From a bacterium (GTDB lineage Bacteria > Patescibacteriota > Minisyncoccia > Minisyncoccales > JAUYFS01): DNA of 40,756 bases. Of this stretch, positions 1 to 40,756 are shown piece after piece. The translations under genes were made by a program, and so were the position numbers. The stretch lies in NCBI GenBank assembly GCA_030689665.1, contig JAUYFS010000002.1, forward strand, positions 1 through 40,756. The letters run 5' to 3'. The notes below the pieces were generated by a model, which was not told where the DNA came from, did not search any database, and saw only the letters and a program-made list of their open reading frames with translations. Numbering within the stretch: position 1 is the stretch's first letter; each line of letters begins with the position of its first letter.

Positions 1-635
1 GTTTCCGGGTTTCCAAACATTATTCCAATTTTCATTCTTATCTGGTTTAAAAATATAACCGTTGTTTTCGTTTTTGCTATAATGCTTGTCAATTTTCTCA
101 AAGCAGACGACATTAAGCGAGCTTGAAGCCCAATTTGAAAATCTCCCATTTCTCCCTCAACTTCAGCGCGCGGAACCAAGGCTGCCACAGAATCAAGAAC
201 CACAATATCAATTTCGCCCGAGGAGACCAATTTTTCCAATATCTGGAGCGCTTGCTCGGCGCTGTCCGGCTGCGAAATTAACAATTCACCTGTATCAACA
301 CCAATTTTTTTGGCATAATCAGGGTCTAGAGCATGTTCCACATCAATAAAAGCAGCTGAACCGCCTTTTTTTTGGGCTTCGGCGACAATATGTAAAGCAA
401 CGGAGGTTTTTCCTGAACTTTCCGGGCCGTAAATTTCAATGACTCTGCCCCGCGGCACTCCTCCCACTCCTAAAATCAAATCTAATGACAAACAGCCGGT
501 TGGAATCGCATCAACATCAACAGAAGGAGCTTCTTTTAGTCTCATTATCGCGCCTTGTCCAAATTTTCTTTGGATATCCTCAATTACTTCTTTTAAATTT
601 CCTTTTTCCTGATTTTCTTTTTTTATTTTCGCCAT
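1..635 (-). CDS. recA: Recombinase RecA, N-terminal part; the gene runs off the window start
   Basis: Absent from the ORF track because no stop lies in the window. Reverse-complement translation from the ATG at 635..633 gives [33 protein letters not shown]...[19 protein letters not shown] (Walker A)...[15 protein letters not shown]...[14 protein letters not shown], a typical RecA N-terminal sequence. Confidence 0.93.
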
Positions 636-671
636 TTTTTTATTTTAAAATTGTTTGTATTAATTTCTATT

Positions 672-1337
672 CTACCTTGTAAATTTAAAAGTAGAAAGTA
701 TTTGGTCAATAATTAATTTATCATCCTGTTTATCAACAATGAATGAAACGGTTGTGTAGTGGTTCAAACCTTGGTCAATGTAATAAAATCCTCCCTTACA
801 AATTTTGCTTGTTTCGTCCTTTCTGATTTCTTGATTAAACATCAATGCATTGTGCCCGTCTATTGTTACTGGAATTAATGTTCTTGGTATATATGGCCCT
901 CTTTCTGGATTTTCAATTTGAAAATTTACGAATTCTTCGAAAGTTCTTTCAGTGTCCATAGAGCCCTCGGCATCCATACGCAGTTTACCAATTTGATAAA
1001 CTATATTGGCTCTTCCTGATGGACAAGGATCAAACGCCTCACTATCACCCTGATAAATATTGTTTGATAAATTGATTTGAATAAAATTACGATCTTGGTT
1101 TGGATTATCAGCTGATAGCGCATTTGACTCGCCTATATTCCAAAAAGACGGATATTTAAACTCAAATCCATATTCTTCATTTTTGTAAATCTTCCAATCA
1201 GTGGTTTCATCCGAGGTTAATTTAGAAAATGATTTTAGCGTTGGTATCCACCCTTGCTGCCAAGCTAAAAAACCACCCACTCCTACTATAAGAATAATAA
1301 CGACAAATATGATTAAATACTTTATTTTTTTATCCAT
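672..1337 (-). CDS. Hypothetical membrane-anchored protein (one N-terminal TM helix, extracytoplasmic domain)
   Basis: 221-aa ORF with ATG start. Hydrophobic helix YLIIFVVIILIVGVGGFLAW near the N-terminus. I recognise no catalytic motif. Confidence 0.6.
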   Translation of the reverse strand: MDKKIKYLIIFVVIILIVGVGGFLAWQQGWIPTLKSFSKLTSDETTDWKIYKNEEYGFEFKYPSFWNIGESNALSADNPNQDRNFIQINLSNNIYQGDSEAFDPCPSGRANIVYQIGKLRMDAEGSMDTERTFEEFVNFQIENPERGPYIPRTLIPVTIDGHNALMFNQEIRKDETSKICKGGFYYIDQGLNHYTTVSFIVDKQDDKLIIDQILSTFKFTR

Positions 1338-1404
1338 ATTTTTAGTCTTTTATTTTCGCCATTTTTTTAGAATAATTCCGAAAACAATATTAGTCAAATA
1401 AATA

Positions 1405-3663
1405 TCACAAACTTTTCCATTCGTTATTCTCATTATTTTCATTCTCATTATTTTCTTGGTTTTCTTGGACTTGTTCGTTTTCTAAACCAATTTCATCAAA
1501 ACCAATCAAAATTTCTCTTGGTTTTGCTCCGTCAGCAGGACCAACTATTCCTTTTTCCTCCAACATATCAATAAGGCGCGCTGCTCTTGCATAACCAACC
1601 CTTAAACGCCTTTGCAATAAAGATGAAGACGCTTTTTTTGATTCTATAACAATTCTTTTTGCTTCTTCAAATAACGGGTCATCTTCGTCAAATAAAATCC
1701 CTTCTTCTTTTTTTCTTTCCAAATCTTTTTCCAAATCTTTTTCCATAAAGTTTTGATTTTTTGTAGCCAAATCATCTCCCTTTTCATCAACTAATTTTTG
1801 ATACTCGTCTTTTATAAATTTGATAACATCTTTTGCTTCTTTTTCCGAAATAAGAGCGCCTTGAATTCTTTTTGGCTTGGTGAAATTTGTTGAAATAAAA
1901 AGCATGTCTCCCCTTCCCAGTAATTTATCAGCGCCAGCTATGTCTAAAATTGTCCTGGAATCAACTTGCGAAGCAACCTGAAAAGCTACCCTTGAAGTTA
2001 TGTTTGCTTTAATCAAACCAGTTAAAACCTCCACTGACGGCCTTTGGGTTGCCAAAACCAAATGGATTCCAACAGCGCGCGACATTTGGGCCAATCTCAC
2101 AATCACTGCTTCCAAATCCCTTCCCCTGGTACTCATCAAATCAGCCAGCTCATCAACCACTAAAACAATAAAAGGCATTAATGGCTCTTTCTTTTTTATC
2201 ATAATCGCATTATAGCCATTGATATTTCTGGCGCTTTCTTCCGACAAAATAGCAAATCTTTTTTCCATTTCTTTTACAAGCCAGTTTAAGGCATTTATCG
2301 CCCTTGAGGCATCGTGAATAACCGGAGTCAAAAGATGCGGAATTCCTTCATAAAAAGAAAATTCAACTCTTTTTGGGTCTATAAGAATCAAACGAAGCGT
2401 TTCCGGAGAATTCTTATAAAGCAAACTATTTATAAGCGTATTCAAAAAAATTGTTTTTCCGGAACCAGTGGCTCCTGCCACCAATAAATGAGGCATTTTT
2501 TCCATATCAGCAAAAAGCAAATCTCCGGCAACATCTTTTCCCAAAGATATTTTTAACAAAGAGTTGCTTTCTTGAAATTCCGGCGCCTCAATCAAAGACC
2601 TAATCATTACAGCGGCTCTTTTTGTGTTGGGAACTTCAATTCCAACCAATGATTTGCCGGGAATTGGCGCTTCAACCCTGATTGGATGAGCTGCTAGAGA
2701 TAGGGATAAATCATTGCTTAAAGCGGTTATTTTTGACAAACGAACTCCTTCAGCCGGCTTAAGAGTATATTGCGTCACTGTCGGACCGACAAAAACCTCT
2801 GCCATTTCAACCGGGATTCCAAAATTTTCCAAAGTTCTTTTTATAATTGCCGAATTGACCGCGATATCTCCGCTAGTTGGTTTATCTTTTTCTTTTTCCA
2901 ATAAATCTATTGGCGGAAGGGGAAATCCGATTTCTTTTTGCTGAGCCATTAATTTTTTCTGGAACATATCCTTTTCAGGGGTAATTTCTTCTTCGGTTTT
3001 TGCCTTTGTTAGCGCTGATTTTTTGTTTAAATTTATTTGCGGCAATTTTTCTTTAAAAAGAAGCTTTTCCACTTTTAATTCTTTAATTGGGGTTTCTTCT
3101 TCAAAAATTTCTTCTTCGTCTTCTTTTTCAAAAAATTCCACCTTATCCTTTAAAAATTGCCACAAAATAATAACTCCTGCAATTACAAAACCAATAAAAA
3201 TTAAATTAGCCAATAAAGACCCAAAAAATTTTGAAAAAAAAGCCGCCAAGAAATAGCCAACCCACCCTCCCATATTAAGCATAATTTCTTTGTTGGTTTC
3301 CGGATTTAAATTGCTTAACAATCCGGACAAACCCAAAACCAGCAAGGAAAATCCCGCCACAATGCCCTTAAAAGAGTTTCCTATTTTTATTGAAAGCGCA
3401 AAAAAACCGCCCAATAAAAAAATAATAGGTAAAACAAAATAAATTTTGCCGACAGCCAAAATAATGATTTTGGACAAATAAATTCCAACGATCCCGGCTT
3501 GCTCAAAAAAGGAGAAAATGATTGATATCGCCAACAAACCCAAAAGCAAGGCGATTATTTTCTTTTTAGTTTCAAAAGAAAAAATATCAGGGCCAAATTT
3601 CTTATTTTTTTTGCCATTAGAAGAATGGTTAAAAGAATTTTTATTTTTTCTTTTTCTCGCCAT
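1405..3663 (-). CDS. ftsK: DNA translocase FtsK/SpoIIIE
   Basis: 752 aa. N-terminal multi-TM region, Walker A GATGSGKT, Walker B VVDELADL, and a C-terminal gamma winged-helix segment SSLLQRRLRVGYARAARLIDMLEEKGIV. Confidence 0.93.
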   Translation of the reverse strand: MARKRKNKNSFNHSSNGKKNKKFGPDIFSFETKKKIIALLLGLLAISIIFSFFEQAGIVGIYLSKIIILAVGKIYFVLPIIFLLGGFFALSIKIGNSFKGIVAGFSLLVLGLSGLLSNLNPETNKEIMLNMGGWVGYFLAAFFSKFFGSLLANLIFIGFVIAGVIILWQFLKDKVEFFEKEDEEEIFEEETPIKELKVEKLLFKEKLPQINLNKKSALTKAKTEEEITPEKDMFQKKLMAQQKEIGFPLPPIDLLEKEKDKPTSGDIAVNSAIIKRTLENFGIPVEMAEVFVGPTVTQYTLKPAEGVRLSKITALSNDLSLSLAAHPIRVEAPIPGKSLVGIEVPNTKRAAVMIRSLIEAPEFQESNSLLKISLGKDVAGDLLFADMEKMPHLLVAGATGSGKTIFLNTLINSLLYKNSPETLRLILIDPKRVEFSFYEGIPHLLTPVIHDASRAINALNWLVKEMEKRFAILSEESARNINGYNAIMIKKKEPLMPFIVLVVDELADLMSTRGRDLEAVIVRLAQMSRAVGIHLVLATQRPSVEVLTGLIKANITSRVAFQVASQVDSRTILDIAGADKLLGRGDMLFISTNFTKPKRIQGALISEKEAKDVIKFIKDEYQKLVDEKGDDLATKNQNFMEKDLEKDLERKKEEGILFDEDDPLFEEAKRIVIESKKASSSLLQRRLRVGYARAARLIDMLEEKGIVGPADGAKPREILIGFDEIGLENEQVQENQENNENENNENNEWKSL

Positions 3664-3694
3664 TTGTTAAATTTTAACAGGAAATCTTTTTAAT

Positions 3695-6600
3695 TTACTC
3701 TTTCTTGGATTTGTTTTTTTTAAATCCAGTGCCTGCTAAAATCAGTTTACCAATAATAACATTTTCCTTCAAACCCCTTAAGGGGTCAACGCGTCCATCC
3801 AACGAGGCCTTGATTAAAACCCTTGAGGTTTGTTGGAATGAAGCTGCGGAAAGAAAACTATTCGTTGATAAGGAAACCCTGGAAATGCCCAAGAGAATCG
3901 GCTTTCCTTTTGCCGGAGTTTTGCCCTCTTTATTCAAACGGGCGTTTTCTTCTTCAAAAATAGGATTTTCAACAACCTCTCCCTGAGTCCATAATCCATC
4001 TCCCGGCTCGCTGATTTTTATTCTGGAAAACATCTGGCGAACAATGACCTCCACGTGTTTGTCGTGAATTTTTGCTCCCTGTGAAACATATATTTTTTGT
4101 ATTTCTTTTAGAATGTATCTCTGGGTTTTCTCTTCCCCGTTAATTTTAAAATATTTATCAAGGTCAACGTTCCCTTCTGTCAATTTCTGGCCAATAACAA
4201 TTTTTTCTCCGTTTTTAGCAAGAATTTTGCTCGTTGTTTTTATTTCAATAATTTCTTTTTTGTCTTTTTCGTCTTTTGTCTCAATTTTTATAATTCCATT
4301 GGTTTCGTCTATTTCCGAAATTTTTCCCTCAATGTCAGACAAAATTCCTTCAATTTTCGGATTTCTGTTTTCAAAAATTTCCTCAACTCTCGGCAAACCC
4401 TGGGTAATGTCGCTGGCACTCGCAACCCCGCCGGTGTGGAATGTTCTCATTGTCAGCTGGGTTCCCGGTTCTCCAATTGACTGCGCCGCGATAACGCCAA
4501 CCGCTTCCCCGCACTCAACTAATTTTGCTTTGCCCATATCCCAACCATAACATTTTTGGCAAACGCCTCTCAGTAATTTGCAACTTAATGGGCTTCTAAC
4601 CCTGATTTCCTGGATTGAATCGTCTTTTTTTATTTTATCCACAGAGTTCCAATCAATTAATTCGCCTTTTTTAACCAAAACATCGCCTTTGCTGTTTTTT
4701 ATTTCTTCCAAAACCACTCTTCCCAAAATTTTCATCGCAAAATCCTGGTTTAATTCATCCGCTTCTTTTTTGGAAATAACAATTCCTTTTTTATCTCCGC
4801 AGTCGTCTTCATAAACGATAAAATCATGGGCAACATCAACCAAGCGTCTGGTTAAATAACCTGCCATTGAAGTTCTTAAGGCGGTATCAACAGTGCCTTT
4901 TCTCGCCCCATGGGTGGAAATGAAATATTCCAAAACATCCAAACCCTCTTTAAAAGATCTTTTAACCGGCAATTCAATAATTTGGCCAGCCGGGTTGCTG
5001 ACCAACCCCTTCATTCCGGCCATCTGGGCCGGTTGAGACCAAGAACCCTTTGAACCTGAATCAATAATTGAAAAAACAGAGCCAAATTCAGACAATTTTT
5101 GCGGAACCAGTTTTTCCACCTCTGATTTTACTCTTTGCCAAACTTCAATAATATTTATTCTTTTTTCTTCCAAAGACAGCAATCCTTTTTGATAGTGAGT
5201 TTCAATTTTTTCAACTTCTTTTTCCGCTTCTTCAACGATTTTTTTCTTTTCTACCGGAATTACCAAGTCATCCATTCCCCAAGAAATTCCTGAAAGCGTT
5301 GCCGCTTCAACGCCTAATTCTTTAATATCGTCCAGATATTCCTGAGGTTCTTCAACTCCGGATTCCTCAACTCCGCAAATCTCAATAATTCGGCTGATTA
5401 TGCCCTCCATTTTCTTTGAATTTATGACATCGTTTATAAAATTCATTTGCTTGGGCAACACTTCGTTAAATAAAATTCTTCCGACAGAGGTTTCTATTAT
5501 TTCATTGTTAATCCTTACTTTAACCAAAGCTCTCGGGCTTACATGTTTTAAATCATGAGCCAAAATCGCTTCTTGCTCATTTGAAAAAATCTTGCCTTCG
5601 CCGATTTCTCCTTTTTTTATTTTGGTAAGCCAATAACAACCCAAAATAATGTCCTGGGTCGGCACGGTTATCGGAATTGCTGTTGCCGGTTTCAAAAGAT
5701 TTTTTGAAGAAAGCATTCTTTCCCCGGCTTCTTTTTGAGCCTCTTTGGATAAAGGCAAATGAACAGCCATTTGGTCGCCGTCAAAGTCAGCGTTAAATCC
5801 TTTACAAACCATTGGATGAACCCTTATTGCCTCGCCTTCAATTAATATCGGCCTGAATGCTTGAATTCCCAAACGATGAAGCGTTGGAGCGCGGTTTAAT
5901 AAAACATATTTTCCGGAAACAACTTCTTCCAAAATAGCCCAGACCTCGTCAGTTTGTTCGTCAATCAAACGGCTGGCGCCCTTCACATTATAAGCCAATT
6001 CCTTTTCAATAATTCCCCTGATGACAAACGGTTTAAATAATTCCAAGGCCATTTTCTTGGGCAAACCGCATTGGTCTAGTTTTAATTTCGGACCGACAAC
6101 AATTACCGAACGGCCCGAATAATCAACTCTTTTACCCAAAAGATTTTGCCTAAATCTGCCTTGTTTGCCCTGAAGCATGTCAGACAATGACTTCAAAACC
6201 CTTCTTCCCCCTGTCGTGGCGGTTGTGGTGCTTTTGCTTTTGCGCATTTTATTGTCAATCAAAGCGTCAACGGCTTCTTGAAGCATTCTTTTTTCGTTTC
6301 TAATAATAACTTCCGGAGATTTTATTTCTAAAAGATATTTTAATCTGTTATTTCTGTTTATAATTCTTCTGTAAAGGTCGTTTAAATCAGAAGAAGCGTA
6401 TCTTCCTCCGTCTAATTGAACAATCGGCCTCAAATCGGACGGTAAAATTGGAATGATTTCCAAAAACATCCATTCCGGCCTTATCCCAACCTTTATCATT
6501 CCCTGAATAAGTTTTAGGCGAATAAGCAATTTTTTTCTAGCTGCTGATTGAGTGTTTTTTATTTTTTCTTTTAATTCTTTAAAAAGTTCTTCTAAATTAA

Positions 6601-7381
6601 TTTTTTCAAATATTTTTCTTAAGGTTTCGGCGCCGGTTCCAGCGTCAAAAATTTCTCCAAACCTTAGCGACAAATCCTGATATTCCAGCTCTGAAATAAT
6701 TTTTAAGGGTTTAATCAGCTCAATTTCGGTCAACAATCTGTCTCTTGATTGGTCTAATTTTTCAATATTTTCATTGGTTTTTATTTTTTCGTTTTTCGCC
6801 CGCTTCGCCCGCGAATCGAGGCGAGCCCGCTTTTCCGAATCAAGATGAGCCCGCTTCGCCCCCGAATCAAGGCGAACTCTTTCTTTAATTTCAGCCGCTT
6901 TTCTTTTATATTCTTCTCCGATTTCTTTTATTTTTATTTCTTTTGCTTTTTCGTCCACCTCGGTAATAATGTAGTTTGAAAAATAAACGACTTTTTCAAC
7001 CTGCTGGGCGGGCGCGTCCAAAACCAAGGCAATTCTTGAAGGAACTCCTCTTAAAAACCAGATGTGGGCAACCGGAGCCGCTAATTTAATATGGCCCATT
7101 CTTTCTCTGCGGACAATTGATTTGGTAACTTCCACTCCGCACCTGTCGCAAATAATTCCCTTGTATCTTATTTTCCTGTATTTGCCGCAAGCGCACTCAT
7201 AATCTTTTTCCGGGCCAAAAATCCTTTCGCAAAACAAACCGTCTCTCTCAGACCTCTGAGTTCTATAATTTATCGTCTCTGGTTTAAGAACCTCGCCCTT
7301 TGACCATGATAAAATTTCATTTGGCGAAGCGATTTTTATTCTGATTGCCGTTATGTCTTGGGTTTTTAAATTTGGTTCCAT
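3695..7381 (-). CDS. rpoC: DNA-directed RNA polymerase subunit beta'
   Basis: 1228 aa. Contains the catalytic NADFDGDQM motif, an N-terminal Zn-binding cysteines segment (CACGKY...CDRCGVEV), and trigger-loop and bridge-helix regions. Confidence 0.97.
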   Translation of the reverse strand: MEPNLKTQDITAIRIKIASPNEILSWSKGEVLKPETINYRTQRSERDGLFCERIFGPEKDYECACGKYRKIRYKGIICDRCGVEVTKSIVRRERMGHIKLAAPVAHIWFLRGVPSRIALVLDAPAQQVEKVVYFSNYIITEVDEKAKEIKIKEIGEEYKRKAAEIKERVRLDSGAKRAHLDSEKRARLDSRAKRAKNEKIKTNENIEKLDQSRDRLLTEIELIKPLKIISELEYQDLSLRFGEIFDAGTGAETLRKIFEKINLEELFKELKEKIKNTQSAARKKLLIRLKLIQGMIKVGIRPEWMFLEIIPILPSDLRPIVQLDGGRYASSDLNDLYRRIINRNNRLKYLLEIKSPEVIIRNEKRMLQEAVDALIDNKMRKSKSTTTATTGGRRVLKSLSDMLQGKQGRFRQNLLGKRVDYSGRSVIVVGPKLKLDQCGLPKKMALELFKPFVIRGIIEKELAYNVKGASRLIDEQTDEVWAILEEVVSGKYVLLNRAPTLHRLGIQAFRPILIEGEAIRVHPMVCKGFNADFDGDQMAVHLPLSKEAQKEAGERMLSSKNLLKPATAIPITVPTQDIILGCYWLTKIKKGEIGEGKIFSNEQEAILAHDLKHVSPRALVKVRINNEIIETSVGRILFNEVLPKQMNFINDVINSKKMEGIISRIIEICGVEESGVEEPQEYLDDIKELGVEAATLSGISWGMDDLVIPVEKKKIVEEAEKEVEKIETHYQKGLLSLEEKRINIIEVWQRVKSEVEKLVPQKLSEFGSVFSIIDSGSKGSWSQPAQMAGMKGLVSNPAGQIIELPVKRSFKEGLDVLEYFISTHGARKGTVDTALRTSMAGYLTRRLVDVAHDFIVYEDDCGDKKGIVISKKEADELNQDFAMKILGRVVLEEIKNSKGDVLVKKGELIDWNSVDKIKKDDSIQEIRVRSPLSCKLLRGVCQKCYGWDMGKAKLVECGEAVGVIAAQSIGEPGTQLTMRTFHTGGVASASDITQGLPRVEEIFENRNPKIEGILSDIEGKISEIDETNGIIKIETKDEKDKKEIIEIKTTSKILAKNGEKIVIGQKLTEGNVDLDKYFKINGEEKTQRYILKEIQKIYVSQGAKIHDKHVEVIVRQMFSRIKISEPGDGLWTQGEVVENPIFEEENARLNKEGKTPAKGKPILLGISRVSLSTNSFLSAASFQQTSRVLIKASLDGRVDPLRGLKENVIIGKLILAGTGFKKNKSKKE
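6797..6877 (-). repeat. Three tandem GC-rich 24-27 nt units inside rpoC, encoding RLDSGAKRA / HLDSEKRA / RLDSRAKRA
   Basis: Plus strand reads cgcccgcttcgcccgcgaatcgaggcgagcccgcttttccgaatcaagatgagcccgcttcgcccccgaatcaaggcgaac. This is far more GC-rich than the surrounding gene. The same core (cgcccgcttcgcc..aatcgaggcgagccc) recurs in trxB at 15615..15644. Confidence 0.8.
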
Positions 7382-7389
7382 AGTTTTTT

Positions 7390-7504
7390 ACCCTCCCAAG
7401 TTTTTGACTTGGTTAAAAATGAATTATTGAAATATTAATTGTTGTTTGATTGTTTGAATTAGTTTTGTTAGTCATAATCGCCTTAGTCAAAAATTTGGGA
7501 GGGT
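7390..7504 (-). promoter_or_regulatory. Long-range hairpin in the rpoB-rpoC spacer; its 3' arm contains the rpoC Shine-Dalgarno sequence
   Basis: On the minus-strand RNA, ACCCTCCCAAATTTTTGAC (7504..7486) pairs with GTCAAAAACTTGGGAGGGT (7408..7390) at 18 of 19 positions around a loop of about 77 nt. The 3' arm is followed by AAAAAACT and then the rpoC ATG. Confidence 0.5.
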
Positions 7505-7513
7505 AAATTTAAT

Positions 7514-10500
7514 TTATTCTTCCGTTTCTTCGCTTTCTTTCCTCTCTATTTGAACGCTAAATCCCATTGCCTTTAATTCATTGACTAACAAATTAAATGA
7601 TGCTGGTATCCCAGGGCCTTTGATTGGTTCCCCTTTTAAAATAGCTTCATAAACAGCCGACCTTCCAGGAACATCGTCTGATTTATAGGTAAGCATTTCC
7701 TGTAAAATATGCGCCGCTCCGTGCCCTTCCAAAGCCCAGACCTCCATTTCTCCAAATCTCTGTCCTCCGAATTGCGTTTTTCCGCCCAATGGCTGCTGGG
7801 TTATTAAAGAATAGGGACCGATAGACCTTGCGTGAATTTTATCTTCAACCATATGAATCAGCTTCATAATATACATATAGCCAACCGTGATTCTTTCTGA
7901 AAATGGCTCGCCGGTCCTTCCATCATAAAGAGTAACCTTGCCGTCTTCGGGAAGACCCGCTTCTTTCAATTCTTTTTTAATATCTGCTTCGTTGGCTCCC
8001 AAAAGAGAAGGGGATATTGCGATATAATTTAATTTTTTTGCGGCATAGCCAAGATGAGTTTCCAGAATTTGGCCCAAGTTCATTCTTGAGGCAACGCTAA
8101 TGGGATTTAAAATTATATCAACCGGCGTGCCGTCTTCCAAAAATGGCATTTCTTCATCAGGTAAAATTTTTGAAATAACGCCCTTGTTCCCGTGCCTGCC
8201 AGCTAATTTATCTCCGGCCTTAATTTTTCTTATTTGGGCGATTTCTATTTTTATTCTTTTTAAAGTTCCCGGCTCTAATTTATGGCCTGTTTCTTTTGAA
8301 AAAACTTTTATCCCAATTACTCTTCCTTTTTTCCCGTGAGGCAAAAGTAGGGAGGTATCTTTTATTTCTCTGGCTTTTTCTCCAAATATTGCCCTGAGAA
8401 GACGCTCTTCCGGAGTCAAATCAGTTTCTCCCTTTGGAGCGATTTTGCCAACTAGAATATCATTGGGTTTAACTTCCGCTCCAATTCTTATAATTCCTTC
8501 TTCATCCAGGTCTTTTAAGCGTTCCTCTCCAATGTTTGGAATATCAGGAGTGGTTATTTCAGGGCCTAATTTTGTTTCCCTTACATCGCAGGTAAAATCT
8601 TCAATGTGAATTGAAGTAAATTTGTCATTTTTTACCAAGCTTTCAGAAAGAACAATGGCATCTTCAAAATTATTTCCCCTCCAAGACATAAAAGCAACTA
8701 ACAAATTGTGCCCCAAAGCCAAACGACCATCAACAACAGCAGCGCCATTGGTTAAAATGTCGCCTTTTTTAATTTTCTGCCCCTTTTGAACTCTGGGCGT
8801 TTGACGCAAACAAGTATATTGGTTTGTTCTGATAAAATTATCCAATTTATGTTCTTCAATATTACCTCCTCCCTTTATTTTTATTCTTGAGGAATCAATT
8901 TCAACCACATTTCCGTCAATTCCGGAAATTGCGACTAATCCCGAATCACGCGCCACGTTTCTCTCAACGCCAGTTCCGACTAACGGAACATCGGGATTAA
9001 TCAAAGGAACTGCCTGCCTCTGCATATTTGAACCCATCAAGGCCCTGTTGGCGTCGTCGTTTTGGAGAAAAGGAATTAAAGAAGTTGCAATGGAAATAGC
9101 CAGTTTTGAAGAAACGTCTGCATAATCAACCTTTTCTTTTTCAATTTCTCTTGGCTCTCCCTTTACTCTCGCCTCAACTCTTTCTGGAATTATTCTCATT
9201 TTGTCGTCCAAGGGAACGCCGGCATGAACAATAATGTATTTTTCTTCCTCGTAAGCGCTTAAATAATGAATCTCCTGCAATACCTTTCCTTTTTCAACTT
9301 TAAAATATGGGGTCTCCAAAAATCCCATTTCGTTAATTTTGGCAAATGTTGCCAAGTGGCCAACCAAACCAACGTTTCCTCCTTCCGGAGTTTGTATCGG
9401 ACAAATTCTTCCGTAGTGGGACGGCTGAACGTCACGAACCTCAAAGCCAGCCCTTTCTCTGGTTAAACCTCCCGGACCGGTTGAAGTAAGAGTTCTTTTG
9501 TGCTCAACTTCTGCCAAAGGATTTTCACTATCCATAAATTGCGCCAACTGAGATGAAGTGAAAAATTCTTTTACAACCATTCCAAAAGTTCTCGGATTTA
9601 TTAATAAAGACGTGGTTATTCCTTGGGGGTCAACCGTAGACATTCTGTCTTTTATAATTCTTTCCATTCTCATCAAGCCAATCCTCAAGCGATTTTCTAA
9701 AAGGTCTGAAATTGTCTTTACCCTTCTGTTGCCCAAATGGTCAATTTCGTCTGGTTGGGAATACGGGGTGTTGTTAAGTTTGATTATTTCCCTGATTGAC
9801 CTTACGATGTCTTCTTTTCCCAAAATCCTTTCTTCGGGGCTTATTTTCACCTTTTTACCCTTTCCCACTTCTTTTTCCGGATAAAGACGCAGCCAAATTT
9901 TCCAACGCCCGACTCTTGAAAGGTCATATCTGCTGAAATTAAAAAATAAATTTTCTATGAATTCTCTGGCTGTTTCCGGAGTAACCAATTCTCCCGGCCT
10001 TAATTTATGATAAATTCCGACCAATGCTTCCAATTCGTTTTGTTCCGGGTCTTTTTCCAGAGTTTTCTCAATAAATTTAATTTCTTTGTTCGTATCAACA
10101 TCTTTGAATAAGTTTTTTATTTCCTCATTTTTAAAACCAAAAGCTTTTAAAAGAGTGGTTGCCGTCACCTTTCTTTTTCTGTCTATTTTTACCCAAATAA
10201 CACCCGCGGAATCAGTGTCAAATTCCAACCAAGCGCCCCTATTGGGAATTATTCTGACTCCGAAAAAGTTTTTGTTTCCGTATTTTTCGGCAACAAAAAA
10301 ACAACCCGGAGACCTAACGAGTTGAGAAACAATCACTCTCTCAACGCCGTTAATAATAAAGGTTGCTTTTTCAGTCATCAAAGGAAAATCGCACAGAAAA
10401 ACTTCCTGTTCTTTTGATTTTCCGGTTTTTAAATCAGTTAATTTTGTTTTTACTTTTAAAGGCGCTTCGTAAGAATCATCGTTGCTTTTTGCTTCAATTT

Positions 10501-10717
10501 CGGAAATATAATTCGGTTTTCCCAGCTTATAATCCAAAAACGACAATTCGTATTCTTTGCCGGCATAATCACGCATTGGCGAAAATTCTTTGAATAATTC
10601 TCTTAAAGTTTCATCCCAAAATCTTTTCCAGCTTTCTTTTTGATGGCTGATTAAATACGGGGTGGTAAAAGAATAAACTTTGGATTTTGAGAAATTTTTT
10701 ACCTTAATTGAATCCAT
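7514..10717 (-). CDS. rpoB: DNA-directed RNA polymerase subunit beta
   Basis: 1067 aa. Conserved segments include GRHGNKGVISKI, QRFGEMEVWALEGHGAA and FMDSENPLAEVEHKRTLT. Confidence 0.97.
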   Translation of the reverse strand: MDSIKVKNFSKSKVYSFTTPYLISHQKESWKRFWDETLRELFKEFSPMRDYAGKEYELSFLDYKLGKPNYISEIEAKSNDDSYEAPLKVKTKLTDLKTGKSKEQEVFLCDFPLMTEKATFIINGVERVIVSQLVRSPGCFFVAEKYGNKNFFGVRIIPNRGAWLEFDTDSAGVIWVKIDRKRKVTATTLLKAFGFKNEEIKNLFKDVDTNKEIKFIEKTLEKDPEQNELEALVGIYHKLRPGELVTPETAREFIENLFFNFSRYDLSRVGRWKIWLRLYPEKEVGKGKKVKISPEERILGKEDIVRSIREIIKLNNTPYSQPDEIDHLGNRRVKTISDLLENRLRIGLMRMERIIKDRMSTVDPQGITTSLLINPRTFGMVVKEFFTSSQLAQFMDSENPLAEVEHKRTLTSTGPGGLTRERAGFEVRDVQPSHYGRICPIQTPEGGNVGLVGHLATFAKINEMGFLETPYFKVEKGKVLQEIHYLSAYEEEKYIIVHAGVPLDDKMRIIPERVEARVKGEPREIEKEKVDYADVSSKLAISIATSLIPFLQNDDANRALMGSNMQRQAVPLINPDVPLVGTGVERNVARDSGLVAISGIDGNVVEIDSSRIKIKGGGNIEEHKLDNFIRTNQYTCLRQTPRVQKGQKIKKGDILTNGAAVVDGRLALGHNLLVAFMSWRGNNFEDAIVLSESLVKNDKFTSIHIEDFTCDVRETKLGPEITTPDIPNIGEERLKDLDEEGIIRIGAEVKPNDILVGKIAPKGETDLTPEERLLRAIFGEKAREIKDTSLLLPHGKKGRVIGIKVFSKETGHKLEPGTLKRIKIEIAQIRKIKAGDKLAGRHGNKGVISKILPDEEMPFLEDGTPVDIILNPISVASRMNLGQILETHLGYAAKKLNYIAISPSLLGANEADIKKELKEAGLPEDGKVTLYDGRTGEPFSERITVGYMYIMKLIHMVEDKIHARSIGPYSLITQQPLGGKTQFGGQRFGEMEVWALEGHGAAHILQEMLTYKSDDVPGRSAVYEAILKGEPIKGPGIPASFNLLVNELKAMGFSVQIERKESEETEE

Positions 10718-10740
10718 AAAAAGTAATTAATTTTTTAGAA

Positions 10741-10780
10741 CAAAACAAAAAACCCAAAAATAGCCCCCTTCTTTTGGGTT
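10741..10780 (-). terminator. Intrinsic terminator-like hairpin between gyrA and rpoB (possible attenuator)
   Basis: Minus strand reads AACCCAAAA-GAAGGGGGCTAT-TTTTGGGTT: a 9-bp stem and 12-nt loop, followed by TTTTGTTTTG. It lies downstream of the promoter-like site at 10859..10886 and 23 nt upstream of the rpoB ATG. Confidence 0.6.
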
Positions 10781-10858
10781 CACCTAAATTTATTTATTTA
10801 ATTTTTTACCATAGAAATAAAAAATCAAAGAAAACCAAACTTTTAACGATTAACTTAA

Positions 10859-10886
10859 ATTATAACTGAAAGAAAAAATTTGTCAA
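10859..10886 (-). promoter_or_regulatory. Consensus sigma70-type promoter upstream of rpoB
   Basis: Minus strand has TTGACA (10886..10881), a 16-nt spacer, then TATAAT (10864..10859). Both hexamers match consensus perfectly. Confidence 0.55.
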
Positions 10887-10910
10887 TAGATTTTTTCAAG
10901 GGGGTAAAAA

Positions 10911-13900
10911 CTAGATGCAGACAGCCGAGGCAATCTGGTCTCCCGCCTTAAATTTCATAACTCTCACACCCCTCGCCATTCTTCCTAAAATTGAAATTGA
11001 TTTCAGTTCTGTTTTTATGACTTGCCCCTTTTTGGAAATAATAACCAAATCTTCTTCATTTTCTAAAATTTTGGCAAAAACTATTTCCCCTGTTTTTTCG
11101 TTAACCTTTAATGTGATAACGCCGGAACCGCCGCGCGACTGAATTCTGTAATTGCTTAATTTAACTTTTTTCCCAGACCCATTGCTTGTCAAAATCAAAA
11201 GATTTTCTTTTTGAATTTTTTCCTTGACAATATCCTGAATCGCCACCACCTCGTCATTGGGCGCCAATTTTATTCCTCGAACCCCGGAAGAAACCCTTCC
11301 CATAGTCCTGATTTCTTTTTCTTTAAACCTTATTGACTTGCCTTTTTTGGTAATTATTATCAATTCATCTCCCTTTTCAACCCTTACAACCTGCTTTAAT
11401 AAATCGTCCTTAAGCAATTTTATCGCTTTGATTCCGGTTCTCCTTACATTTTCAAAATCAATTTGCGCCGTTTTTTTGACAATGCCCTTTTTGGTCACCA
11501 TTGCCAAAAAACTGTCTGTTTCGCTTCCTTTTTTAACAGGAATCAAAGAAAGGACTTTTTCTTCAGGGCTAATCTCCAAAAAATTCATCAAACCCCTGCC
11601 CTTTGAAATTCTGCTGCCCTCAGGAATTTCATAGATATTTGTTTTAAACGCTTTTCCCGAATCCGTGAAAACCAACAAACTGTCTCTGGCTGAAGCCAAA
11701 GCAAAATGTTCCACCATGTCTTCTTCGCTGGTTTTCAAGCCAATCATACCCTTTCCGCCTCTTTTTTGAACTTTGTAGGTAGAAGGATTTATTCTTTTTA
11801 TGTAGCCGTCTTTGGTAAGAATAATAATCGTTTCTTCGTCAGGAATTAATTCCTCATCGCTTATTTCCCCGGCTTTTTGGCTTACAACTTTTGTTCTTCT
11901 CGGGCCGCCGTATTTTTCTTTTATTTCAAAAAGTTCGTCTTTCACCACTTTGTATATTTTTTTCTCGTTCTTCAAAATCTCCGTCCATTCTTTTATTTGT
12001 TTTAATTTCAATTCCAGCTCTTCCTTTATTTTTTCCCTTTCCAAGCGCGCCAAGCTCTGAAGTTTCATTTCCAAAATCGCATTGGATTGAATTTCGGTCA
12101 GTTTAAATTGTTTCATTAAATTAATCTTGGCATCGTCCCTGCTTTTTGACGCTTTTATGGTTTTGATAATCGCGTCTATTTTATTTAAGGCCTTGTCCAA
12201 ACCCTCTAAAATATGAACTCTTTCTTTGGCTTTGTTTAATTCATATTGAATTCTTCTGGTTATAACTTCCTTCCTGTGAGAAATAAAAAATGAAAGCGCT
12301 TCTTTTAAAGACAAAACCCTCGGCTGGATTCCATCAACCAAAGCCAGCAAATTAAGGTGAAAATTTTTCTGAAGGTCAGTGTATTTGTAAAAACTGTTTA
12401 AAATTCTTTGGGGCAATGCCTCTGGTTTCAATTCAATCATTATTCTCATTCCGTCTTTATCTGATTCGTCTCTTATGTCTTTTATTCCTTGCAGTTTTTT
12501 GTTTTCAACCAATTTTGCCATTTGCTCCAACAAACCGCTTTTTTCCACTTGAAAAGGAATTTCGGAAATTATAATTTGCTGGCGTCCTGTTTTCGTTTCT
12601 TCTACTTCCGCCTTTCCTCTCATTAATATCGGACCCTTGCCCTGAGAAAACGCTTTGATGATTTCTTTTTTATCAAAAATAAACCCGCCTGTCGGAAAAT
12701 CAGGACCTTGAACGAATTTAAATAAATCTTCGGTAGTGGCTTCCGGATTATCAATTAGAAAAGAAGTGGCGTCAACCAATTCGCTCAAATTATGGGGCGG
12801 AATATTGGTCGCCATTCCAACGGCAATTCCAGTAGCGCCGTTCAAAAGAAGCCCGGGAACAGCGGCAGGCAAAACAATCGGCTCTTTTCTTGTAGCGTCA
12901 TAATTGTCCCTAAAATCAACTGTTTCTTTCGCTATGTCTTTTAAAAGTTCTTCGCCAACCTTGGAAAGTTTTGCTTCGGTATAACGCTGCGCTGCCGGAG
13001 GGTCTCCGTCAATTGAATTATGCGCGAAAATACCAGCGCTTAAAGCAAAATTATGAGTGCCTTCTATTGTTAAATCATAAACATCTGCCGATTCCCCTAA
13101 AAATTCTTTTCTTGAAACTTTGTGGTTTCCATTAATGCTGCACAATAAATAATTAATGTCATTATTATAATATTTTTTAATTCCTAGGTCCCAACCGGTA
13201 AAACTCTTTATTTTAAAAATTGCCTTCCTGATATTTTCATAATTTTCTTTATCCAAAGACAAATTATTATCCTTTAAATAGTGGCATATCTTTTCAAACT
13301 TCTTTCTGCCCGTTAAATTTGTCTCTCTTTTCTTATTTGAATTAACTATCTTTTCGTGAAAAAACTGTTTATATTCAGGAATCCCCCAAAGCCTTTTTAG
13401 GGTAGCCGACGCTCGCTTGCTTATTTCTTTTATCTTTTCTGGATGTAATTCCAAATATCTTTTTGTGCTTTCCCTCAACATCTCAACCATTTTCTCCCTG
13501 TATTCCTGCTTTTCCCAATTTTTACGGTTCCTTAACGACAATCTTTCGGCATAGGATTTCCTATTTTTTAAATCCTCCCAAAACAGTTTTCTTCCCAATG
13601 CAAGCTTTTCTCTATATTCTTTGTCTGTCTTGTGTTTTTCGGATATAAAATTGTAATGGGTTTGCCAATGTTCTTTCCAATCCATTCTAGCTATATTTTC
13701 TGGATTATTGTTTAGTTTATTAAAATCCAGATGATGCCTTATCCTGCCCTTTTTTCTTTCATAAACTTTGTTTAATATATTATATTCATCTGATAAAATG
13801 TGGATAAAATCCCAAAGATTTGAAGACTGTTGAAAAACCATGGTATAACCATTCATATTGGGATCATCTTCCCTGGTTGAACTTCTAAAATAGCAGGGCA

Positions 13901-14555
13901 TTAACGAATCTCCTTTTTCCAGATTTTTTGCCTCTCTGTATTCCCCGTTCTTTAACATGAATTTATGATCCAGCGTACATTTAATTTCCTCACCATTGTC
14001 CAAAACTATTTTCATTATTTCCGCATACTTTGTTTTCCTTGGATATTTTATTTCCGCAATTTTAATTTTTCCGTCGCTATCAACAGTAAAAGTATAATTT
14101 TTCTTGCCTTGTTTATGTTCTTCTATCAGCTCTAAAAAAGACGCGTCTCTTCCGTCGGTTAGTTTAACCTTAGTTTCACCCGTAAAACAACCAAAATTTC
14201 CTTGGCCAATAATCAAAGGATATCTCATTGAAAAATCCTGCGCCATTCTAACCAATGCTTCATAAACAGACGCGTCCCCGTGAGGATGATACTTTCCCAA
14301 AACATCACCGGTAACAGCCGCTGATTTTCTGAATTTAGCGGACGAAGCCAAGCCCATATCGTGCATCGCGAAAAGAATTCTTCTGTGAACCGGTTTTAGC
14401 CCGTCTCTGACATCAGGCAAGGCGCGGGAAACGATAACGCTCATCGCGTAATCCAAGTAAGAATCTTTCATCTCTTTCACGATTTCAACTTGCTGGATTT
14501 GAGAATCTATATTTTGTTTGATATTTTTTATATCCTCTTCTTTTTCTTTTGGCAT
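10911..14555 (-). CDS. gyrA: DNA gyrase subunit A, interrupted by an in-frame intein (exteins about 823 aa)
   Basis: 1214 aa. N-extein reads ...GKYHPHGDASVYEALVRMAQDFSMRYPLIIGQGNFG. C-extein reads SIDGDPPAAQRYTEAKL... with the catalytic Tyr in QRYTE. C-terminal beta-pinwheel repeats are present. Confidence 0.95.
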   Translation of the reverse strand: MPKEKEEDIKNIKQNIDSQIQQVEIVKEMKDSYLDYAMSVIVSRALPDVRDGLKPVHRRILFAMHDMGLASSAKFRKSAAVTGDVLGKYHPHGDASVYEALVRMAQDFSMRYPLIIGQGNFGCFTGETKVKLTDGRDASFLELIEEHKQGKKNYTFTVDSDGKIKIAEIKYPRKTKYAEIMKIVLDNGEEIKCTLDHKFMLKNGEYREAKNLEKGDSLMPCYFRSSTREDDPNMNGYTMVFQQSSNLWDFIHILSDEYNILNKVYERKKGRIRHHLDFNKLNNNPENIARMDWKEHWQTHYNFISEKHKTDKEYREKLALGRKLFWEDLKNRKSYAERLSLRNRKNWEKQEYREKMVEMLRESTKRYLELHPEKIKEISKRASATLKRLWGIPEYKQFFHEKIVNSNKKRETNLTGRKKFEKICHYLKDNNLSLDKENYENIRKAIFKIKSFTGWDLGIKKYYNNDINYLLCSINGNHKVSRKEFLGESADVYDLTIEGTHNFALSAGIFAHNSIDGDPPAAQRYTEAKLSKVGEELLKDIAKETVDFRDNYDATRKEPIVLPAAVPGLLLNGATGIAVGMATNIPPHNLSELVDATSFLIDNPEATTEDLFKFVQGPDFPTGGFIFDKKEIIKAFSQGKGPILMRGKAEVEETKTGRQQIIISEIPFQVEKSGLLEQMAKLVENKKLQGIKDIRDESDKDGMRIMIELKPEALPQRILNSFYKYTDLQKNFHLNLLALVDGIQPRVLSLKEALSFFISHRKEVITRRIQYELNKAKERVHILEGLDKALNKIDAIIKTIKASKSRDDAKINLMKQFKLTEIQSNAILEMKLQSLARLEREKIKEELELKLKQIKEWTEILKNEKKIYKVVKDELFEIKEKYGGPRRTKVVSQKAGEISDEELIPDEETIIILTKDGYIKRINPSTYKVQKRGGKGMIGLKTSEEDMVEHFALASARDSLLVFTDSGKAFKTNIYEIPEGSRISKGRGLMNFLEISPEEKVLSLIPVKKGSETDSFLAMVTKKGIVKKTAQIDFENVRRTGIKAIKLLKDDLLKQVVRVEKGDELIIITKKGKSIRFKEKEIRTMGRVSSGVRGIKLAPNDEVVAIQDIVKEKIQKENLLILTSNGSGKKVKLSNYRIQSRGGSGVITLKVNEKTGEIVFAKILENEEDLVIISKKGQVIKTELKSISILGRMARGVRVMKFKAGDQIASAVCI
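13017..14189 (-). mobile_element. GyrA intein (391 aa) with an HNH-type homing endonuclease insert
   Basis: Starts with Cys (CFTGETKVKL, TGT at 14189..14187). Block B is CTLDHKF. C-terminal blocks are VYDLTIEGTHNFALSAGIFAHN, with the Asn codon at 13019..13017 followed by Ser+1. The central HNH signature is IRHHLDFNKLNNNPENIARMDWKEHWQTH. No LAGLIDADG motifs were seen. Confidence 0.87.
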
Positions 14556-14560
14556 ATTTA

Positions 14561-15217
14561 TTATTTAGATTCTAAAACAACTATTTCCATTTCTTTGGCT
14601 TCCAAATCTTTCTTTTTTATGGTTAATTTCTTTTCCGAAACAATGTCTTCCTGTCCCGCTTCTTTCAAAAATTCTTTAACCCCTTTCAAATCAATTTTCA
14701 ATTCCGGAGTTTTATAATGCATTGGAATTATTATTTTGGGGTTTATTTCTTGAACAACTTTCCAGGCCTCGGCAGGACCCAGGGTAAAATTGCCGCCAAC
14801 CGGAACCATTAAAACATCCGGCTCGCCTATTTTTTCTTCTTGATAAGAATTCAAGGTTCTTTGGCAAAAATCAGAAAGATGGCAAATTTTTAAATCTTCC
14901 GCTTCTATTTTATAAATCGTGACCGCTCCCCTTTCTTTTCCCTCCTGTTCATCGTGGAAAGCGGAAATTCCTTCAATATAAATTCCCTTAACTTCAAACT
15001 CTCCGGGGGAATCAATCAAAAAATAATCTCCTTTTACCGCTGATTTATTGTTGTGGTCAAAATGGTCGTGGGAAATTAAAAGAATATCTGCTTCAACTTT
15101 TGGCATTTTTAAACCGGTTTTTTCATCAAAGGGGTCTATTAAAATTTTAATAGGGCCGTTTTTCTCGGTCTGAACATTTATTAAGAAACAAGAATGGCCC
15201 AACCAATTTATTTGCAT
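14561..15217 (-). CDS. Metallo-beta-lactamase-fold metal-dependent hydrolase (UPF0173-like)
   Basis: 218 aa, MQINWLGHSCFLI...ISHDHFDHN (HxHxDH-type motif). The stop lies 5 nt before the gyrA start. Confidence 0.85.
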   Translation of the reverse strand: MQINWLGHSCFLINVQTEKNGPIKILIDPFDEKTGLKMPKVEADILLISHDHFDHNNKSAVKGDYFLIDSPGEFEVKGIYIEGISAFHDEQEGKERGAVTIYKIEAEDLKICHLSDFCQRTLNSYQEEKIGEPDVLMVPVGGNFTLGPAEAWKVVQEINPKIIIPMHYKTPELKIDLKGVKEFLKEAGQEDIVSEKKLTIKKKDLEAKEMEIVVLESK

Positions 15218-15225
15218 GATTTTTT

Positions 15226-15270
15226 ACCCTGTTAAATAATTTCGCTGAAAGCGAAATTATTTAACAGGGT
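15226..15270 (-). promoter_or_regulatory. Perfect 20-bp hairpin ending 8 nt upstream of the MBL-hydrolase start codon
   Basis: Minus strand reads ACCCTGTTAAATAATTTCGC-TTTCA-GCGAAATTATTTAACAGGGT, followed by AAAAAATC and ATG. There is no U-tract on either strand. Its ends (AAATTCACCCT ... AGGGTAAAAAA) match the hairpins at 7390..7504 and 35916..36025. Confidence 0.55.
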
Positions 15271-15313
15271 GAATTTAAATTACCCCACAAGAAATGGAGC
15301 AAGGTTTAATTTA

Positions 15314-16264
15314 TTATACACTATTTTCTAAAAATTTATAAATAGACAAAGTTGCCGACGCTCCCTGCCCAGCGGCAATGATTATCTGTTTAAAAGGAAA
15401 ATCAATAACATCACCTGCCGCAAACAAACCAGGTGTTTTCGTCTGAAAATTTGATAAATCAACTTTTATTTCTCCCCTTTCATTATAATCAGCCAAATCA
15501 CCGACAAAAAAACTTGTCGGGATATAGCCAATTTCCACAAAAATGCCGTCAATTTCTATTTCTTCCAATTCTTTTTTCAGTTTGTTTTCAAAAACAATTG
15601 ATTTCACAAATTTTCCGCCCGCTTCGCCAAATCGAGGCGAGCCCTTGATTTCTTTAATTTCAGAATTGATTATGGTTATAACGCCTTTTTCTTTTGCCTG
15701 TTCTTGAACCGATTCATCTGCCCTTGGTTTATCACTGCCTTCAAAAACATAAACCTTTGAGCAATAGCTAACAAGCCATAAAGCAGCGCTAAAACCGGAA
15801 TTTCCTCCGCCAATCACTCCGACTTTTTTATTTTTAAAAAGAGGGCCATCGCAAGTGACGCAATAAGAAACGCCTTTGCCCAAAAATTCTTTTTCTCCTT
15901 TGACATTTAAAATTCTTGGCTTGCTGCCAGAGGCGATTAAAACTGCTTTTGATTTAAAAATTTCCTTTTCGTTGTCAGTTAATTCAAAACCGCCATTTTT
16001 CTTTTCAATTTTGGTTATTTCTCTTTCTAGCGGTTTTATTTGAAATTTTTTAAGATGTTCAAAAAATTTTTCTACCAGCTCTGATCCGGATATTTCCAAA
16101 AATCCCGGATAATTTTCAATTAAAATCGCCCTGCTTGCCAAACCTCCCTTTTCAGAACCAATTAGTAAAAAATCCATGTTTTTTCTGAAAGCGTAAATCG
16201 CGGCTGATATTCCAGCCGGTCCTGTACCAACAATAATTAAATCATACACTTTTTGGTTTTCCAT
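15314..16264 (-). CDS. trxB: Thioredoxin-disulfide reductase
   Basis: FAD motif DLIIVGTGPAGISAAIY, redox-active CVTC, NADPH motif GVIGGGNSG, and C-terminal GLFAAGDV. I place the start at Met18 of the tracked ORF (MENQKVYDLIIVG, ATG at 16264). The tracked extension to 16315 runs through a repeat motif cluster. Confidence 0.9.
   Translation of the reverse strand: MENQKVYDLIIVGTGPAGISAAIYAFRKNMDFLLIGSEKGGLASRAILIENYPGFLEISGSELVEKFFEHLKKFQIKPLEREITKIEKKNGGFELTDNEKEIFKSKAVLIASGSKPRILNVKGEKEFLGKGVSYCVTCDGPLFKNKKVGVIGGGNSGFSAALWLVSYCSKVYVFEGSDKPRADESVQEQAKEKGVITIINSEIKEIKGSPRFGEAGGKFVKSIVFENKLKKELEEIEIDGIFVEIGYIPTSFFVGDLADYNERGEIKVDLSNFQTKTPGLFAAGDVIDFPFKQIIIAAGQGASATLSIYKFLENSV
15615..15644 (-). 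repeat. GC-rich hairpin element copy inside trxB, encoding SPRFGEAGG
   Basis: Plus strand ccgcccgcttcgccaaatcgaggcgagccc shares 13 + 15 identical nt with the rpoC unit at 6797..6829. It is read in a different frame: TCG CCT CGA TTT GGC GAA GCG in trxB versus CGC CTC GAT TCG CGG GCG AAG in rpoC. Confidence 0.7.
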
Positions 16265-16300
16265 ATTTTTAAAAATCATAAAATTTTGACTTTTGACTTT

Positions 16301-16334
16301 TGTTTCATGCTTCATGTTTTATGTTTCATGTTTT
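16301..16334 (-). promoter_or_regulatory. Cluster of CATGAAAC / CATGAAGC octamers upstream of trxB
   Basis: Minus strand reads AAACATGAAACATAAAACATGAAGCATGAAACA, overlapping the galU stop. A similar cluster lies upstream of prfB at 30273..30303. Confidence 0.3.
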
Positions 16335-17182
16335 AGCATTTTTTCAGTGATAAAAAAATTTGACCTTAACCAATCTTCTTTGGTTCCACATTCAAGCCAG
16401 ATACCATCAAATTCGCACCCAAAAACCTTATTTTTGTCCTTAATCATATTTTTAAGAGCACCCGCTATTCTGATTTCATCGCCCTGTTTCTCATCAATTC
16501 TTTGTAAATAATCCAAAACCTTTGAAGTAAGAATATATTTTCCAATAATAGCCAAATTTGAAGGCGCATCCGTTAGTTTTGGTTTTTCAACAACACCTTT
16601 TATTAAATAAATTTTGTTTCCGACTTTTTCTCCCTTAACTATTCCATAAGAAGAAATCTTTTCTCTCCTAACCCTTGATAAACCGAACACCGGCTTTTTT
16701 TTCTTTTGAAAAACATTTATCAATTGTTTTAATCCCGGCTCTTTTTTTGAATAAATAATGTCATCACAAAATAAAACGGCAATTGGCTCGTCCTTTTTTA
16801 ATAAACTTCTCGCCTTTAAAACAGCGTCTCCGTCGCCGCGCGGAATTTCTTGATAAACATAAGAAATGGTTATTTTCTTAAGAATTCTTTTTAAACGGCA
16901 ATAATCTTCCAGCAGTTTTTTGTTATTTTTAGATTTTAATTTTTCTATTGCTGTTTCGTCGTTTTGAAAATAACTGATGTAATTAACCAACTGCTGTTTA
17001 TCAGGGTTTAAAACAAAAATTATCTCTTCAATTCCGCTTAGAAACACCTCTTCAACAATATACTCAATCATCGGCCTGTCTCCCAAGGGAAAAAATTCTT
17101 TGGAAACAAGCCGAGAATATGGTAAAAATCTCGTTCCAGAACCAGCAGCTAAAATTACCGCCTTTTTAATTTGAAAAGCCAT
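16319..17182 (-). CDS. galU: UTP--glucose-1-phosphate uridylyltransferase
   Basis: 287 aa. N-terminal KAVILAAGSGTRFLPYSRLVSKEFFPL nucleotidyl-transferase motif. GalU-like length and layout. Confidence 0.88.
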   Translation of the reverse strand: MAFQIKKAVILAAGSGTRFLPYSRLVSKEFFPLGDRPMIEYIVEEVFLSGIEEIIFVLNPDKQQLVNYISYFQNDETAIEKLKSKNNKKLLEDYCRLKRILKKITISYVYQEIPRGDGDAVLKARSLLKKDEPIAVLFCDDIIYSKKEPGLKQLINVFQKKKKPVFGLSRVRREKISSYGIVKGEKVGNKIYLIKGVVEKPKLTDAPSNLAIIGKYILTSKVLDYLQRIDEKQGDEIRIAGALKNMIKDKNKVFGCEFDGIWLECGTKEDWLRSNFFITEKMLKHET

Positions 17183-17183
17183 T

Positions 17184-18425
17184 TTATTTTAGTTTTTTTC
17201 TTAAAAAAGTGGGGATTTCCAACTCATCGTCAAATAAAAGAAACTTTTTCTTTTCTTTTTCTTCTTCCTTTTTTACCTCTATGGGACTTTTTCTTATGGT
17301 TTTTGTTTTTTTCCTTCCTGCTGTCAGGTATGACTTTTTTGGTTCTTGAACAAAAATATTATCTTTTTTCTTTTTTCCCTCAATTTTCCTATCTTTTTTT
17401 TGAGCCGGTTTTTTGCCCTTTTTTGCTGTTTTCTTTGTTTTTTTGCCGGTTTTTTTCTTTTCTTTTTCTTCAAATTTCCCGCCGCAACCTGTAGCTAAAA
17501 GCGTTATTTTAATTTTGTTGTCTTTTTTGTTCCTTAAATTCAAACCAAAAATAATTTTTGCCTGCAGGTTTTGTTTCGTTATTTCTTTGCTTAGCAAATA
17601 CGCTTTTTGCATTGGAGTTTTCTCAGACATTTCTATATTCAGCAAAATTCTCTTCGCCTCGTCCGCATTGTAATCGTATAAAGGATTATTTGTTATTTCC
17701 GCTGTTATTTCTTCAACTGGCTTGGAAATTAAAAATTCTTTTGTCTGAAAATAAGCCAAGTTATCCTGCTTTTTTAAAATGGTTTTTAAATCGGCGAAAT
17801 CCAAGTTTATCAAACCAGTGTTGTAAATCAAATTTATCAAACTGGAAATATTGTCTATCAATAAATTATTAACCATATTAAGGGCTTTGTAAAAAGAGGT
17901 TTTGGGGTCAATTATTTTCAAGATTTTTTCGTTGGAAATAACAGCTAAAGCGTCTGTTTCTTTTTGTATTTTTTTAATGGCGTTATTGGTAATTTTTCTT
18001 TTTTGCGAGCCCTCAAACCTAAAAGGTGTTGTTGCTATCGTCAAAGTCAAAATTTTCATTTCTTTGGCTGTTTCTAAAAAAATCGGCAACGCTCCGGAAC
18101 CGGTTCCGCCGCCCAAACAAGCGATGAAAATACAAAAATCAGTATTTTTCAGGATTTTTGAGAATTTTTCTTTGGCTTCAATCGCCGCTCGCTCTCCGAT
18201 TTCCGGGTTCATTCCCGTTCCCAAACCGAAAGTGATGTTTTCCCCGAAAACAAACGGCTTGATTTTTCCGCCCAATTTTTCCAAAGAACGGCTGTCGGTA
18301 TTAACAGCCAAAAATTCAATTTTATCCAGTTTTGGAGCAACGCTTTTCAAAACCGTAACCCCTCCGCCGCCAATTCCAATGACTTTTATTTTCACTTTTT
18401 TAAAAATTCCTTTGTTTTTATCCAC
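17184..18425 (-). CDS. ftsZ: Cell division GTPase FtsZ with a long Lys-rich linker
   Basis: 413 aa. Contains GIGGGGVTV, the tubulin signature GGGTGSGALP, and the C-terminal peptide DDELEIPTFLRKK. The tracked start is a GTG codon, so the start position is less certain. Confidence 0.92.
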   Translation of the reverse strand: MDKNKGIFKKVKIKVIGIGGGGVTVLKSVAPKLDKIEFLAVNTDSRSLEKLGGKIKPFVFGENITFGLGTGMNPEIGERAAIEAKEKFSKILKNTDFCIFIACLGGGTGSGALPIFLETAKEMKILTLTIATTPFRFEGSQKRKITNNAIKKIQKETDALAVISNEKILKIIDPKTSFYKALNMVNNLLIDNISSLINLIYNTGLINLDFADLKTILKKQDNLAYFQTKEFLISKPVEEITAEITNNPLYDYNADEAKRILLNIEMSEKTPMQKAYLLSKEITKQNLQAKIIFGLNLRNKKDNKIKITLLATGCGGKFEEKEKKKTGKKTKKTAKKGKKPAQKKDRKIEGKKKKDNIFVQEPKKSYLTAGRKKTKTIRKSPIEVKKEEEKEKKKFLLFDDELEIPTFLRKKLK

Positions 18426-18505
18426 TGGATTGTGATTTTAATATTACTCTATAATTCCATATTTTCACTAAATTTTCAATAAGCGCAAACCTAATTTTAT
18501 TTAAC

Positions 18506-18644
18506 CTGCCGCAACATTGTTTGGCAACTCTCGGAGTCCTGCCAAGCTCGGTCCCGATAAAATCGGGGTGGCAGGACGAGAGCGTAGGCGGTCATCTGCC
18601 GCTGGAGCAGATGAATCGCCGGTGTCAAAACAATATTGCGGCAG
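18506..18644 (+). ncRNA. GC-rich three-way-junction structured element of unknown class, between the CcdA-like gene and ftsZ
   Basis: Closing stem: ctgccgcaacattgtttggca with tgtcaaaacaatattgcggcag. Arm 2: ctctcggagtcctgcc...ggcaggacgagag, with apical cccgat-aaa-atcggg. Arm 3: ggcggtcatctgc-cgctgga-gcagatgaatcgcc. Three G-U pairs are tolerated only in the plus-strand transcript, so I tentatively assign the plus strand. Confidence 0.45.
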
Positions 18645-18668
18645 AAAAATTATAAATCTTGTGTTAAT

Positions 18669-19814
18669 TTAAAAAATCTTCAGTAAAAAAGCAATGCCCA
18701 AAACCAAAAGCAAAAAACCTGAAATTAATCTCATTAAAGTATTTGTTTTTTCTTTCCATTGTTCAATTTTCTCAATTTTTGAGAAACCAAAAACAATTAA
18801 TCCAATAATAAAAAGAAGCGGCAAAATAAAGAATAAATTATATAAAATCAGGTAAAAATAGGGCGAAACCCCCTTTTCCGAAAGAATCGCCACAAAACCC
18901 AAGGGCAAAGCAAATGTGCAGGGCAATTCAACCAAAGAAGAAAAAAGCGCTAAAAAAATAACTGCCGGATAACTTGAAAGCGAAATTAATTTTTTAATGA
19001 CGAGATGGGCAAAATCAGGAATGGCAAAAGAAACTTTTTCTCCCGGTTTTTTGAAGAAAAAATCCCTAACCATCAAAGCGCCGAATAAAAACAAAACAAT
19101 GCCTAAAAATATTTTAATCGGAGCCACGAACGGCAAAAAATTATCTTGGAACAAACTTAATCCAAAATAAATTCCAAGCATTAAAATAAAATAAATCAGG
19201 AAAACGGAAAAACTGAATAAAAGTCCTGATTTTAGGGCTTTTCGCGGATAAGAAAAAGACAAAAGATAAGCCAAAAGTATCAATAAAACAGAAAACATGC
19301 AAGGATTTATGCCATCAGCAAGACCCACAATTACAGCCAAATTAACCAAAGAACCTTTGGGATTTATCTGGAATTCTTTACCTAAAAAAGTAACAGAATC
19401 AAGAGATGGCTTTGGCGATAAAGAATCGCCACCTTGCCCGGAAATCAAAGAATTTATGTAGTTTTCTATTTCTTTGCCGGTAGTATTGTTCCCTCTATAT
19501 CCAATAATATGGACGGAATCAATAAAAACAGCCGGCACAAAACCTCTGTCTTGCAAAGGAACATTGCTCGCCTCAAGGGTTTTTAAAAAATAGTCAGCGT
19601 TTTCTTTTTTGGAAATTTCAAATTCTTTTAATTCTATCTGAGAGTATTTTTGAGCTAAATTTTCCAGAAACGGCTTTTCCATTTTGCAGAATGAACACCT
19701 TTCGCTGTAGAAAAATTTTATTTCTATTTTATTTTCCACTGCTCCAACAAAACCGCTGGAAATAAAAAAAACTAGCAAAACCGCAAAAATCAATTTTAAA
19801 AATCTCCCTTTCAT
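18669..19814 (-). CDS. Thioredoxin-fold domain fused to a CcdA/DsbD-like transmembrane thiol-disulfide transporter
   Basis: 381 aa. Signal/TM segment, then CSFC (CxxC) in the soluble domain. The polytopic part carries GINPCMFSV and VELPCTFALP, the two PC motifs typical of CcdA/DsbD cores. Confidence 0.75.
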   Translation of the reverse strand: MKGRFLKLIFAVLLVFFISSGFVGAVENKIEIKFFYSERCSFCKMEKPFLENLAQKYSQIELKEFEISKKENADYFLKTLEASNVPLQDRGFVPAVFIDSVHIIGYRGNNTTGKEIENYINSLISGQGGDSLSPKPSLDSVTFLGKEFQINPKGSLVNLAVIVGLADGINPCMFSVLLILLAYLLSFSYPRKALKSGLLFSFSVFLIYFILMLGIYFGLSLFQDNFLPFVAPIKIFLGIVLFLFGALMVRDFFFKKPGEKVSFAIPDFAHLVIKKLISLSSYPAVIFLALFSSLVELPCTFALPLGFVAILSEKGVSPYFYLILYNLFFILPLLFIIGLIVFGFSKIEKIEQWKEKTNTLMRLISGFLLLVLGIAFLLKIF

Positions 19815-19836
19815 TTGTTTATTTTAGCACAAAAAA

Positions 19837-20322
19837 TCAGTTGATTGACAAAAGTTCCACCTCAAAAATTAGAGTTGCTTTTGGCGGAATATTGGCTTGA
19901 GGAATTCCCGTGTCCCCATAAGCCAAGTCAGAAGGAATAATTAATTTTCTTTTTTCTCCAATTTTCATTCCAACAACTCCCAAATCCCAGCCCTTTATAA
20001 CCTGTCCAATACCAAGCTTGAAAGAAAATGGCTGATTCCTGTCTAAGCTGGAATCAAATTTTGTTCCGTTTTCCAAGGTGCCAACATAATGAACCTGAAC
20101 CATATCGCCGTTTTGAGCAGAATTGCCCTGCCCTTCTTTTAGAGTTTCTATTTTAAATCCATTGGTTTCTTGAATCATATTATTTGAAGTGTTAATTATT
20201 TCACTTTCTTTGATGTCTTTATTGGAAAAATCTTTTATTAAAAAAAACCCGACAATAGCAACAGTTGGCAAAATAACAATTATTAAAATTATTTTTTCAA
20301 TTCCTAAATCTTCAAGGTCCAT
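19837..20322 (-). CDS. FKBP-type peptidyl-prolyl cis-trans isomerase, membrane-anchored
   Basis: 161 aa. N-terminal TM helix, then [60 protein letters not shown]. Confidence 0.88.
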
Positions 20323-20392
20323 ATCTTAAAATTTAATTTTATTTAAATTTAACATTTTTTGAAGCATAAAAAAAGAACGGGTGGCTAGTCCG

Positions 20393-21322
20393 TCATTGCG
20401 CAGGAAAAAGAATGTTTTTAATTTCTTTCCCACTTGGTTCTTGAAACAAAGAAACAAAATGTGAAAAATATGGAGCCTTTGTCTTGCTAGGTTCAATACT
20501 CAAGACCTCCATTAAATTTTTTACAGTCGGATTCTTGAGTAAAACTTCAACAAAACATAAATCTTGGATTTCTGGTTCATCCTCCATTATTTTAATAAAA
20601 ATTTCTATTTCCGGATTGGCTTCAGAAATCTCATATTTACACCTAGACCCAAAAGAAGGAAAATGTTTTTTGAATTTTAAAATGGTTTTTATTAAATCAA
20701 TCTCTCTATCACCTTTTCGAACTCTCATAACCATATCAAAAAATTCTATGTCCAAGTCGTGAAAATCATACAGCCCTTCCATTATTTTCAGTAACAATTC
20801 ATCTGTTCTGTCTGGAGATAATATTTCCATGTCTCGACCATGCCTGTTCAGAACTAAATCAAAGTTTGCTTCAAAAGTGTCAAAAAATATTTCCTTGGCT
20901 TTTTTATAAAAAGCAGGATAATTAAGATTCTTGAGTTCTTTTAGTTCTTTTATAATCTTTTTGGGCTCTCGCTCTTCCGGGTCAAAAATTTTGCCCAAAA
21001 TTAGTCCCCATACTCGCCTTGCTTCTTCTTTGTGGCATGGAATGTGTGCAAATAACCCGTGCTTTTTCAGAGGCGCAAGAGTTAACTGCTGGTCAAGTTT
21101 CCCCTCTACAAAAAGCTCAAGAGCTTCAATCCTTTTAAAGGGACAATTTTTGATTATTTCACACAGTTCCCTTATTTTGAAACCGCGTTTTGTCCCGCCA
21201 TTACAAACAAGCATTTCTTCGCCATTTGCATTAAACATTGCAAATGCTTCATCGGCAAATTCTGGCTTTTTCATCAGTTCAATCAGCTCATCATTCATCA
21301 TTTCAGTACTAATCTTAGTCAT
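20393..21322 (-). CDS. Hypothetical protein (309 aa), no recognisable domain
   Basis: Long ORF. AAGGAGG lies 9 nt upstream of the ATG at 21322 (MTKISTEMMNDE...). The tracked start at 21412 would overlap the divergent HD gene start. Confidence 0.6.
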   Translation of the reverse strand: MTKISTEMMNDELIELMKKPEFADEAFAMFNANGEEMLVCNGGTKRGFKIRELCEIIKNCPFKRIEALELFVEGKLDQQLTLAPLKKHGLFAHIPCHKEEARRVWGLILGKIFDPEEREPKKIIKELKELKNLNYPAFYKKAKEIFFDTFEANFDLVLNRHGRDMEILSPDRTDELLLKIMEGLYDFHDLDIEFFDMVMRVRKGDREIDLIKTILKFKKHFPSFGSRCKYEISEANPEIEIFIKIMEDEPEIQDLCFVEVLLKNPTVKNLMEVLSIEPSKTKAPYFSHFVSLFQEPSGKEIKNILFPAQ

Positions 21323-21393
21323 TGTCAACATCCTCCTTGTAATTGATTTTGTATGTTTTATAATAAATAAAATAATTGAGAAAGTCAATAAAA

Positions 21394-22019
21394 TGGAATC
21401 GGAAAAAATCAAAAAAATCGTTAATTTTGTCTTTGAATTAGGGCATCTAAAAAAAGAAGGGCGCAGCGGGTTTAAATATGTAGGGGTTAAAAATCCAGAT
21501 ACTCTTGCGGAACATTCTTTAAGAGCTGCTCAAATCGGTTATATTTTGGCTGAAATGGAAAAAGAATTAAACCCAAAAGAAACGATAAATCCAGAAAGAG
21601 TTGCCACAATGCTGGTTGTCCATGATAATGGAGAAATTAGAATTGGCGATTTTAACAAATTAACCGGCAGTTATCTTAAAAACCATAAGGAAGCAGAACA
21701 AAAATCTTTTTCAGACCAAATTGAAAATCTCGGCGGAAAAATAAAAGAAAAATGGGCAAAGTATTTTGAAGAAATTGAGGGCAGGAAAACAAAAGAAGGA
21801 ATTATCGCCAAAGACGCGGATTTATTGGAAGTTGCCTTTCAGGCGAAAGAATATTTTGATTTGGGCTATAAAGACACTGAACTCTGGTTTATAAATGTTG
21901 GAAACGAGGTTCAAACCGAATCAGCAAAAAAACTTTTTGAAACTATGAAAGAAACAAAATTTTCTGAATGGTGGCAAGAATTTGATTTTTACAAAAAATA
22001 TCTAGACAAAATTAAATAA
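21394..22019 (+). CDS. HD-domain phosphohydrolase (YfbR-like 5'-nucleotidase type)
   Basis: Starts MESEKIKKIVNFVFELGHLKKEGRSGF. Contains ...LAEHSLRAAQIGYILA...VVHDNGEIRIGD (H...HD...D pattern). The tracked 362-aa ORF from 20931 is an artefactual upstream extension antisense to the neighbouring gene. Confidence 0.8.
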
Positions 22020-22031
22020 AATCAAAACAGT

Positions 22032-22048
22032 CCCGATAAATATCGGGG
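22032..22048. terminator. Short hairpin between the convergent HD and ABC genes
   Basis: cccgat-aaat-atcgggg. The same tcccgataaa(t)atcgggg motif occurs inside the structured element at 18550..18567. There is no strong U-tract. Confidence 0.4.
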
Positions 22049-22057
22049 CGGATTTGG

Positions 22058-23824
22058 TTAAACCTCTTTTTCGTGAATTTGGGACTTGATATTTGGCGGA
22101 AATTGCAAAGAATAAAATTCAAAAAAAGCGCCTTTCTTTTCCAAAAGTTCTTCATGGGTTCCCTCTTCAATAATTCTGCCCTTTTTTAAAACCAAAATTT
22201 TATCCACCAAACGAATAGTGCTCAAACGATGGGCAATTATAAAAGTTGTTCTGTTTTTCATAAGTTTTTCCAGGGCTTTTTGGACGAGTTTTTCCGTTTT
22301 TGAATCCAAAGAAGAAGTCGCCTCGTCTAAAATCAAAATTTTGGGATTTCTGATAACTGCTCTGGCAATGGCTATCCTTTGCCTTTGACCTGCTGAAAGT
22401 TTAATTCCCCGCTCTCCAACCATTTGTTCATATTTATTGGGAAACCTTTCAATAAAATCATGGGCATTGGCGATTTTTGCCGCCTCAACAACTTCTTGAT
22501 CCGTGGCTTTTTGATTGCCAAATTTTATATTGTCTTTTATTGTTTCATTGAAAAGGATAATTTCCTGCGGCACATAAGCGATATTGTCCCTTAAAAATTT
22601 GAGATTTAATTTTCTGGCGTCAATTCCGTCAATTAAAATTTTGCCTCTTTGTGGCTTGAAGTAAAGAGAAATTAAATCAACCAAGGTGGTTTTCCCCTCG
22701 CCGCTGCCCCCAACCAAAGCTATTTTTTGGCCCGGCAAAACAGAAAGATTTATATTTTCCAAAGCCCAAGGTTTTTCTTTGTACTTAAAATATATGTTTT
22801 TAAACTGAATTTTCCCTTTTAGGTTTTTTATGATTTTTCCCTTTCCGTTATAATCCTCGGTCTGTTCTTCCATAAGATTCTCTACTCTTTTTATTGTTGC
22901 CATTCCATTTTTAAAATTCTGCCAAGACCAGCCTATCATCCGCAAAGGATTTGACGCCAAATTCAAGTAACCAAAGAACATTATGAATTTTCCCACTGAA
23001 ATTGATTGGCTCACTAAAAGAAAAACCGCGGCCACAAACAAAATAAAAAAGCCGGTGGAATAAAAAATCTGTTGTTGTAAAAGCAAAGAATTCCATAAAG
23101 ACGAGAATCTTTTAAAAATAGAGTCTAGCCTTACCTTATAATCTGCTTTAATCCTTTTTTCCTGGTAGTCCTCAGCGGCCGATGATTTAATGGTTTGCAC
23201 ATTGAAAATAGCGTCATAAAGATTGCCTCCAACATCTTCGAAGGCAGCGCTTAAATTTCTCTGGGCAACGATTATATGCTCTGTTTTGCTAATTGTGATT
23301 ATGGCATAGCCGACAAAAATTATTGAAACCCCAATAGCTAATCGCCATTCTATGAAAAAAAGAAATAAAATTCCCAAAACAGCTGTCAAAATTTGCGGAA
23401 GAGACCAAAACAAATTTTGGTCTACAAACCCGTGAAGACGGTCAGCCGCTCTTTCTATTTTAGTTATTATTTCGCCGATTTTTTTCTCTCTGTGAAAACT
23501 CAATGGCAAACGCATTAAATGAAAAGAAACCCTGCAAATTAAATCAGTATAAAGGTCTATCGCCAAAAAACTTCCCCTTCTGTTTACTAAATTGGAAAAC
23601 ACTGAGTTTGAAATATTTATCAAAAACCAAATTCCAAGCAAAGATAAAATTAGATTTGTCGCGGTAGGCTGTGTTTGCGCGACATCAATCAGTTTGCCGT
23701 AAATAAAAGGAATTAAGGCTAAAATAATTGAACTGAAAATAGCAAAAAACGAGACTTTGTAAAACTCTTTTTTATATTTTGAAATATAGCTCCAAAAAAT
23801 TTTAAATTCTTTGCTAAGTTTCAT
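22058..23824 (-). CDS. ABC transporter, fused permease/ATP-binding subunit (exporter type)
   Basis: 588 aa. Six-TM N-terminal half, Walker A GGSGEGKTT, signature LSAGQRQR, Walker B ILILDEATS. Confidence 0.9.
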   Translation of the reverse strand: MKLSKEFKIFWSYISKYKKEFYKVSFFAIFSSIILALIPFIYGKLIDVAQTQPTATNLILSLLGIWFLINISNSVFSNLVNRRGSFLAIDLYTDLICRVSFHLMRLPLSFHREKKIGEIITKIERAADRLHGFVDQNLFWSLPQILTAVLGILFLFFIEWRLAIGVSIIFVGYAIITISKTEHIIVAQRNLSAAFEDVGGNLYDAIFNVQTIKSSAAEDYQEKRIKADYKVRLDSIFKRFSSLWNSLLLQQQIFYSTGFFILFVAAVFLLVSQSISVGKFIMFFGYLNLASNPLRMIGWSWQNFKNGMATIKRVENLMEEQTEDYNGKGKIIKNLKGKIQFKNIYFKYKEKPWALENINLSVLPGQKIALVGGSGEGKTTLVDLISLYFKPQRGKILIDGIDARKLNLKFLRDNIAYVPQEIILFNETIKDNIKFGNQKATDQEVVEAAKIANAHDFIERFPNKYEQMVGERGIKLSAGQRQRIAIARAVIRNPKILILDEATSSLDSKTEKLVQKALEKLMKNRTTFIIAHRLSTIRLVDKILVLKKGRIIEEGTHEELLEKKGAFFEFYSLQFPPNIKSQIHEKEV

Positions 23825-23919
23825 AAAATTTATTGTTTAAAAAATAATTTGGCAGAGGCCGGGCCTCCCCCAAACTTTTAATACCATTTCTACTTGAAAA
23901 AATCAAATTTAAATTCAGT

Positions 23920-23944
23920 AAAAGCGGGGTCTAACCCCGCTTTT
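23920..23944. terminator. Bidirectional terminator-like hairpin
   Basis: aaaagcgggg-tctaa-ccccgctttt: a 10-bp stem whose A/T runs are part of the arms. Confidence 0.5.
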
Positions 23945-23994
23945 ACCACTTTCATAATCCCACCCTTAAATTACTTATAATTTTGTCAGTCCTC

Positions 23995-24022
23995 TTGACA
24001 ACATACAACCGGTTGCTATAAT
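23995..24022 (+). promoter_or_regulatory. Consensus sigma70-type promoter on the plus strand
   Basis: TTGACA (23995..24000), a 16-nt spacer, then TATAAT (24017..24022). Both hexamers are perfect. Confidence 0.5.
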
Positions 24023-24028
24023 TAAAAT

Positions 24029-24088
24029 AGAATACACATTGAAAAACACCTCTTAGGGTTCCGTTCTTAAGCGGTGTTTTTCTTTTTA
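24029..24088 (+). ncRNA. Candidate ~60-nt transcript (consensus promoter followed directly by a terminator)
   Basis: Hairpin AAAAACACCTCTTA-GGGTTCCGTTCT-TAAGCGGTGTTTTT pairs at 13 of 14 positions and is followed by TCTTTTT. It contains no ATG-initiated ORF. The hairpin also overlaps the stop of the minus-strand NYN remnant and could equally serve as that gene's terminator. Confidence 0.35.
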
Positions 24089-24285
24089 TACTCTAGTTTA
24101 TTCCTAAGATTATTCATAAACACAATTTTTTCTTTAGCAACTTTTCTTAACAAAGATGAACAAGTGTCAACATAGGGGCTCATTACAATTTTTAATCTGT
24201 TTTTTTCATACAAAAATTTAACTAGAGAATAAAAATCGCCATCGCTCGTTATAATAACCGCTTTTGTTAAAAATAACCGCTTTTG
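24067..24285 (-). pseudogene. Remnant of a second NYN/LabA-like gene (C-terminal half only, no start codon)
   Basis: Minus-frame translation gives ...TKAVIITSDGDFYSLVKFLYEKNRLKIVMSPYVDTCSSLLRKVAKEKIVFMNNLRNKLEYKKKNTA*. The (S/T)xDGDF segment plus downstream pattern is typical of NYN/LabA C-terminal halves. The frame opens straight after a TAG with no Met. A 19-bp tandem duplication (24254..24272 and 24273..24291) lies at the break. Confidence 0.5.
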
Positions 24286-24307
24286 CTAAAAAAACGCGAC
24301 CCGCCAC

Positions 24308-24643
24308 TTAATCTTTAATTTTGTCATGCTTCTTTTCATTTTGTTTCTCCTTGTGCTTCTTCAAAAGCGCCTGAAGTTCATCTTTTACCGTATTAATTGC
24401 TTTGTAAATATTCTCTTCTCGCGCTTCGGATCGAATAATTTCCCTTGGAACTTTAATGTTTGCTTCCGCATAATAAATTTTTCCTTTTTGGTGATGGCGG
24501 TTTTCAATCGCCACTTCAACAAAAGCCTCCACCGGAGTACCAATGTGAAGGATGAATTTATCTAGAGTACCAATTTTTTCCTCAATTGCCTTTTTTATTT
24601 CCGGAGTCAAATTTAAATTTGTCGCTTTGATAGTGATTTTCAT
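24308..24643 (-). CDS. hpf: Ribosome hibernation-promoting factor / RaiA family (short form)
   Basis: 111 aa. MKITIKATNLNLTPEIKKAIEEKIGTLDKF...AEANIKVP is the typical S30AE/HPF fold sequence. Confidence 0.88.
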   Translation of the reverse strand: MKITIKATNLNLTPEIKKAIEEKIGTLDKFILHIGTPVEAFVEVAIENRHHQKGKIYYAEANIKVPREIIRSEAREENIYKAINTVKDELQALLKKHKEKQNEKKHDKIKD

Positions 24644-24722
24644 TTTTTAAATTTTTTATTAATTTTTTCTTCAACTTCGCCTCGCCCGTGGTCGGGCTAC
24701 GGCCAAGGGGCCTAATTTTTGA

Positions 24723-25175
24723 TTATTTTTTATATTTCTCAAATTTTTCTATTACCTTGCCTATGTCTCTTTTAATACCCTGCCAATCCCATCCTTTTTT
24801 ATTATCTTTTTCAATTTTTATTCTCCAACGGCTCAGATGAGCCAATTGTTTATCCGCTTTATTTTTTGCCTCCTTAAGTAATTCGGTTATAGGTGGTCTT
24901 TCATTTTTCCAATTTATAGTATCTGGTAAAAAATCTTGTGCCACTAAATCATTCAGGTATTTTTCATCTTTATCATTATAAAAAAATTCTATTAATATTC
25001 TATTATGAGTCGCTAGTGATTCTAATAATAAATTCTTTTCAAATCGTGTTTTTTGACACAAGTCGAGTTGTTTACAAGTTTCTTGGAACATACTAATTTC
25101 GTATCTTAAAAGTTCTTCCAACTCTTTTTGGTTTGCATCTATTAATTCGTTATGATTCCAGTAATTATCTTCCAT
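24723..25175 (-). CDS. Hypothetical protein (150 aa)
   Basis: ATG start, probably helical. I assign no family. Segments ATHNRILIEFF and KQLAHLSRWR are noted, but I cannot place them in a known motif. Confidence 0.55.
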   Translation of the reverse strand: MEDNYWNHNELIDANQKELEELLRYEISMFQETCKQLDLCQKTRFEKNLLLESLATHNRILIEFFYNDKDEKYLNDLVAQDFLPDTINWKNERPPITELLKEAKNKADKQLAHLSRWRIKIEKDNKKGWDWQGIKRDIGKVIEKFEKYKK

Positions 25176-25266
25176 AATTTTAATTCCGAAAGAATCAAGG
25201 TTTCCGCCCGGAGCGGAGTTCTTATTTTTTACCCCGTACCGTGTTTTGCTCTGGTGCGGGGCTCAA

Positions 25267-25560
25267 TTAATTCCTTTGCCCGGTAGTAGAGCCGCCGAAG
25301 GCGGCTCTACTACCGGGGTTCGACTTTTTCTTTGGTTGAGATTCTAATATCTTTTCCATGGGACAAAATCCCTTTAAACTTTTGTGGGAAAAATAATTCC
25401 AGGTATCGTTAGCAATTTCAAGTATCCGATTTAATTCTTCAATGCCTTGTCCTCTATCAAAAATTGAAACAACCCTCATTAAATCGTCACTATCCTTTTC
25501 ATGGTAAATAATATCTTTTATGTGTTCTATCGTGAAAGGACTATTGATTTCTTTCAACAT
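25267..25560 (-). CDS. Hypothetical small protein (97 aa as tracked); its C-terminal tail is encoded by a GC-rich palindrome
   Basis: ATG start 27 nt downstream of the TPR gene stop. The last 17 residues (PGSRAAFGGSTTGQRN) are translated from the palindrome at 25279..25317. Confidence 0.5.
   Translation of the reverse strand: MLKEINSPFTIEHIKDIIYHEKDSDDLMRVVSIFDRGQGIEELNRILEIANDTWNYFSHKSLKGFCPMEKILESQPKKKSNPGSRAAFGGSTTGQRN
25279..25317. repeat. Perfect 18-bp-stem GC-rich palindrome
   Basis: cccggtagtagagccgcc-gaa-ggcggctctactaccggg. It is a GC-rich island in AT-rich surroundings. Confidence 0.85.
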
Positions 25561-25587
25561 TTTTGAAAGTTCTTTTGCTATTTCATT

Positions 25588-26307
25588 TCATTTTTTCAAG
25601 ATTTCTTTTATTCTTAATGAAGTATTTTTGTTTTTAGCATCAATAATTTTTCTTTCATCTTCATCGCTTATAATCGATGCCAAGAGTCCATTTAAGCGCG
25701 CTTCTTCTTTTATCTCTTCTGCTTCATCTCGCATCAGAGGTTTTTTAAAAGAATAATTCTCCAAAATAGAAATTCTAAACGCTTGCTGTGTTTTAGGATT
25801 TAACTTTTCTTTCTTCATCTTTTGCAACTCGCTGGCAGAGTATTTTAAATATTCTTTTTTCGTTCCTTTCGCTACCTTAAGGTTGTATAAAACAAAAGTA
25901 TCCTTTGGCGCTAAAGCCCTGCCGCGCTCCAGCCATTCCATTCCTTCCTTAAAATCAAAATAATGAAAATAGCTCATGGCTAAATCTATATATGCCAAGG
26001 GATTCATTAAGTCTAAACTTATCGCCTCTCTTAAGTCATTTCTCCCTTCCCCTAATTGGCCTAACATCACTTTAACCCAGCCTAAACTTCTTAAATTTTC
26101 TGCGTGACGAGGCAACAACTGATTAGCTTTCTCAAGCGCCTTTTTTGCTAAAAAAAATCTTCCGCATTTCATTCTGGCAATACCTAAAAGATAGTGTAAA
26201 TAAGGATCTTCAAGCGCTTCCTTTAAAACATCTTTTATGATACTAACCGCTAAGGATGATTTTCCTTTCTGTATCAAATCATTTGCCTTTTTAATTTTTT
26301 CGTCCAT
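25588..26307 (-). CDS. TPR-repeat protein (239 aa)
   Basis: The N-terminal two thirds show tandem 34-aa TPR-like repeats (LHYLLGIARMKCGRFFLAKKALEKANQLLP, ENLRSLGWVKVMLGQLGEGRNDLREAISLD, LAYIDLAMSYFHYFDFKEGMEWLERGRALAP). The charged C-terminal tail is unassigned. Confidence 0.75.
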   Translation of the reverse strand: MDEKIKKANDLIQKGKSSLAVSIIKDVLKEALEDPYLHYLLGIARMKCGRFFLAKKALEKANQLLPRHAENLRSLGWVKVMLGQLGEGRNDLREAISLDLMNPLAYIDLAMSYFHYFDFKEGMEWLERGRALAPKDTFVLYNLKVAKGTKKEYLKYSASELQKMKKEKLNPKTQQAFRISILENYSFKKPLMRDEAEEIKEEARLNGLLASIISDEDERKIIDAKNKNTSLRIKEILKK

Positions 26308-26359
26308 ATTTTTTTAATTATGACATGCGTTTCAGTTACCTGGCTTAGTATGTGTTGGC

Positions 26360-26506
26360 TGCGGGACTAGGCCACCTTCGCCAAGGCTACGGCGAGCCAA
26401 GGGATTCGAAGGTGTTGCCCTTGTCCGCCTCCATTTTTACAAATTTCGGCGGGATAAAGCGTATTTTGCTTCGCAAAATACGGGGGCTAGGTTCTCGCCA
26501 CAGTCC
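26360..26506. repeat. Direct repeat copy A (147 bp), downstream of the NYN gene and upstream of the TPR gene
   Basis: Identical to 27367..27514 except for two substitutions and a 1-nt indel, all within gttgcccttgtcc versus gttactctttgtcc. GC-rich, with several internal helices. Confidence 0.92.
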
Positions 26507-26620
26507 GCTAATAATTGAAATCGCAATACCCCTCGCGGGTATTAAGATTTCAATGTTGAAAATCTTAAACAATATTAGAACAGCAATCCAGCAACAAAAT
26601 GAACATATATTGAGCGCTAA

Positions 26621-27175
26621 TTAAAAGATTAACCTTTCAAAGAAAGATTGCCTCGCCCTTCTTGGAATATCTGCTAATCTTAAAAGAGAATTAGATATGA
26701 ATCCCCTAAAATACACGATCTCTATTTTTTTACCAAATATGTTCTTGGTTGGATCTAGGGCGCTAACATAGTCTCTATCATTAGAAACAAGAATTGCGGT
26801 ATCAAAGGTATTCTGGGCAGCTAAAGAAATCATATTTGCTGTAAGTTGTGTATCTAGGTTTTTTTCCTTAAGTTCTCTCCCAGCTCCTTGTAAATTACCA
26901 AATTTTACCTCAACTCCAGATAATTTTTGTATCTCGGCGTAGTATTGTGTTTGAATTGAGTATTTCTTTTTACTATCTGCGGTTTTTAACATCTGGGATG
27001 GCGGCGGAGTACAGTAGAAAAAAACAGCCACTAAGTTTCTATCACCAGTTAATTTTTGAGCAAGTTTTAATGGATTATAAAGACAAATCCATTTTTTATC
27101 GATCTTTTTCAGTTCACTTAAATATTTATAAACATTGGAATTATCTATAAATACTGCAACTCGTGTTGAATTCAT
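26621..27175 (-). CDS. NYN-domain (LabA/DUF88-like) putative ribonuclease
   Basis: Starts MNSTRVAVFIDNSNVYKYL (N-terminal Asp motif). Contains ...EKNLDTQL...DTAILVSNDRDYV, matching the NYN acidic-residue pattern. I place the start at the ATG at 27175; the tracked extension to 27229 reads through a terminator hairpin. Confidence 0.8.
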   Translation of the reverse strand: MNSTRVAVFIDNSNVYKYLSELKKIDKKWICLYNPLKLAQKLTGDRNLVAVFFYCTPPPSQMLKTADSKKKYSIQTQYYAEIQKLSGVEVKFGNLQGAGRELKEKNLDTQLTANMISLAAQNTFDTAILVSNDRDYVSALDPTKNIFGKKIEIVYFRGFISNSLLRLADIPRRARQSFFERLIF

Positions 27176-27199
27176 ATTTTCATTATACTTGTATAAGCA

Positions 27200-27270
27200 T
27201 AAAAAACAAATGGCGGCTGTCGCCGCCATTCGTTAGCTTGTCATAACCGAAGCTATAACAAGGATTTAAT
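27200..27270 (-). ncRNA. Leader or small RNA: UUCG-capped hairpin plus intrinsic terminator, immediately upstream of the NYN gene
   Basis: Minus strand has CTTGTTATAGC-TTCG-GTTATGACAAG (27262..27237). Its two G-U pairs are valid only on the minus strand. This is followed by CTAACGA, then ATGGCGGC-GACA-GCCGCCAT (27229..27210) and TTGTTTTTT. Confidence 0.45.
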
Positions 27271-27276
27271 ATATTT

Positions 27277-27305
27277 ATATTATTCCCATCGAGAAAGGTT
27301 GTCAA
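27277..27305 (-). promoter_or_regulatory. Sigma70-type promoter within a cluster of four TTGACA hexamers
   Basis: Minus strand has TTGACA (27305..27300), a 17-nt spacer, then TAATAT (27282..27277). Further TTGACA copies lie at 27317..27312, 27350..27345 and 27360..27355. Confidence 0.5.
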
Positions 27306-27366
27306 GAGCATTGTCAACTCTTGTCGGTTATTTCGTTTATTCTTTGTCAAATCCTGTCAACTTTGT

Positions 27367-27514
27367 TGCGGGACTAGGCCACCTTCGCCAAGGCTACGGC
27401 GAGCCAAGGGATTCGAAGGTGTTACTCTTTGTCCGCCTCCATTTTTACAAATTTCGGCGGGATAAAGCGTATTTTGCTTCGCAAAATACGGGGGCTAGGT
27501 TCTCGCCACAGTCC
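27367..27514. repeat. Direct repeat copy B (148 bp), between tRNA-Gln and the NYN promoter region
   Basis: See copy A. Its promoter-proximal end (CCTAGTCCCGCA on the minus strand) matches 11 of the last 12 nt of the adjacent tRNA-Gln (CCTAGTCCGGCA). Confidence 0.92.
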
Positions 27515-27561
27515 AGCAAGGACCAAATTTTAATATCGCAAGATATTAAAATTTGTTCTTG

Positions 27562-27632
27562 CTGCCGGACTAGGATTCGAACCTAGATTAACAGGGCCAG
27601 AACCTGTCGTCCTACCGTTAGACGATCCGGCA
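27562..27632 (-). tRNA. tRNA-Gln (anticodon CTG)
   Basis: Minus strand reads TGCCGGA TC GTCT AACGGTA GGAC G ACAGG TTCTGGC CCTGT TAAT CTAGG TTCGAAT CCTAG TCCGGCA G. It has the U1-A72 pair and G73 typical of bacterial tRNA-Gln. No encoded CCA. Confidence 0.9.
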
Positions 27633-27635
27633 ATG

Positions 27636-28550
27636 CTATATTTTTAGATATCTTCTTATTGCGATAAGGGTTGAGATTACTCCAAGGCCAACGCCAACCA
27701 GTAAATTTATGAGGAAAATAATTGGCCATTTTGAAGCGAAAAAACCAAACAAACTGAATCCTCCCAAAATATCAGCAATTTTTGAATCTATCAAAAAGAT
27801 AGCTATTGCGAAAAAAATAAATGTCGCAAAAGCTGAAATTAATCCAACTAAAACTCCCTGAATCAAAAACGGGCCGCGAATAAACCAGTCAGACGCGCCA
27901 ACCAATCTCATAACATTAACCTCTTCCCTGGCATTATAAATTATTAAGCGCAAAGTGTTAAAAGCAACCAAAATCGCCAAAATTGAAGTCAAAATAATTA
28001 ATCCATTCATCAAATTATTCACATTTTTTGTCGTGCTGAACAAATTTTCAATCACCTTCCTGTTTTCCTGATAATCAACTTTTTCAATGTATTCTTTGTA
28101 GCTGCTGCTTTCTATGAAACTGGTTATTTTGCTGTAATCGCTTGAATTATACGCTTTTATGTTCAAAGACGCTGAAAACGGGTTGCCGCCGATTTCGTCA
28201 AGCGACTGCATCAAGGTATCGTCATTTTTGTGTTTTTCTTTAAATTCTTCCAAAGTATCGCTCGGCGAAATATATTCAATCGCTTTTACTTCCGGCATTT
28301 TTTTCAAGTCATCTTTTAGCGCTGAAATGGCATTGTCTTCCGCATCCAAATTAAAATAAACCGAGATGTCAATTTTTTCGTTTATTCTGTCCACAAAAAA
28401 ATCAACCAGCCCCTTAAACAAAAAACTCCCGGTAATCAAGCTTAAACTCAAACACAAAACAATAATCGTTGCCGTGATGCCAATTGTGTTTCTTTTAAAA
28501 AATGTCAGTCCTGATTTTAAGGCTCTTTCAAAAAGAATAAATTTGTTCAT
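27636..28550 (-). CDS. ftsX: Cell division permease-like protein FtsX
   Basis: 304 aa. One TM, a periplasmic domain, then three C-terminal TM helices. Its start overlaps the ftsE stop (ATGA). Confidence 0.88.
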   Translation of the reverse strand: MNKFILFERALKSGLTFFKRNTIGITATIIVLCLSLSLITGSFLFKGLVDFFVDRINEKIDISVYFNLDAEDNAISALKDDLKKMPEVKAIEYISPSDTLEEFKEKHKNDDTLMQSLDEIGGNPFSASLNIKAYNSSDYSKITSFIESSSYKEYIEKVDYQENRKVIENLFSTTKNVNNLMNGLIILTSILAILVAFNTLRLIIYNAREEVNVMRLVGASDWFIRGPFLIQGVLVGLISAFATFIFFAIAIFLIDSKIADILGGFSLFGFFASKWPIIFLINLLVGVGLGVISTLIAIRRYLKI

Positions 28551-29233
28551 AACATAAATCTCCCTTTTTCCTCGTCGCGGATAATTTTTCCTTTTTCCAG
28601 GGTTATCACCCGCTTGCCGAGGATATTAATTAAATCTTTGTCGTGGGTTGCCAATAAAATTGTCGTTCCCAGTTCGTTTATTTTCAGCAAAAGTTTTATG
28701 ATGTCTCTGGCGTGATAAGGGTCCAAATTTCCTGTCGGCTCGTCTGCCAAAATAAGCTCCGGCCTGTGAACTAAAGCCCTTGCTATGGCGATTCGCTGTT
28801 TTTCTCCAGCGGAAAGTTCGTCCGGGAAACTATCGCCCCTTTCTCTTAATCCGACAACTTCCAAAACTTGCGGCACTTCTTTTTTTATTCGGTCTTCAGG
28901 GGTTCCGATAACTTCCAGCGCGTAAGCGATGTTTTCATAAACAGTCATTGATTTTAAAAGTTTGTAATCCTGAAAAACCATTCCAACCTCGCGTCTTAAA
29001 AACGGCAAATCCTCAAAATCAAGCTTTGAAACCTCTATGTCTTTAAAATAAATTTTGCCGTGAGTCGGCTTTTCTTCACCTAATAATAAACGAAAAATCG
29101 TTGTTTTTCCAGAGCCCGAACGGCCTATCAAAGAAACAAATTCTCCCTGCGTAATTTCAAAATCAACTTCCTCAAGGGCAAAACCCTTTTTGGGATAATT
29201 TTTGCTGATTTTTTTAAACTTTATCAAAGCCAT
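28547..29233 (-). CDS. ftsE: Cell division ATP-binding protein FtsE
   Basis: 228 aa. Walker A GRSGSGKTT, signature LSAGEKQR, Walker B LILADEPTGNLD. Confidence 0.92.
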   Translation of the reverse strand: MALIKFKKISKNYPKKGFALEEVDFEITQGEFVSLIGRSGSGKTTIFRLLLGEEKPTHGKIYFKDIEVSKLDFEDLPFLRREVGMVFQDYKLLKSMTVYENIAYALEVIGTPEDRIKKEVPQVLEVVGLRERGDSFPDELSAGEKQRIAIARALVHRPELILADEPTGNLDPYHARDIIKLLLKINELGTTILLATHDKDLINILGKRVITLEKGKIIRDEEKGRFML

Positions 29234-29234
29234 A

Positions 29235-30252
29235 TTATAATTTTATCTCAGTTGCAATGAATTTGTCCAAGTCGCCGTCCAAAACCAAATCTAATTGCCT
29301 GTTCTCAACCTTTGTTCTGTGATCTTTTACCAGTTGGTAAGGATGAAAAACATATGACCTTATCTGCTGGCCCCAAGTTGCCGCGCTCTTGCCCTTCATT
29401 TTTAACAGTTCTTTTTCTTTTTTTTCTTCTTCAGTTTGCAGCAATTTTGCTTTCAAAATTTTCAGCGCTCTTTCTTTGTTCGCTCCCTGGCTTCTCTCAT
29501 TTTGACAACTGACCACGATTCCTGTCAGCAAATGAACTATTCTGATTGCGCTTTCCCTTTTATTCACGTATTGACCGCCAGGCCCTGATGCTCTGAAGGT
29601 GTCAATTCTTAAATCATCGGGCTTTATTTCCACATTTTTCACATCTCCTAAGTCCGGAATTACCTCCACTGACGCAAAAGAGGTGTGCCTTAATTTTTTG
29701 GCTGAAAACGGCGAAATCCTTACTAATCTATGAACCCCTGCCTCGCCTTTTAAAATACCGTAGGCAAAATTCCCCCTTACTTCAAAAATTATATTTTTTC
29801 TTCCAACCCTGTCCTCAACTCGCGCTTCGGTAAAAGTTTCGTCTAAAACCCTGTATTTAAATCCTTTTTTTTCAAAAAATCTGCTGAACATCCGCGTTAA
29901 AATTGAAACCCAATCTTCCGCGTCTTGGCCGCCGGTTCCTGATTTAATTGTCAAAAAAGCATTTTCTCTGTCAAATTTTTTGCGCAAATAAAAATAAATT
30001 TCCTGCTCTTTAATTTCCTTGTTTAATTTTTCAATTTTTTCGCCAATTTCTAATTTTATTCCCTCGTCCTTATCCGCTAATTCGAAAATTTCTTCAATTA
30101 ATTCGCTTTCTTTTTGCCAATTATTTAGATAATCAACAAGAATTTTGCTTTGAAAGTCGTTTTTTTCAATTCTTTCAATGTCAAAGACACTGGTTTAATT
30201 GTCCCAAATGGTTTTTCAAATCTATGATTTTTTGCGATAAATCTTTTTCCAT
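29235..30252 (-). CDS. prfB: Peptide chain release factor 2, requiring a programmed +1 frameshift
   Basis: The ATG at 30252 opens MEKDLSQKIIDLKNHLGQLNQCL, followed by an in-frame TGA (30183..30181) in the canonical context CTT TGA C. The +1 frame continues DIERIEKNDF... into tracked ORF 29235..29987, which carries the SPF (RISPFSA) and GGQ (SGPGGQYVNK) motifs. Confidence 0.92.
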
Positions 30253-30272
30253 AGTTTTAAATTTGGCTTCTG

Positions 30273-30303
30273 TGCTTCATGTTTCATGCCTTGTTTCATG
30301 TCC
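30273..30303 (-). promoter_or_regulatory. Cluster of CATGAAAC / CATGAAGC octamers upstream of prfB
   Basis: Minus strand reads GGACATGAAACAAGGCATGAAACATGAAGCA, ending 21 nt upstream of the prfB ATG. Compare 16301..16334. Confidence 0.3.
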
Positions 30304-30380
30304 TGCATTTCTTTTTGAGCCGAGGAGAGGAATTGAACCCCCAACCACTCCGATAAGCGCAAGCGCTATCGGAGTGATCT

Positions 30381-30496
30381 GCTTCTCCCGCCAAGTTTTG
30401 CCAGAGCCAGCGGTCGGGGTCGAACCGACGACCTACGGTTTACGATACCGTTGCTCTACCGGCTGAGCTACGCTGGCAAAACTTGGCGGGAGAAGC
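30381..30496. repeat. Perfect 24-bp inverted repeat flanking, and overlapping by 5 nt, tRNA-Thr
   Basis: gcttctcccgccaagttttgccag (30381..30404) is the exact reverse complement of ctggcaaaacttggcgggagaagc (30473..30496). The latter includes the first 5 nt of the tRNA. Confidence 0.93.
30405..30477 (-). tRNA. tRNA-Thr (anticodon CGT)
   Basis: GCCAGCG TA GCTC AGCCGGTA GAGC A ACGGT ATCGTAA ACCGT AGGTC GTCGG TTCGACC CCGAC CGCTGGC T. All four stems are fully paired. No encoded CCA. Confidence 0.93.
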
Positions 30497-30608
30497 TGCC
30501 GCCCCGTTTTACGGGGCGAGCCTCGCCCTTTTAAGGCGGAAGCTACCTTGGCGGTGCGGGATATGGGAATCGGATTGTGCTTGGTCCCGTAACAATTTTG
30601 CTCAGTTC

Positions 30609-30682
30609 TGGTGCGAGTAGCGGGAATTGAACCCGCGCCTCAAGCTTGGGAAGCTTACATCATGCCACTAGACTATACTCGC
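30609..30682 (-). tRNA. tRNA-Gly (anticodon CCC), CCA encoded
   Basis: GCGAGTA TAGTCTAGTGGCATGATG TAAGC TTCCCAA GCTTG AGGC GCGGG TTCAATT CCCGC TACTCGC A CCA. Confidence 0.92.
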
Positions 30683-30768
30683 AAAATTGAACGGGATCCT
30701 CTATTTTGTAATCCCGACAAATCGGGAACAAAATCGGGAACAGTCGCTGCCACTCAACTAATCCCGCC

Positions 30769-31173
30769 TTACTTAAAAATACCCTTTATTTTTTCAATAA
30801 TTCCGCCGGCCGGCGTCAAGGATTTAGAACCGTCTACTTCCTCAACTTCCACGCCCTCAATAACAACCGCATTCTCCCCTTGTTTTTGCAAGTTCAATTT
30901 TTCTCTCGCTTGCTCCTCAATAAAAACTTCTTTTTGAGTTTCATTGAATTGCGATTGAAGAGACGCTTTTTGATCCTCAAGTTTTCTGATTTCATTCGTT
31001 AATTTCAAAACCTTGTTCTCAAGTTGGGCTCGCCTGTTTATCATTTCAAAATTTTTAACAACAAGAAAAATAACTCCCAAAACCGCTAAAATAGAAATCG
31101 CTATCCCAATGTATTTTTTTGCTTCTTTTATTATTTTTCTGCCCTTTTGAGGAACGCTTTTTTTTGCTATCAT
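30769..31173 (-). CDS. ftsB: Septum formation initiator family protein (FtsB/DivIC-like)
   Basis: 134 aa. Single TM helix (IGIAISILAVLGVIFLVV), a coiled-coil (LENKVLKLTNEIRKLEDQKASLQSQ), then EEQAREKLNLQKQGENAVVI, typical of this family. Confidence 0.7.
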   Translation of the reverse strand: MIAKKSVPQKGRKIIKEAKKYIGIAISILAVLGVIFLVVKNFEMINRRAQLENKVLKLTNEIRKLEDQKASLQSQFNETQKEVFIEEQAREKLNLQKQGENAVVIEGVEVEEVDGSKSLTPAGGIIEKIKGIFK

Positions 31174-31331
31174 AAATATTAAAAGTTAAACTATGATTTC
31201 TAAAAAATACAAAAAAATATTTTCAATTGTCTGGATTGTTTTAATCTCGCTCGTAATAATCAGTATGGTTATTTCTTATTTTGCGCCTATTTTTTAACAT
31301 TCTGCCACAAAATCGCTCTTTTTTCAAGGCA

Positions 31332-33134
31332 TTATTCATTCCTTATCGCTTCTAAAAACGCTCTGGCTGGAATTTTTATCTGGCCTTTCTCTTTTATTTT
31401 TGCCTTGTTCTTTTTTTGTTTTTCAAGCAGTTTTCTTTTTCTGGTATAATCGCCGCCGTACAAAGGAGCTGTCACGTCTCTTCCAAATGTACTAATGTTT
31501 TCTCTGGCGATAATTTTTCCGCTGATTTTCGCCTGTAAAGCAACGCTGAAAATCTGAGCCGGAATTACATTTTTTAATTTAAGCAAAAACCTTCTGCCCT
31601 CTTTTTCCGCTTTGTTGGTTGGTAAAATCATGGCCAATGACGGCTCTTCTTTTCCGTTTATCAAAATATCAACTTTAACCAAATCGCTTTCCTTATAACC
31701 CGAAAGCTGATAGCCCATTGAAGCAAAACCCTGGCTCAAACTTTTTAATTTTTCATAAAAATCAGTGATTATTTCCCGCAAAGGAATTTCTGTTTTTAAA
31801 ATCAATCTGGTTTGGTCTAAAAATTTAGTTTCTATGGCCCCGGCTCCCTTTTGTTTTATAAGCTCGGAAATTCTGTTGAGATACTGGGCTGTCGTGATAA
31901 CTTCCAAAAAAACATTCGGCTCAAAAGTTTTATTTACTGTTGCCGGGTCTGGCCAATCAACTGAGGAATAAATGATTTTTTCTTTTCCGTTTTTCAATTC
32001 CGCTTTATAGACAACGCTCGGCGCCGAAACCACCAATTCAAGCCCAAACTCGCGCCTCAGCCGTTCGGTAATGATTTCAGCGTGCAATAATCCCAAAAAA
32101 CCGCACAAAAAACCTCTTCCCAAAATCGGTTTTTTCTCCAACTGGAAAAACAAGGAAGCGTCATTTAATTTCAATTGTTCCAAAGAACTTTTCAATAAAT
32201 CAAAATCATTGCTGTCGTCCGGATAAATGCTTAAAAAAACAAAGGGGCTTATTTCTTTATAGCCCTCCAGGGGCTGAATTTTATTTCCCTGCAATTTGAA
32301 ATCTTTCAAACTGGTTATTGTTTCGCCAACCCTTACTTTTTCGGTTTCCTTGATTCCTGTGGCAATATAACCAATGTCGCCGGAAACTATTTCCGGATAT
32401 TTTTTAAGTTCCGGCTCAAAATAACCAACCTCTTTATTTTTTCCCCTTGTTTGACTGACAAAGCAATAAATTTCTTCGCCTGTTTCTATTTTTCCTTCAA
32501 AAACCCTTACATAAGCGATAATGCCTTTAAAAGAATCAAATTTTGAATCAAAAACCAGGCATTTTAGCGGTTTATTTTGTTCAACGCGAGGCGCGGGAAT
32601 TTTCTCAATAATCAAATCAATTAATTTATCAATATTGGTTCCGTTTTTCGCGGAAATTTCCAAAACTTCATCAGGAAAAATGTTTAAAACTTTGGCGATT
32701 TGTTCTTTGGTTTCTTTCGTCTGGGCTTGCGGCGAATCAATTTTATTAACAGCCGGAATTACAACCAGTCCTTGTTTTTGCGCCAATTCCAAATTATAAA
32801 TCGTCTGCGCCTGAATTCCTTGCGTGGCATCTACCAGTAAAACAGCGCCTTCCACTGCCGCCAAAGCCCTCGAAACCTCGTAAGAAAAATCAATATGTCC
32901 CGGAGTGTCAACCAAATTAAGAATAAAATCCTTATCGTCTTTTTTTAATTTCAAACGGCAGGGCTGCATTTTTATGGTGATTCCCTTTTCCTGTTCCAAA
33001 TCCATCATATCCAAATATTGGGGGTGCATTTTTTCTTTTGGAACTGCGTTGGTCAATTCCAAAAAACGGTCGGCTAGGGTTGATTTGCCGTGGTCAATGT
33101 GGCTTATAATCACAAAATTTCTAATCTCAGCCAT
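31332..33134 (-). CDS. lepA: Elongation factor 4 (LepA)
   Basis: 600 aa. IRNFVIISHIDHGKSTLADR (G1), DTPGHIDF (G3), and the LepA-specific C-terminal domain. Confidence 0.96.
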   Translation of the reverse strand: MAEIRNFVIISHIDHGKSTLADRFLELTNAVPKEKMHPQYLDMMDLEQEKGITIKMQPCRLKLKKDDKDFILNLVDTPGHIDFSYEVSRALAAVEGAVLLVDATQGIQAQTIYNLELAQKQGLVVIPAVNKIDSPQAQTKETKEQIAKVLNIFPDEVLEISAKNGTNIDKLIDLIIEKIPAPRVEQNKPLKCLVFDSKFDSFKGIIAYVRVFEGKIETGEEIYCFVSQTRGKNKEVGYFEPELKKYPEIVSGDIGYIATGIKETEKVRVGETITSLKDFKLQGNKIQPLEGYKEISPFVFLSIYPDDSNDFDLLKSSLEQLKLNDASLFFQLEKKPILGRGFLCGFLGLLHAEIITERLRREFGLELVVSAPSVVYKAELKNGKEKIIYSSVDWPDPATVNKTFEPNVFLEVITTAQYLNRISELIKQKGAGAIETKFLDQTRLILKTEIPLREIITDFYEKLKSLSQGFASMGYQLSGYKESDLVKVDILINGKEEPSLAMILPTNKAEKEGRRFLLKLKNVIPAQIFSVALQAKISGKIIARENISTFGRDVTAPLYGGDYTRKRKLLEKQKKNKAKIKEKGQIKIPARAFLEAIRNE

Positions 33135-33140
33135 AAATTT

Positions 33141-34454
33141 TTAAAAGTTTTTTATTTTTTTATTGAGCAGCAAAAACAAAAGGCAAAATTCAAATATGGA
33201 AGAAATGGTAAATGCCAACGCCAATCCGTAAATTCTTTCAGCGCCGATAAAAAAATAAAACAAAAAGAAAACAGACAATAAAACATTTATCGCAACGCCC
33301 AAGAAAGTGGCAATGGTCGGAATTTTCGTGTCATGAAGGGCAAAAAACGCGCGCACCACCAAAGAGTACAAAGAATTAAAAACAATGCTTACACTGAAAA
33401 TTTTCAAAAGCATGGCGGTAAGTTCCACTGAAACCAAAGAAAATTTTCCGGTCATCAAAATAATTTTTATTATCGGAGTGCTGAAAATAAAAAGAATCAA
33501 GGCCAGCGGCGCGGTCAATAAAATAATTTTTTCAAATGAATACCAAAAGCTTTTTAAAAATTCTTTGATATTCTCAATATTGGAATTTTTAGCCAAAAGC
33601 GGAAATACTGCTGTTGATATTGAAAAAGCGACAATTTGTTGGGGCATCAATTGCAAGTTATTGGAAAAACTAAAAACGGAAATTGCGCCGGCGCCCAAAA
33701 AAGAAGCCAAGGCGGTCATAACAATCCAATTCAGCTGGGCGGCGCTGGAACTTAAAACTCTGGGAATCATCAGTTTAAAAATCTTTTTCATTTGTTTGTC
33801 CTTAAAATCAACTAAAAAGCTGTATCTGAAACCGCATTGATAAATTGAAGGAATTTTCGTTATCAAAAATAAAAAGGCGCCAAAAACCACGCCCAGAGTA
33901 ACTCCAAAAATGCCATATTTAGGAGCCAAATATAAAATCCCAAAAATTATTCCCAAATTATAAAAAACAGGTCCCAACCCATAAACTAAAAATCTGTGGA
34001 AGTGATTTAAAATTGAGGAAAAAAGATTTGCAACTCCGAAAATTATCGGGCTTAAAAACAAAATTCTCGTCAAAAAAATAGCCATGGATTTTTGCTCAAT
34101 TGAAAATCCCGGAGCGACAAATTGTATTAAAATTGGGGACAACAAAAACAAAAAAATTGAACCAAGAACCAAAAATATAAAAAAAATGTTCAGAACATTG
34201 TTGGCCAATCGCCACGCGCTTTGTTCATTTTCTTTGAATTCTTGCGCAAAAACCGGCAAAAAAGCGACTAAAATTCCTCCGCCAATAATTATGGCGTAAA
34301 TAAAATCAGGAATTCTGAAAGCCGCGTAATAAATATCCAGCTCGCCGCTTGCCCCGAACCGTCCGGCCAATAATCTGTCCCTTAACAATCCCAATAAAAC
34401 GCTTATGGCGCTCGTTATTATTAAAATAATGGAACCTTGCTTTATGATTTTCAT
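33141..34454 (-). CDS. murJ: Lipid II flippase MurJ (MviN family), short form
   Basis: 437 aa polytopic membrane protein. N-terminal LLGLLRDRLLAGRFGASGELDIYYAAFRIPDF is the characteristic MurJ start. Confidence 0.85.
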   Translation of the reverse strand: MKIIKQGSIILIITSAISVLLGLLRDRLLAGRFGASGELDIYYAAFRIPDFIYAIIIGGGILVAFLPVFAQEFKENEQSAWRLANNVLNIFFIFLVLGSIFLFLLSPILIQFVAPGFSIEQKSMAIFLTRILFLSPIIFGVANLFSSILNHFHRFLVYGLGPVFYNLGIIFGILYLAPKYGIFGVTLGVVFGAFLFLITKIPSIYQCGFRYSFLVDFKDKQMKKIFKLMIPRVLSSSAAQLNWIVMTALASFLGAGAISVFSFSNNLQLMPQQIVAFSISTAVFPLLAKNSNIENIKEFLKSFWYSFEKIILLTAPLALILFIFSTPIIKIILMTGKFSLVSVELTAMLLKIFSVSIVFNSLYSLVVRAFFALHDTKIPTIATFLGVAINVLLSVFFLFYFFIGAERIYGLALAFTISSIFEFCLLFLLLNKKIKNF

Positions 34455-34524
34455 TTAAAATCGTTGAATTCTAAGTATTTTATCATCAAAAATCGTTTCT
34501 CGGCAAATTTAACATTGTATTTTT

Positions 34525-34581
34525 AAAAAATAAAACCCTCCCAACTTTTTGGTTTGCTGCCAAACCAAAAAGTTGGGAGGG
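34525..34581 (-). terminator. Strong intrinsic terminator after RNase P RNA
   Basis: Minus strand reads CCCTCCCAACTTTTTGGTTTG-GCAG-CAAACCAAAAAGTTGGGAGGG: a perfect 21-bp stem, followed by TTTTATTTTTT. Confidence 0.8.
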
Positions 34582-34583
34582 TG

Positions 34584-34925
34584 AACCGGGTGGGTTATAA
34601 GCCGGATTCTGTCGTCGATAAATCGGACTGGCAATCATTTTTCTGGTTCCGACATTGCTGTCGGAATCAAGCGGCCTACTTTTTTCTTCCGAAGAAGTTT
34701 GGCCTTGCACCCAAGTAAGGATTTAGCCGTTTCAATTCCGATGTTTCCATCGGAACTCACCCCAAAGGGTGTCCTGAATTTTTCAATTCAAGACGTCTCT
34801 GTTCGCACCTCTCATCTTGCGATGGACGGGAATTACCCGCTACCATTGCCCCAATTTTCATTAAAGCTAGGTGTCCGGACTTTCCTCTCCTGATAAATCA
34901 AGAGCGATTGCCTACCCACCCGGTT
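34584..34925 (-). ncRNA. rnpB: RNase P RNA, bacterial type A
   Basis: Minus strand contains the P4 halves GAGAGGAAAGTCCGGAC and ACAGAATCCGGCTTA, plus GCGAACAGAGAC, GGTGCAAGGCCAAA, and a P1 stem AACCGGGTGGGT / ACCCACCCGGTT. The ends are approximate. Confidence 0.9.
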
Positions 34926-34973
34926 TGCCCTCCTAGATTTTTCAGAGAAAAATTTGGGAGGGTTGTATTATCA

Positions 34974-35002
34974 ATAATACAATTACTGAATAATATTGTC
35001 AA
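34974..35002 (-). promoter_or_regulatory. Sigma70-type promoter for rnpB, overlapping the ppaC stop codon
   Basis: Minus strand has TTGACA (35002..34997), a 17-nt spacer, then TATTAT (34979..34974). Confidence 0.5.
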
Positions 35003-35907
35003 GATTTAAAATACTCGTCCAGGGGCGGAATAATTTGTTTTTTGCGCGACATCATTCCGTCAATCCAAGCTGATTTTTCTTTTAATTTTATATTGAAAAT
35101 TTTCTCAATTTTTTCCTCTTGGCCTTCAATAAAAAATTCGCTTCCCTCTTTCAAAATATCAGTTGCCGCGAAAATCAAACAATCATAACCTTTTTCTTGT
35201 TTCACTTGTTCCATTGCCGTGTTTATTTCCAATTTCCTTTCTTTTAAAAATGCCTCTATCCCAACAATTTCAATTTGGCCTATGCCAAATTTTTTGGCGC
35301 CAAAAATAAATTCCTTAAAATCCCTTAAAATCAATTCTTTTGCCGGTTTGTCCAAATCCATTCCCGCTTGTTTAATTTCTTTGCCAAATTTTTCCAAGTC
35401 AAAATTCAATTTTTTGTTTAATTTCTCTGCTGTTTTTTTGTCTTTTTCAGTTGTTGTCGGAGATTTAAAAATAACAGTGTCTGAAAGAATTGAACAAAGC
35501 AAAATACCGGCAATGTTGTCGGGAATTTCCATATTTTCGCTGAAAAATTTTTCCGCAATTATTGTTGCCGTGGAACCAACCGCTTCTGAAATGAAATTTA
35601 TCGGCTCTGGATAGGAAAAATTGATTTTGTGATGGTCTATAACTTCAATTATTTTCGGGCTGCCGTCAATTATTTGTTCTTTTTCATTATGGTCAACCAA
35701 AACCAGTTGTTTTCCGTCAGCGTTTTCCAATAATTCCGGTTCCGGAAAACCGAATTTTTCCAGAACAAATTTTGTTTCCGGATTAATATCGCCGGCGCGA
35801 GCTGGTTTAACTTCCCAACCACTTTTTTCCTTTAAAAAATAAGTAAGGGCTATTGCAGAACAGATTGAATCAGTATCCGGGTTTTTGTGGCCTATTATGT
35901 AAATCAT
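34999..35907 (-). CDS. ppaC: Manganese-dependent inorganic pyrophosphatase (family II, DHH)
   Basis: 302 aa. MIYIIGHKNPDTDSICSAIA, the DHH motif VIDHHK, and C-terminal SRKKQIIP. Confidence 0.9.
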   Translation of the reverse strand: MIYIIGHKNPDTDSICSAIALTYFLKEKSGWEVKPARAGDINPETKFVLEKFGFPEPELLENADGKQLVLVDHNEKEQIIDGSPKIIEVIDHHKINFSYPEPINFISEAVGSTATIIAEKFFSENMEIPDNIAGILLCSILSDTVIFKSPTTTEKDKKTAEKLNKKLNFDLEKFGKEIKQAGMDLDKPAKELILRDFKEFIFGAKKFGIGQIEIVGIEAFLKERKLEINTAMEQVKQEKGYDCLIFAATDILKEGSEFFIEGQEEKIEKIFNIKLKEKSAWIDGMMSRKKQIIPPLDEYFKS

Positions 35908-35915
35908 AGTTTTTT

Positions 35916-36025
35916 ACCCTCCCAAATTTTTGTTTTTTCCAAAAAAGAAAGGGTGAATTTAATTTTTTTTAATTTTGGCATCGCCCCGCAATTTTGACTT
36001 GTATAAGTCAAAAACTTGGGAGGGT
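35916..36025 (-). promoter_or_regulatory. Composite hairpin upstream of ppaC; the SD arm has two alternative anti-SD partners
   Basis: Minus strand: ACCCTCCCAAGTTTTTGAC (36025..36007, inside the end of rnhA) pairs with the 3' arm CAAAAATTTGGGAGGGT (35932..35916). A second AAATTCACCCTTTC copy lies at about 35965..35952. A local hairpin TTTTGACTT-ATAC-AAGTCAAAA (36013..35992) competes for part of the distal arm. The 3' arm is followed by AAAAAACT and ATG. Confidence 0.45.
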
Positions 36026-36466
36026 GAATTTATTTTTTTGTTGGCTGTCTAATTCCTGATTTACTAGATAATCCGCCTCTTTATTTTCTTCCCTTGAAAT
36101 GTGTTTTATTTTGAAAACAGGAAGTTCAACTTTTAAATTCCAGGCCTCTAAAAATAATCTCTGGATTTCCGGGTCTAAAATTTTATATCTCCCGTTTAAT
36201 TGCTCCACCAAAAGCTGGGAATCGGAAAAAACTTCTATTTCCAGCTCTTTTATTTTTGCTTTTCCAAAAATCAATTTTATTTTTTTAAGGGCAAAAACAA
36301 GGGCGCTATATTCTGCTATATTATTGGTTTCTGTCCCCAGAAATTGGCTGTATTTTTTTATCGCATTCCCTTTTTGGTTTTTAATAACAACCCCAAGAGC
36401 TGCTGGACCGGGATTTCCTCTGGCCCCTCCGTCTATAAAAATTTCTATTTTTTCTTTTTTTGTCAT
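36008..36466 (-). CDS. rnhA: Ribonuclease HI
   Basis: 152 aa. IFIDGGARGNPGPAALGVVI, NNIAEYSAL, VFSDSQLLV and NKEADYL match the DEDD pattern. The start overlaps the upstream stop (ATGA). Confidence 0.85.
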   Translation of the reverse strand: MTKKEKIEIFIDGGARGNPGPAALGVVIKNQKGNAIKKYSQFLGTETNNIAEYSALVFALKKIKLIFGKAKIKELEIEVFSDSQLLVEQLNGRYKILDPEIQRLFLEAWNLKVELPVFKIKHISREENKEADYLVNQELDSQQKNKFTLPSF

Positions 36467-37665
36467 TTTTTTAAGGTAATAAAATAATTTTCCAATTCTT
36501 CTCTTATTTTTTCCAGATTTTCTTTTTTTGAAGAAAATCCCGCAGCTGCCTTGTGACCGCCGAAATTTTCCAAAAATTCCTCAACTGATTTTAACGCCTC
36601 AATGCTGTCAAGATTATGAGGAACTCTAACCGCTCCCTTGGCAAGGTCGTTATTTAAAGAAACAATAAATGTCGGTTTTTTATAATATCCGCAAATTTTT
36701 GAAGCGATTGAGCCGGTAAAAGAAACCGGGCATTTTTTGCTGATAGCAAAAACAATTTCAGAATTTATTTCATTTTCTCTCCTTCTTTCTTTTATAATTT
36801 CTTCCACAAAATTATTCAACTCCTCTTTTCTTTTTTTTTGGTCGCTAATCAATTCATCTGCCAATTCACGGGCTTTGCCGGAATTTTTGGCGTTTAAAAT
36901 TCTGTAAGTTCCGGTAAGATGATATTTACATTTTGTGATATTTAAAATTGAAATGATTTTCTGGATTTTGGGCCTGATGAATCTTTCATTTGTTTCCGTT
37001 TTTTGGCTAATAATTCTTAAGCCCTTTCTTTGGTCTTCCGGGAATAATTCAAGCCCCTTATCAATTAAAAACTGGTTTATTGAATCAACCTTCATCATGT
37101 CGGCAATCGTGGCAATCATTGTTAAAACAATGTGGCTATTGAATAAAGTTTCAAAATCTTTTTCTTTTGTCTTCAATTCTTTCAAGAGTATTCTTGTTAA
37201 ATAAAAAATCAATCCGGCGTTTGCCAAATTAAAAAAATCTTGCGGGTTCTCGGCGTCTTTGGTGTCAATAACCACATCTGCTTGGGGTTTTTGGGACATT
37301 ACTTCGTGGTGGTCAATAATCCAAACCCTGAATCCCATTTTTTTGGCCAAAGAGGTTTCTTTGAAATTGGTTATGCCGCAATCAAGAGAAATTAAAATTC
37401 CCGGAGCGTATTTTGATAAATACAATAGTGATTTTTCATTGATTCCATAACCCTCTTTTTCTCTGTCAGGAAAAAAAATTTTGGCAATCTTTGCTCCCAA
37501 GAAATTCAAAACTTCTTCCAAAATGACTACTGAGGCTGAACCGTCCAAATCAGCGTCGCCGTAAAGAATAATTTTTTCTTTTTTATCAATCGCTTCTTTA
37601 ATTAGTTTTAAAAACTCGGGAACTCCTTTTATTTCGTAAAATTTGTCAAAGTTTAAAGAATCCAT
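36463..37665 (-). CDS. RecJ-like DHH/DHHA1 phosphoesterase
   Basis: Contains DADLDGSAS, IIDHHEV (DHH) and GGHKAAAGF (DHHA1). It is shorter than canonical RecJ. I use the ATG at 37665; the tracked start at 37671 is a TTG. Confidence 0.75.
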   Translation of the reverse strand: MDSLNFDKFYEIKGVPEFLKLIKEAIDKKEKIILYGDADLDGSASVVILEEVLNFLGAKIAKIFFPDREKEGYGINEKSLLYLSKYAPGILISLDCGITNFKETSLAKKMGFRVWIIDHHEVMSQKPQADVVIDTKDAENPQDFFNLANAGLIFYLTRILLKELKTKEKDFETLFNSHIVLTMIATIADMMKVDSINQFLIDKGLELFPEDQRKGLRIISQKTETNERFIRPKIQKIISILNITKCKYHLTGTYRILNAKNSGKARELADELISDQKKRKEELNNFVEEIIKERRRENEINSEIVFAISKKCPVSFTGSIASKICGYYKKPTFIVSLNNDLAKGAVRVPHNLDSIEALKSVEEFLENFGGHKAAAGFSSKKENLEKIREELENYFITLKK

Positions 37666-37674
37666 ATTCAAAAT

Positions 37675-38775
37675 TTAATCTTCCAAAGCGTTTAACCCAG
37701 TCAATTTTCCGTCAACAATATAATCCAAAAGCGCGCCGCCGCCAGTAGAAAGATGGCTAAAACCCTTGTCTCTTAATCTTAATTGTCGCAGGGTAAAAAG
37801 CAAGCTTCCTCCGCCTATAATTGAATTTGCCGTTTTGTTTTTTAAAACACTTTCGGCGATTGCTCCTGTGCCGTTGGAGAATTCATCATTTTCTGTTTTT
37901 CCCAAAGAACCTGTCCAAAATATTTTTTTGGCTGTGGAAATATAATCGCTGAATAATTTCTGGGTTTCCGGGCCTATGTCCGGAATTTCCGTCTTTTTAT
38001 CAATCTCGCTGAATTTTTCCACGCTAATGCCGCCTTTGTCAGAAGAAACAACCACATCAACTGGGGTTATAATTTTTGCGTTGCCAATCAAAGCTGAAGG
38101 CAAATTTCTGGCAACAATTCCACTTGTCAAAATAAAGTCAGCCATTTCCAAAACTTTTTCCAAAAAAATCACTTTTTCTTCTTTTATTCCGCCAATAATA
38201 AAAATCGCCGGCTTTTCTTCGCTTTTCATAAAATCATTGATTGACTTAAGCTCCTTCTCAAAAAGCAAGCCGATTCCTTTTTCCATAAAAAATTTAGCAA
38301 TGCCAACAATAGAAGAATGCTCCCTGTGAGAAGCGCTAAAAGCGTCGTTTATGTAAATATCTCCCAATTTTGAGAGGTTTTGCGAGAAAATCAGTTCGTT
38401 TTTTTCTTCTTCAGTCCAAAATCTCAAATTTTCCAAGAGCAAAATTTCTCCGGGATTAAGTTTGTTGGACATTTCTTCAATTTTTTCGCTGTAATAACTG
38501 TCAACCTTGCATATTTTAAAACCCAATTTTTCAGAAAAAACTTTTCCAATTTTGTCCATTTTCAAATTTTCAACAACATTGCCGTCAGGCCTTCCCAAGT
38601 GGCTCATTAAAACAATTTTTGCCTTATTTTTCACCAAAAAATCAAGGGTCGGAACAATTGCCCTAATTCTAAAATCGTCCAAAATTTCTCCTGTTTCTTC
38701 GTCTATCGGAACATTCAAATCTCCCCTGAGTAAAACTCTTTTTTTGTTCAAATCAAAATCTTTTAAAAATTTCAT
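37675..38775 (-). CDS. pgk: Phosphoglycerate kinase
   Basis: 366 aa. RGDLNVPIDEE...RIRAIVPTL, SHLGRP, and C-terminal STGGGALLDY. Confidence 0.93.
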   Translation of the reverse strand: MKFLKDFDLNKKRVLLRGDLNVPIDEETGEILDDFRIRAIVPTLDFLVKNKAKIVLMSHLGRPDGNVVENLKMDKIGKVFSEKLGFKICKVDSYYSEKIEEMSNKLNPGEILLLENLRFWTEEEKNELIFSQNLSKLGDIYINDAFSASHREHSSIVGIAKFFMEKGIGLLFEKELKSINDFMKSEEKPAIFIIGGIKEEKVIFLEKVLEMADFILTSGIVARNLPSALIGNAKIITPVDVVVSSDKGGISVEKFSEIDKKTEIPDIGPETQKLFSDYISTAKKIFWTGSLGKTENDEFSNGTGAIAESVLKNKTANSIIGGGSLLFTLRQLRLRDKGFSHLSTGGGALLDYIVDGKLTGLNALED

Positions 38776-38788
38776 AAAATTTTTTAAA

Positions 38789-40330
38789 TTAAATAATCGG
38801 CCTGTCTAAAAAATCTTTTAAGGTTTCTTTTAATTTTTCAATTCTTGATTCCTTTTCTTTGTCTTCAATTCTTTCAACCCCCTTAAATCTTTCTTTCGGC
38901 GCTTCTTTGATTTCTTCGCTCTGCTGTCTTTTCATGCAAGATTTGCAATAAACGGGCAACCCGGGTTTGGGAAGAAACGGCACTTTTATTTTTTTGCCGC
39001 AAAGAACGCAGGTCGTATCGTAAAGATTAAAAGCAAGCGGCGCTTCCCCTCTGGTAACAATATCAGAAGCCCATCTTATTATTTTTTCTTCCACCTTTAA
39101 TCTGTTGGTGGCATATCTTTCTCTGCATGATTTTATTATTTTTTCTCTGTGTGAAGCTTCCGGAGCTTCAAAAAGCGGCAAAGAAGTGATTGAAAAGGGC
39201 CTGGTTGTGATTCCATTAACCATTACTTTCGCGCACATCTGGTATTTTGACAAATTAACCATATCAAGAACGGTAAATTCCGGGCTGAATTCTTTTTCTA
39301 AAAATTCCGCGTCTTCGGCGCCAACCCTAAAAATAACAAGACTGCCAACATTGCCAAAAACAGCGTCTTTCACTGACAATTCCATCTGGGTAATATATTG
39401 GTGGGCTAAAATTAAATTCAGCCGGTATTTTCTGGCTTCTGATAAAATATTGACAAAAGATTCCGTGGCAAAATTCTGAAATTCATCAACATATAAAAAG
39501 AAATCTTTTCTTTCTTCTTCTTTGACATTAACTCTGGACATCGCGGAAAATTGAAGTTTGGTGATTAAAAGAGCTCCCAGCAAACGGGACGCGTCTTCTC
39601 CGATTTTTCCTTTTGACAAATTGATTATCAAAATTTTTCCGTTGTCCATAACATCTCTCATGTCAAAAGAGGTCTTTACTTGACCGACAATGTTTCTGAT
39701 TAACGGAGAAGCTATAAACTGGCCAATTTTGTTTTGTATGGCCGCGGTTGCTTCCATTTCATATCTCTGCGTGTATCTGGCAAATTCTTTTTCCCAAAAC
39801 GCCCTGATAATCGGGTCTTTTAGTTTTTCGGTAACATCTTTTCTGAAATCCGGGTCTGAAAGCATTCTGTGAATTCCCAAAAGCGTTGAACCCTTGTATT
39901 CCAAAAGCGCCAAAATCGCATTGTTTAAAATATATTCCATTCTGGCTGACCAGACATCGGGCCAGATTTTTTTAAAAACACTCATCAGTCCGCTGGCAAC
40001 CAAATGCCGGTCTTCAACAGCGACATCTTCCATAATATTAAAAGCAATCGGGTATTCTATGTCAGCCGGATTTATGTAAATAACATCGTTTATTCTTTTA
40101 GCCGGAATATAGTCCAAAAGTTCTTCGCACGCTTCCCCGTGCGGGTCTAAAAAAGCCAAACCATGTCCGTTGCGAATATCTTGGATAGCCAGATTTTTTA
40201 TCAGCGTAGTTTTCCCGACTCCGGTTTTACCCATAACATAAAAATGCCTTCGGCGGTCATCCAATTTAATTCCGATTTTTTTCTGAACATCCCTGAAATT
40301 TGTTTTTCCAAAAAAAGTGATTTCTTCCAT
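38789..40330 (-). CDS. TraD/VirD4-like (type IV coupling protein-like) P-loop ATPase, no TM segment, with a C-terminal CxxC...CxxC zinc ribbon
   Basis: 513 aa. Walker A GKTGVGKTT, Walker B FFLYVDEFQNF, and ILAHQY. The zinc ribbon is CVLCGKKIKVPFLPKPGLPVYCKSC, followed by a charged tail. Confidence 0.78.
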   Translation of the reverse strand: MEEITFFGKTNFRDVQKKIGIKLDDRRRHFYVMGKTGVGKTTLIKNLAIQDIRNGHGLAFLDPHGEACEELLDYIPAKRINDVIYINPADIEYPIAFNIMEDVAVEDRHLVASGLMSVFKKIWPDVWSARMEYILNNAILALLEYKGSTLLGIHRMLSDPDFRKDVTEKLKDPIIRAFWEKEFARYTQRYEMEATAAIQNKIGQFIASPLIRNIVGQVKTSFDMRDVMDNGKILIINLSKGKIGEDASRLLGALLITKLQFSAMSRVNVKEEERKDFFLYVDEFQNFATESFVNILSEARKYRLNLILAHQYITQMELSVKDAVFGNVGSLVIFRVGAEDAEFLEKEFSPEFTVLDMVNLSKYQMCAKVMVNGITTRPFSITSLPLFEAPEASHREKIIKSCRERYATNRLKVEEKIIRWASDIVTRGEAPLAFNLYDTTCVLCGKKIKVPFLPKPGLPVYCKSCMKRQQSEEIKEAPKERFKGVERIEDKEKESRIEKLKETLKDFLDRPII

Positions 40331-40345
40331 AAAAAATAGAATAAA

Positions 40346-40756
40346 TTATCCGAACGGAACCTCCGGGGGCACTTCCACTTTCTTTGCCTGGACTCTGGGA
40401 ATATACGGGCCCGGAGAAACGCTTTTGCTCGGAAAATGAAAAATAGAAGCGATTTCTTCGCTGTTAAAAAATAAAGTTCCTCCGGGATAAGGACTAAGCG
40501 GCCACTGCCTTTTTCTATATCTTCTAAGTAAAGCTCTTTTTCTGGCAAATACTCTTCTTGGTTTCATAAAATAAACAATTTTGGTAAAAGTCGGCTTAAA
40601 GGGCAAAAAACCGTTCATATTTGAAATGGCAAATTGGCTGGCAAAAGAAAAAGGTATCCTGATTTGCGGCTTGAAAAAAACATCCTTTTTGGCAACATAC
40701 ATAATTCTAAAACAGCTTTTAAAAATTGGCTTTGACATTTTTTCTTCAACAGACCT
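40346..40756 (-). CDS. Partial ORF (C-terminal part), partner protein upstream of the coupling-protein-like ATPase
   Basis: The frame stays open to the window edge. The C-terminal segment NSEEIASIFHFPS...IPRVQAKKVEVPPEVPFG ends 15 nt before the ATPase start. Confidence 0.5.
   Translation of the reverse strand, partial: RSVEEKMSKPIFKSCFRIMYVAKKDVFFKPQIRIPFSFASQFAISNMNGFLPFKPTFTKIVYFMKPRRVFARKRALLRRYRKRQWPLSPYPGGTLFFNSEEIASIFHFPSKSVSPGPYIPRVQAKKVEVPPEVPFG

Follow-up and report, generated by a model that had tools for sequence, protein, structure and literature searches.

A 24-nt imperfect palindrome found in frame in rpoC and trxB of a patescibacterium and dispersed in genes of other bacterial genomes

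The window analyzed here is a stretch of 40,756 nucleotides from a patescibacterial metagenome assembly (contig JAUYFS010000002.1). Within the gene for the RNA polymerase β′ subunit it contains a block with a GC content of ~65%, as compared with 36% for the window. The locus raises the question of whether this block is a feature of the protein or a repeat that lives at the DNA level and happens to be translated, and, if the latter, how such a short repeat could spread.

A GC-rich insertion in rpoC

The host gene, the inserted block and its three constituent units are located as follows.

3695..7381, minus strand: rpoC (RNA polymerase β′ subunit, 1228 aa), host gene, by open reading frame and translation
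6707..6958, minus strand: lineage-specific helical hairpin, β′ residues 142–225, by phmmer against PDB chains and an AlphaFold2 model
6798..6875, element forward on the plus strand, read on the minus strand: inserted block, ~26 extra codons, residues ~169–195, by Tandem Repeats Finder and alignments
6798..6824, plus strand: unit A, 27 nt, GCCCGCTTCGCCCGCGAATCGAGGCGA; covariance model 44.7 bits, E 1.5e-9
6825..6848, plus strand: unit B, 24 nt, GCCCGCTTTTCCGAATCAAGATGA, by sequence reading; no covariance model match at E<=10
6849..6875, plus strand: unit C, 27 nt, GCCCGCTTCGCCCCCGAATCAAGGCGA, with G-to-A changes in the 3′ arm; covariance model 36.0 bits, E 3.4e-7

All five Rpb1 Pfam domains were found in the RpoC protein, and its best matches among solved structures are the β′ subunits of E. 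coli and M. tuberculosis. Tandem Repeats Finder, applied to the window, places the repeat at positions 6798–6875 (period 27, 3.0 copies, 70% matches), where three units of 27, 24 and 27 nt follow each other head to tail. The tandem block noticed in the preliminary description is thus real and does consist of three units, but it extends over 78 nt rather than 81; its boundary as determined by alignment is ambiguous by ±2 nt. The minus-strand translation across the block reads ...KERVRLDSGAKRAHLDSEKRARLDSRAKRAKNEK....

The core of unit A, CCGCTTCGCCCGCGAATCGAGGCGA, exactly matches a 27-nt variant present in three other genomes (L006, L013 and L070), and unit C is 93% identical to unit A. Unit B differs from the canonical 24-mer described below by five changes, namely four C-to-T or G-to-A transitions and one G-to-T change. 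Judged by its register in the array and its 19/24 identity, on which its membership is based, unit B appears as a decayed copy of that 24-mer. The motif CTTCGCC-N7-10-GGCGAGCC, earlier ascribed to each unit, occurs exactly in one of them and in degenerate form in the other two.

In the alignment of rpoC DNA with the related loci L002 and L004, the block forms a clean, gapless 78-nt insertion. Comparison of RpoC orthologues, a check proposed in the preliminary description, gave the same picture, as the block is missing from the three closest ones (P0002, P0003 and P0004, with 90, 80 and 74% identity, respectively). Over ~18 kb of synteny, the sole GC-rich coding indels are the rpoC block and the trxB copy described below. 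The rpoC junction has no repeated bases and no clear target-site duplication, and the target is AT-rich and without homology to the element. By these alignments, the element was evidently inserted in rpoC at the DNA level, after divergence from the 90%-identical relative. The block is also present in a second assembly (L001), which shows 100% identity to the window across 6.4 kb and possibly derives from the same reads.

Position of the block in the β′ subunit

By phmmer comparison with PDB chains, the hairpin stretch takes the place of residues 149–156 of E. coli β′ and aligns with residues 130–270 of M. tuberculosis β′. The AlphaFold2 model, which covers the N-terminal 330 residues of RpoC, is poor overall (mean pLDDT 55), and its use was therefore restricted to the region of the helical hairpin, which was modelled with moderate to good confidence (pLDDT 62–86). 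In this region the model has a helix at residues 144–174, a loop at 175–185 and a second helix at 186–221, and the element lies at the tip of the hairpin. The tip segment ranges from 34 to 81 residues among 120 relatives, which bears out the earlier placement of the block in a lineage-variable part of β′. The same tip is occupied by other GC-rich mini-palindromes in L126 and L127, and by a degenerate look-alike in L125. It would be a tolerant position, to which the array may add ~26 residues without a dedicated function.

No homologous peptide occurs at this position in relatives. A search with the 30-aa block, a short query of limited power, returned no protein homologue among 1.84 billion representatives, and on this ground a conserved peptide was rejected as the reading of the block. 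The idea of a DNA-level repeat, for which a homologous peptide in RpoC orthologues had been named as one kind of counter-evidence, withstood both comparisons.

The block could also be an adaptive protein feature, a positively charged RLDSxAKRA extension of the β′ hairpin selected for a role in transcription, with the DNA similarity being secondary. It is in frame, lengthens the helical hairpin and is kept in an essential gene, and the corresponding mycobacterial insertion, matched by alignment, is a structured element of the enzyme. We nevertheless consider this explanation very improbable, given the lack of the block in orthologues at 90, 80 and 74% identity and of any peptide homologues, the hypervariable tip with its unrelated GC-rich inserts in other lineages, the decay of unit B through AT-biased substitutions, and the fact that trxB and other sites carry this DNA in different reading frames.

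A second copy in trxB and other sites in the window

The window contains one more host gene.

15314..16315, minus strand: trxB (thioredoxin-disulfide reductase), called as 316 aa in an open frame of 333 aa, by translation
15617..15640, plus strand: single 24-nt copy, GCCCGCTTCGCCAAATCGAGGCGA; top covariance model match in the window, 46.3 bits, E 5.3e-10

The identity of trxB is based on Pyr_redox Pfam matches on its orthologues and on homologue names. Its copy encodes SPRFGEAG in a frame that is one nucleotide off that of the rpoC copies, as the preliminary description had recognized when it reported the core in trxB in another frame. The copy is a 24-nt insertion with respect to L004 and is missing from the TrxB orthologues P0242, P0244 and P0245 (84, 72 and 67% identity). 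It is also present in a separate sample and project (L002, JGI), where the same arms carry 30 more nucleotides nested in the loop. At the trxB junction the bases GCCC are repeated, constituting a microhomology. By these alignments, the same element was also inserted in trxB, in a different frame.

Across the window, the covariance model found only positions 6798–6826, 6849–6877 and 15617–15642, while the looser pattern CTTCGCC-N6-12-GGCGA was observed five times versus 0.03 expected. Four additional non-coding copies had been suggested at 26379, 27386, 30513 and 24675; none has a covariance model match at E<=10. The first two were rejected because they belong to a conserved structured RNA of ~150 nt, present in two copies (26355–26506 and 27362–27514) and also in relatives, where compensatory substitutions occur in the very stem that had been taken for the core of the element. 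The 30513 site was rejected as well, as positions 30500–30541 are a lineage-specific 42-nt GC-rich insertion of different sequence. The region 24675–24712 is missing in the relatives obtained. With these sites assigned to a structured RNA and an unrelated GC-rich insertion, that part of the original evidence was wrong; decisive support for a DNA-level repeat came from other genomes and not from the non-coding DNA of the window.

When 13-mers were compared between the window and the carrier loci, the GC-rich words shared were the element and one chance half-match at the rpoC N-terminus (7319–7331). No Rfam family matched the window or eight carrier loci at the gathering score and E-value thresholds.

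Sequence and structure of the element

The canonical form of the element, CCCGCTTCGCCGAATCGAGGCGAG, is 24 nt long, or exactly eight codons. It consists of conserved 9-nt arms, CCCGCTTCG and CGAGGCGAG, which are inverted-complementary at 7/9 positions and surround a short variable middle. The arms are constant and the middle varies, resulting in element lengths of 19–54 nt. Bases outside those forced by the search pattern are nearly invariant as well, and the dinucleotides flanking the copies do not covary.

The core had earlier been called hairpin-capable. As DNA, however, the hairpin is weak (~−5.4 kcal/mol) and no more stable than shuffles of the same sequence (z ~−0.4), and the absence of stop codons in all six frames is shared by 43% of shuffles. 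Both properties were discarded as signs of design, since neither differs from shuffled controls.

Copies in other genomes

By scanning one genome per species with the search pattern, we identified at least 120 exact sites, a lower bound, versus ~4 expected. The main proposal of the preliminary description, a DNA-level repeat surviving in essential genes as in-frame insertions, agrees with these sites as well as with the orthologues lacking the rpoC and trxB copies and with the frame shift between the two. Among the matches listed, the carriers of exact sites are Patescibacteria and genomes labelled as other phyla; Ignavibacteriales is the only host outside Patescibacteria confirmed independently of the record label.

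Of 133 copies tabulated, 66 fall within open frames that are 150 codons or longer. All six frames are used, and both orientations relative to the host ORF are equally represented (33:33). The six frame peptides ARFAESRR, PASPNRGE, PLRRIEAS, RLDSAKRA, LASIRRSG and SPRFGEAG are all present in other genomes. Clear Pfam domains were found in 19 of the 20 host ORFs tested, and the confirmed hosts include IleRS, ValRS, GluRS, GatA, RecG, a UvrD-like helicase, PBP2, RpoD and PGK. Of the simple variants, the five with a length not divisible by three all lie outside long ORFs, as compared with about half of those with whole-codon lengths. Near-identical copies are dispersed in many genomes, about half of them within long ORFs, irrespective of frame and orientation.

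The copies are unevenly distributed: the 763 kb surrounding known copies contain another 25, as against none in 651 kb of unselected Parcubacteria loci. Tandem arrays were found in rpoC, L032 and L105, and many copies occupy the apex of a CCTGCCTGCCGG/CAGGCAGG palindrome. The ValRS gene of Ignavibacteriales is found in three states: the site is empty in L209, occupied by a 21-nt palindrome in L208, and occupied in L035 by that palindrome with the 24-mer in its loop; the target is AT-rich and without homology to the element. From such arrangements, new copies evidently land next to existing ones, forming arrays, or in the loops of mini-palindromes, forming nests.

This distribution bears on the suspicion of an assembly or sequencing artefact, for instance a chimeric join or a foreign oligonucleotide. 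All sequences are indeed metagenome assemblies, and the second assembly with the rpoC block, being identical to the window, possibly shares its reads. An artefact is hardly conceivable, however, as the reading frame is kept in rpoC (78 nt) and in trxB (24 and 54 nt), the trxB copy recurs in a different sample and project (L002, JGI), decayed and nested variants are present, and the carrier assemblies, among them a 929-kb record submitted as a chromosome (L029), originate from many projects and assemblers.

In a search for vehicles and machinery, the element had no match in a set of 2.9 million viral contigs. With plasmids and phages of cultured hosts, we obtained only partial matches attributable to chance, located in GC-rich replicons. 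All-against-all clustering of 798 ORFs from 8-kb slices around the copies revealed no recurrent transposase-like family and no RAYT; the recurrent families were housekeeping ones and one Fic/DOC-domain family. Distant arm pairs flanking a gene were absent from the carrier loci examined. The strand bias relative to GC skew (40:25, p = 0.08) is not significant, and a replication-fork single-strand mechanism thus gets no support.

Origin and spread of the element

Taken together, the rpoC block is probably a three-copy array of a tiny, imperfectly palindromic, selfish and non-autonomous element, of the same kind as REPs, mitochondrial GC clusters and SDRs. At this size, it seems to be among the smallest selfish DNA elements known. 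Such an element would be copied by machinery acting in trans, for which an enzyme acting on hairpins of single-stranded DNA is the most plausible candidate, and would have moved horizontally between lineages. It may persist in genes because its length corresponds to 8 or 9 complete codons, because its GC-richness leaves it without a stop codon in any frame, and because selection would spare only the copies at tolerant surface positions. Several results count against this reading, namely that no mobilising enzyme was found around the copies, no clear target-site duplication at the junctions and no vector in the collections searched, that the hairpin is weak, and that Ignavibacteriales is the sole independently confirmed host outside Patescibacteria.

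An alternative scenario involves no dedicated mobile machinery. Short patches would spread by ectopic gene conversion or by template switching in replication or repair, seeded by microhomology or hairpin formation, and arrays would grow by slippage. The lack of a transposase near any copy, the GCCC microhomology at the trxB junction and the tandem arrays in rpoC, L032 and L105 are in line with this scenario, as is the clustering of copies beside or inside other GC-rich palindromes, sites at which one would expect template switching. In yeast, GC clusters are known to be hot spots of conversion (PMC8811140). However, the rpoC and ValRS targets are AT-rich and without homology to the element, and the near-identity of the 24-mer across phyla would still require horizontal transfer and an efficient copying step. 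Moreover, unit B belongs to the 24-nt type and has decayed further than its 27-nt neighbours, which argues against a single slippage burst. We consider spread by such patches unlikely.

An extended form of the selfish-element reading, which we put forward as a possibility and would sooner doubt than accept, is that of a family of 8-codon mini-elements that spreads horizontally and would be the smallest mobile DNA so far found in bacteria. This family would colonize essential genes across phyla (Patescibacteria, Ignavibacteriales and others), nest with at least one sister family (CCTGCCTGCCGGCAGGCAGG), and rely for its copying on a host activity, possibly a ubiquitous one, in place of a dedicated transposase. 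If this holds, it would be a steady source of surface loops in β′, sigma-70 and aminoacyl-tRNA synthetases. If the element is mobile at all, it would mark how small selfish DNA can be, pose the sharp question of what copies it, and explain part of the lineage-specific loop insertions in core proteins of uncultured AT-rich bacteria. In practice, such inserts may mislead protein alignments and trees, and are convenient markers of recent divergence.

Comparison with known repeat families

Similarly to MITEs, the element has terminal inverted repeats, albeit imperfect ones (7/9). As to a target-site duplication, GCCC occurs twice at the trxB junction, with no such repeat at the rpoC junction; as to a parent insertion sequence with the same ends, no distant arm pairs surround a gene in the carrier loci.

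REPs and REPINs are short (20–40 nt), GC-rich, imperfect and dispersed palindromes viewed as miniature non-autonomous mobile DNA; intragenic REPs have been reported, some families occur in several species, and by definition one end bears a conserved, unpaired tag, GTAG or CGTC (Di Nocera et al. 2013, PMC3733652). Other elements are reported to insert into REPs (references in PMC3116915). The element resembles REPs in being an imperfect, GC-rich and dispersed palindrome of 24–27 nt. It differs from them in lacking the tag, as the 26-nt consensus and its complement contain neither GTAG nor CGTC. Furthermore, it forms head-to-tail arrays or nests, whereas REPINs are inverted doublets; about half of its copies are intragenic, whereas REPs lie mostly downstream of genes; and it is near-identical in genomes labelled as different phyla. 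No RAYT (HUH tyrosine transposase) recurs among the 798 ORFs in the 8-kb slices around its copies.

The GC clusters of yeast and other fungal mitochondria are short GC-rich palindromes in an AT-rich genome, with in-frame insertions in var1, shared ends around variable middles, tandem arrays, merging and shuffling; their AG/TAG terminal repeats are taken as target duplications, and in Magnusiomyces the inserts in genes are bypassed in translation (PMC8811140). The element shares with them the GC-rich composition in an AT-rich genome, the tandem arrays, the nesting and the in-frame insertion in genes. In contrast, it occurs in bacteria, is usually shorter, and has no clear duplication and, at the rpoC, trxB and ValRS junctions, no AG/TAG repeats. 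The whole-codon lengths of its inserts suggest that they are translated, unlike those bypassed in Magnusiomyces.

Rickettsia palindromic elements are selfish palindromic repeats that sit in frame in protein-coding genes, including essential ones, at function-compatible sites, and are confined to Rickettsia. The element is likewise in frame in rpoC, trxB, ValRS and 18 other Pfam-confirmed hosts, and the likeness drawn in the preliminary description, including the much shorter length, proved apt. The Rickettsia repeats are ~105–146 nt long (Ogata et al. 2000, cited in PMC3184786). The element, by comparison, measures 24–27 nt and is found in Patescibacteria, Ignavibacteriales and others.

Similar in size are the SDRs (small dispersed repeats) of heterocyst-forming cyanobacteria, which Elhai and co-workers are said to have described in 2008 as palindromic dispersed repeats of 21–27 nt and argued to be mobile. 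Nesting, whether in each other or in other repeats, is reportedly frequent among them. To our knowledge, no transposase is known for them, and frequent in-frame residence in essential genes across phyla is not their hallmark. The element resembles SDRs in size (24–27 nt) and nesting, whereas SDR families are cyanobacterial and the element occurs in Patescibacteria, Ignavibacteriales and others.

A literature search by DNA sequence, by the six peptides and by the sister palindrome retrieved no earlier description of the element, which is nevertheless of a known kind, that of small palindromic repeats able to sit inside genes. What stands out is the combination of its traits, namely the size of 24 nt, the location of half of the copies in genes, many of them essential, the lack of a match in Rfam and of more than chance matches in the viral, phage and plasmid collections, and the occurrence in genomes labelled as different phyla.

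A GC-rich repeat inserted in rpoC and trxB

RNA polymerase β' is the 1228-aa product of 3695-7381, in a window of 36% GC whose minus strand holds almost all genes; its nearest relatives are from Patescibacteria (Parcubacteria, Nealsonbacteria-like) metagenome bins. Tandem Repeats Finder delimited a block of three copies of a GC-rich element within this gene, at 6798-6875, with a 27-nt period.

Units of the rpoC block (plus-strand reading)
Unit A, 6798-6824: GCCCGCTTCGCCCGCGAATCGAGGCGA
Unit B, 6825-6848: GCCCGCTTTTCCGAATCAAGATGA
Unit C, 6849-6875: GCCCGCTTCGCCCCCGAATCAAGGCGA

On the coding strand these units are translated as VRLDSGAKRA / HLDSEKRA / RLDSRAKRA. The preliminary description placed an intact core in every unit; it is exact in unit A and decayed in units B and C, chiefly through C-to-T and G-to-A changes. 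The unit A core, CCGCTTCGCCCGCGAATCGAGGCGA, exactly matches a 27-nt variant found in three other genomes (L006, L013 and L070). The array probably did not arise in one slippage burst, because unit B, in the middle, is a 24-nt unit with five changes, compared with none and two to three in the 27-nt units on either side.

The proposal that the block is an insertion was borne out by aligning the first 330 residues of RpoC with 40 relatives: orthologues of 90%, 80% and 74% identity (P0002, P0003 and P0004) lack it, with ...AEIKE joined directly to RTKNEK.... For two of these orthologues the DNA was compared (loci L002 and L004, which also carry trxB); the flanks of the block align, leaving a single clean 78-nt gap. 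Among all indels in the whole-locus comparison (~18 kb), the only GC-rich coding ones are the rpoC block and one in trxB.

In comparison with L004, the trxB copy (15617-15640, GCCCGCTTCGCCAAATCGAGGCGA) is an insert of 24 nt, and the site is empty in TrxB orthologues of 84, 72 and 67% identity. As had been noted from the sequence, the same DNA is read here in another frame, as SPRFGEAG, in a register one nucleotide off the rpoC copies. Thus, rpoC and trxB read one DNA sequence in two frames, which rules out conservation at the peptide level; an adaptive role of the inserted peptide is unlikely. In L002 the same spot of trxB holds 54 nt, which keep the same two arms and enclose in the loop 30 extra nucleotides of a second, similar unit, translated as ...ARLDSELKR....

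Distribution of the element across genomes

We searched the GTDB representatives, a set with one genome for each species (596 Gb), with the pattern CCGCTTCGCC-N0-6-AATCRAGGCGA. At least 120 stretches matched, versus ~4 expected by chance, an expectation that is higher in GC-rich and lower in AT-rich genomes. An artefact is a very unlikely source of this element. About a dozen matches with odd spacers in GC-rich genomes look like chance background. Among the matches listed, the others come from genomes of 31-50% GC and are nearly all of the form (G/A)C-CCGCTTCGCC-G-AATCGAGGCGA-G(C/T), and the bases left free by the pattern are almost invariant too. Because one form dominates and the unforced bases hardly vary, we take the 24-mer CCCGCTTCGCCGAATCGAGGCGAG as the canonical unit. 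A relaxed search (arms CCCGCTTCG and CGAGGCGAG, one mismatch per arm, middle free) gave elements of 19-54 nt, mostly 21, 24, 27 or 30 nt, some of them arrays or nested composites.

Of the 80 listed records, about half belong to Patescibacteria, spread over many classes. The rest bear labels such as Gammaproteobacteria, Bacteroidota/Ignavibacteriales, Pirellulales, Nitrospirales, Bdellovibrionales, Omnitrophota and Thermodesulfovibrionia. The distribution is patchy: 763 kb of loci already carrying one copy contained 25 further copies, and 651 kb of Parcubacteria loci picked via FtsX contained none.

Half of the copies (66 of 133) are embedded in open frames that span 150 codons or more and extend at least 20 codons beyond the copy in both directions. 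Their orientations are split 33:33, and all six frame peptides were found among copies. Clear Pfam domains were detected in 19 of the 20 host ORFs tested, including IleRS, ValRS, GluRS, GatA, RecG, a UvrD-like helicase, PBP2, two RpoD and PGK, and the inserts often occupy linkers or stretches where the protein outruns the profile length. Five simple variants have lengths not divisible by three. All fall outside long ORFs, and these five cases weakly suggest a selection filter on insert length. Absence of stops in six frames, shared by 43% of shuffles, is not distinctive and follows from GC richness; it enables coding residence and gives no evidence of design.

The insertion site in β'

E. coli β' aligns with residues 4-141 and 226-329; in between, residues 142-225 take the place of E. 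coli 149-156. Residues 142-225 align with M. tuberculosis β' 130-270, the region of the lineage-specific coiled-coil insertion of actinobacteria. In an AlphaFold2 model of residues 1-330, poor overall and moderate to good at the hairpin, a helix (144-174), a loop (175-185) and a second helix (186-221) follow one another, so the inserted residues (~169-195) are predicted to make up the turn and the outer end of each helix.

The tip segment (residues ~150-222 of the window protein) varies from 34 to 81 residues in 120 close relatives (P0001-P0120), and many of its inserts are low-complexity and K/S/P/Q-rich, a pattern suggesting that small DNA insertions recurred at this one site. Other GC-rich sequences occupy the tip in the three lineages inspected as DNA.

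GC-rich sequences at the rpoC tip in other lineages
L126: palindrome of a second family, CCTGCCTGCCGGCAGGCAGG, in frame, read as LPGRQAG
L127: a different hairpin
L125: a degenerate look-alike of the rpoC element

The tip is therefore a permissive spot that repeatedly gathers such inserts.

Nesting within a second palindrome family

The ValRS of L035, a locus carrying the 24-mer, is 93% identical to Ignavibacteriales and Melioribacteraceae ValRS, including one from a contig of 1.69 Mb, which confirms a carrier in another phylum. At the insertion site most relatives read ...KDS-NEFV..., P0124 has seven additional residues (NPPAGKA), and L035 reads NPPAG-PLRRIEAS-EAG. In the DNA, the site is empty in L209 and holds a 21-nt palindrome (CCCGCCTGCCGGTAAGGCAGG) in L208; in L035 the 24-mer sits in the loop of that same palindrome. 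These sequences form a stepwise series of empty, single and nested states.

The outer palindrome belongs to the second widespread family (CCTGCCTGCCGGCAGGCAGG, about 21 nt), which recurs in genomes labelled as different phyla. Many 24-mer copies are flanked by this palindrome or lie in its loop. It is in frame at two Ignavibacteriales ValRS sites, with 7-residue inserts at the second site in several relatives. Loci with this family include L019, L021, L022, L071, L085, L097-L099, L126 (2616-6293), L208, L035 and others.

Non-coding candidates in the window

The preliminary description also listed non-coding copies. Within the window, a covariance model built on 67 copies of the element recovers rpoC units A and C and the trxB unit, and nothing else. 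The stems at 26379 and 27386 were rejected as copies: they belong to a conserved RNA and are not recent insertions. Positions 26355-26506 and 27362-27514 (minus strand) hold a ~150-nt RNA-like element twice, in direct orientation and at 94-100% identity; it has no Rfam match. The close relatives L128, L129 and L130 have a single copy adjoining tRNA-Gln, in which the stem CTTCGCC...GGCGAG is changed to CTTTGCT...GGCAAG with pairing kept; the RNAalifold consensus has compensatory changes at 8 of 34 pairs. In the window, the two copies flank an NYN-domain ORF (26621-27229).

The candidate at 30513 proved to be other sequence: 30500-30541 is a 42-nt insertion of 64% GC relative to L128 (CGCCCCGTTTTACGGGGCGAGCCTCGCCCTTTTAAGGCGGAA), built of small hairpins, and may be another GC-rich mini-element. 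The candidate at 24675-24712 lies inside a stretch absent from the relatives obtained. GC-rich intergenic hairpins also occur at 25278-25318 and 24672-24714, in a 3-kb stretch absent from L129 and L130; one of them is a near-perfect 41-nt palindrome, GCCCGGTAGTAGAGCCGCCGAAGGCGGCTCTACTACCGGGG.

Other features of the window are as follows.
30290-30600: intact tRNA-Thr(CGT) at 30404-30477, enclosed by a perfect inverted repeat of 24 nt (30381-30404 / 30473-30496) and apparently within a disrupted older tRNA-Thr gene; L129 has a single ordinary gene, L128 a similar tRNA-within-tRNA arrangement
7383-7502: 120-nt insertion between rpoB and rpoC, genes that only 12 nt separate in L002; an inverted repeat of 23 nt bounds the insertion, and its downstream arm holds the rpoC ribosome-binding site (RBS) GGGAGGG
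35905-36042: the same anti-RBS/RBS architecture upstream of ORF 34999-35907
15223-15273: perfect 24-bp hairpin over the RBS of a metallo-beta-lactamase-fold gene, absent in L002 and L004
13016-14188: 1173-nt in-frame insertion in gyrA (10911-14555), absent from L002; probably an intein, since the L004 orthologue is similar in length and has an Intein_splicing Pfam match
642-1500: ~850 nt inserted between recA and ftsK in comparison with L002 and L004, including a PsbP-like ORF (672-1337)
29235-30263: prfB, with what appears by eye to be a classical +1 programmed frameshift site; the short upstream frame ends CTT TGA C (minus strand, 30197-30191), and the N-terminal part of the PCRF domain is missing from the 250-aa ORF

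Mechanism and comparison with known systems

The element inserts at the DNA level, independently of frame and orientation, and recurs in many genomes; it forms arrays, nests in hairpin loops and resides in tolerant parts of real genes. It is probably a selfish, non-autonomous element copied in trans, with the arms as the likely recognised part, given their conservation around an unconstrained middle. In size and palindromic form it fits the action of enzymes on single-stranded hairpins, like that of RAYTs on REPs (PMC3733652, PMC3116915). No mobilising gene of the RAYT-like kind was found around copies in the loci examined, the rpoC and trxB junctions offer no clear case of target duplication, and strand bias of copies is not significant. 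A serious rival to copying in trans is transposase-free spread by template switching or gene conversion.

No description of the element sequence was found in Rfam or the searchable literature. The phenomenon belongs with intragenic REPs, Rickettsia RPEs, mitochondrial GC clusters and cyanobacterial SDRs. The element lacks the defining tag, doublets and extragenic location of REP/REPIN sequences, and differs from Rickettsia RPEs in size and host range. It cannot be a member of the mitochondrial family. In its behavior, the element is most like GC clusters and SDRs.

Follow-up and report, generated by a model that had tools for sequence, protein, structure and literature searches.

The short GC-rich block inside the trxB gene of the 40,756-nt stretch of DNA analysed here (the window) is best explained as a copy of an inserted, mobile and non-autonomous palindromic element, and we put the probability of this reading at about three in four. 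The window is a contig of ~36% G+C that belongs to the Patescibacteria (Candidate Phyla Radiation) by its TrxB homologues, and the genes identified in it are all on the minus strand, except for one HD-domain ORF.

A GC-rich unit shared by trxB and rpoC

The initial annotation reported that a GC-rich element in trxB matches a unit in rpoC at 6797..6829 over 13 + 15 contiguous nucleotides. We recovered both exact blocks, GGGCTCGCCTCGATT (15 nt) and GGCGAAGCGGGCG (13 nt), which are absent elsewhere in the window. When up to three mismatches were allowed, the two blocks gave 4 and 13 matches, respectively, against 0.5 and 4.3 expected, and neither count was attained by any shuffle. Positions 15615-15644 of the window read ccgcccgcttcgccaaatcgaggcgagccc, and the trxB unit on the coding strand parses as GCTCGCCTCGATT-T-GGCGAAGCGG, 24 nt in length (Table 1). 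The peptide across the unit is ...KGSPRFGEAGGKF... in TrxB, and that at the matching stretch of RpoC is ...RVRLDSGAKRAHLDSEKRARLDSRAKRAKNEK.... The annotated translations, SPRFGEAGG and RLDSRAKRA, are thus correct, and the reading frames of the two copies are one base apart. The annotation took nucleotide conservation without amino-acid conservation as the mark of an inserted element; this argument is backed by the empty sites, the TrxB homologues, the copies in unrelated genes in six frames and the AlphaFold turn described below. As an observation on the gene itself, the longest trxB ORF reaches 16315, 17 codons upstream of the start of the 316-aa database protein P0001 (window 16264-16315), and the homologues align from the downstream ATG.

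Table 1. Features of the window and states of the insertion sites in relatives (^ marks the junction)
Feature	Position in window	Strand	Description
trxB (thioredoxin-disulfide reductase)	15314..16264	-	Host gene; 316-aa product from ATG at 16264
trxB unit	15619..15642	-	GCTCGCCTCGATTTGGCGAAGCGG; 24 nt; encodes SPRFGEAG, residues 209-216 of the 316-aa TrxB
rpoC (RNA polymerase beta')	3695..7381	-	Host of the tandem array; Pfam RNA_pol_Rpb1_1-5 on the syntenic gene
rpoC array	6800..6877	-	Three head-to-tail units, 78 nt; 26-aa insert VRLDSGAKRAHLDSEKRARLDSRAKR
rpoC unit, first in coding order	6851-6877	-	27 nt
rpoC unit, second	6827-6850	-	24 nt
rpoC unit, third	6800-6826	-	27 nt
trxB site			Window: 24-nt unit; L004: empty, AAG GGA GAC AAA; L001: 54-nt version, same codon
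rpoC site			Window: 78-nt array; L004: empty, AAAGG^GCAAAAAAT; L001: empty
ValRS, empty			L205: TCC AAA GAGTTT; L206 likewise empty: TCA GCA GAGTTT; no net change
ValRS, shell only			L204: AA[CCCGCCTGCCGGTAAGGCAGG]A; +21 nt (palindromic shell)
ValRS, shell + core			L026: ...CCTGCCGGC[CCGCTTCGCCGAATCGAGGCGAGC]GAGGCAGG...; +24 nt more

The initial annotation had also considered that the block might be an assembly chimera. Logan contigs of 11,030 nt and 6,426 nt, assembled independently from a groundwater metagenome run, contradict this: they have 0 differences across the trxB and rpoC regions, and the block is therefore not a chimera of assembly. In two further groundwater runs, the rpoC array is matched by a large number of unrelated contigs. 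An artefact of assembly or sequencing in general, in favour of which we found nothing, is barely credible in view of the identical Logan assembly, the version of the insert found in three assemblies from different samples (see below), the long essential ORFs that all inserts leave open, and the many assembly and project names under which the carriers were deposited.

Empty and filled sites in close relatives

Syntenic contigs from other samples were found via TrxB homologues, and their identities were compared in rpoB, rpoC, trxB and one neighbouring gene. The window and L004 are sisters (89-92% nucleotide identity), and L001 is the outgroup (85%). The search for empty sites in related genomes, proposed in the initial annotation, returned them at both loci, in L004 at trxB and rpoC and in L001 at rpoC (Table 1); in longer form, the rpoC empty site of L004 reads AAAGAAAGG^GCAAAAAAT. 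Only the window's lineage has the rpoC array. At trxB, there was either a clean loss in L004 or two gains at one codon. Copies of the element are gained and lost between close relatives.

The 54-nt trxB version is identical in three independent assemblies (L001, L002 and L003). It corresponds to the window's unit with the four-base loop swapped for 34 nt that contain a second, inner unit, and in its fold one hairpin encloses the other (-16.7 kcal/mol, z -2.0). The reading frame switches accordingly, giving the peptide SPRS-ARLDSELKR-TGEAG.

The insert in the TrxB protein

Pfam Pyr_redox_2 and Pyr_redox_3 were assigned to the TrxB homologues. Their alignment bounded the insert, with a 2-residue turn at its position in 107 of the 111 parsable homologues. 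According to the initial annotation, finding the same peptide in TrxB orthologues of unrelated lineages would speak against an insertion; among the 120 best homologues, the peptide is confined to two, the window's own protein and P0003. In the AlphaFold model of the insert-bearing TrxB (mean pLDDT 92.5), the insert lies in the turn between strands 201-210 and 218-227. The block of residues 211-220 averages a pLDDT of 68, the lowest of any 10-residue block in the model, and is flanked by confident segments. The eight extra residues are thus predicted to be a low-confidence surface turn of a β-hairpin in the NADPH domain. The annotation had placed the insert in a strand-loop region just before the DGIFVEIG segment. 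This needs a small correction: the insert is about 25 residues upstream of DGIFVEIG, at the turn that joins two NADPH-domain strands.

Distribution across genomes

We scanned one genome per species, 185,579 species in all, with the pattern GCTCGCCTYGATT-N(1-7)-GGCGAAGCGG. The core was found at no fewer than 119 loci, whereas our arithmetic gives ~0.2 expected by chance. The identical 24-mer GCTCGCCTCGATTCGGCGAAGCGG occurs in at least 91 copies, in which all 24 positions are conserved. Most of the carriers among the matches listed are Patescibacteria of many classes. The others listed are Omnitrophota, Thermodesulfovibrionia/Nitrospirota (Nitrospira), Ignavibacteria (Ignavibacteriales, Melioribacteraceae), Planctomycetota (Pirellulales, Phycisphaerae) and Bdellovibrionales. 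Taxon labels of MAGs, such as 'uncultured Gammaproteobacteria', may be unreliable, and the homology check covered the Ignavibacteria case only. Three of the matches listed have a length that is not a multiple of three, and the two of these in high-G+C genomes look like chance matches.

The occurrence is sporadic: one of 80 unselected Patescibacteria loci around rpoB (1.22 Mb in total) carries the element, these loci having been taken from a metagenome scan with RpoB that returned relatives of at most 68% identity. There were 0 matches to the element in 2.9 million viral contigs and none in 50,697 phage records, and 72,556 plasmids gave chance-level partial matches in GC-rich replicons only. 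Rfam 15 gave no match to the element in a gathering-threshold scan of the whole window or in E-value scans of the rpoC array and eight shell-plus-core loci, where nothing came near the gathering score. A literature search for the exact 24-mer, six encoded peptides and keywords found no description.

In the Omnitrophota MAG JAZDOX01 (L006, L038, L041, L050, L059, L060, L074, L088, L098, L102, L104, L108 and L110), we observed a 30-nt variant of the core with the loop TGCCATC. This variant forms the centre of a ~100-nt repeat that is present on many contigs, often near contig ends, and looks like a composite element amplified in this lineage.

Coding context and encoded peptides

Among the matches listed, 53 of 123 copies (43%) are internal to ORFs of at least 200 aa, none of them with a stop codon, and 33 look intergenic. 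All six frames are used, and the 39 sense and 38 antisense copies listed reveal no bias of gene orientation. The sense frames encode ARLDSAKRA, LASIRRSG and SPRFGEAG, and the antisense frames PLRRIEAS, RFAESRRA and PASPNRGEP. The hosts include ValRS, TyrRS, EF-Ts, RecG, DnaE, class II ribonucleotide reductase (RNR, two copies), PBP2, GatA, KsgA, PyrD, Pgk and GlgA, identified by eye from the sequence, with confirmation by a search for ValRS only. Among the matches listed, the variable gap is 1, 4 or 7 nt in 11 of 14 variant types, and the unit is consequently 24, 27 or 30 nt long in genic and intergenic copies alike. Persistence in essential genes can be attributed to this multiple-of-three length, to the lack of stop codons in all six frames and to the short peptides, which are hydrophilic or rich in Gly/Pro/Ser/Arg.

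These data also bear on whether any transfer between sites is needed. Local replication slippage or duplication of GC-rich codons, or selection of a protein linker motif, could be invoked for the tandem array in rpoC, where slippage probably alters the number of units. Neither process fits the same 24-mer in unrelated genes, different phyla and six frames, nor empty sites at which a clean foreign block has entered AT-rich sequence, and we regard such a local origin as extremely improbable.

Anatomy, folding and target of the unit

The unit is GC-rich and imperfectly palindromic, with conserved ends GCTCGCCTCG...CGAAGCGG, usually followed by GC, and a short, variable middle. Together with this GC, it forms a 26-nt quasi-palindrome with 10-nt arms GCTCGCCTCG and CGAAGCGGGC; the trxB unit does so with the adjoining GC at 15617-15618. 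GCTCGCCTCG matches the reverse complement of CGAAGCGGGC at 8 of 10 positions, and the arms are also simply the stem of the hairpin. The unit can pair either through seven paired bases with one bulged A or through the 10-nt arms at 8/10. The loop CTYGATT resembles CTTGATA, which we take to be the nick site of pC194-type rolling-circle replicons. In terms of nearest-neighbour energies, the fold of a single unit is no more stable than those of composition-matched shuffles (z -0.4). The unit contains the motif GCGAAGC, which, in single-stranded DNA, forms a mini-hairpin that is reported to be nuclease-resistant, far more stable than standard models predict and frequent at replication and transcription origins (PMC13037366). 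This stability beyond the models may explain the unremarkable computed fold.

The mini-hairpin (PMC13037366) and the conservation of 24 out of 24 positions in 91 or more copies could alternatively mean that the unit is kept for a host function in DNA or RNA, such as a pause site, a primase or SSB-excluding site or an mRNA-stability hairpin, with dispersal being secondary. This explanation overlaps with a mobile element, but copies have no orientation bias relative to genes or GC skew (68:55 for the latter among the matches listed), they sit at arbitrary positions within unrelated genes, and close relatives do without them. We consider it quite improbable.

The base 3' of the unit is G in 119 of 122 copies among the matches listed, and the position after it is occupied by C in 98 copies and by T in 16. 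Filled sites have a net gain of 24 nt, so that either a 24-nt unit entered directly 5' of GC/GT, or 22 nt entered together with a duplication of GC. The pre-insertion sites are AAAGG^GCAAAA in rpoC, which is a real empty site, and, as inferred from filled genes, GAAG^GCAAG in EF-Ts, TTTG^GCGGC in TyrRS and GAT^GCGGAA in RecG. Judged by their sequences, these four targets would fit a 24-nt unit entering 5' of GC/GT. The trxB target, GG^GAGA, has no GC. We found no unambiguous target-site duplication; the GC on both sides is either a 2-bp duplication or part of the target.

Nesting of units and palindromic modules

Among the matches listed, 27 of 120 cores are nested in further palindromes, of which there are at least eight kinds; earlier copies of the element are among them, and the junction is in or beside the loop. 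Head-to-tail arrays were found in rpoC, L025, L070 and L160. They would be explained by the GC with which the unit begins, because a new copy can land before the old one.

The valyl case illustrates nesting within a single gene. ValRS of L026 is clearly ignavibacterial by homology search, and its relatives, at 93-95% amino-acid identity, exhibit three states at one site: empty, shell, and shell plus core (Table 1). The 24-nt core in L026 is placed within the loop of the shell hairpin. The series from an empty site over a 21-nt shell to a shell with the core in its loop therefore indicates stepwise insertion. At a second ValRS site, in the set of L204, L207 and L208, we observed GC-rich palindromic modules of 21 and 33 nt, in frame just before GCACAAA; the 33-nt module contains CCTGCCTGTCCGGCAGGCAGG. 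The 24-nt core thus appears to be one of a family of codon-length GC-rich palindromic inserts.

Search for a mobilising enzyme

We found no transposase, HUH or reverse-transcriptase gene in the 40.7-kb window. There was also no RAYT gene within the window and no recurrent gene among the loci, which number at least 119. All-against-all clustering of 2,324 ORFs from the 119 listed loci detected no recurrent family, the largest being ABC ATPases in 8 of 119. The lack of such enzyme genes in the window and of a gene family recurring near the copies is the reason for calling the element non-autonomous. The gene at 38789-40330 (minus strand) of the window looks similar to those of type IV secretion coupling proteins (TrwB/VirD4). 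It has homologues in 5 of the 119 listed element loci, two of which (L081 and L120) have the element within the gene; the association is probably due to chance.

Could the unit have been reduced by deletion from a larger IS or MITE to its minimal form, two joined 10-nt terminal inverted repeats, and be moved by a DDE transposase with a 2-bp GC target duplication? The ends are indeed conserved around a variable interior, which in the units of L070 measures 6, 12 and 19 nt between identical ends; the GC flanks on both sides could be the 2-bp duplication, and the Omnitrophota MAG has the core within a ~100-nt repeat. However, neither a full-length IS nor a longer element with the same ends was present in ~2.1 Mb of loci, where paired 10-nt ends 0.3-4 kb apart looked like chance and none was recurrent. 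No transposase gene recurs near the listed copies, and single-strand targeting would better account for the preference for hairpin loops. To our knowledge, 22-26 bp is also too short for both ends to meet in a DDE transposase complex. Such a derivation is unlikely.

We also considered that the copies are short cDNA or templated DNA, written from a conserved RNA or DNA template by a retroelement of the DGR, retron or group II type or by template switching during repair. The carrier phyla are also rich in diversity-generating retroelements, and the frequent similarity of the 3' flanks to the GCGG/GCGA of the unit itself may represent microhomology. In L109, the copies flank a cassette that looks DGR-like by eye: two cores (~1256-1279 and 4661-4684), each within an identical longer direct repeat, enclose a reverse-transcriptase-like ORF, a four-helix-bundle (Avd-like) ORF, variable-repeat-like C-termini, and target and template repeats. 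On the other hand, reverse-transcriptase ORFs are present in just 2 of the 119 listed loci (that of L109 clusters with that of L107), 5'-truncated copies and A-to-N changes were not seen, and the unit has no Rfam family or conserved RNA match, which makes a templated origin very improbable.

For the mobile palindromic element that we prefer, copies would be made and inserted as folded single strands, directly 5' of GC or GT, by an enzyme supplied in trans, and would spread between phyla by horizontal transfer. The leading candidate would be an enzyme of the HUH/Y1 type, as in REP/RAYT and IS200/IS605. By analogy with these systems, a single-strand HUH mechanism is favoured because the element is a hairpin, shows no clear duplication and prefers hairpin loops as sites. 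The absence of a bias of copies relative to GC skew counts against a single-strand mechanism at the replication fork, since a bias might be expected there. As a specific proposal, we consider the HUH mechanism rather doubtful. A selfish element without a known vector does not readily explain why the 24-mer is identical in different phyla. We counted this, along with the sporadic occurrence, the absence from the viral, phage and plasmid collections and the failure to find a mobilising enzyme, against the mobile element as our best explanation.

Comparison with known systems

The nearest known things are intragenic REPs and Rickettsia palindromic elements (RPEs) (PMC3733652, PMC10969869). RPEs are palindromic, non-autonomous sequences found in frame in unrelated housekeeping genes, where they add a peptide without destroying the protein (PMC10969869). 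Likewise, the unit is in frame in conserved protein genes (trxB, rpoC, ValRS, EF-Ts, TyrRS, RecG, DnaE, RNR, Pgk and others). In contrast to RPEs, which comprise ten families of ~100-150 bp in Rickettsia, it is only 24-30 nt long, about five times shorter, and occurs in other phyla; its high GC content contrasts with the AT-rich genomes around it, it can be read in all six frames, and the identical sequence is found in several phyla. REP/REPIN sequences are imperfect palindromes of 20-40 nt with a GTAG or CGTC tag, some of them intragenic and many of those in replication or repair genes, and REPs are thought to be moved in trans by the Y1 (HUH) transposase RAYT acting on folded single strands (PMC3733652). 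As an imperfect palindrome of 24-30 nt, the unit falls within this size range, but it lacks the GTAG or CGTC tag and has a variable 5' flank and GC or GT as its 3' flank. As far as is known, REP families are species- or genus-specific, of high copy number and mostly extragenic, whereas 43% of the listed copies of the unit lie inside long ORFs and the 24-mer crosses phyla.

Bacterial MITEs (Correia, ERIC, Nezha, QMITE) are non-autonomous elements with terminal inverted repeats that occasionally make in-frame fusions (PMC10969869). They differ from the unit in their size of 50-500 bp, their clear target duplications and their related IS; we saw none of these for the unit, the IS with the same ends being absent from the ~2.1 Mb of loci. 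PARCELs are coding repeats with dyad symmetry that are horizontally scattered among distant microbes (PMC2996958). Unlike the unit, they are 25-residue (75-nt) units in ORFs of unknown function that form an HMM-detectable protein family, and they are not six-frame insertions into conserved housekeeping genes. Fungal mitochondrial GC clusters and double-hairpin elements are short GC-rich hairpins that invade AT-rich genomes, including coding regions, and form arrays; we know of no enzyme of their own. They are organellar, their sequences are unrelated to the unit, and their lengths are usually not multiples of three. The inserts described here apparently constitute a widespread and previously undescribed class of codon-length GC-rich hairpins.

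Other features of the window

The gyrA ORF at 10911-14555 (minus strand) encodes 1214 aa, compared with 820 and 823 aa in the syntenic L001 and L004. Pfam assigned an intein splicing domain to residues 132-513 of GyrA, and L001 and L004 lack the intein (~13017-14162). A direct repeat of ~150 nt occurs in two nearly identical copies, at 26355-26506 and 27362-27514, on either side of an NYN-domain gene (26621-27229). The minus strand of the repeat folds strongly (-63.4 kcal/mol, z -4.5); the repeat matches neither Rfam families nor tRNAs and is missing from all fetched loci, and the pair could be an unknown structured RNA or cassette ends. As the repeat contains GCTCGCC-N-GGCGAAG, we considered it as a parent of the element and rejected it, for its fold pairs those bases otherwise and none of the loci has a copy. 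Further intergenic GC-rich palindromes are located at 24672-24714, 25278-25318 and 30481-30528. The second resembles a terminator, its perfect stem of 17 bp enclosing a CCGAAGG / CCTTCGG loop; the third is between tRNA-Thr and tRNA-Gly and contains GGGGCGAGCCTCGCCC.

Implications

In its boldest form, which we offer tentatively and as possible rather than probable, the element may be the smallest mobile DNA yet seen: a stop-free, codon-length hairpin of 24 nt that moves horizontally among at least six bacterial phyla, nests into the loops of palindromes and writes 8-residue loops into essential proteins. Its mover would be neither encoded by the element nor closely linked to it, and possibly tied to replication via GCGAAGC, and the element would be a member of a wider, undescribed set of codon-length, GC-rich palindromic modules (21, 24, 27, 30 and 33 nt).

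Selfish DNA within protein genes is represented by the RPEs of Rickettsia and a few intragenic REPs; the element would add a far smaller unit and many uncultured phyla, above all the Candidate Phyla Radiation. Identity over 24 nt across phyla would mean that a very short sequence is often transferred horizontally, or else that each of its positions is read by a conserved machine. In practical terms, the unit would be a marker of recent gain and loss at the strain level and a cause of contig breaks. It could also account for the loop insertions that conserved proteins have in particular lineages and for spurious GC-rich peptides among the genes called in metagenomes, and its copies would form a natural collection of sites at which essential enzymes tolerate insertions.

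What the first reader, a model, noticed from the sequence alone, without database searches (positions are those of the whole stretch)
26360..27514. 147-bp GC-rich direct repeats bracketing an NYN nuclease gene next to tRNA-Gln
Two copies (26360..26506 and 27367..27514, 1007 bp apart) differ by only two substitutions and one indel, all confined to a predicted single-stranded linker. Each copy folds into several helices: CACCTTCG...CGAAGGTG enclosing GGCT-ACGGCG-AGCC; CCGCC...GGCGG; and a 9-10 bp stem CGTATTTTG-CTTCG-CAAAATACG. On the minus strand each copy is preceded by an AT-rich hairpin and lies in the 5' region of a gene: copy B before the NYN gene, copy A before the TPR gene. The end nearest the downstream gene (CCTAGTCCCGCA) matches 11 of the 12 terminal nt of the adjacent tRNA-Gln, and a GATTCGAA T-loop-like octamer follows a 31-nt hairpin-family insert. 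The repeat may therefore be tRNA-derived. Possible explanations are att-like duplications from a tRNA-Gln-targeted insertion of the NYN cassette, a paralogous cis-regulatory or structured RNA, or a small non-autonomous mobile element.
Basis: partly seen in the sequence, partly recalled or inferred. Interest (0 to 1): 0.65.

Follow-up and report, generated by a model that had tools for sequence, protein, structure and literature searches.

The report
Duplicated pseudo-tRNA flanking an inserted nuclease gene
The two 147-base repeats are copies of a decayed, hairpin-stuffed relic of the neighbouring tRNA-Gln gene, and they bracket a small, horizontally travelling NYN-nuclease gene in the way attachment-site repeats bracket an inserted genomic island; this is real, but it is a variant of a well-known pattern.

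Summary
There are two direct copies, A at 26360-26506 and B at 27367-27514. They differ by 2 substitutions and 1 indel, have 53-55% GC in a 36% GC genome, and sit at exactly twice the flanking depth in the source run.

I call the unit E. It matches no Rfam family and is not called as a tRNA. It is nevertheless collinear with tRNA-Gln: the 5' acceptor strand, UUCGAAUCC, and the 3' acceptor strand plus trailer all line up. It also resembles hairpin-interrupted tRNA-Gln pseudogenes at the same locus in relatives.

A relative with 88% identical FtsX has one E after tRNA-Gln and an identical 46-nt spacer hairpin. It has no NYN gene, and different genes follow E. This is the empty-site-like state.

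Between the two lineages E is only 67% identical, which is about the neutral level. Its ends are conserved and its middle is replaced.

The NYN gene is part of a compact cassette: promoter, conserved two-hairpin leader, and a 184-aa NYN RNase that matches the PADLOC candidate HEC-09. The cassette occurs at 75-93% protein identity in distant CPR lineages. There it lacks E, usually lies directly 3' of a tRNA, and is sometimes bracketed by short repeats. No integrase lies in the 40-kb window.

Best reading: att-like duplication of a pseudo-tRNA by insertion of an integrase-less (CIME-like) cassette. Interest is moderate to low.

The parts
27561..27632 (-). tRNA-Gln(CUG). It is the functional gene and starts 3 nt after the ftsX stop codon.
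   Evidence: ARAGORN and Rfam tRNA, 60.3 bits. 95.8% identical to the L002 copy.
27515..27560 (-). Spacer with a long AT-rich hairpin (AAAUUUUAAUAUC-UUGC-GAUAUUAAAAUUU, extended by CAAGAAC/GGUCCUUG) between tRNA-Gln and copy B.
   Evidence: Sequence. 46/46 identical in relative L002, while ftsX DNA is 84.5% identical and 4-fold sites 63%. Function unknown.
27367..27514 (-). E copy B. This is the resident copy of the tRNA-Gln-derived pseudo-tRNA, at the same position as the single copy in relatives. With 3 more upstream bases, its 5' UGCUGGA pairs with its 3' UCCCGCA as an acceptor-like stem.
27306..27366 (-). Left end of the NYN cassette: an array of (A/G)TTGACA(A/G) repeats that starts directly after E's ...GUCCCGCA|AC. 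The last TTGACA of the run is the promoter -35 box of the next part. The array is shared with cassettes L013 and L015.
   Evidence: Alignment A2 and flank listing; 33-nt tandem repeat in L013/L015.
27277..27305 (-). NYN cassette promoter, TTGACA-17-TAATAT.
   Evidence: 10 of 12 matches; conserved in all cassettes.
27201..27267 (-). Conserved leader: hairpin P1 (27237-27262), UAACGAAU, and a terminator-like stem (27210-27229) with a U run (27201-27209).
   Evidence: 5 of 24 pairs are compensatory among 5 cassettes. The motif is present upstream of NYN in all 17 NYN loci fetched and once in the window. Terminator scan.
26621..27175 (-). NYN-domain (LabA/DUF88-like) RNase gene, 184 aa.
   Evidence: Pfam PF01936, 4.3e-16. 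PADLOC HEC-09, 2.3e-13. Homologues are 184 aa long.
26569..26620 (-). 3' tail of the cassette, homologous to L013/L015 as far as ...GTTCTAATATTGT.
26507..26568 (-). W-specific spacer with nested hairpins (UUGAAAUC...AAUACCC-GCGA-GGGGUAUU...GAUUUCAA) upstream of copy A.
   Evidence: Its similarity to the spacer of copy B is not significant (607 of 2000 shuffles).
26360..26506 (-). E copy A, the duplicate on the far side of the cassette. It lacks the first 3 nt of the acceptor-like 5' strand.
24240..26359 (-). Rest of the lineage-specific segment behind E: TPR gene 25588-26307, orf97 25267-25560, GC-rich hairpins, orf150 24723-25175, and HPF 24308-24643. Homology with relative L002 resumes in a non-coding block at about 24000-24210, so the 24240 border is approximate.

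Best explanation
E is not a gene of a known RNA family. It is a remodelled pseudogene copy of the adjacent tRNA-Gln. It keeps an acceptor-like stem, the UUCGAAUCC T-loop sequence, and the 3' acceptor strand plus trailer. Its interior has been filled with GC-rich hairpins.

In this narrow Parcubacteria lineage, one E sits just after tRNA-Gln and a spacer hairpin. The DNA immediately 3' of E is a variable, island-like segment.

In the window genome, a cassette of about 0.8 kb has been inserted at the 3' end of E. The cassette carries a promoter, a structured leader and an NYN RNase, and it is horizontally mobile. Recombination between the resident E and an E copy carried by the incoming DNA would leave one E on each side. 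This could be Campbell-type recombination, either site-specific through an integrase acting in trans or homologous. The two E copies are then attL/attR-like repeats 1007 bp apart.

The insert has no recombinase of its own, so it now resembles a cis-mobilizable, decayed element.

Shown: the repeat, its copy number, its tRNA-Gln ancestry, the single-copy NYN-less relative, and the mobility and tRNA-adjacent placement of NYN cassettes.

Inferred: the recombination mechanism, the direction of the event, and the idea that E acts only as DNA.
For: (1) Copy number and position. There are exactly two copies per genome by depth: 20.5 against 10.4-11.5 for the flanks. E was found only at the tRNA-Gln locus.

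(2) tRNA-Gln ancestry.
- L002's E aligns collinearly with its own tRNA-Gln; only 2 of 2000 shuffles score as well.
- Copy B against tRNA-Gln: 46 of 2000 shuffles.
- Copy B against the interrupted tRNA-Gln pseudogene of L007: 0 of 1000 shuffles.
- That L007 pseudogene is a W-type tRNA-Gln with three hairpin insertions (score 85, 0 of 1000 shuffles).

(3) Empty-site-like relative. L002/L003/L004/L021 (FtsX 88% identical) have tRNA-Gln, an identical 46-nt spacer and one E. They have no NYN and carry unrelated genes after E: an ABC-ATPase fragment and Phd/ParE. Homology with the window resumes only at a conserved non-coding block.

(4) Weak constraint on E. E is 67% identical between the lineages. 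Four-fold sites are 63%, ftsX DNA 84.5%, tRNA 95.8%. The middle of E is only 49% identical. L002's E folds no better than shuffles, z -1.2.

(5) Mobility of NYN. NYN proteins are 75-93% identical in lineages named Nealsonbacteria and Uhrbacteria, whereas FtsX falls to 48% or less outside the closest relatives. Gene contexts differ in every lineage.

(6) tRNA-adjacent placement of cassettes.
- They lie directly 3' of tRNA-Arg(UCU) in L017-19 and of tRNA-Lys(CUU) in L022/23.
- L022 has a decayed copy of the tRNA-Lys 3' end just after NYN (24 of 3000 shuffles).
- L013 has a 29-nt direct repeat on both sides of the cassette (0 of 3000 shuffles).

(7) Published parallel. Integrase-less islands flanked by repeats of a tRNA or tmRNA gene end are an established category: CIMEs (PMC5704250) and the Dehalococcoides ssrA islands (PMC3146451).
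Against: - No integrase or other recombinase lies in the insert or anywhere in the 40-kb window.
- The repeat is a whole 147-nt unit, much longer than usual att cores. The incoming DNA must therefore already have carried E, yet no NYN cassette elsewhere carries E.
- No circle junction or empty-site junction is seen in the X1 contigs. Contigs drop rare forms, so this is weak evidence.
- L017 and L015 show no significant flanking repeat, and L030 has no tRNA next to the cassette.
- The two copies are 98% identical, strongly folded and GC-rich. The 5' 24 nt and the 3' 58 nt of E are more conserved than neutral sites: 87.5% and 79% against 63%. Hairpin 1 keeps pairing through compensatory changes (read by eye). 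These points leave room for an RNA function.
Confidence: 0.55

Rival explanations
1. E is a functional, expressed tRNA-like RNA kept in two paralogous copies. It might be processed by RNase P, RNase Z or the CCA-adding enzyme. It might act in cis on the downstream genes NYN and TPR, or as a partner, decoy or substrate of the NYN RNase.
For: - The minus-strand fold is strong (z -4.3 to -4.5) and GC-rich in an AT-rich genome.
- The copies are 98% identical while their flanks are unrelated.
- The 5' and 3' ends of E are conserved above the neutral level, and the spacer is 46/46 identical.
- Hairpin 1 shows compensatory changes: UUUUGC-GAA-GCAAAA against UUUUCU-GAA-AGAAAA.
- An acceptor-like stem and a T-loop sequence are retained.
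Against: - No Rfam or tRNA model match, even at E up to 10. ARAGORN calls appear only at relaxed thresholds, on the opposite strand, and differ between the two copies.
- The homologue in L002 is not more stable than shuffles (z -1.2), and its central third is replaced.
- RNAalifold finds little covariation, and the 8-bp CACCUUCG/CGAAGGUG helix breaks in L002.
- None of the NYN cassettes fetched from other lineages carries E, and all have their own promoter.
- E is absent from GTDB representative genomes and nearly absent from JGI metagenomes under the patterns used.
- No RNA runs hold the locus.
Confidence: 0.14
2. E was already duplicated locally by tandem duplication or slippage, or the two copies are kept alike by gene conversion. 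The NYN cassette later landed between the two copies. On this reading the repeats are not a product of the insertion.
For: Partial internal duplications of E modules exist in relatives. L002 has CAACACCUUCGAGUCC and CAACACUUUCGAAUCC. Run X3 has tandem modules of about 40 nt. Cassettes elsewhere land at the 3' ends of tRNA-like sequences without creating long repeats.
Against: No genome with E-E and no NYN was found. The only NYN-less relative has a single E. A W-specific 62-nt spacer, not E sequence, separates the cassette tail from copy A.
Confidence: 0.15
3. E is a small non-autonomous mobile element (MITE-like or REP-like) that has transposed to two sites.
For: A 33-nt GC-rich hairpin module of E (27378-27410) occurs alone in unrelated AT-rich contexts, and in tandem, in lake and sediment runs. 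GC-rich hairpins are common in intergenic DNA of this genome.
Against: The whole E unit has exactly two copies by depth and no further copy in 40 kb. It is always at the tRNA-Gln locus in relatives. It has no terminal inverted repeats or target-site duplications. It was not found in viral contigs.
Confidence: 0.05
4. The duplication is an assembly artefact, such as a collapsed or mis-joined repeat.
For: The A-variant words are missing from Logan contigs of the source run.
Against: An independent contig set shows 2x depth on the repeat and 1x on both flanks and on NYN. One contig runs from the end of A through NYN into B.
Confidence: 0.03

Closest known systems
tRNA/tmRNA-gene-targeted genomic islands and their integrase-less derivatives (cis-mobilizable elements, CIMEs). 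Examples: Dehalococcoides ssrA islands (PMC3146451) and the streptococcal ICE/IME/CIME accretions reviewed in PMC5704250.
   Same: A variable segment starts at the 3' end of a tRNA-type gene. Direct repeats of that gene's sequence bracket the insert. Relatives carry other cargo, or none, at the same site. The insert has no integration genes. The cargo is defence-like or toxin-like.
   Different: The repeated target is a 147-nt pseudo-tRNA downstream of the functional tRNA, not the last 20-60 nt of the functional gene. The insert is only about 0.86 kb. No cognate integrase was identified anywhere, and no excision was shown.
tRNA pseudogenes and tRNA-gene remnants left by repeated integration at tRNA loci
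   Same: Collinear residual similarity to the neighbouring tRNA-Gln. Location next to the functional gene. Overall divergence close to neutral.
   Different: E is enlarged to twice tRNA length by GC-rich hairpins. Its ends are conserved above the neutral level. In relatives L006 and L007, a complete tRNA-Gln is nested inside such a pseudogene.
HEC-09, a single-gene NYN (MARF1-like) defence candidate in PADLOC (bioRxiv 10.1101/2024.01.29.577857)
   Same: The inserted gene matches the HEC-09 profile (E 2.3e-13) and is a stand-alone NYN RNase carried on mobile DNA.
   Different: The tested HEC-09 representative gave no protection against the phages tried. The CPR cassette has a conserved two-hairpin leader that is not described there. 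Defence function was not tested here.
Insertion sequences inside structural RNA genes of CPR bacteria (rRNA gene insertions, PMC11270868)
   Same: In both, structural-RNA genes of CPR bacteria are interrupted by inserted sequences.
   Different: Those are rRNA insertions, often intron-like or encoding homing endonucleases. Here short hairpins interrupt tRNA-Gln copies that appear to be non-functional.

Membership tests
tRNA (Rfam RF00005 / ARAGORN) | Cloverleaf recognised by the covariance model or by ARAGORN at default thresholds | tested here: not met
   Only tRNA-Gln 27561-27632 is called. No tRNA-clan hit falls on E even at E up to 10. Relaxed ARAGORN gives inconsistent intron-containing calls on the opposite strand.
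tRNA (Rfam RF00005 / ARAGORN) | 7-bp acceptor stem, T-loop UUCRANY, and a 7-nt anticodon loop in canonical spacing | tested here: inconclusive
   An acceptor-like stem exists: UGCUGGA/UCCCGCA with 6 of 7 pairs in copy B, and 7 of 7 with two G-U pairs in L002. UUCGAAUCC is present. The T stem is split by a 31-nt insert, and there is no canonical D arm or anticodon arm.
att repeats of a tRNA-targeted integrative element / CIME | Direct repeats derived from the target gene bracket the insert | tested here: met
   Two E copies bracket the NYN cassette. E derives from tRNA-Gln.
att repeats of a tRNA-targeted integrative element / CIME | Related genomes with an unoccupied or differently occupied site | tested here: met
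   L002/3/4/21 have a single E, no NYN, and other genes behind E.
att repeats of a tRNA-targeted integrative element / CIME | Integrase or recombinase that acts on the sites, encoded in cis or available in trans | tested here: not met
   No recombinase domain in the insert or in the 40-kb window. A trans-acting enzyme elsewhere in the genome cannot be checked.
att repeats of a tRNA-targeted integrative element / CIME | Excision products (circle junction, restored empty site) | tested here: inconclusive
   No joints appear in contigs of runs X1, X6 and X7. Contigs drop rare variants, and raw reads were not available.
Integron gene cassette / attC | attC with R''-L''/L'-R' inverted core sites (RYYYAAC/GTTRRRY), a promoterless ORF, and intI nearby | tested here: not met
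   No intI. The cassette has its own strong promoter. The ends of E read TGCGGGAC...CACAGTCC and do not fit the core sites.
MITE / REP-type dispersed repeat | Many dispersed copies, terminal inverted repeats, target-site duplication | tested here: not met
   Two copies by depth. None elsewhere in the window. Flanks are unrelated and show no TSD.
Any curated RNA family (Rfam 15) | Covariance-model match | tested here: not met
   No match on E at the gathering threshold or at E up to 10.
Type III toxin-antitoxin (considered for the leader + NYN pair) | Tandem antitoxin RNA repeats, then a terminator, then an endoRNase toxin of the ToxN/AbiQ type | tested here: not met
   A terminator-like hairpin before the RNase gene is present. 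The transcribed leader is a single hairpin, not a repeat array, and the nuclease is NYN. Only the layout resembles type III.

The most novel reading that the evidence does not exclude
E is an expressed tRNA mimic: a remodelled tRNA-Gln paralogue that keeps the acceptor and T-loop features read by tRNA-processing enzymes. It would be co-transcribed with tRNA-Gln and the perfectly conserved spacer hairpin. NYN cassettes would home to the 3' ends of tRNA-shaped genes because the NYN nuclease, or a partner, recognises that shape. E would then be both landing pad and RNA partner or decoy of a small self-mobilising RNase module in CPR bacteria.
Probability: 0.08. Interest if true: 0.7.

Novelty: new variant of a known kind. 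Interest (0 to 1): 0.33.

Why it matters
This gives a concrete, well-delimited example of how ultra-small CPR genomes pick up defence-like or toxin-like single genes. The landing pad is a decayed tRNA copy behind the real tRNA gene. The cargo is a cassette of about 0.8 kb with no recombinase, which recurs next to tRNAs in distant CPR lineages.

It also warns that GC-rich, strongly folding repeats in AT-rich genomes need not be functional RNAs.

Two by-products may be more interesting than the repeat itself. One is the conserved, covarying leader RNA in front of the NYN RNase. The other is a set of nested tRNA-Gln genes sitting inside interrupted tRNA-Gln pseudogenes in relatives.

Tried and rejected
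- Genome-contig scan with GGCGAGAA..TTCGAATCC..CTCGCC. The only hit was a chance match inside an Arthrobacter coding region, with no Rfam family there.
- Metagenome-contig scan with GTGGNGAGAACCTAG N{46,76} TTCGARTCC. It returned only the L002-type locus, twice.
- Viral-contig scans for the E module, the NYN leader and the NYN protein. All found nothing. Against the phage and plasmid collections, NYN gave no phage hit and one 27%-identical E. coli plasmid hit.
- tmRNA, SRP RNA, 6S RNA, Y RNA, riboswitch and ribozyme readings. There is no Rfam support, and relaxed ARAGORN tmRNA calls are spurious.
- Intron-containing tRNA on the + strand. ARAGORN at -ps80 calls Gln(ttg) for copy B and Arg(tcg) for copy A from near-identical sequences, so these calls are not credible.
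- Protein coding. The + strand ORFs 26352-26624 and 27299-27586 run through the repeats, but they change frame relative to each other at the indel.
- Extended homology upstream of the two copies (tRNA 3' end plus hairpin). Not significant: 607 of 2000 shuffles.
- Cassette 3' tails as tRNA-Gln remnants. Not significant.
- A third E or tRNA-Gln remnant at the far end of the island. None in the window. There is one marginal 29-nt match in L002 (12 of 1000 shuffles).
- A pseudoknot GGCGAG:CUCGCC. The pairing is kept only through wobble changes in L002, and it competes with an alternative helix GCUYGCC/GGYRGSC. With two lineages this stays unresolved.
- Integron attC reading. Rejected (see the membership test).
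Full report
OBSERVATION

The window comes from a low-GC (36.2%) CPR/Parcubacteria genome in a groundwater metagenome. All genes around the finding lie on the minus strand. In order they are: ftsE 28547-29233, ftsX 27636-28550, tRNA-Gln(CUG) 27561-27632, repeat copy B 27367-27514, an NYN-domain gene, repeat copy A 26360-26506, a TPR gene 25588-26307, two unknown ORFs, and HPF.

The two copies are 147 and 148 nt long. They differ by two substitutions and one indel, have 53-55% GC, and are the only copies in the 40 kb.

The duplication is real. In independent Logan contigs of the source run, both flanks and the NYN segment have depth 10.4-11.5 and the 148-nt repeat contig has 20.5. A 920-nt contig runs from the end of A through NYN into B. 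That depth also means exactly two copies per genome.

The minus strand is far more stable than shuffles (z about -4.4), and the plus strand is not (z -1.7).

WHAT THE UNIT (E) IS NOT

- It matches no Rfam family at the gathering threshold or at E up to 10.
- ARAGORN does not call it as a tRNA or tmRNA. Calls appear only at relaxed thresholds, on the opposite strand, and they differ between the two near-identical copies.
- The + strand ORFs that run through the copies change relative frame at the indel, so E is not coding.

WHAT E IS

Syntenic loci of relatives were fetched through FtsX homologues.

The closest relative with a long contig is L002, with L003, L004, L020 and L021 carrying the same arrangement (FtsX 88% identical). 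It has ftsX, tRNA-Gln, a 46-nt spacer hairpin identical to the window's, and one copy of E at L002 11034-11170. After that come unrelated genes: an ABC-ATPase fragment and Phd/ParE. There is no NYN gene and no second E.

More distant relatives (62% and 58% FtsX identity) have a plain tRNA-Gln followed by a terminator.

Intermediate relatives show where E comes from.
- In L007 (74%), a tRNA-Gln of the window's sequence type is interrupted by three hairpin insertions, in the D loop, the anticodon loop and the variable loop. The anticodon-loop insert contains a second, complete tRNA-Gln. With the inner gene removed, the outer sequence aligns to the window's tRNA-Gln with score 85 (0 of 1000 shuffles).
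- L006 (76%) shows a similar nested and tandem arrangement.

E is collinear with tRNA-Gln. The 5' UGCUGGA corresponds to UGCCGGA. UUCGAAUCC is shared. The 3' CCUAGUCCCGCA plus trailer corresponds to CCUAGUCCGGCA plus trailer. For L002's E, only 2 of 2000 shuffles score as well; for copy B, 46 of 2000. Copy B also aligns with the L007 interrupted pseudogene, including parts of its inserts (0 of 1000 shuffles).

I therefore read E as a remodelled tRNA-Gln pseudogene that is roughly doubled in length by GC-rich hairpins.

IS E UNDER SELECTION AS AN RNA?

The identities between the window and L002 are:

| Region | Identity |
|---|---|
| tRNA-Gln | 95.8% |
| Spacer hairpin | 100% (46/46) |
| ftsX DNA | 84.5% |
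| ftsE DNA | 85.9% |
| Four-fold degenerate sites of ftsE | 63% |
| Other intergenic regions | 44-83% |
| E, whole | 67% |
| E, 5' 24 nt | 87.5% |
| E, middle | 49% |
| E, 3' 58 nt | 79% |

- L002's E is not more stable than shuffles (z -1.2).
- RNAalifold on the three sequences gives a positive (unfavourable) covariation term, and the 8-bp CACCUUCG/CGAAGGUG helix breaks in L002.
- Hairpin 1 does keep pairing through double changes, but palindromic inserts are self-complementary by origin.
- The pattern scans found E in no GTDB representative genome, and in JGI metagenomes only in the L002 type.
- Logan contigs of lake and sediment runs hold further variants next to tRNA-Gln. They also hold a 33-nt hairpin module of E alone in other contexts.

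Overall E looks weakly constrained and lineage-specific. Its ends are conserved, which could reflect either a recombination target or residual RNA function.

THE INSERT

The NYN gene is 184 aa long (26621-27175) and matches Pfam NYN and the PADLOC candidate HEC-09. The tested HEC-09 representative gave no phage protection in the published screen.

Homologues are 75-93% identical in many CPR contigs, including ones named Nealsonbacteria and Uhrbacteria. FtsX falls to 48% or less outside the closest relatives, and the neighbouring genes differ in every lineage. The gene therefore moves horizontally.

What moves is a cassette (alignment A2). It consists of:
- in one subfamily, an array of TTGACA repeats;
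- a strong promoter, TTGACA-17-TAATAT;
- a conserved leader with a hairpin and a terminator-like hairpin, with 5 of 24 pairs compensatory among 5 cassettes, present upstream of NYN in all 17 NYN loci fetched and once in the window;
- the NYN gene;
- a tail of about 50 nt.

None of these other cassettes carries E. They do tend to lie directly 3' of tRNA genes: tRNA-Arg(UCU) in L017-19 and tRNA-Lys(CUU) in L022/23.
- In L022 a decayed copy of the tRNA-Lys 3' end follows the gene (24 of 3000 shuffles).
- In L013 a 29-nt direct repeat brackets the cassette (0 of 3000 shuffles).
- In L017 and L015 no significant repeat is seen.
- L030 has no tRNA next to the cassette.

In the window, conservation of the cassette begins exactly after E's ...GUCCCGCA|AC.

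No integrase or other recombinase is encoded in the insert or in the 40-kb window, which otherwise holds core genes such as rpoBC, gyrA, ftsZ and ftsK.

MECHANISM I COMMIT TO

The 3' end of E is the left border of a variable segment in both lineages. Homology resumes at a conserved non-coding block, at about 24000-24210 in the window and about 12118-12330 in L002.

The E-NYN-E arrangement is what a Campbell-type insertion of DNA carrying one E plus the cassette (1007 bp in all) into the resident E would give. This is the attL/attR-like signature of tRNA-targeted islands. The cassette now lacks integration genes, as described for cis-mobilizable elements and for some Dehalococcoides ssrA islands (PMC5704250; PMC3146451).

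- Shown: the repeat, its copy number, its tRNA-Gln ancestry, the single-copy NYN-less relative, cassette mobility and tRNA-adjacent placement.
- Inferred: the recombination event itself, whether it was site-specific or homologous, and the idea that E acts only as DNA.

I put about 0.55 on this combined reading.

RIVALS

- A functional tRNA-like RNA, about 0.14.
- Prior local duplication with later insertion of NYN, about 0.15.
- A MITE-like element, about 0.05.
- An assembly artefact, about 0.03.

COMPARISON AND NOVELTY

The pattern works like a tRNA-locus island with att repeats. It differs in three ways. The repeated unit is a complete 147-nt pseudo-tRNA behind the functional gene. The insert is tiny. 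No recombinase is identifiable. It is not a member of any RNA family, integron, or MITE class tested. I rate it a new variant of a known kind, of moderate to low interest.

The covarying NYN leader, the nested tRNA-Gln genes in relatives, and the perfectly conserved spacer hairpin are unexplained side observations worth separate study.

Noticed in passing
window 27185-27305 (-): Conserved leader in front of the NYN RNase. It has the promoter TTGACA-17-TAATAT, hairpin P1 (27237-27262), UAACGAAU, a terminator-like hairpin with a U run (27201-27229), and then TATAAT about 8 nt before the ATG. It occurs upstream of NYN in all 17 NYN loci fetched, with 5 of 24 pairs compensatory, and matches no Rfam family. 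It could be an attenuator or a small RNA, and the layout resembles type III toxin-antitoxin loci.
   Followed up: partly
L007 2700-2990; L006 2900-3290: In relatives, a complete tRNA-Gln gene flanked by 13-18 bp inverted repeats sits inside an interrupted tRNA-Gln pseudogene. In L007 it lies in the anticodon loop, and in L006 inside a D-loop hairpin insert. L006 also has three tandem 58-nt units that each carry the first 16 nt of the tRNA. This suggests repeated self-targeted insertion at this tRNA locus.
   Followed up: partly
window 27515-27560 (-): The 46-nt AT-rich spacer hairpin between tRNA-Gln and E is 100% identical to the one in L002, although ftsX DNA is 84.5% identical and 4-fold sites 63%. 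It has no U tail, so it is not a classical terminator. Its function is unknown. One lake variant has a different, shorter hairpin here.
   Followed up: partly
window about 24000-24210 (-); L002 about 12118-12330: A non-coding block of about 215 nt is about 90% identical between the window and L002. It contains a long hairpin (AAAAACACCGCUUAAG...CUAAGAGGUGUUUUU) and marks the right border of the variable segment in both genomes. No Rfam match above chance.
   Followed up: partly
window 27306-27366 (-); L013 2349-2414; L015 3285-3350: An array of (A/G)TTGACA(A/G) repeats sits at the left end of the NYN cassette in one subfamily. These could be operator sites, extra -35 boxes, or arm-type recombinase binding sites.
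   Followed up: no
window 27378-27410; Logan runs X2, X3, X4: The 33-nt GC-rich hairpin module inside E also occurs alone between unrelated AT-rich sequences, and as tandem copies, in lake and sediment metagenomes. Small hairpin modules may spread independently.
   Followed up: partly
L013 1429-1728 and 3455-3754: A 300-nt direct repeat (91% identical) made of a duplicated 99-aa ORF brackets orf95 plus the NYN cassette in another genome.
   Followed up: no
window 25190-25330 (-): A cluster of GC-rich hairpins lies downstream of orf97, including an 18-bp stem, CCCCGGUAGUAGAGCCGCC-UUCG-GGCGGCUCUACUACCGGG.
   Followed up: no
window 10911-14555 (-): The gyrA gene carries an intein (Pfam Intein_splicing, 5.8e-19).
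   Followed up: no
window 26397-26467: Words specific to the copy-A variant are absent from Logan contigs of the source run, where the copy-B variant has the double depth. The three differences between the copies may be strain-level or assembly-level variation.
   Followed up: partly
L009-L011 about 3790-7750; window 38789-40330: In the 58% FtsX relative, tRNA-Gln is followed by a sigma70_r4/HARE-HTH gene, a DUF8128 gene and a T4SS coupling-protein gene. This fits the tRNA-Gln flank being an insertion hot spot for conjugative-type DNA in this clade. A similar coupling-protein gene lies at the edge of the window.
   Followed up: no

Follow-up and report, generated by a model that had tools for sequence, protein, structure and literature searches.

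How a working tRNA gene comes to lie at the tip of a long perfect inverted repeat, itself enclosed by further GC-rich hairpins and a second T arm, is the question raised by a locus on the minus strand of a 40,756-nt stretch of DNA (the window) from a bacterium with a Parcubacteria-type (CPR) genome. The gene is a tRNA-Thr(CGU) at 30405..30477, called by ARAGORN as Thr(cgt) at 30404..30477 and given 66.4 bits by the Rfam tRNA model (RF00005), whose gathering score is 29. Its acceptor stem is GCCAGCG/CGCTGGC, its discriminator is U, CCA is not encoded, and the cloverleaf on its own folds at -31.2 kcal/mol in the energy model. The next gene downstream of the scaffold is prfB, a position that is conserved in relatives. 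The stretch from the prfB start (ATG, 30252..30250) to its +1 frameshift site (CTTTGAC, 30186..30180) occupies 30180..30252 on the minus strand, as placed by sequence and by alignment with relatives, and Pfam PCRF and RF-1 domains map to 29235..29987. All the sequence elements listed in a preliminary description of the locus are present on the minus strand, among them the exact inverted repeat of 24 bp and the tRNA-Thr(CGU), which is canonical. The reading that best accounts for them, to which we assign a probability of about 70%, is that of a Russian doll, in which a working, bracketed tRNA-Thr sits in the carcass of an older tRNA-Thr, and a neighbouring tRNA-Gly is nested likewise; the insert would then, with less confidence, be the nuclease-less remnant of a selfish cassette.

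The inverted repeat, here called the bracket, was delimited by an inverted-repeat search. Its 5′ arm, GCTTCTCCCGCCAAGTTTTGCCAG (30473..30496, minus strand), consists of the leader plus nucleotides 1-5 of the tRNA (GCCAG) and belongs to a bracket family designated F1, while its 3′ arm, CTGGCAAAACTTGGCGGGAGAAGC (30381..30404, minus strand), starts directly after the discriminator with a further copy of CTGGC. The arms are 24 nt each, 100% complementary and 68 nt apart; we calculate that chance would supply about 1e-8 perfect 24-mer repeats spanning no more than 200 nt in 40 kb. The duplex has a calculated energy of -49.4 kcal/mol. Competition between the bracket and the acceptor stem, as had been proposed, holds in the energy model, where the 24-bp bracket form reaches -73.1 kcal/mol and the cloverleaf with a 19-bp helix -65.6 kcal/mol. 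This preference of 7.5 kcal/mol for the form that disrupts the acceptor stem counts against the favoured reading. An RNase III-type processing stem, as proposed earlier, is plausible: the Thr bracket is a leader-trailer helix of about 20 bp or more with compensatory change. No rnc gene was identified in the window, which does encode an RNase P RNA (34582..34923). In L163 (relatives' loci are numbered with an L), the helix is 21 bp long, and both double changes relative to the window (G-C to A-T and T-A to C-G) preserve pairing. In the comparison of orthologous loci that had been suggested as a check, the outer scaffold is absent from L161, L164, L165 and L167, close relatives that share the prfB context.

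Sequence comparison shows the scaffold outside the bracket to be what is left of the tRNA-Thr(CGU) gene that held this place before, now dead and interrupted within the D arm (30552..30318, minus strand). A tRNA-Thr profile derived from 50 genes of relatives was run with nhmmer against the masked window, where its best match was 30348..30317 (profile positions 42-73, E 0.004). This match and comparison with L161 define the 3′ part of the relic (30318..30380, minus strand). It reads as a D-stem remnant CAGATC that is partly common to the bracket 3′ arm, an A, a stem CTCCG/CGGAG whose loop has been replaced by the palindrome ATAGCGCTTGCGCTTAT, a variable loop TGGTT, the T arm GGGGG-TTCAATT-CCTCT (30342..30326, described earlier as a T-arm look-alike and indeed present), the acceptor strand CCTCGGC and a discriminator T. 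The hairpin of about 31 nt that had been assigned to a variable arm is real (arms 30346-30355 and 30367-30376, -21.3 kcal/mol) but stands at the position of the anticodon arm. The relic 3′ end and its downstream flank match the intact, un-nested tRNA-Thr found at the same position in L161 (RF2 86% identical). That gene lies 2 nt after the same nested tRNA-Gly and ends GGTTGGAGGTTCAAGTCCTCTCCTCGGCTCC AAAAGAAA, where the window has GGTTGGGGGTTCAATTCCTCTCCTCGGCTC AAAAAGAAA. At its 3′ end the relic reads CCTCTCCTCGGCT, unlike the live tRNA-Thr, which has CCCGACCGCTGGCT there.

The 5′ part of the relic (30497..30552, minus strand) was assigned by pattern search and spacing. It comprises GCCAAGG-TA-GCTT, a pair of GC-rich hairpins where the D loop would be (30544..30519 and 30518..30500, the latter CGCCCCG-TAAAA-CGGGGCG at 30500-30518) and a D-loop remnant GGCAG, the last G of which (30496) belongs to the bracket 5′ arm as well. 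The GGCGAGG heptamer (30527..30521) does pair with CCTCGGC at 6/7 positions, as had been stated, but it is in the wrong register for a 5′ acceptor strand. The true start of the relic is probably GCCAAGGTAGCT at 30552..30541, which suits that place better. The tRNA-Thr 5′ consensus pattern GCCRNNNTRGCT matches the window only there and in the live tRNA (0.55 matches expected), and the start lies 2 nt past a relic tRNA-Gly, a tight Gly-Thr spacing also seen in relatives. The two parts stand in the correct order and orientation for one isoacceptor, and their arrangement places the cassette in the relic's D arm, after the D-loop GGCAG, not at the anticodon position formerly assigned to the 24-bp stem and its tRNA. 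GCAG occurs on both sides of the junction (GGCA[G CTTC...GAA GCAG]ATC), an ambiguous 4-nt duplication, whereas the junctions of L132 and L106 have none.

The relic has lost its anticodon loop (in favour of the palindrome) and its D arm, its acceptor stem is mismatched, and neither ARAGORN, including its intron mode, nor Rfam calls it. The region was not assigned to any other known family, as ARAGORN and the Rfam covariance models called only tRNAs and left the scaffold unmatched. Beyond tRNA, no Rfam family was significant in 30200-30800 (E up to 10) or in six related loci (E up to 0.1). A tRNA-Sec, allo-tRNA or tmRNA-like scaffold (8/5 acceptor/T geometry, long D stem) was also considered; it has no Rfam support at E up to 10 and is superseded by the L161 orthology. 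The idea of a degraded tRNA into which tRNA-Thr was inserted, one of several offered before, is supported by the profile match (E 0.004), the L161 orthology and cleanly nested genes in L132, L106 and L030.

The same evidence bears on chance and on artefact. The region as a whole folds far better than shuffled sequences (z = -8.97), profile matches fall at the expected places, and a chance stacking of hairpins is excluded because of the profile match, the L161 orthology and the clean nested cases elsewhere. The supposed local family of GC-rich hairpins dissolves on inspection, since only three perfect GC-rich hairpins occur in 40 kb; that count also disposed of the idea that the window holds dispersed hairpins of a REP- or MITE-like kind. 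Mis-assembly of strain variants in a metagenome might be suspected from the contigs of L163, L166 and L197, which break within repeated tRNA segments. The architecture, however, recurs in independent assemblies and samples (NCBI, JGI, ENA, Logan). L197, an independent assembly, is 100% identical to the window over 2976 nt, L030 equals L110, and L161 matches L162 across the locus, each of these two pairs coming from separate samples. The probability that artefact or coincidence explains the locus is very small.

The neighbouring tRNA-Gly(CCC) repeats the pattern. The live gene (30609..30682, minus strand; ARAGORN, Rfam 67.6 bits) encodes CCA and is nested like the tRNA-Thr. Its bracket, of a family designated F3, consists of a 5′ arm TCCCGTTCAATTTTGC (30681..30696, minus strand, found by the inverted-repeat search) and a 3′ arm GCAAAATTGTTACGGGA (30585..30601, minus strand), with a duplex energy of -22.8 kcal/mol. 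The F3 bracket is also present in L161 and L030 with compensatory changes, those between the window and L030 (C-G to A-T and T-A to C-G) preserving pairing. Around it lie the 5′ part of a relic tRNA-Gly(CCC), GCGGGATTAGTTGAGTGGCAGCGACTGTTCCCGA (30734..30767, minus strand; profile positions 1-22, E 0.08), which runs through the anticodon loop, and a 3′ part, CCAAG...TCCGATTCCCATATCCCGCA (30555..30584, minus strand; profile positions 52-70, E 0.22). These are the best and second-best tRNA-Gly profile matches in the masked window and stand in the correct order around the live gene. The 5′ part is also found in L161, and the 3′ part is conserved in L161 and L163. A tRNA-Gln relic downstream of the live tRNA-Gln, visible by eye, was set aside for want of profile-search support.

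Nesting of this kind is not confined to the window. In L132 and L106 the outer tRNA-Thr is split at AGA|GC of the D stem into halves that are exactly complementary; in L030, tRNA-Gly profile positions 1-33 and 34-71 enclose a bracket together with a live tRNA that represents another allele; and in L098 and L045 the split falls within the anticodon. Sequence comparison shows that, among the close relatives of the window, some keep the ancestral gene without nesting, some hold another inner allele, and some have a three-layered nest. L163 (RF2 92%) has the same bracket family around a different inner allele, and the 3′ end of its shell is identical to the window's live tRNA-Thr over 30 nt. L166 (RF2 79%) has three layers, and a plain gene is found in L165, with 86% identity to L166. 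The layout of the window shell matches the shells of L163 and L166, and its middle resembles theirs and not the L161 ortholog. Shell decay differs from lineage to lineage, the shell hairpin of L163 being on the way out (-6.9 kcal/mol). Given different inner alleles, a triple nest and plain genes among relatives, turnover must be fast, and the comparisons indicate that turnover of tRNA genes by nested replacement recurs in these tiny bacteria. Alleles would be displaced in series (X to Y to Z), with L166 a possible case of Y′ to X to Y′. Neither nested bacterial tRNA genes nor tRNA-bracketing repeats in CPR turned up in literature searches, in agreement with the preliminary statement that no such bacterial arrangement had been described. 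A motif, ATAAACTCC, common to the L132 and L106 shells and the prfB coding sequence was judged a coincidence because its match count is near our chance estimate.

Could the shell instead be functional? Such a reading would have the outer halves joined by the remaining helix of about 19 bp after tRNA excision, as a two-piece RNA (for example a prfB regulator or a processing or decoy substrate), or would make the shell a spliced, intron-containing tRNA. The shell T arm can pair, 6/7 of the acceptor stem is paired, and hairpin insertions are confined to loops, like the expansion segments of functional RNAs. Moreover, the anticodon-loop hairpins are conserved between L132 and L106 (24/26 positions) and among the window, L166 and L163, and the location beside prfB is conserved. 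Yet the window shell lacks an anticodon loop and a D arm, shells vary widely, four relatives have none, and the L163 hairpin is decaying. No bulge-helix-bulge, group I intron or other Rfam match was found. By eye, the junctions of the window, L132, L106 and L030 have no 3-4-3 bulge-helix-bulge, only a continuous helix or internal loops, and the shells of the window, L132 and L106 with the insert removed form no CGU anticodon loop. An intron-containing tRNA was tried with ARAGORN, allowing introns up to 400 nt, and only plain tRNAs were returned for the window and 11 relatives. The giant tRNA-like or two-piece RNA of the preliminary description thus goes unsupported, with no anticodon loop or D arm, lineage-specific decay and no Rfam family, and a functional composite RNA appears very improbable.

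Brackets themselves track nested genes. Bracket-like hairpins adjoin tRNAs in all loci sampled, and strong brackets, found at 17 of 163 sampled tRNAs (about 10%), occur only with nested or replaced tRNA genes. All seven of the strongest leader-trailer duplexes among 92 tRNA-Thr/Gly loci are nested cases (7/7). The association of brackets with relics was established by going through the top cases by hand; when bracket strength was compared automatically with the presence of a relic, p was only 0.04, degenerate relics, including the window's, falling below the E-value cut-off in the larger database. Family F1 is also present in L163 and L166 and is related to the hp1 hairpins of elements that carry a GIY-YIG nuclease gene. 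Its sequence type, TCCCGCC...GGCGGGA, is seen again in distant Parcubacteria within split tRNA-Gly genes. Bracket families are common to tRNA-Gly and tRNA-Thr and to genomes with about 55% RF2 identity, and one arm is 21/21 identical in L106 and L166, whose RF2 proteins share only 54% identity. Such strong conservation could also reflect selection on an RNA instead of horizontal spread.

With regard to the nuclease, L108, L198, L200, L203 and L205 have the order shell tRNA-Gly 5′ half (1-35), hairpin TCCGCC...GGCGGA, second hairpin, CAAGG, GIY-YIG ORF and live tRNA-Gly, followed in L200, L203 and L205 by the shell tRNA-Gly 3′ half. The ORF encodes 90 aa that match Pfam PF01541 (E 1e-12). L022 has the order tRNA-Gln, GIY-YIG and an 18-nt duplicate of the tRNA 3′ end. 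The GIY-YIG elements found so far concern tRNA-Gly and tRNA-Gln, not tRNA-Thr, and their live tRNA lies outside the hairpin. A group I intron holding the GIY-YIG ORF and tRNA was considered and dropped, Rfam being empty in L198, L200, L203 and L205. The 90-aa protein has a catalytic domain only, so that sequence-specific homing is conjectural. In the window, a Pfam search of about 29 ORFs (a set apart from the three longest, 3695-14555) detected no integrase, transposase or nuclease gene, and tblastn with 88 queries found no GIY-YIG remnant in the 40 kb. As no such gene was found there, mobility of the window copy is argued from relatives, and since the nuclease gene was detected in relatives but not here, this copy would be only a degenerate or non-autonomous member. 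Mosaic shells and fast allele turnover would be indirect signs of site-specific cleavage of the empty allele and of gene conversion. Carriage of the cassettes by phages was also looked for in IMG/VR, where matches to bracket arms were no more than chance: one arm had 0 matches in viral contigs, and a window-type arm had 29, 0 of them with the partner arm.

Two rival readings were weighed. In the first, the nest arose in situ: slippage during replication, or a switch of template, placed a second copy of the tRNA gene inside the first, and quasi-palindrome template switching then lengthened the natural inverted repeats of the dead tRNA (those of its acceptor, D, anticodon and T arms) into long perfect hairpins, the 24-bp bracket among them. 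The bracket 3′ arm is indeed an inverted copy of the local leader plus tRNA nucleotides 1-5, each shell hairpin coincides with an arm or loop of the tRNA, L132 has nearly identical inner and outer copies, and no mobility gene was found among the window ORFs scanned. What speaks against it is that inner and outer alleles differ in the window, L030, L106, L163 and L200, that bracket families, with the 21/21 arm, span both isoacceptors and genomes of about 55% RF2 identity, that nuclease genes lie physically within homologous split tRNAs, and that the middle of the window shell is like L163/L166 and not like its L161 ortholog. An origin in situ is therefore considered unlikely. In the second, genomic islands or prophages used a classical integrase to enter tRNA-Thr at its 3′ end, pushed the former 3′ segment aside and were deleted afterwards, so that fragments stayed beside an intact gene. 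L011, L029, L089 and L022 have tandem 3′ duplicates with the same sequence as the live 3′ end, which would fit such scars, and integrating elements are well documented to leave fragments of tRNA genes behind (PMC9897764, PMC3293823). But upstream 5′ fragments are present too (window, L132, L106, L030, L045 and L098), the halves in the clean cases are exactly complementary without an overlapping att core, the window's relic 3′ end is unlike that of the live tRNA, no integrase was found in the window or the loci, and the inverted-repeat bracket is left unexplained. Scars of integrases have a low probability, under one in ten.

Under the nested-replacement reading, the bracket and its tRNA are somewhat more probably than otherwise the nuclease-less remnant of a Parcubacteria selfish cassette family. 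The cassette would enter a tRNA gene in a loop or arm by a break, by recombination or by both, with conserved tRNA segments serving as homology arms, and the damage would be compensated by the full replacement tRNA that it carries; autonomous-looking relatives would bear the 90-aa GIY-YIG nuclease gene. For the RNA the odds are about even that the repeat forms a 19-24 bp helix in the transcript that is opened or cut before the tRNA is released. The transcript probably runs from a DivIC gene through the two tRNAs to prfB. In this model the helix would insulate the live tRNA from the homologous dead halves and would be opened, or cut in an RNase III-like manner, ahead of release by RNase P and RNase Z, the shell pieces being by-products. 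More tentatively, and at slightly less than even odds, the locus may belong to an undescribed class of selfish elements of Parcubacteria (CPR), hairpin-bracketed cassettes whose homing targets are loops in tRNA genes that are essential and single-copy, and which bring a complete replacement tRNA instead of splicing. Autonomous members would encode the GIY-YIG protein of about 90 aa, serial invasions would yield nested genes and displace competing alleles, and the bracket would be both recognition structure and processing helix.

Several known systems resemble the locus in part. Integrating elements leave partial tRNA genes as attL/attR duplicates (PMC9897764, PMC3293823). As there, a working gene lies beside fragments of the same isoacceptor, the invader restores function, and repeated events leave serial fragments. 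Here, however, the locus carries a complete tRNA gene, not a 3′ segment alone, lodged within the D arm or the anticodon loop of its predecessor with 5′ and 3′ relics on its flanks, and it has a long inverted-repeat bracket and no integrase. SegB of phage T4 is a GIY-YIG homing endonuclease encoded in a tRNA gene cluster, and it promotes inheritance of its own tRNA region (PMC2330249). Common to both systems are the physical linkage of a GIY-YIG gene to tRNA genes (in relatives of the window) and the preferential inheritance of a linked tRNA allele with co-conversion of neighbouring sequence, suggested here by the mosaic shell. SegB, of about 220 aa and with a DNA-binding region, replaces alleles and leaves no nested carcass, whereas the present proteins have about 90 aa, the hosts are cellular CPR bacteria, the target is left as two halves, and the window copy is nuclease-less.

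Disrupted tRNA genes of archaea include non-canonical introns, split and tri-split tRNAs and mobile tRNA introns (PMC3293823, PMC10714607). Points in common are breaks that fall in the D arm, in the anticodon loop or in the T loop, flanks that are complementary and rich in GC, and a proposed link to mobile elements. Archaeal pieces, though, are rejoined at bulge-helix-bulge motifs by a splicing endonuclease, whereas in the bacterial case the outer pieces are dead, the inserted gene functions and no such motif was seen. In rRNA operons, leader-trailer helices are cut by RNase III as processing stems. The bracket is like them a long perfect helix formed by the flanks of a structured RNA, with compensatory changes and, at 19-24 bp, the length of an RNase III substrate; unlike them it is limited to nested or replaced tRNA genes and overlaps the acceptor stem, and we know of no such arrangement for single bacterial tRNAs. 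MITEs are likewise short (about 116 bp for the cassette) and non-autonomous, with perfect terminal inverted repeats (24/24 nt complementary here) and a possible 4-bp target duplication (GCAG). The cassette differs in its functional tRNA cargo, in a repeat that overlaps that cargo and in its occurrence only inside tRNA genes, with no dispersed hairpin copies in the 40 kb, and to our knowledge no transposase matches it.

Mobile elements are known to inhabit essential genes by self-splicing, as introns do, or by restoring only the 3′ end, as integrating islands do. If the present reading is true, bringing along a whole spare gene would be a third way for a mobile element to inhabit an essential RNA gene, and the locus would be the equivalent, in a bacterium, of disrupted archaeal tRNA genes, for which the link to mobile elements is still debated. 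It would also account for the GC-rich, tRNA-like clutter near tRNA genes of reduced CPR genomes, which can mislead annotation (orphan T arms, pseudo-tRNAs) and breaks assemblies. Finally, it leads to a prediction, open to test, of how tRNAs enclosed in long helices are processed, and it implies an unusually rapid turnover of tRNA alleles in organisms with minimal translation machinery.

A live tRNA gene, meaning an intact one, lies within a dead one twice in the window; this state is polymorphic in close relatives, and the helix formed by the inverted repeat that flanks the live gene (the bracket) is conserved. The host (window G+C ~36%) is a Parcubacteria/Paceibacteria-type CPR according to RF2-based searches (best 62% identity among species-level genomes). 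The minus-strand order is lepA, a DivIC-family gene, tRNA-Gly(CCC), tRNA-Thr(CGU), prfB, ftsE, ftsX and tRNA-Gln(CUG), and the order tRNA-Gly, tRNA-Thr, prfB, ftsEX, tRNA-Gln is kept in dozens of relatives. The gap between tRNA-Gly and tRNA-Thr is usually 2-14 nt in relatives, whereas it measures 131 nt in the window, with ~150 nt more between tRNA-Thr and the prfB start (30252); this extra DNA around tRNA-Thr is what the preliminary description had noticed. On the minus strand, prfB starts with the ATG at 30252..30250 (segment 30180..30252). CTTTGAC at 30186..30180 is its classical +1 frameshift site, and the post-shift frame is the long ORF at 29235..29987. Genes for a TrwB/TraG-like type IV coupling protein (38789..40330) and a small RNase H (RVT_3; 36008..36466) do not adjoin the tRNAs. 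A perfect palindrome at 25279-25317 (stem 16-18 bp, CCCGGTAGTAGAGCCGCC-TTC-GGCGGCTCTACTACCGGG) overlaps an ORF of 97 aa (25267..25560; no Pfam match) at its end.

The live tRNA-Thr(CGU) is at 30405..30477 on the minus strand (ARAGORN; Rfam 66.4 bits), and all the elements previously listed around it are present. The inverted repeat is exact over 24 nt (arms 30381-30404 and 30473-30496, 24/24 complementary), nucleotides 1-5 of the tRNA fall inside the 5′ arm, and CTGGC recurs after the discriminator. The suggested competition between this helix and the acceptor stem is borne out by the energy model, which scores the complete 24-bp helix at -73.1 kcal/mol and, less favourably, the cloverleaf with a 19-bp helix at -65.6 kcal/mol. 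A hairpin of 7-8 bp at 30500-30518, a hairpin of ~31 nt at 30346-30376 and a T-arm look-alike at 30342..30326 complete the set, and the fold of the region is much more stable than those of shuffled sequence (z = -8.97). The proposal that these elements are a chance stack from a local GC-rich hairpin family fails, because perfect GC-rich hairpins number only three across the 40 kb and there is no dispersed family to supply it.

Profiles made from relatives' genes (50 tRNA-Thr(CGU) and 30 tRNA-Gly(CCC)) were compared with the window after its three tRNAs had been masked. The top tRNA-Thr match was 30348..30317 (positions 42-73, E 0.004), and the two top tRNA-Gly matches, 30767..30746 (positions 1-22) and 30574..30556 (positions 52-70), lie correctly ordered on either side of the live tRNA-Gly. 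Two sites in the window carry the tRNA-Thr 5′ consensus GCCRNNNTRGCT: one is in the live gene, and the other, 30552..30541, lies 2 nt past the relic tRNA-Gly 3′ end. An ancestral tight tRNA-Gly/tRNA-Thr pair is therefore still visible, surviving as two carcasses with a live copy within each. Closer relatives, obtained through a protein database and compared by their contigs (loci designated L plus a number), were decisive. In L161 (RF2 86% identical) tRNA-Gly is nested as in the window and tRNA-Thr is plain and intact; at the 3′ end of this gene and in the flank beyond it L161 reads GGTTGGAGGTTCAAGTCCTCTCCTCGGCTCC AAAAGAAA, matching GGTTGGGGGTTCAATTCCTCTCCTCGGCTC AAAAAGAAA at the outer 3′ end in the window. 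Because of this match, the outer scaffold (hereafter the shell) is identified as the former resident tRNA-Thr gene, and the profile match and L161 orthology together favour one of the options originally offered, a degraded tRNA into which tRNA-Thr inserted. An assembly artefact is unlikely, as an independent assembly (L197) is identical to the window over 2976 nt and the same architectures are seen again across data sources.

The layout of the shell is clarified by L163 and L166, where the bracket's 3′ arm is followed by GTAGAGC-A-CTCCG, a 17-nt palindrome, CGGAG-AGGTY, and then the T arm and acceptor strand; the string parses as D-stem 3′ strand, position 26, anticodon stem, variable loop and T arm. 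The window counterpart is CAGATC-A-CTCCG-ATAGCGCTTGCGCTTAT-CGGAG-TGGTT-GGGGGTTCAATTCCTCT-CCTCGGC-T, and upstream the shell consists of GCCAAGG-TA-GCTT, two hairpins at the D-loop position, GGCAG and the bracket. Read against L163 and L166, the cassette (bracket plus tRNA) interrupts the D arm, a split found at the same place in L132 (GGCAGA / GCGACTG) and L106 (GGTAGA / GCAG). The 24-bp stem with tRNA-Thr had been assigned to the anticodon position and is relocated to the D arm by this layout; the supposed variable-arm hairpin takes the anticodon-arm position, and GGCGAGG, taken for an acceptor strand, belongs to a D-loop hairpin. The idea of a functional giant tRNA-like RNA is not supported, since the window's shell lacks an anticodon and a D arm and matches no Rfam family, its decay is lineage-specific, and the shell is missing in close relatives.

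The live tRNA-Gly(CCC) at 30609..30682 is itself nested. All on the minus strand, its 14-bp bracket with a small internal loop (30696..30681 and 30601..30585) lies between the 5′ part (30767..30734) and 3′ part (30584..30555) of a relic tRNA-Gly, the whole nest spanning 30553..30767; L161 and L163 share this build. An exact 12-nt tandem repeat on the plus strand at 30719-30742 (AAATCGGGAACA twice) duplicates the relic's anticodon-loop region (TGTTCCCGATTT); a small hairpin, TCCCGA-TTTG-TCGGGA, comes after it. Downstream of tRNA-Gln (27561..27632), the minus strand at ~27370..27560 has two bracket-family hairpins without a tRNA at the tip (CGTATTTTGC-GAA-GCAAAATACG and TCCCGCCGAAATTT..GGAGGCGGA) and T-loop-like and tRNA-Gln-3′-end-like strings (CCTAGTCCCGCAAC), read by eye only; a tRNA-Gln profile search detected no relic tRNA-Gln downstream of the live gene in the window.

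Within the clade sharing at least 74% RF2 identity, turnover of tRNA-Thr (alleles X, Y, Y′ and Z) is fast. The window (RF2 100%) has shell X with inner allele Y. L163 (92% to the window) has the window's bracket family around a new inner allele, Z, and over 30 nt the 3′ end of its shell is identical to Y, the live allele of the window. X is intact and un-nested in L161, three layers are seen in L166 (79%; Y′ holding X holding Y′), and the locus is plain in L164 (76%), L167 (74%) and L165 (79%), the last despite 86% identity to L166. In its middle part (stem CTCCG/CGGAG) the window's shell is like the L163 and L166 shells and unlike the L161 ortholog (ACGGT/ACCGT), as though a piece of a donor shell had arrived with the cassette.

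Nested loci also occur, mixed among plain ones, in lineages with only 53-60% RF2 identity, and orphan T-arm/acceptor fragments ending NNNNGGCTC adjoin live tRNA-Thr in many loci. Clean nests with exactly complementary halves are found in L132 (profile positions 1-22 and 37-73), L106 and L030 (= L110; 1-33 and 34-71), splits inside the anticodon in L098 and L045, and serial layers in L082 and L166. Integrase scars would account for tandem 3′ duplicates (L011, L029, L089), but they leave 5′ relics, exactly complementary halves and brackets unexplained. The leader-trailer duplexes of 92 unique tRNA-Thr/Gly loci have a median energy of -9.4 kcal/mol, and the seven strongest (-31 or lower) all belong to loci that proved nested on inspection. 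Strong brackets flank 17 of 163 unique tRNAs, some tRNA-Gln genes among them, and so the phenomenon is not confined to tRNA-Thr and tRNA-Gly; tRNA-Gln(CUG) genes with 12-18 bp leader-trailer brackets are at L007:6766-6837, L165:2843-2914 and L045:6415-6488.

Three bracket sequence families recur: F1 (CCCGCCAARTTTTGCC / GGCAAAAYTTGGCGGG), F2 (CCTGCCCGCCACAGCC.. / AGGCGTTGGCAGGCGGGGCAG) and, for tRNA-Gly, F3 (TCCCGTTCAATTTTGC / GCAAAATTGWTRCGGGA). In each the 5′ arm is C-rich, the 3′ arm is G-rich, and the arms reach 2-5 nt into the tRNA. In the 24-bp stem, double changes relative to L163 keep pairing (G-C to A-T, T-A to C-G), and double changes also preserve pairing in the tRNA-Gly bracket between the window and L030 (C-G to A-T, T-A to C-G). 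An F2 arm is identical (21/21) between L106 and L166, which share only 54% identity in RF2. In other shells (L132, L106, L108, L198, L200, L203, L205), the anticodon loop holds a hairpin that has the same base (TCCGCC...GGCGGA) but no tRNA at its tip.

Small GIY-YIG nuclease genes, encoding ~90 aa (catalytic domain only), lie within or beside split or duplicated tRNA-Gly and tRNA-Gln in several Patescibacteria. One architecture is common to five independent lineages (genes at L108:430-729, L198:1501-1776, L200:1501-1770, L203:1501-1776 and L205:1501-1779): a shell tRNA-Gly 5′ half (positions 1-35), the TCCGCC...GGCGGA hairpin and a second hairpin, a pair conserved in the old anticodon loop, then CAAGG, where the shell resumes, a 90-aa GIY-YIG ORF (Pfam PF01541, E 1e-12) and a live tRNA-Gly (of another allele in L200). 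In L200, L203 and L205 these are followed by the 3′ half of the shell (positions 36-76). In L022 the order is tRNA-Gln, GIY-YIG (3031-3240) and an 18-nt duplicate of the tRNA 3′ end. In L009 a 26-nt hairpin unit (CCCCAGAACCATACGGTTCGGGGTTGA) is repeated three times in tandem (7084-7165) between tRNA-Gln and a GIY-YIG gene (7205-7450), and a dense GC-rich hairpin array lies upstream of tRNA-Val (3148-3460). No GIY-YIG gene or remnant was found in the window. In-situ duplication of a tRNA gene with palindrome growth accounts for a local inverted copy and for hairpins at arm positions; it leaves the distinct alleles, shared bracket families and nuclease association unexplained. The closest precedent is T4 SegB, a homing endonuclease of the GIY-YIG type whose gene lies in a tRNA cluster and which promotes inheritance of the tRNA region to which it belongs (PMC2330249).

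At the DNA level, a cassette, originally with a nuclease gene, would enter a resident tRNA gene, either where the DNA is broken or by recombination that uses the conserved segments of the D arm and of the variable loop/T arm. Entry would kill the resident gene and the cassette would take over its function; the nuclease gene would be lost afterwards, and the cycle could repeat. At the RNA level, the window tRNAs are probably co-transcribed with their shells, because no promoter-like or terminator-like site was found on the coding strand from the DivIC-family gene to prfB. The bracket helix would stop the live tRNA from mispairing with the homologous dead halves, and its length suffices for an RNase III substrate. 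RNase P, whose RNA (bacterial class A, 151.9 bits) is encoded at 34582..34923 on the minus strand, would have to cut the bracketed precursor and, with RNase Z, would then finish the tRNA-Thr ends; RNase Z fits because tRNA-Thr has no encoded CCA. In line with the earlier statement that no such bacterial arrangement had been described, a full-text literature search found no description of nested bacterial tRNA genes or of tRNA-bracketing repeats in CPR. The principle of an element restoring the tRNA that it disrupts is already known; the apparent novelty lies in the form, in which a hairpin carries a whole tRNA within the gene that preceded it, with serial nests and a link to mini GIY-YIG genes.
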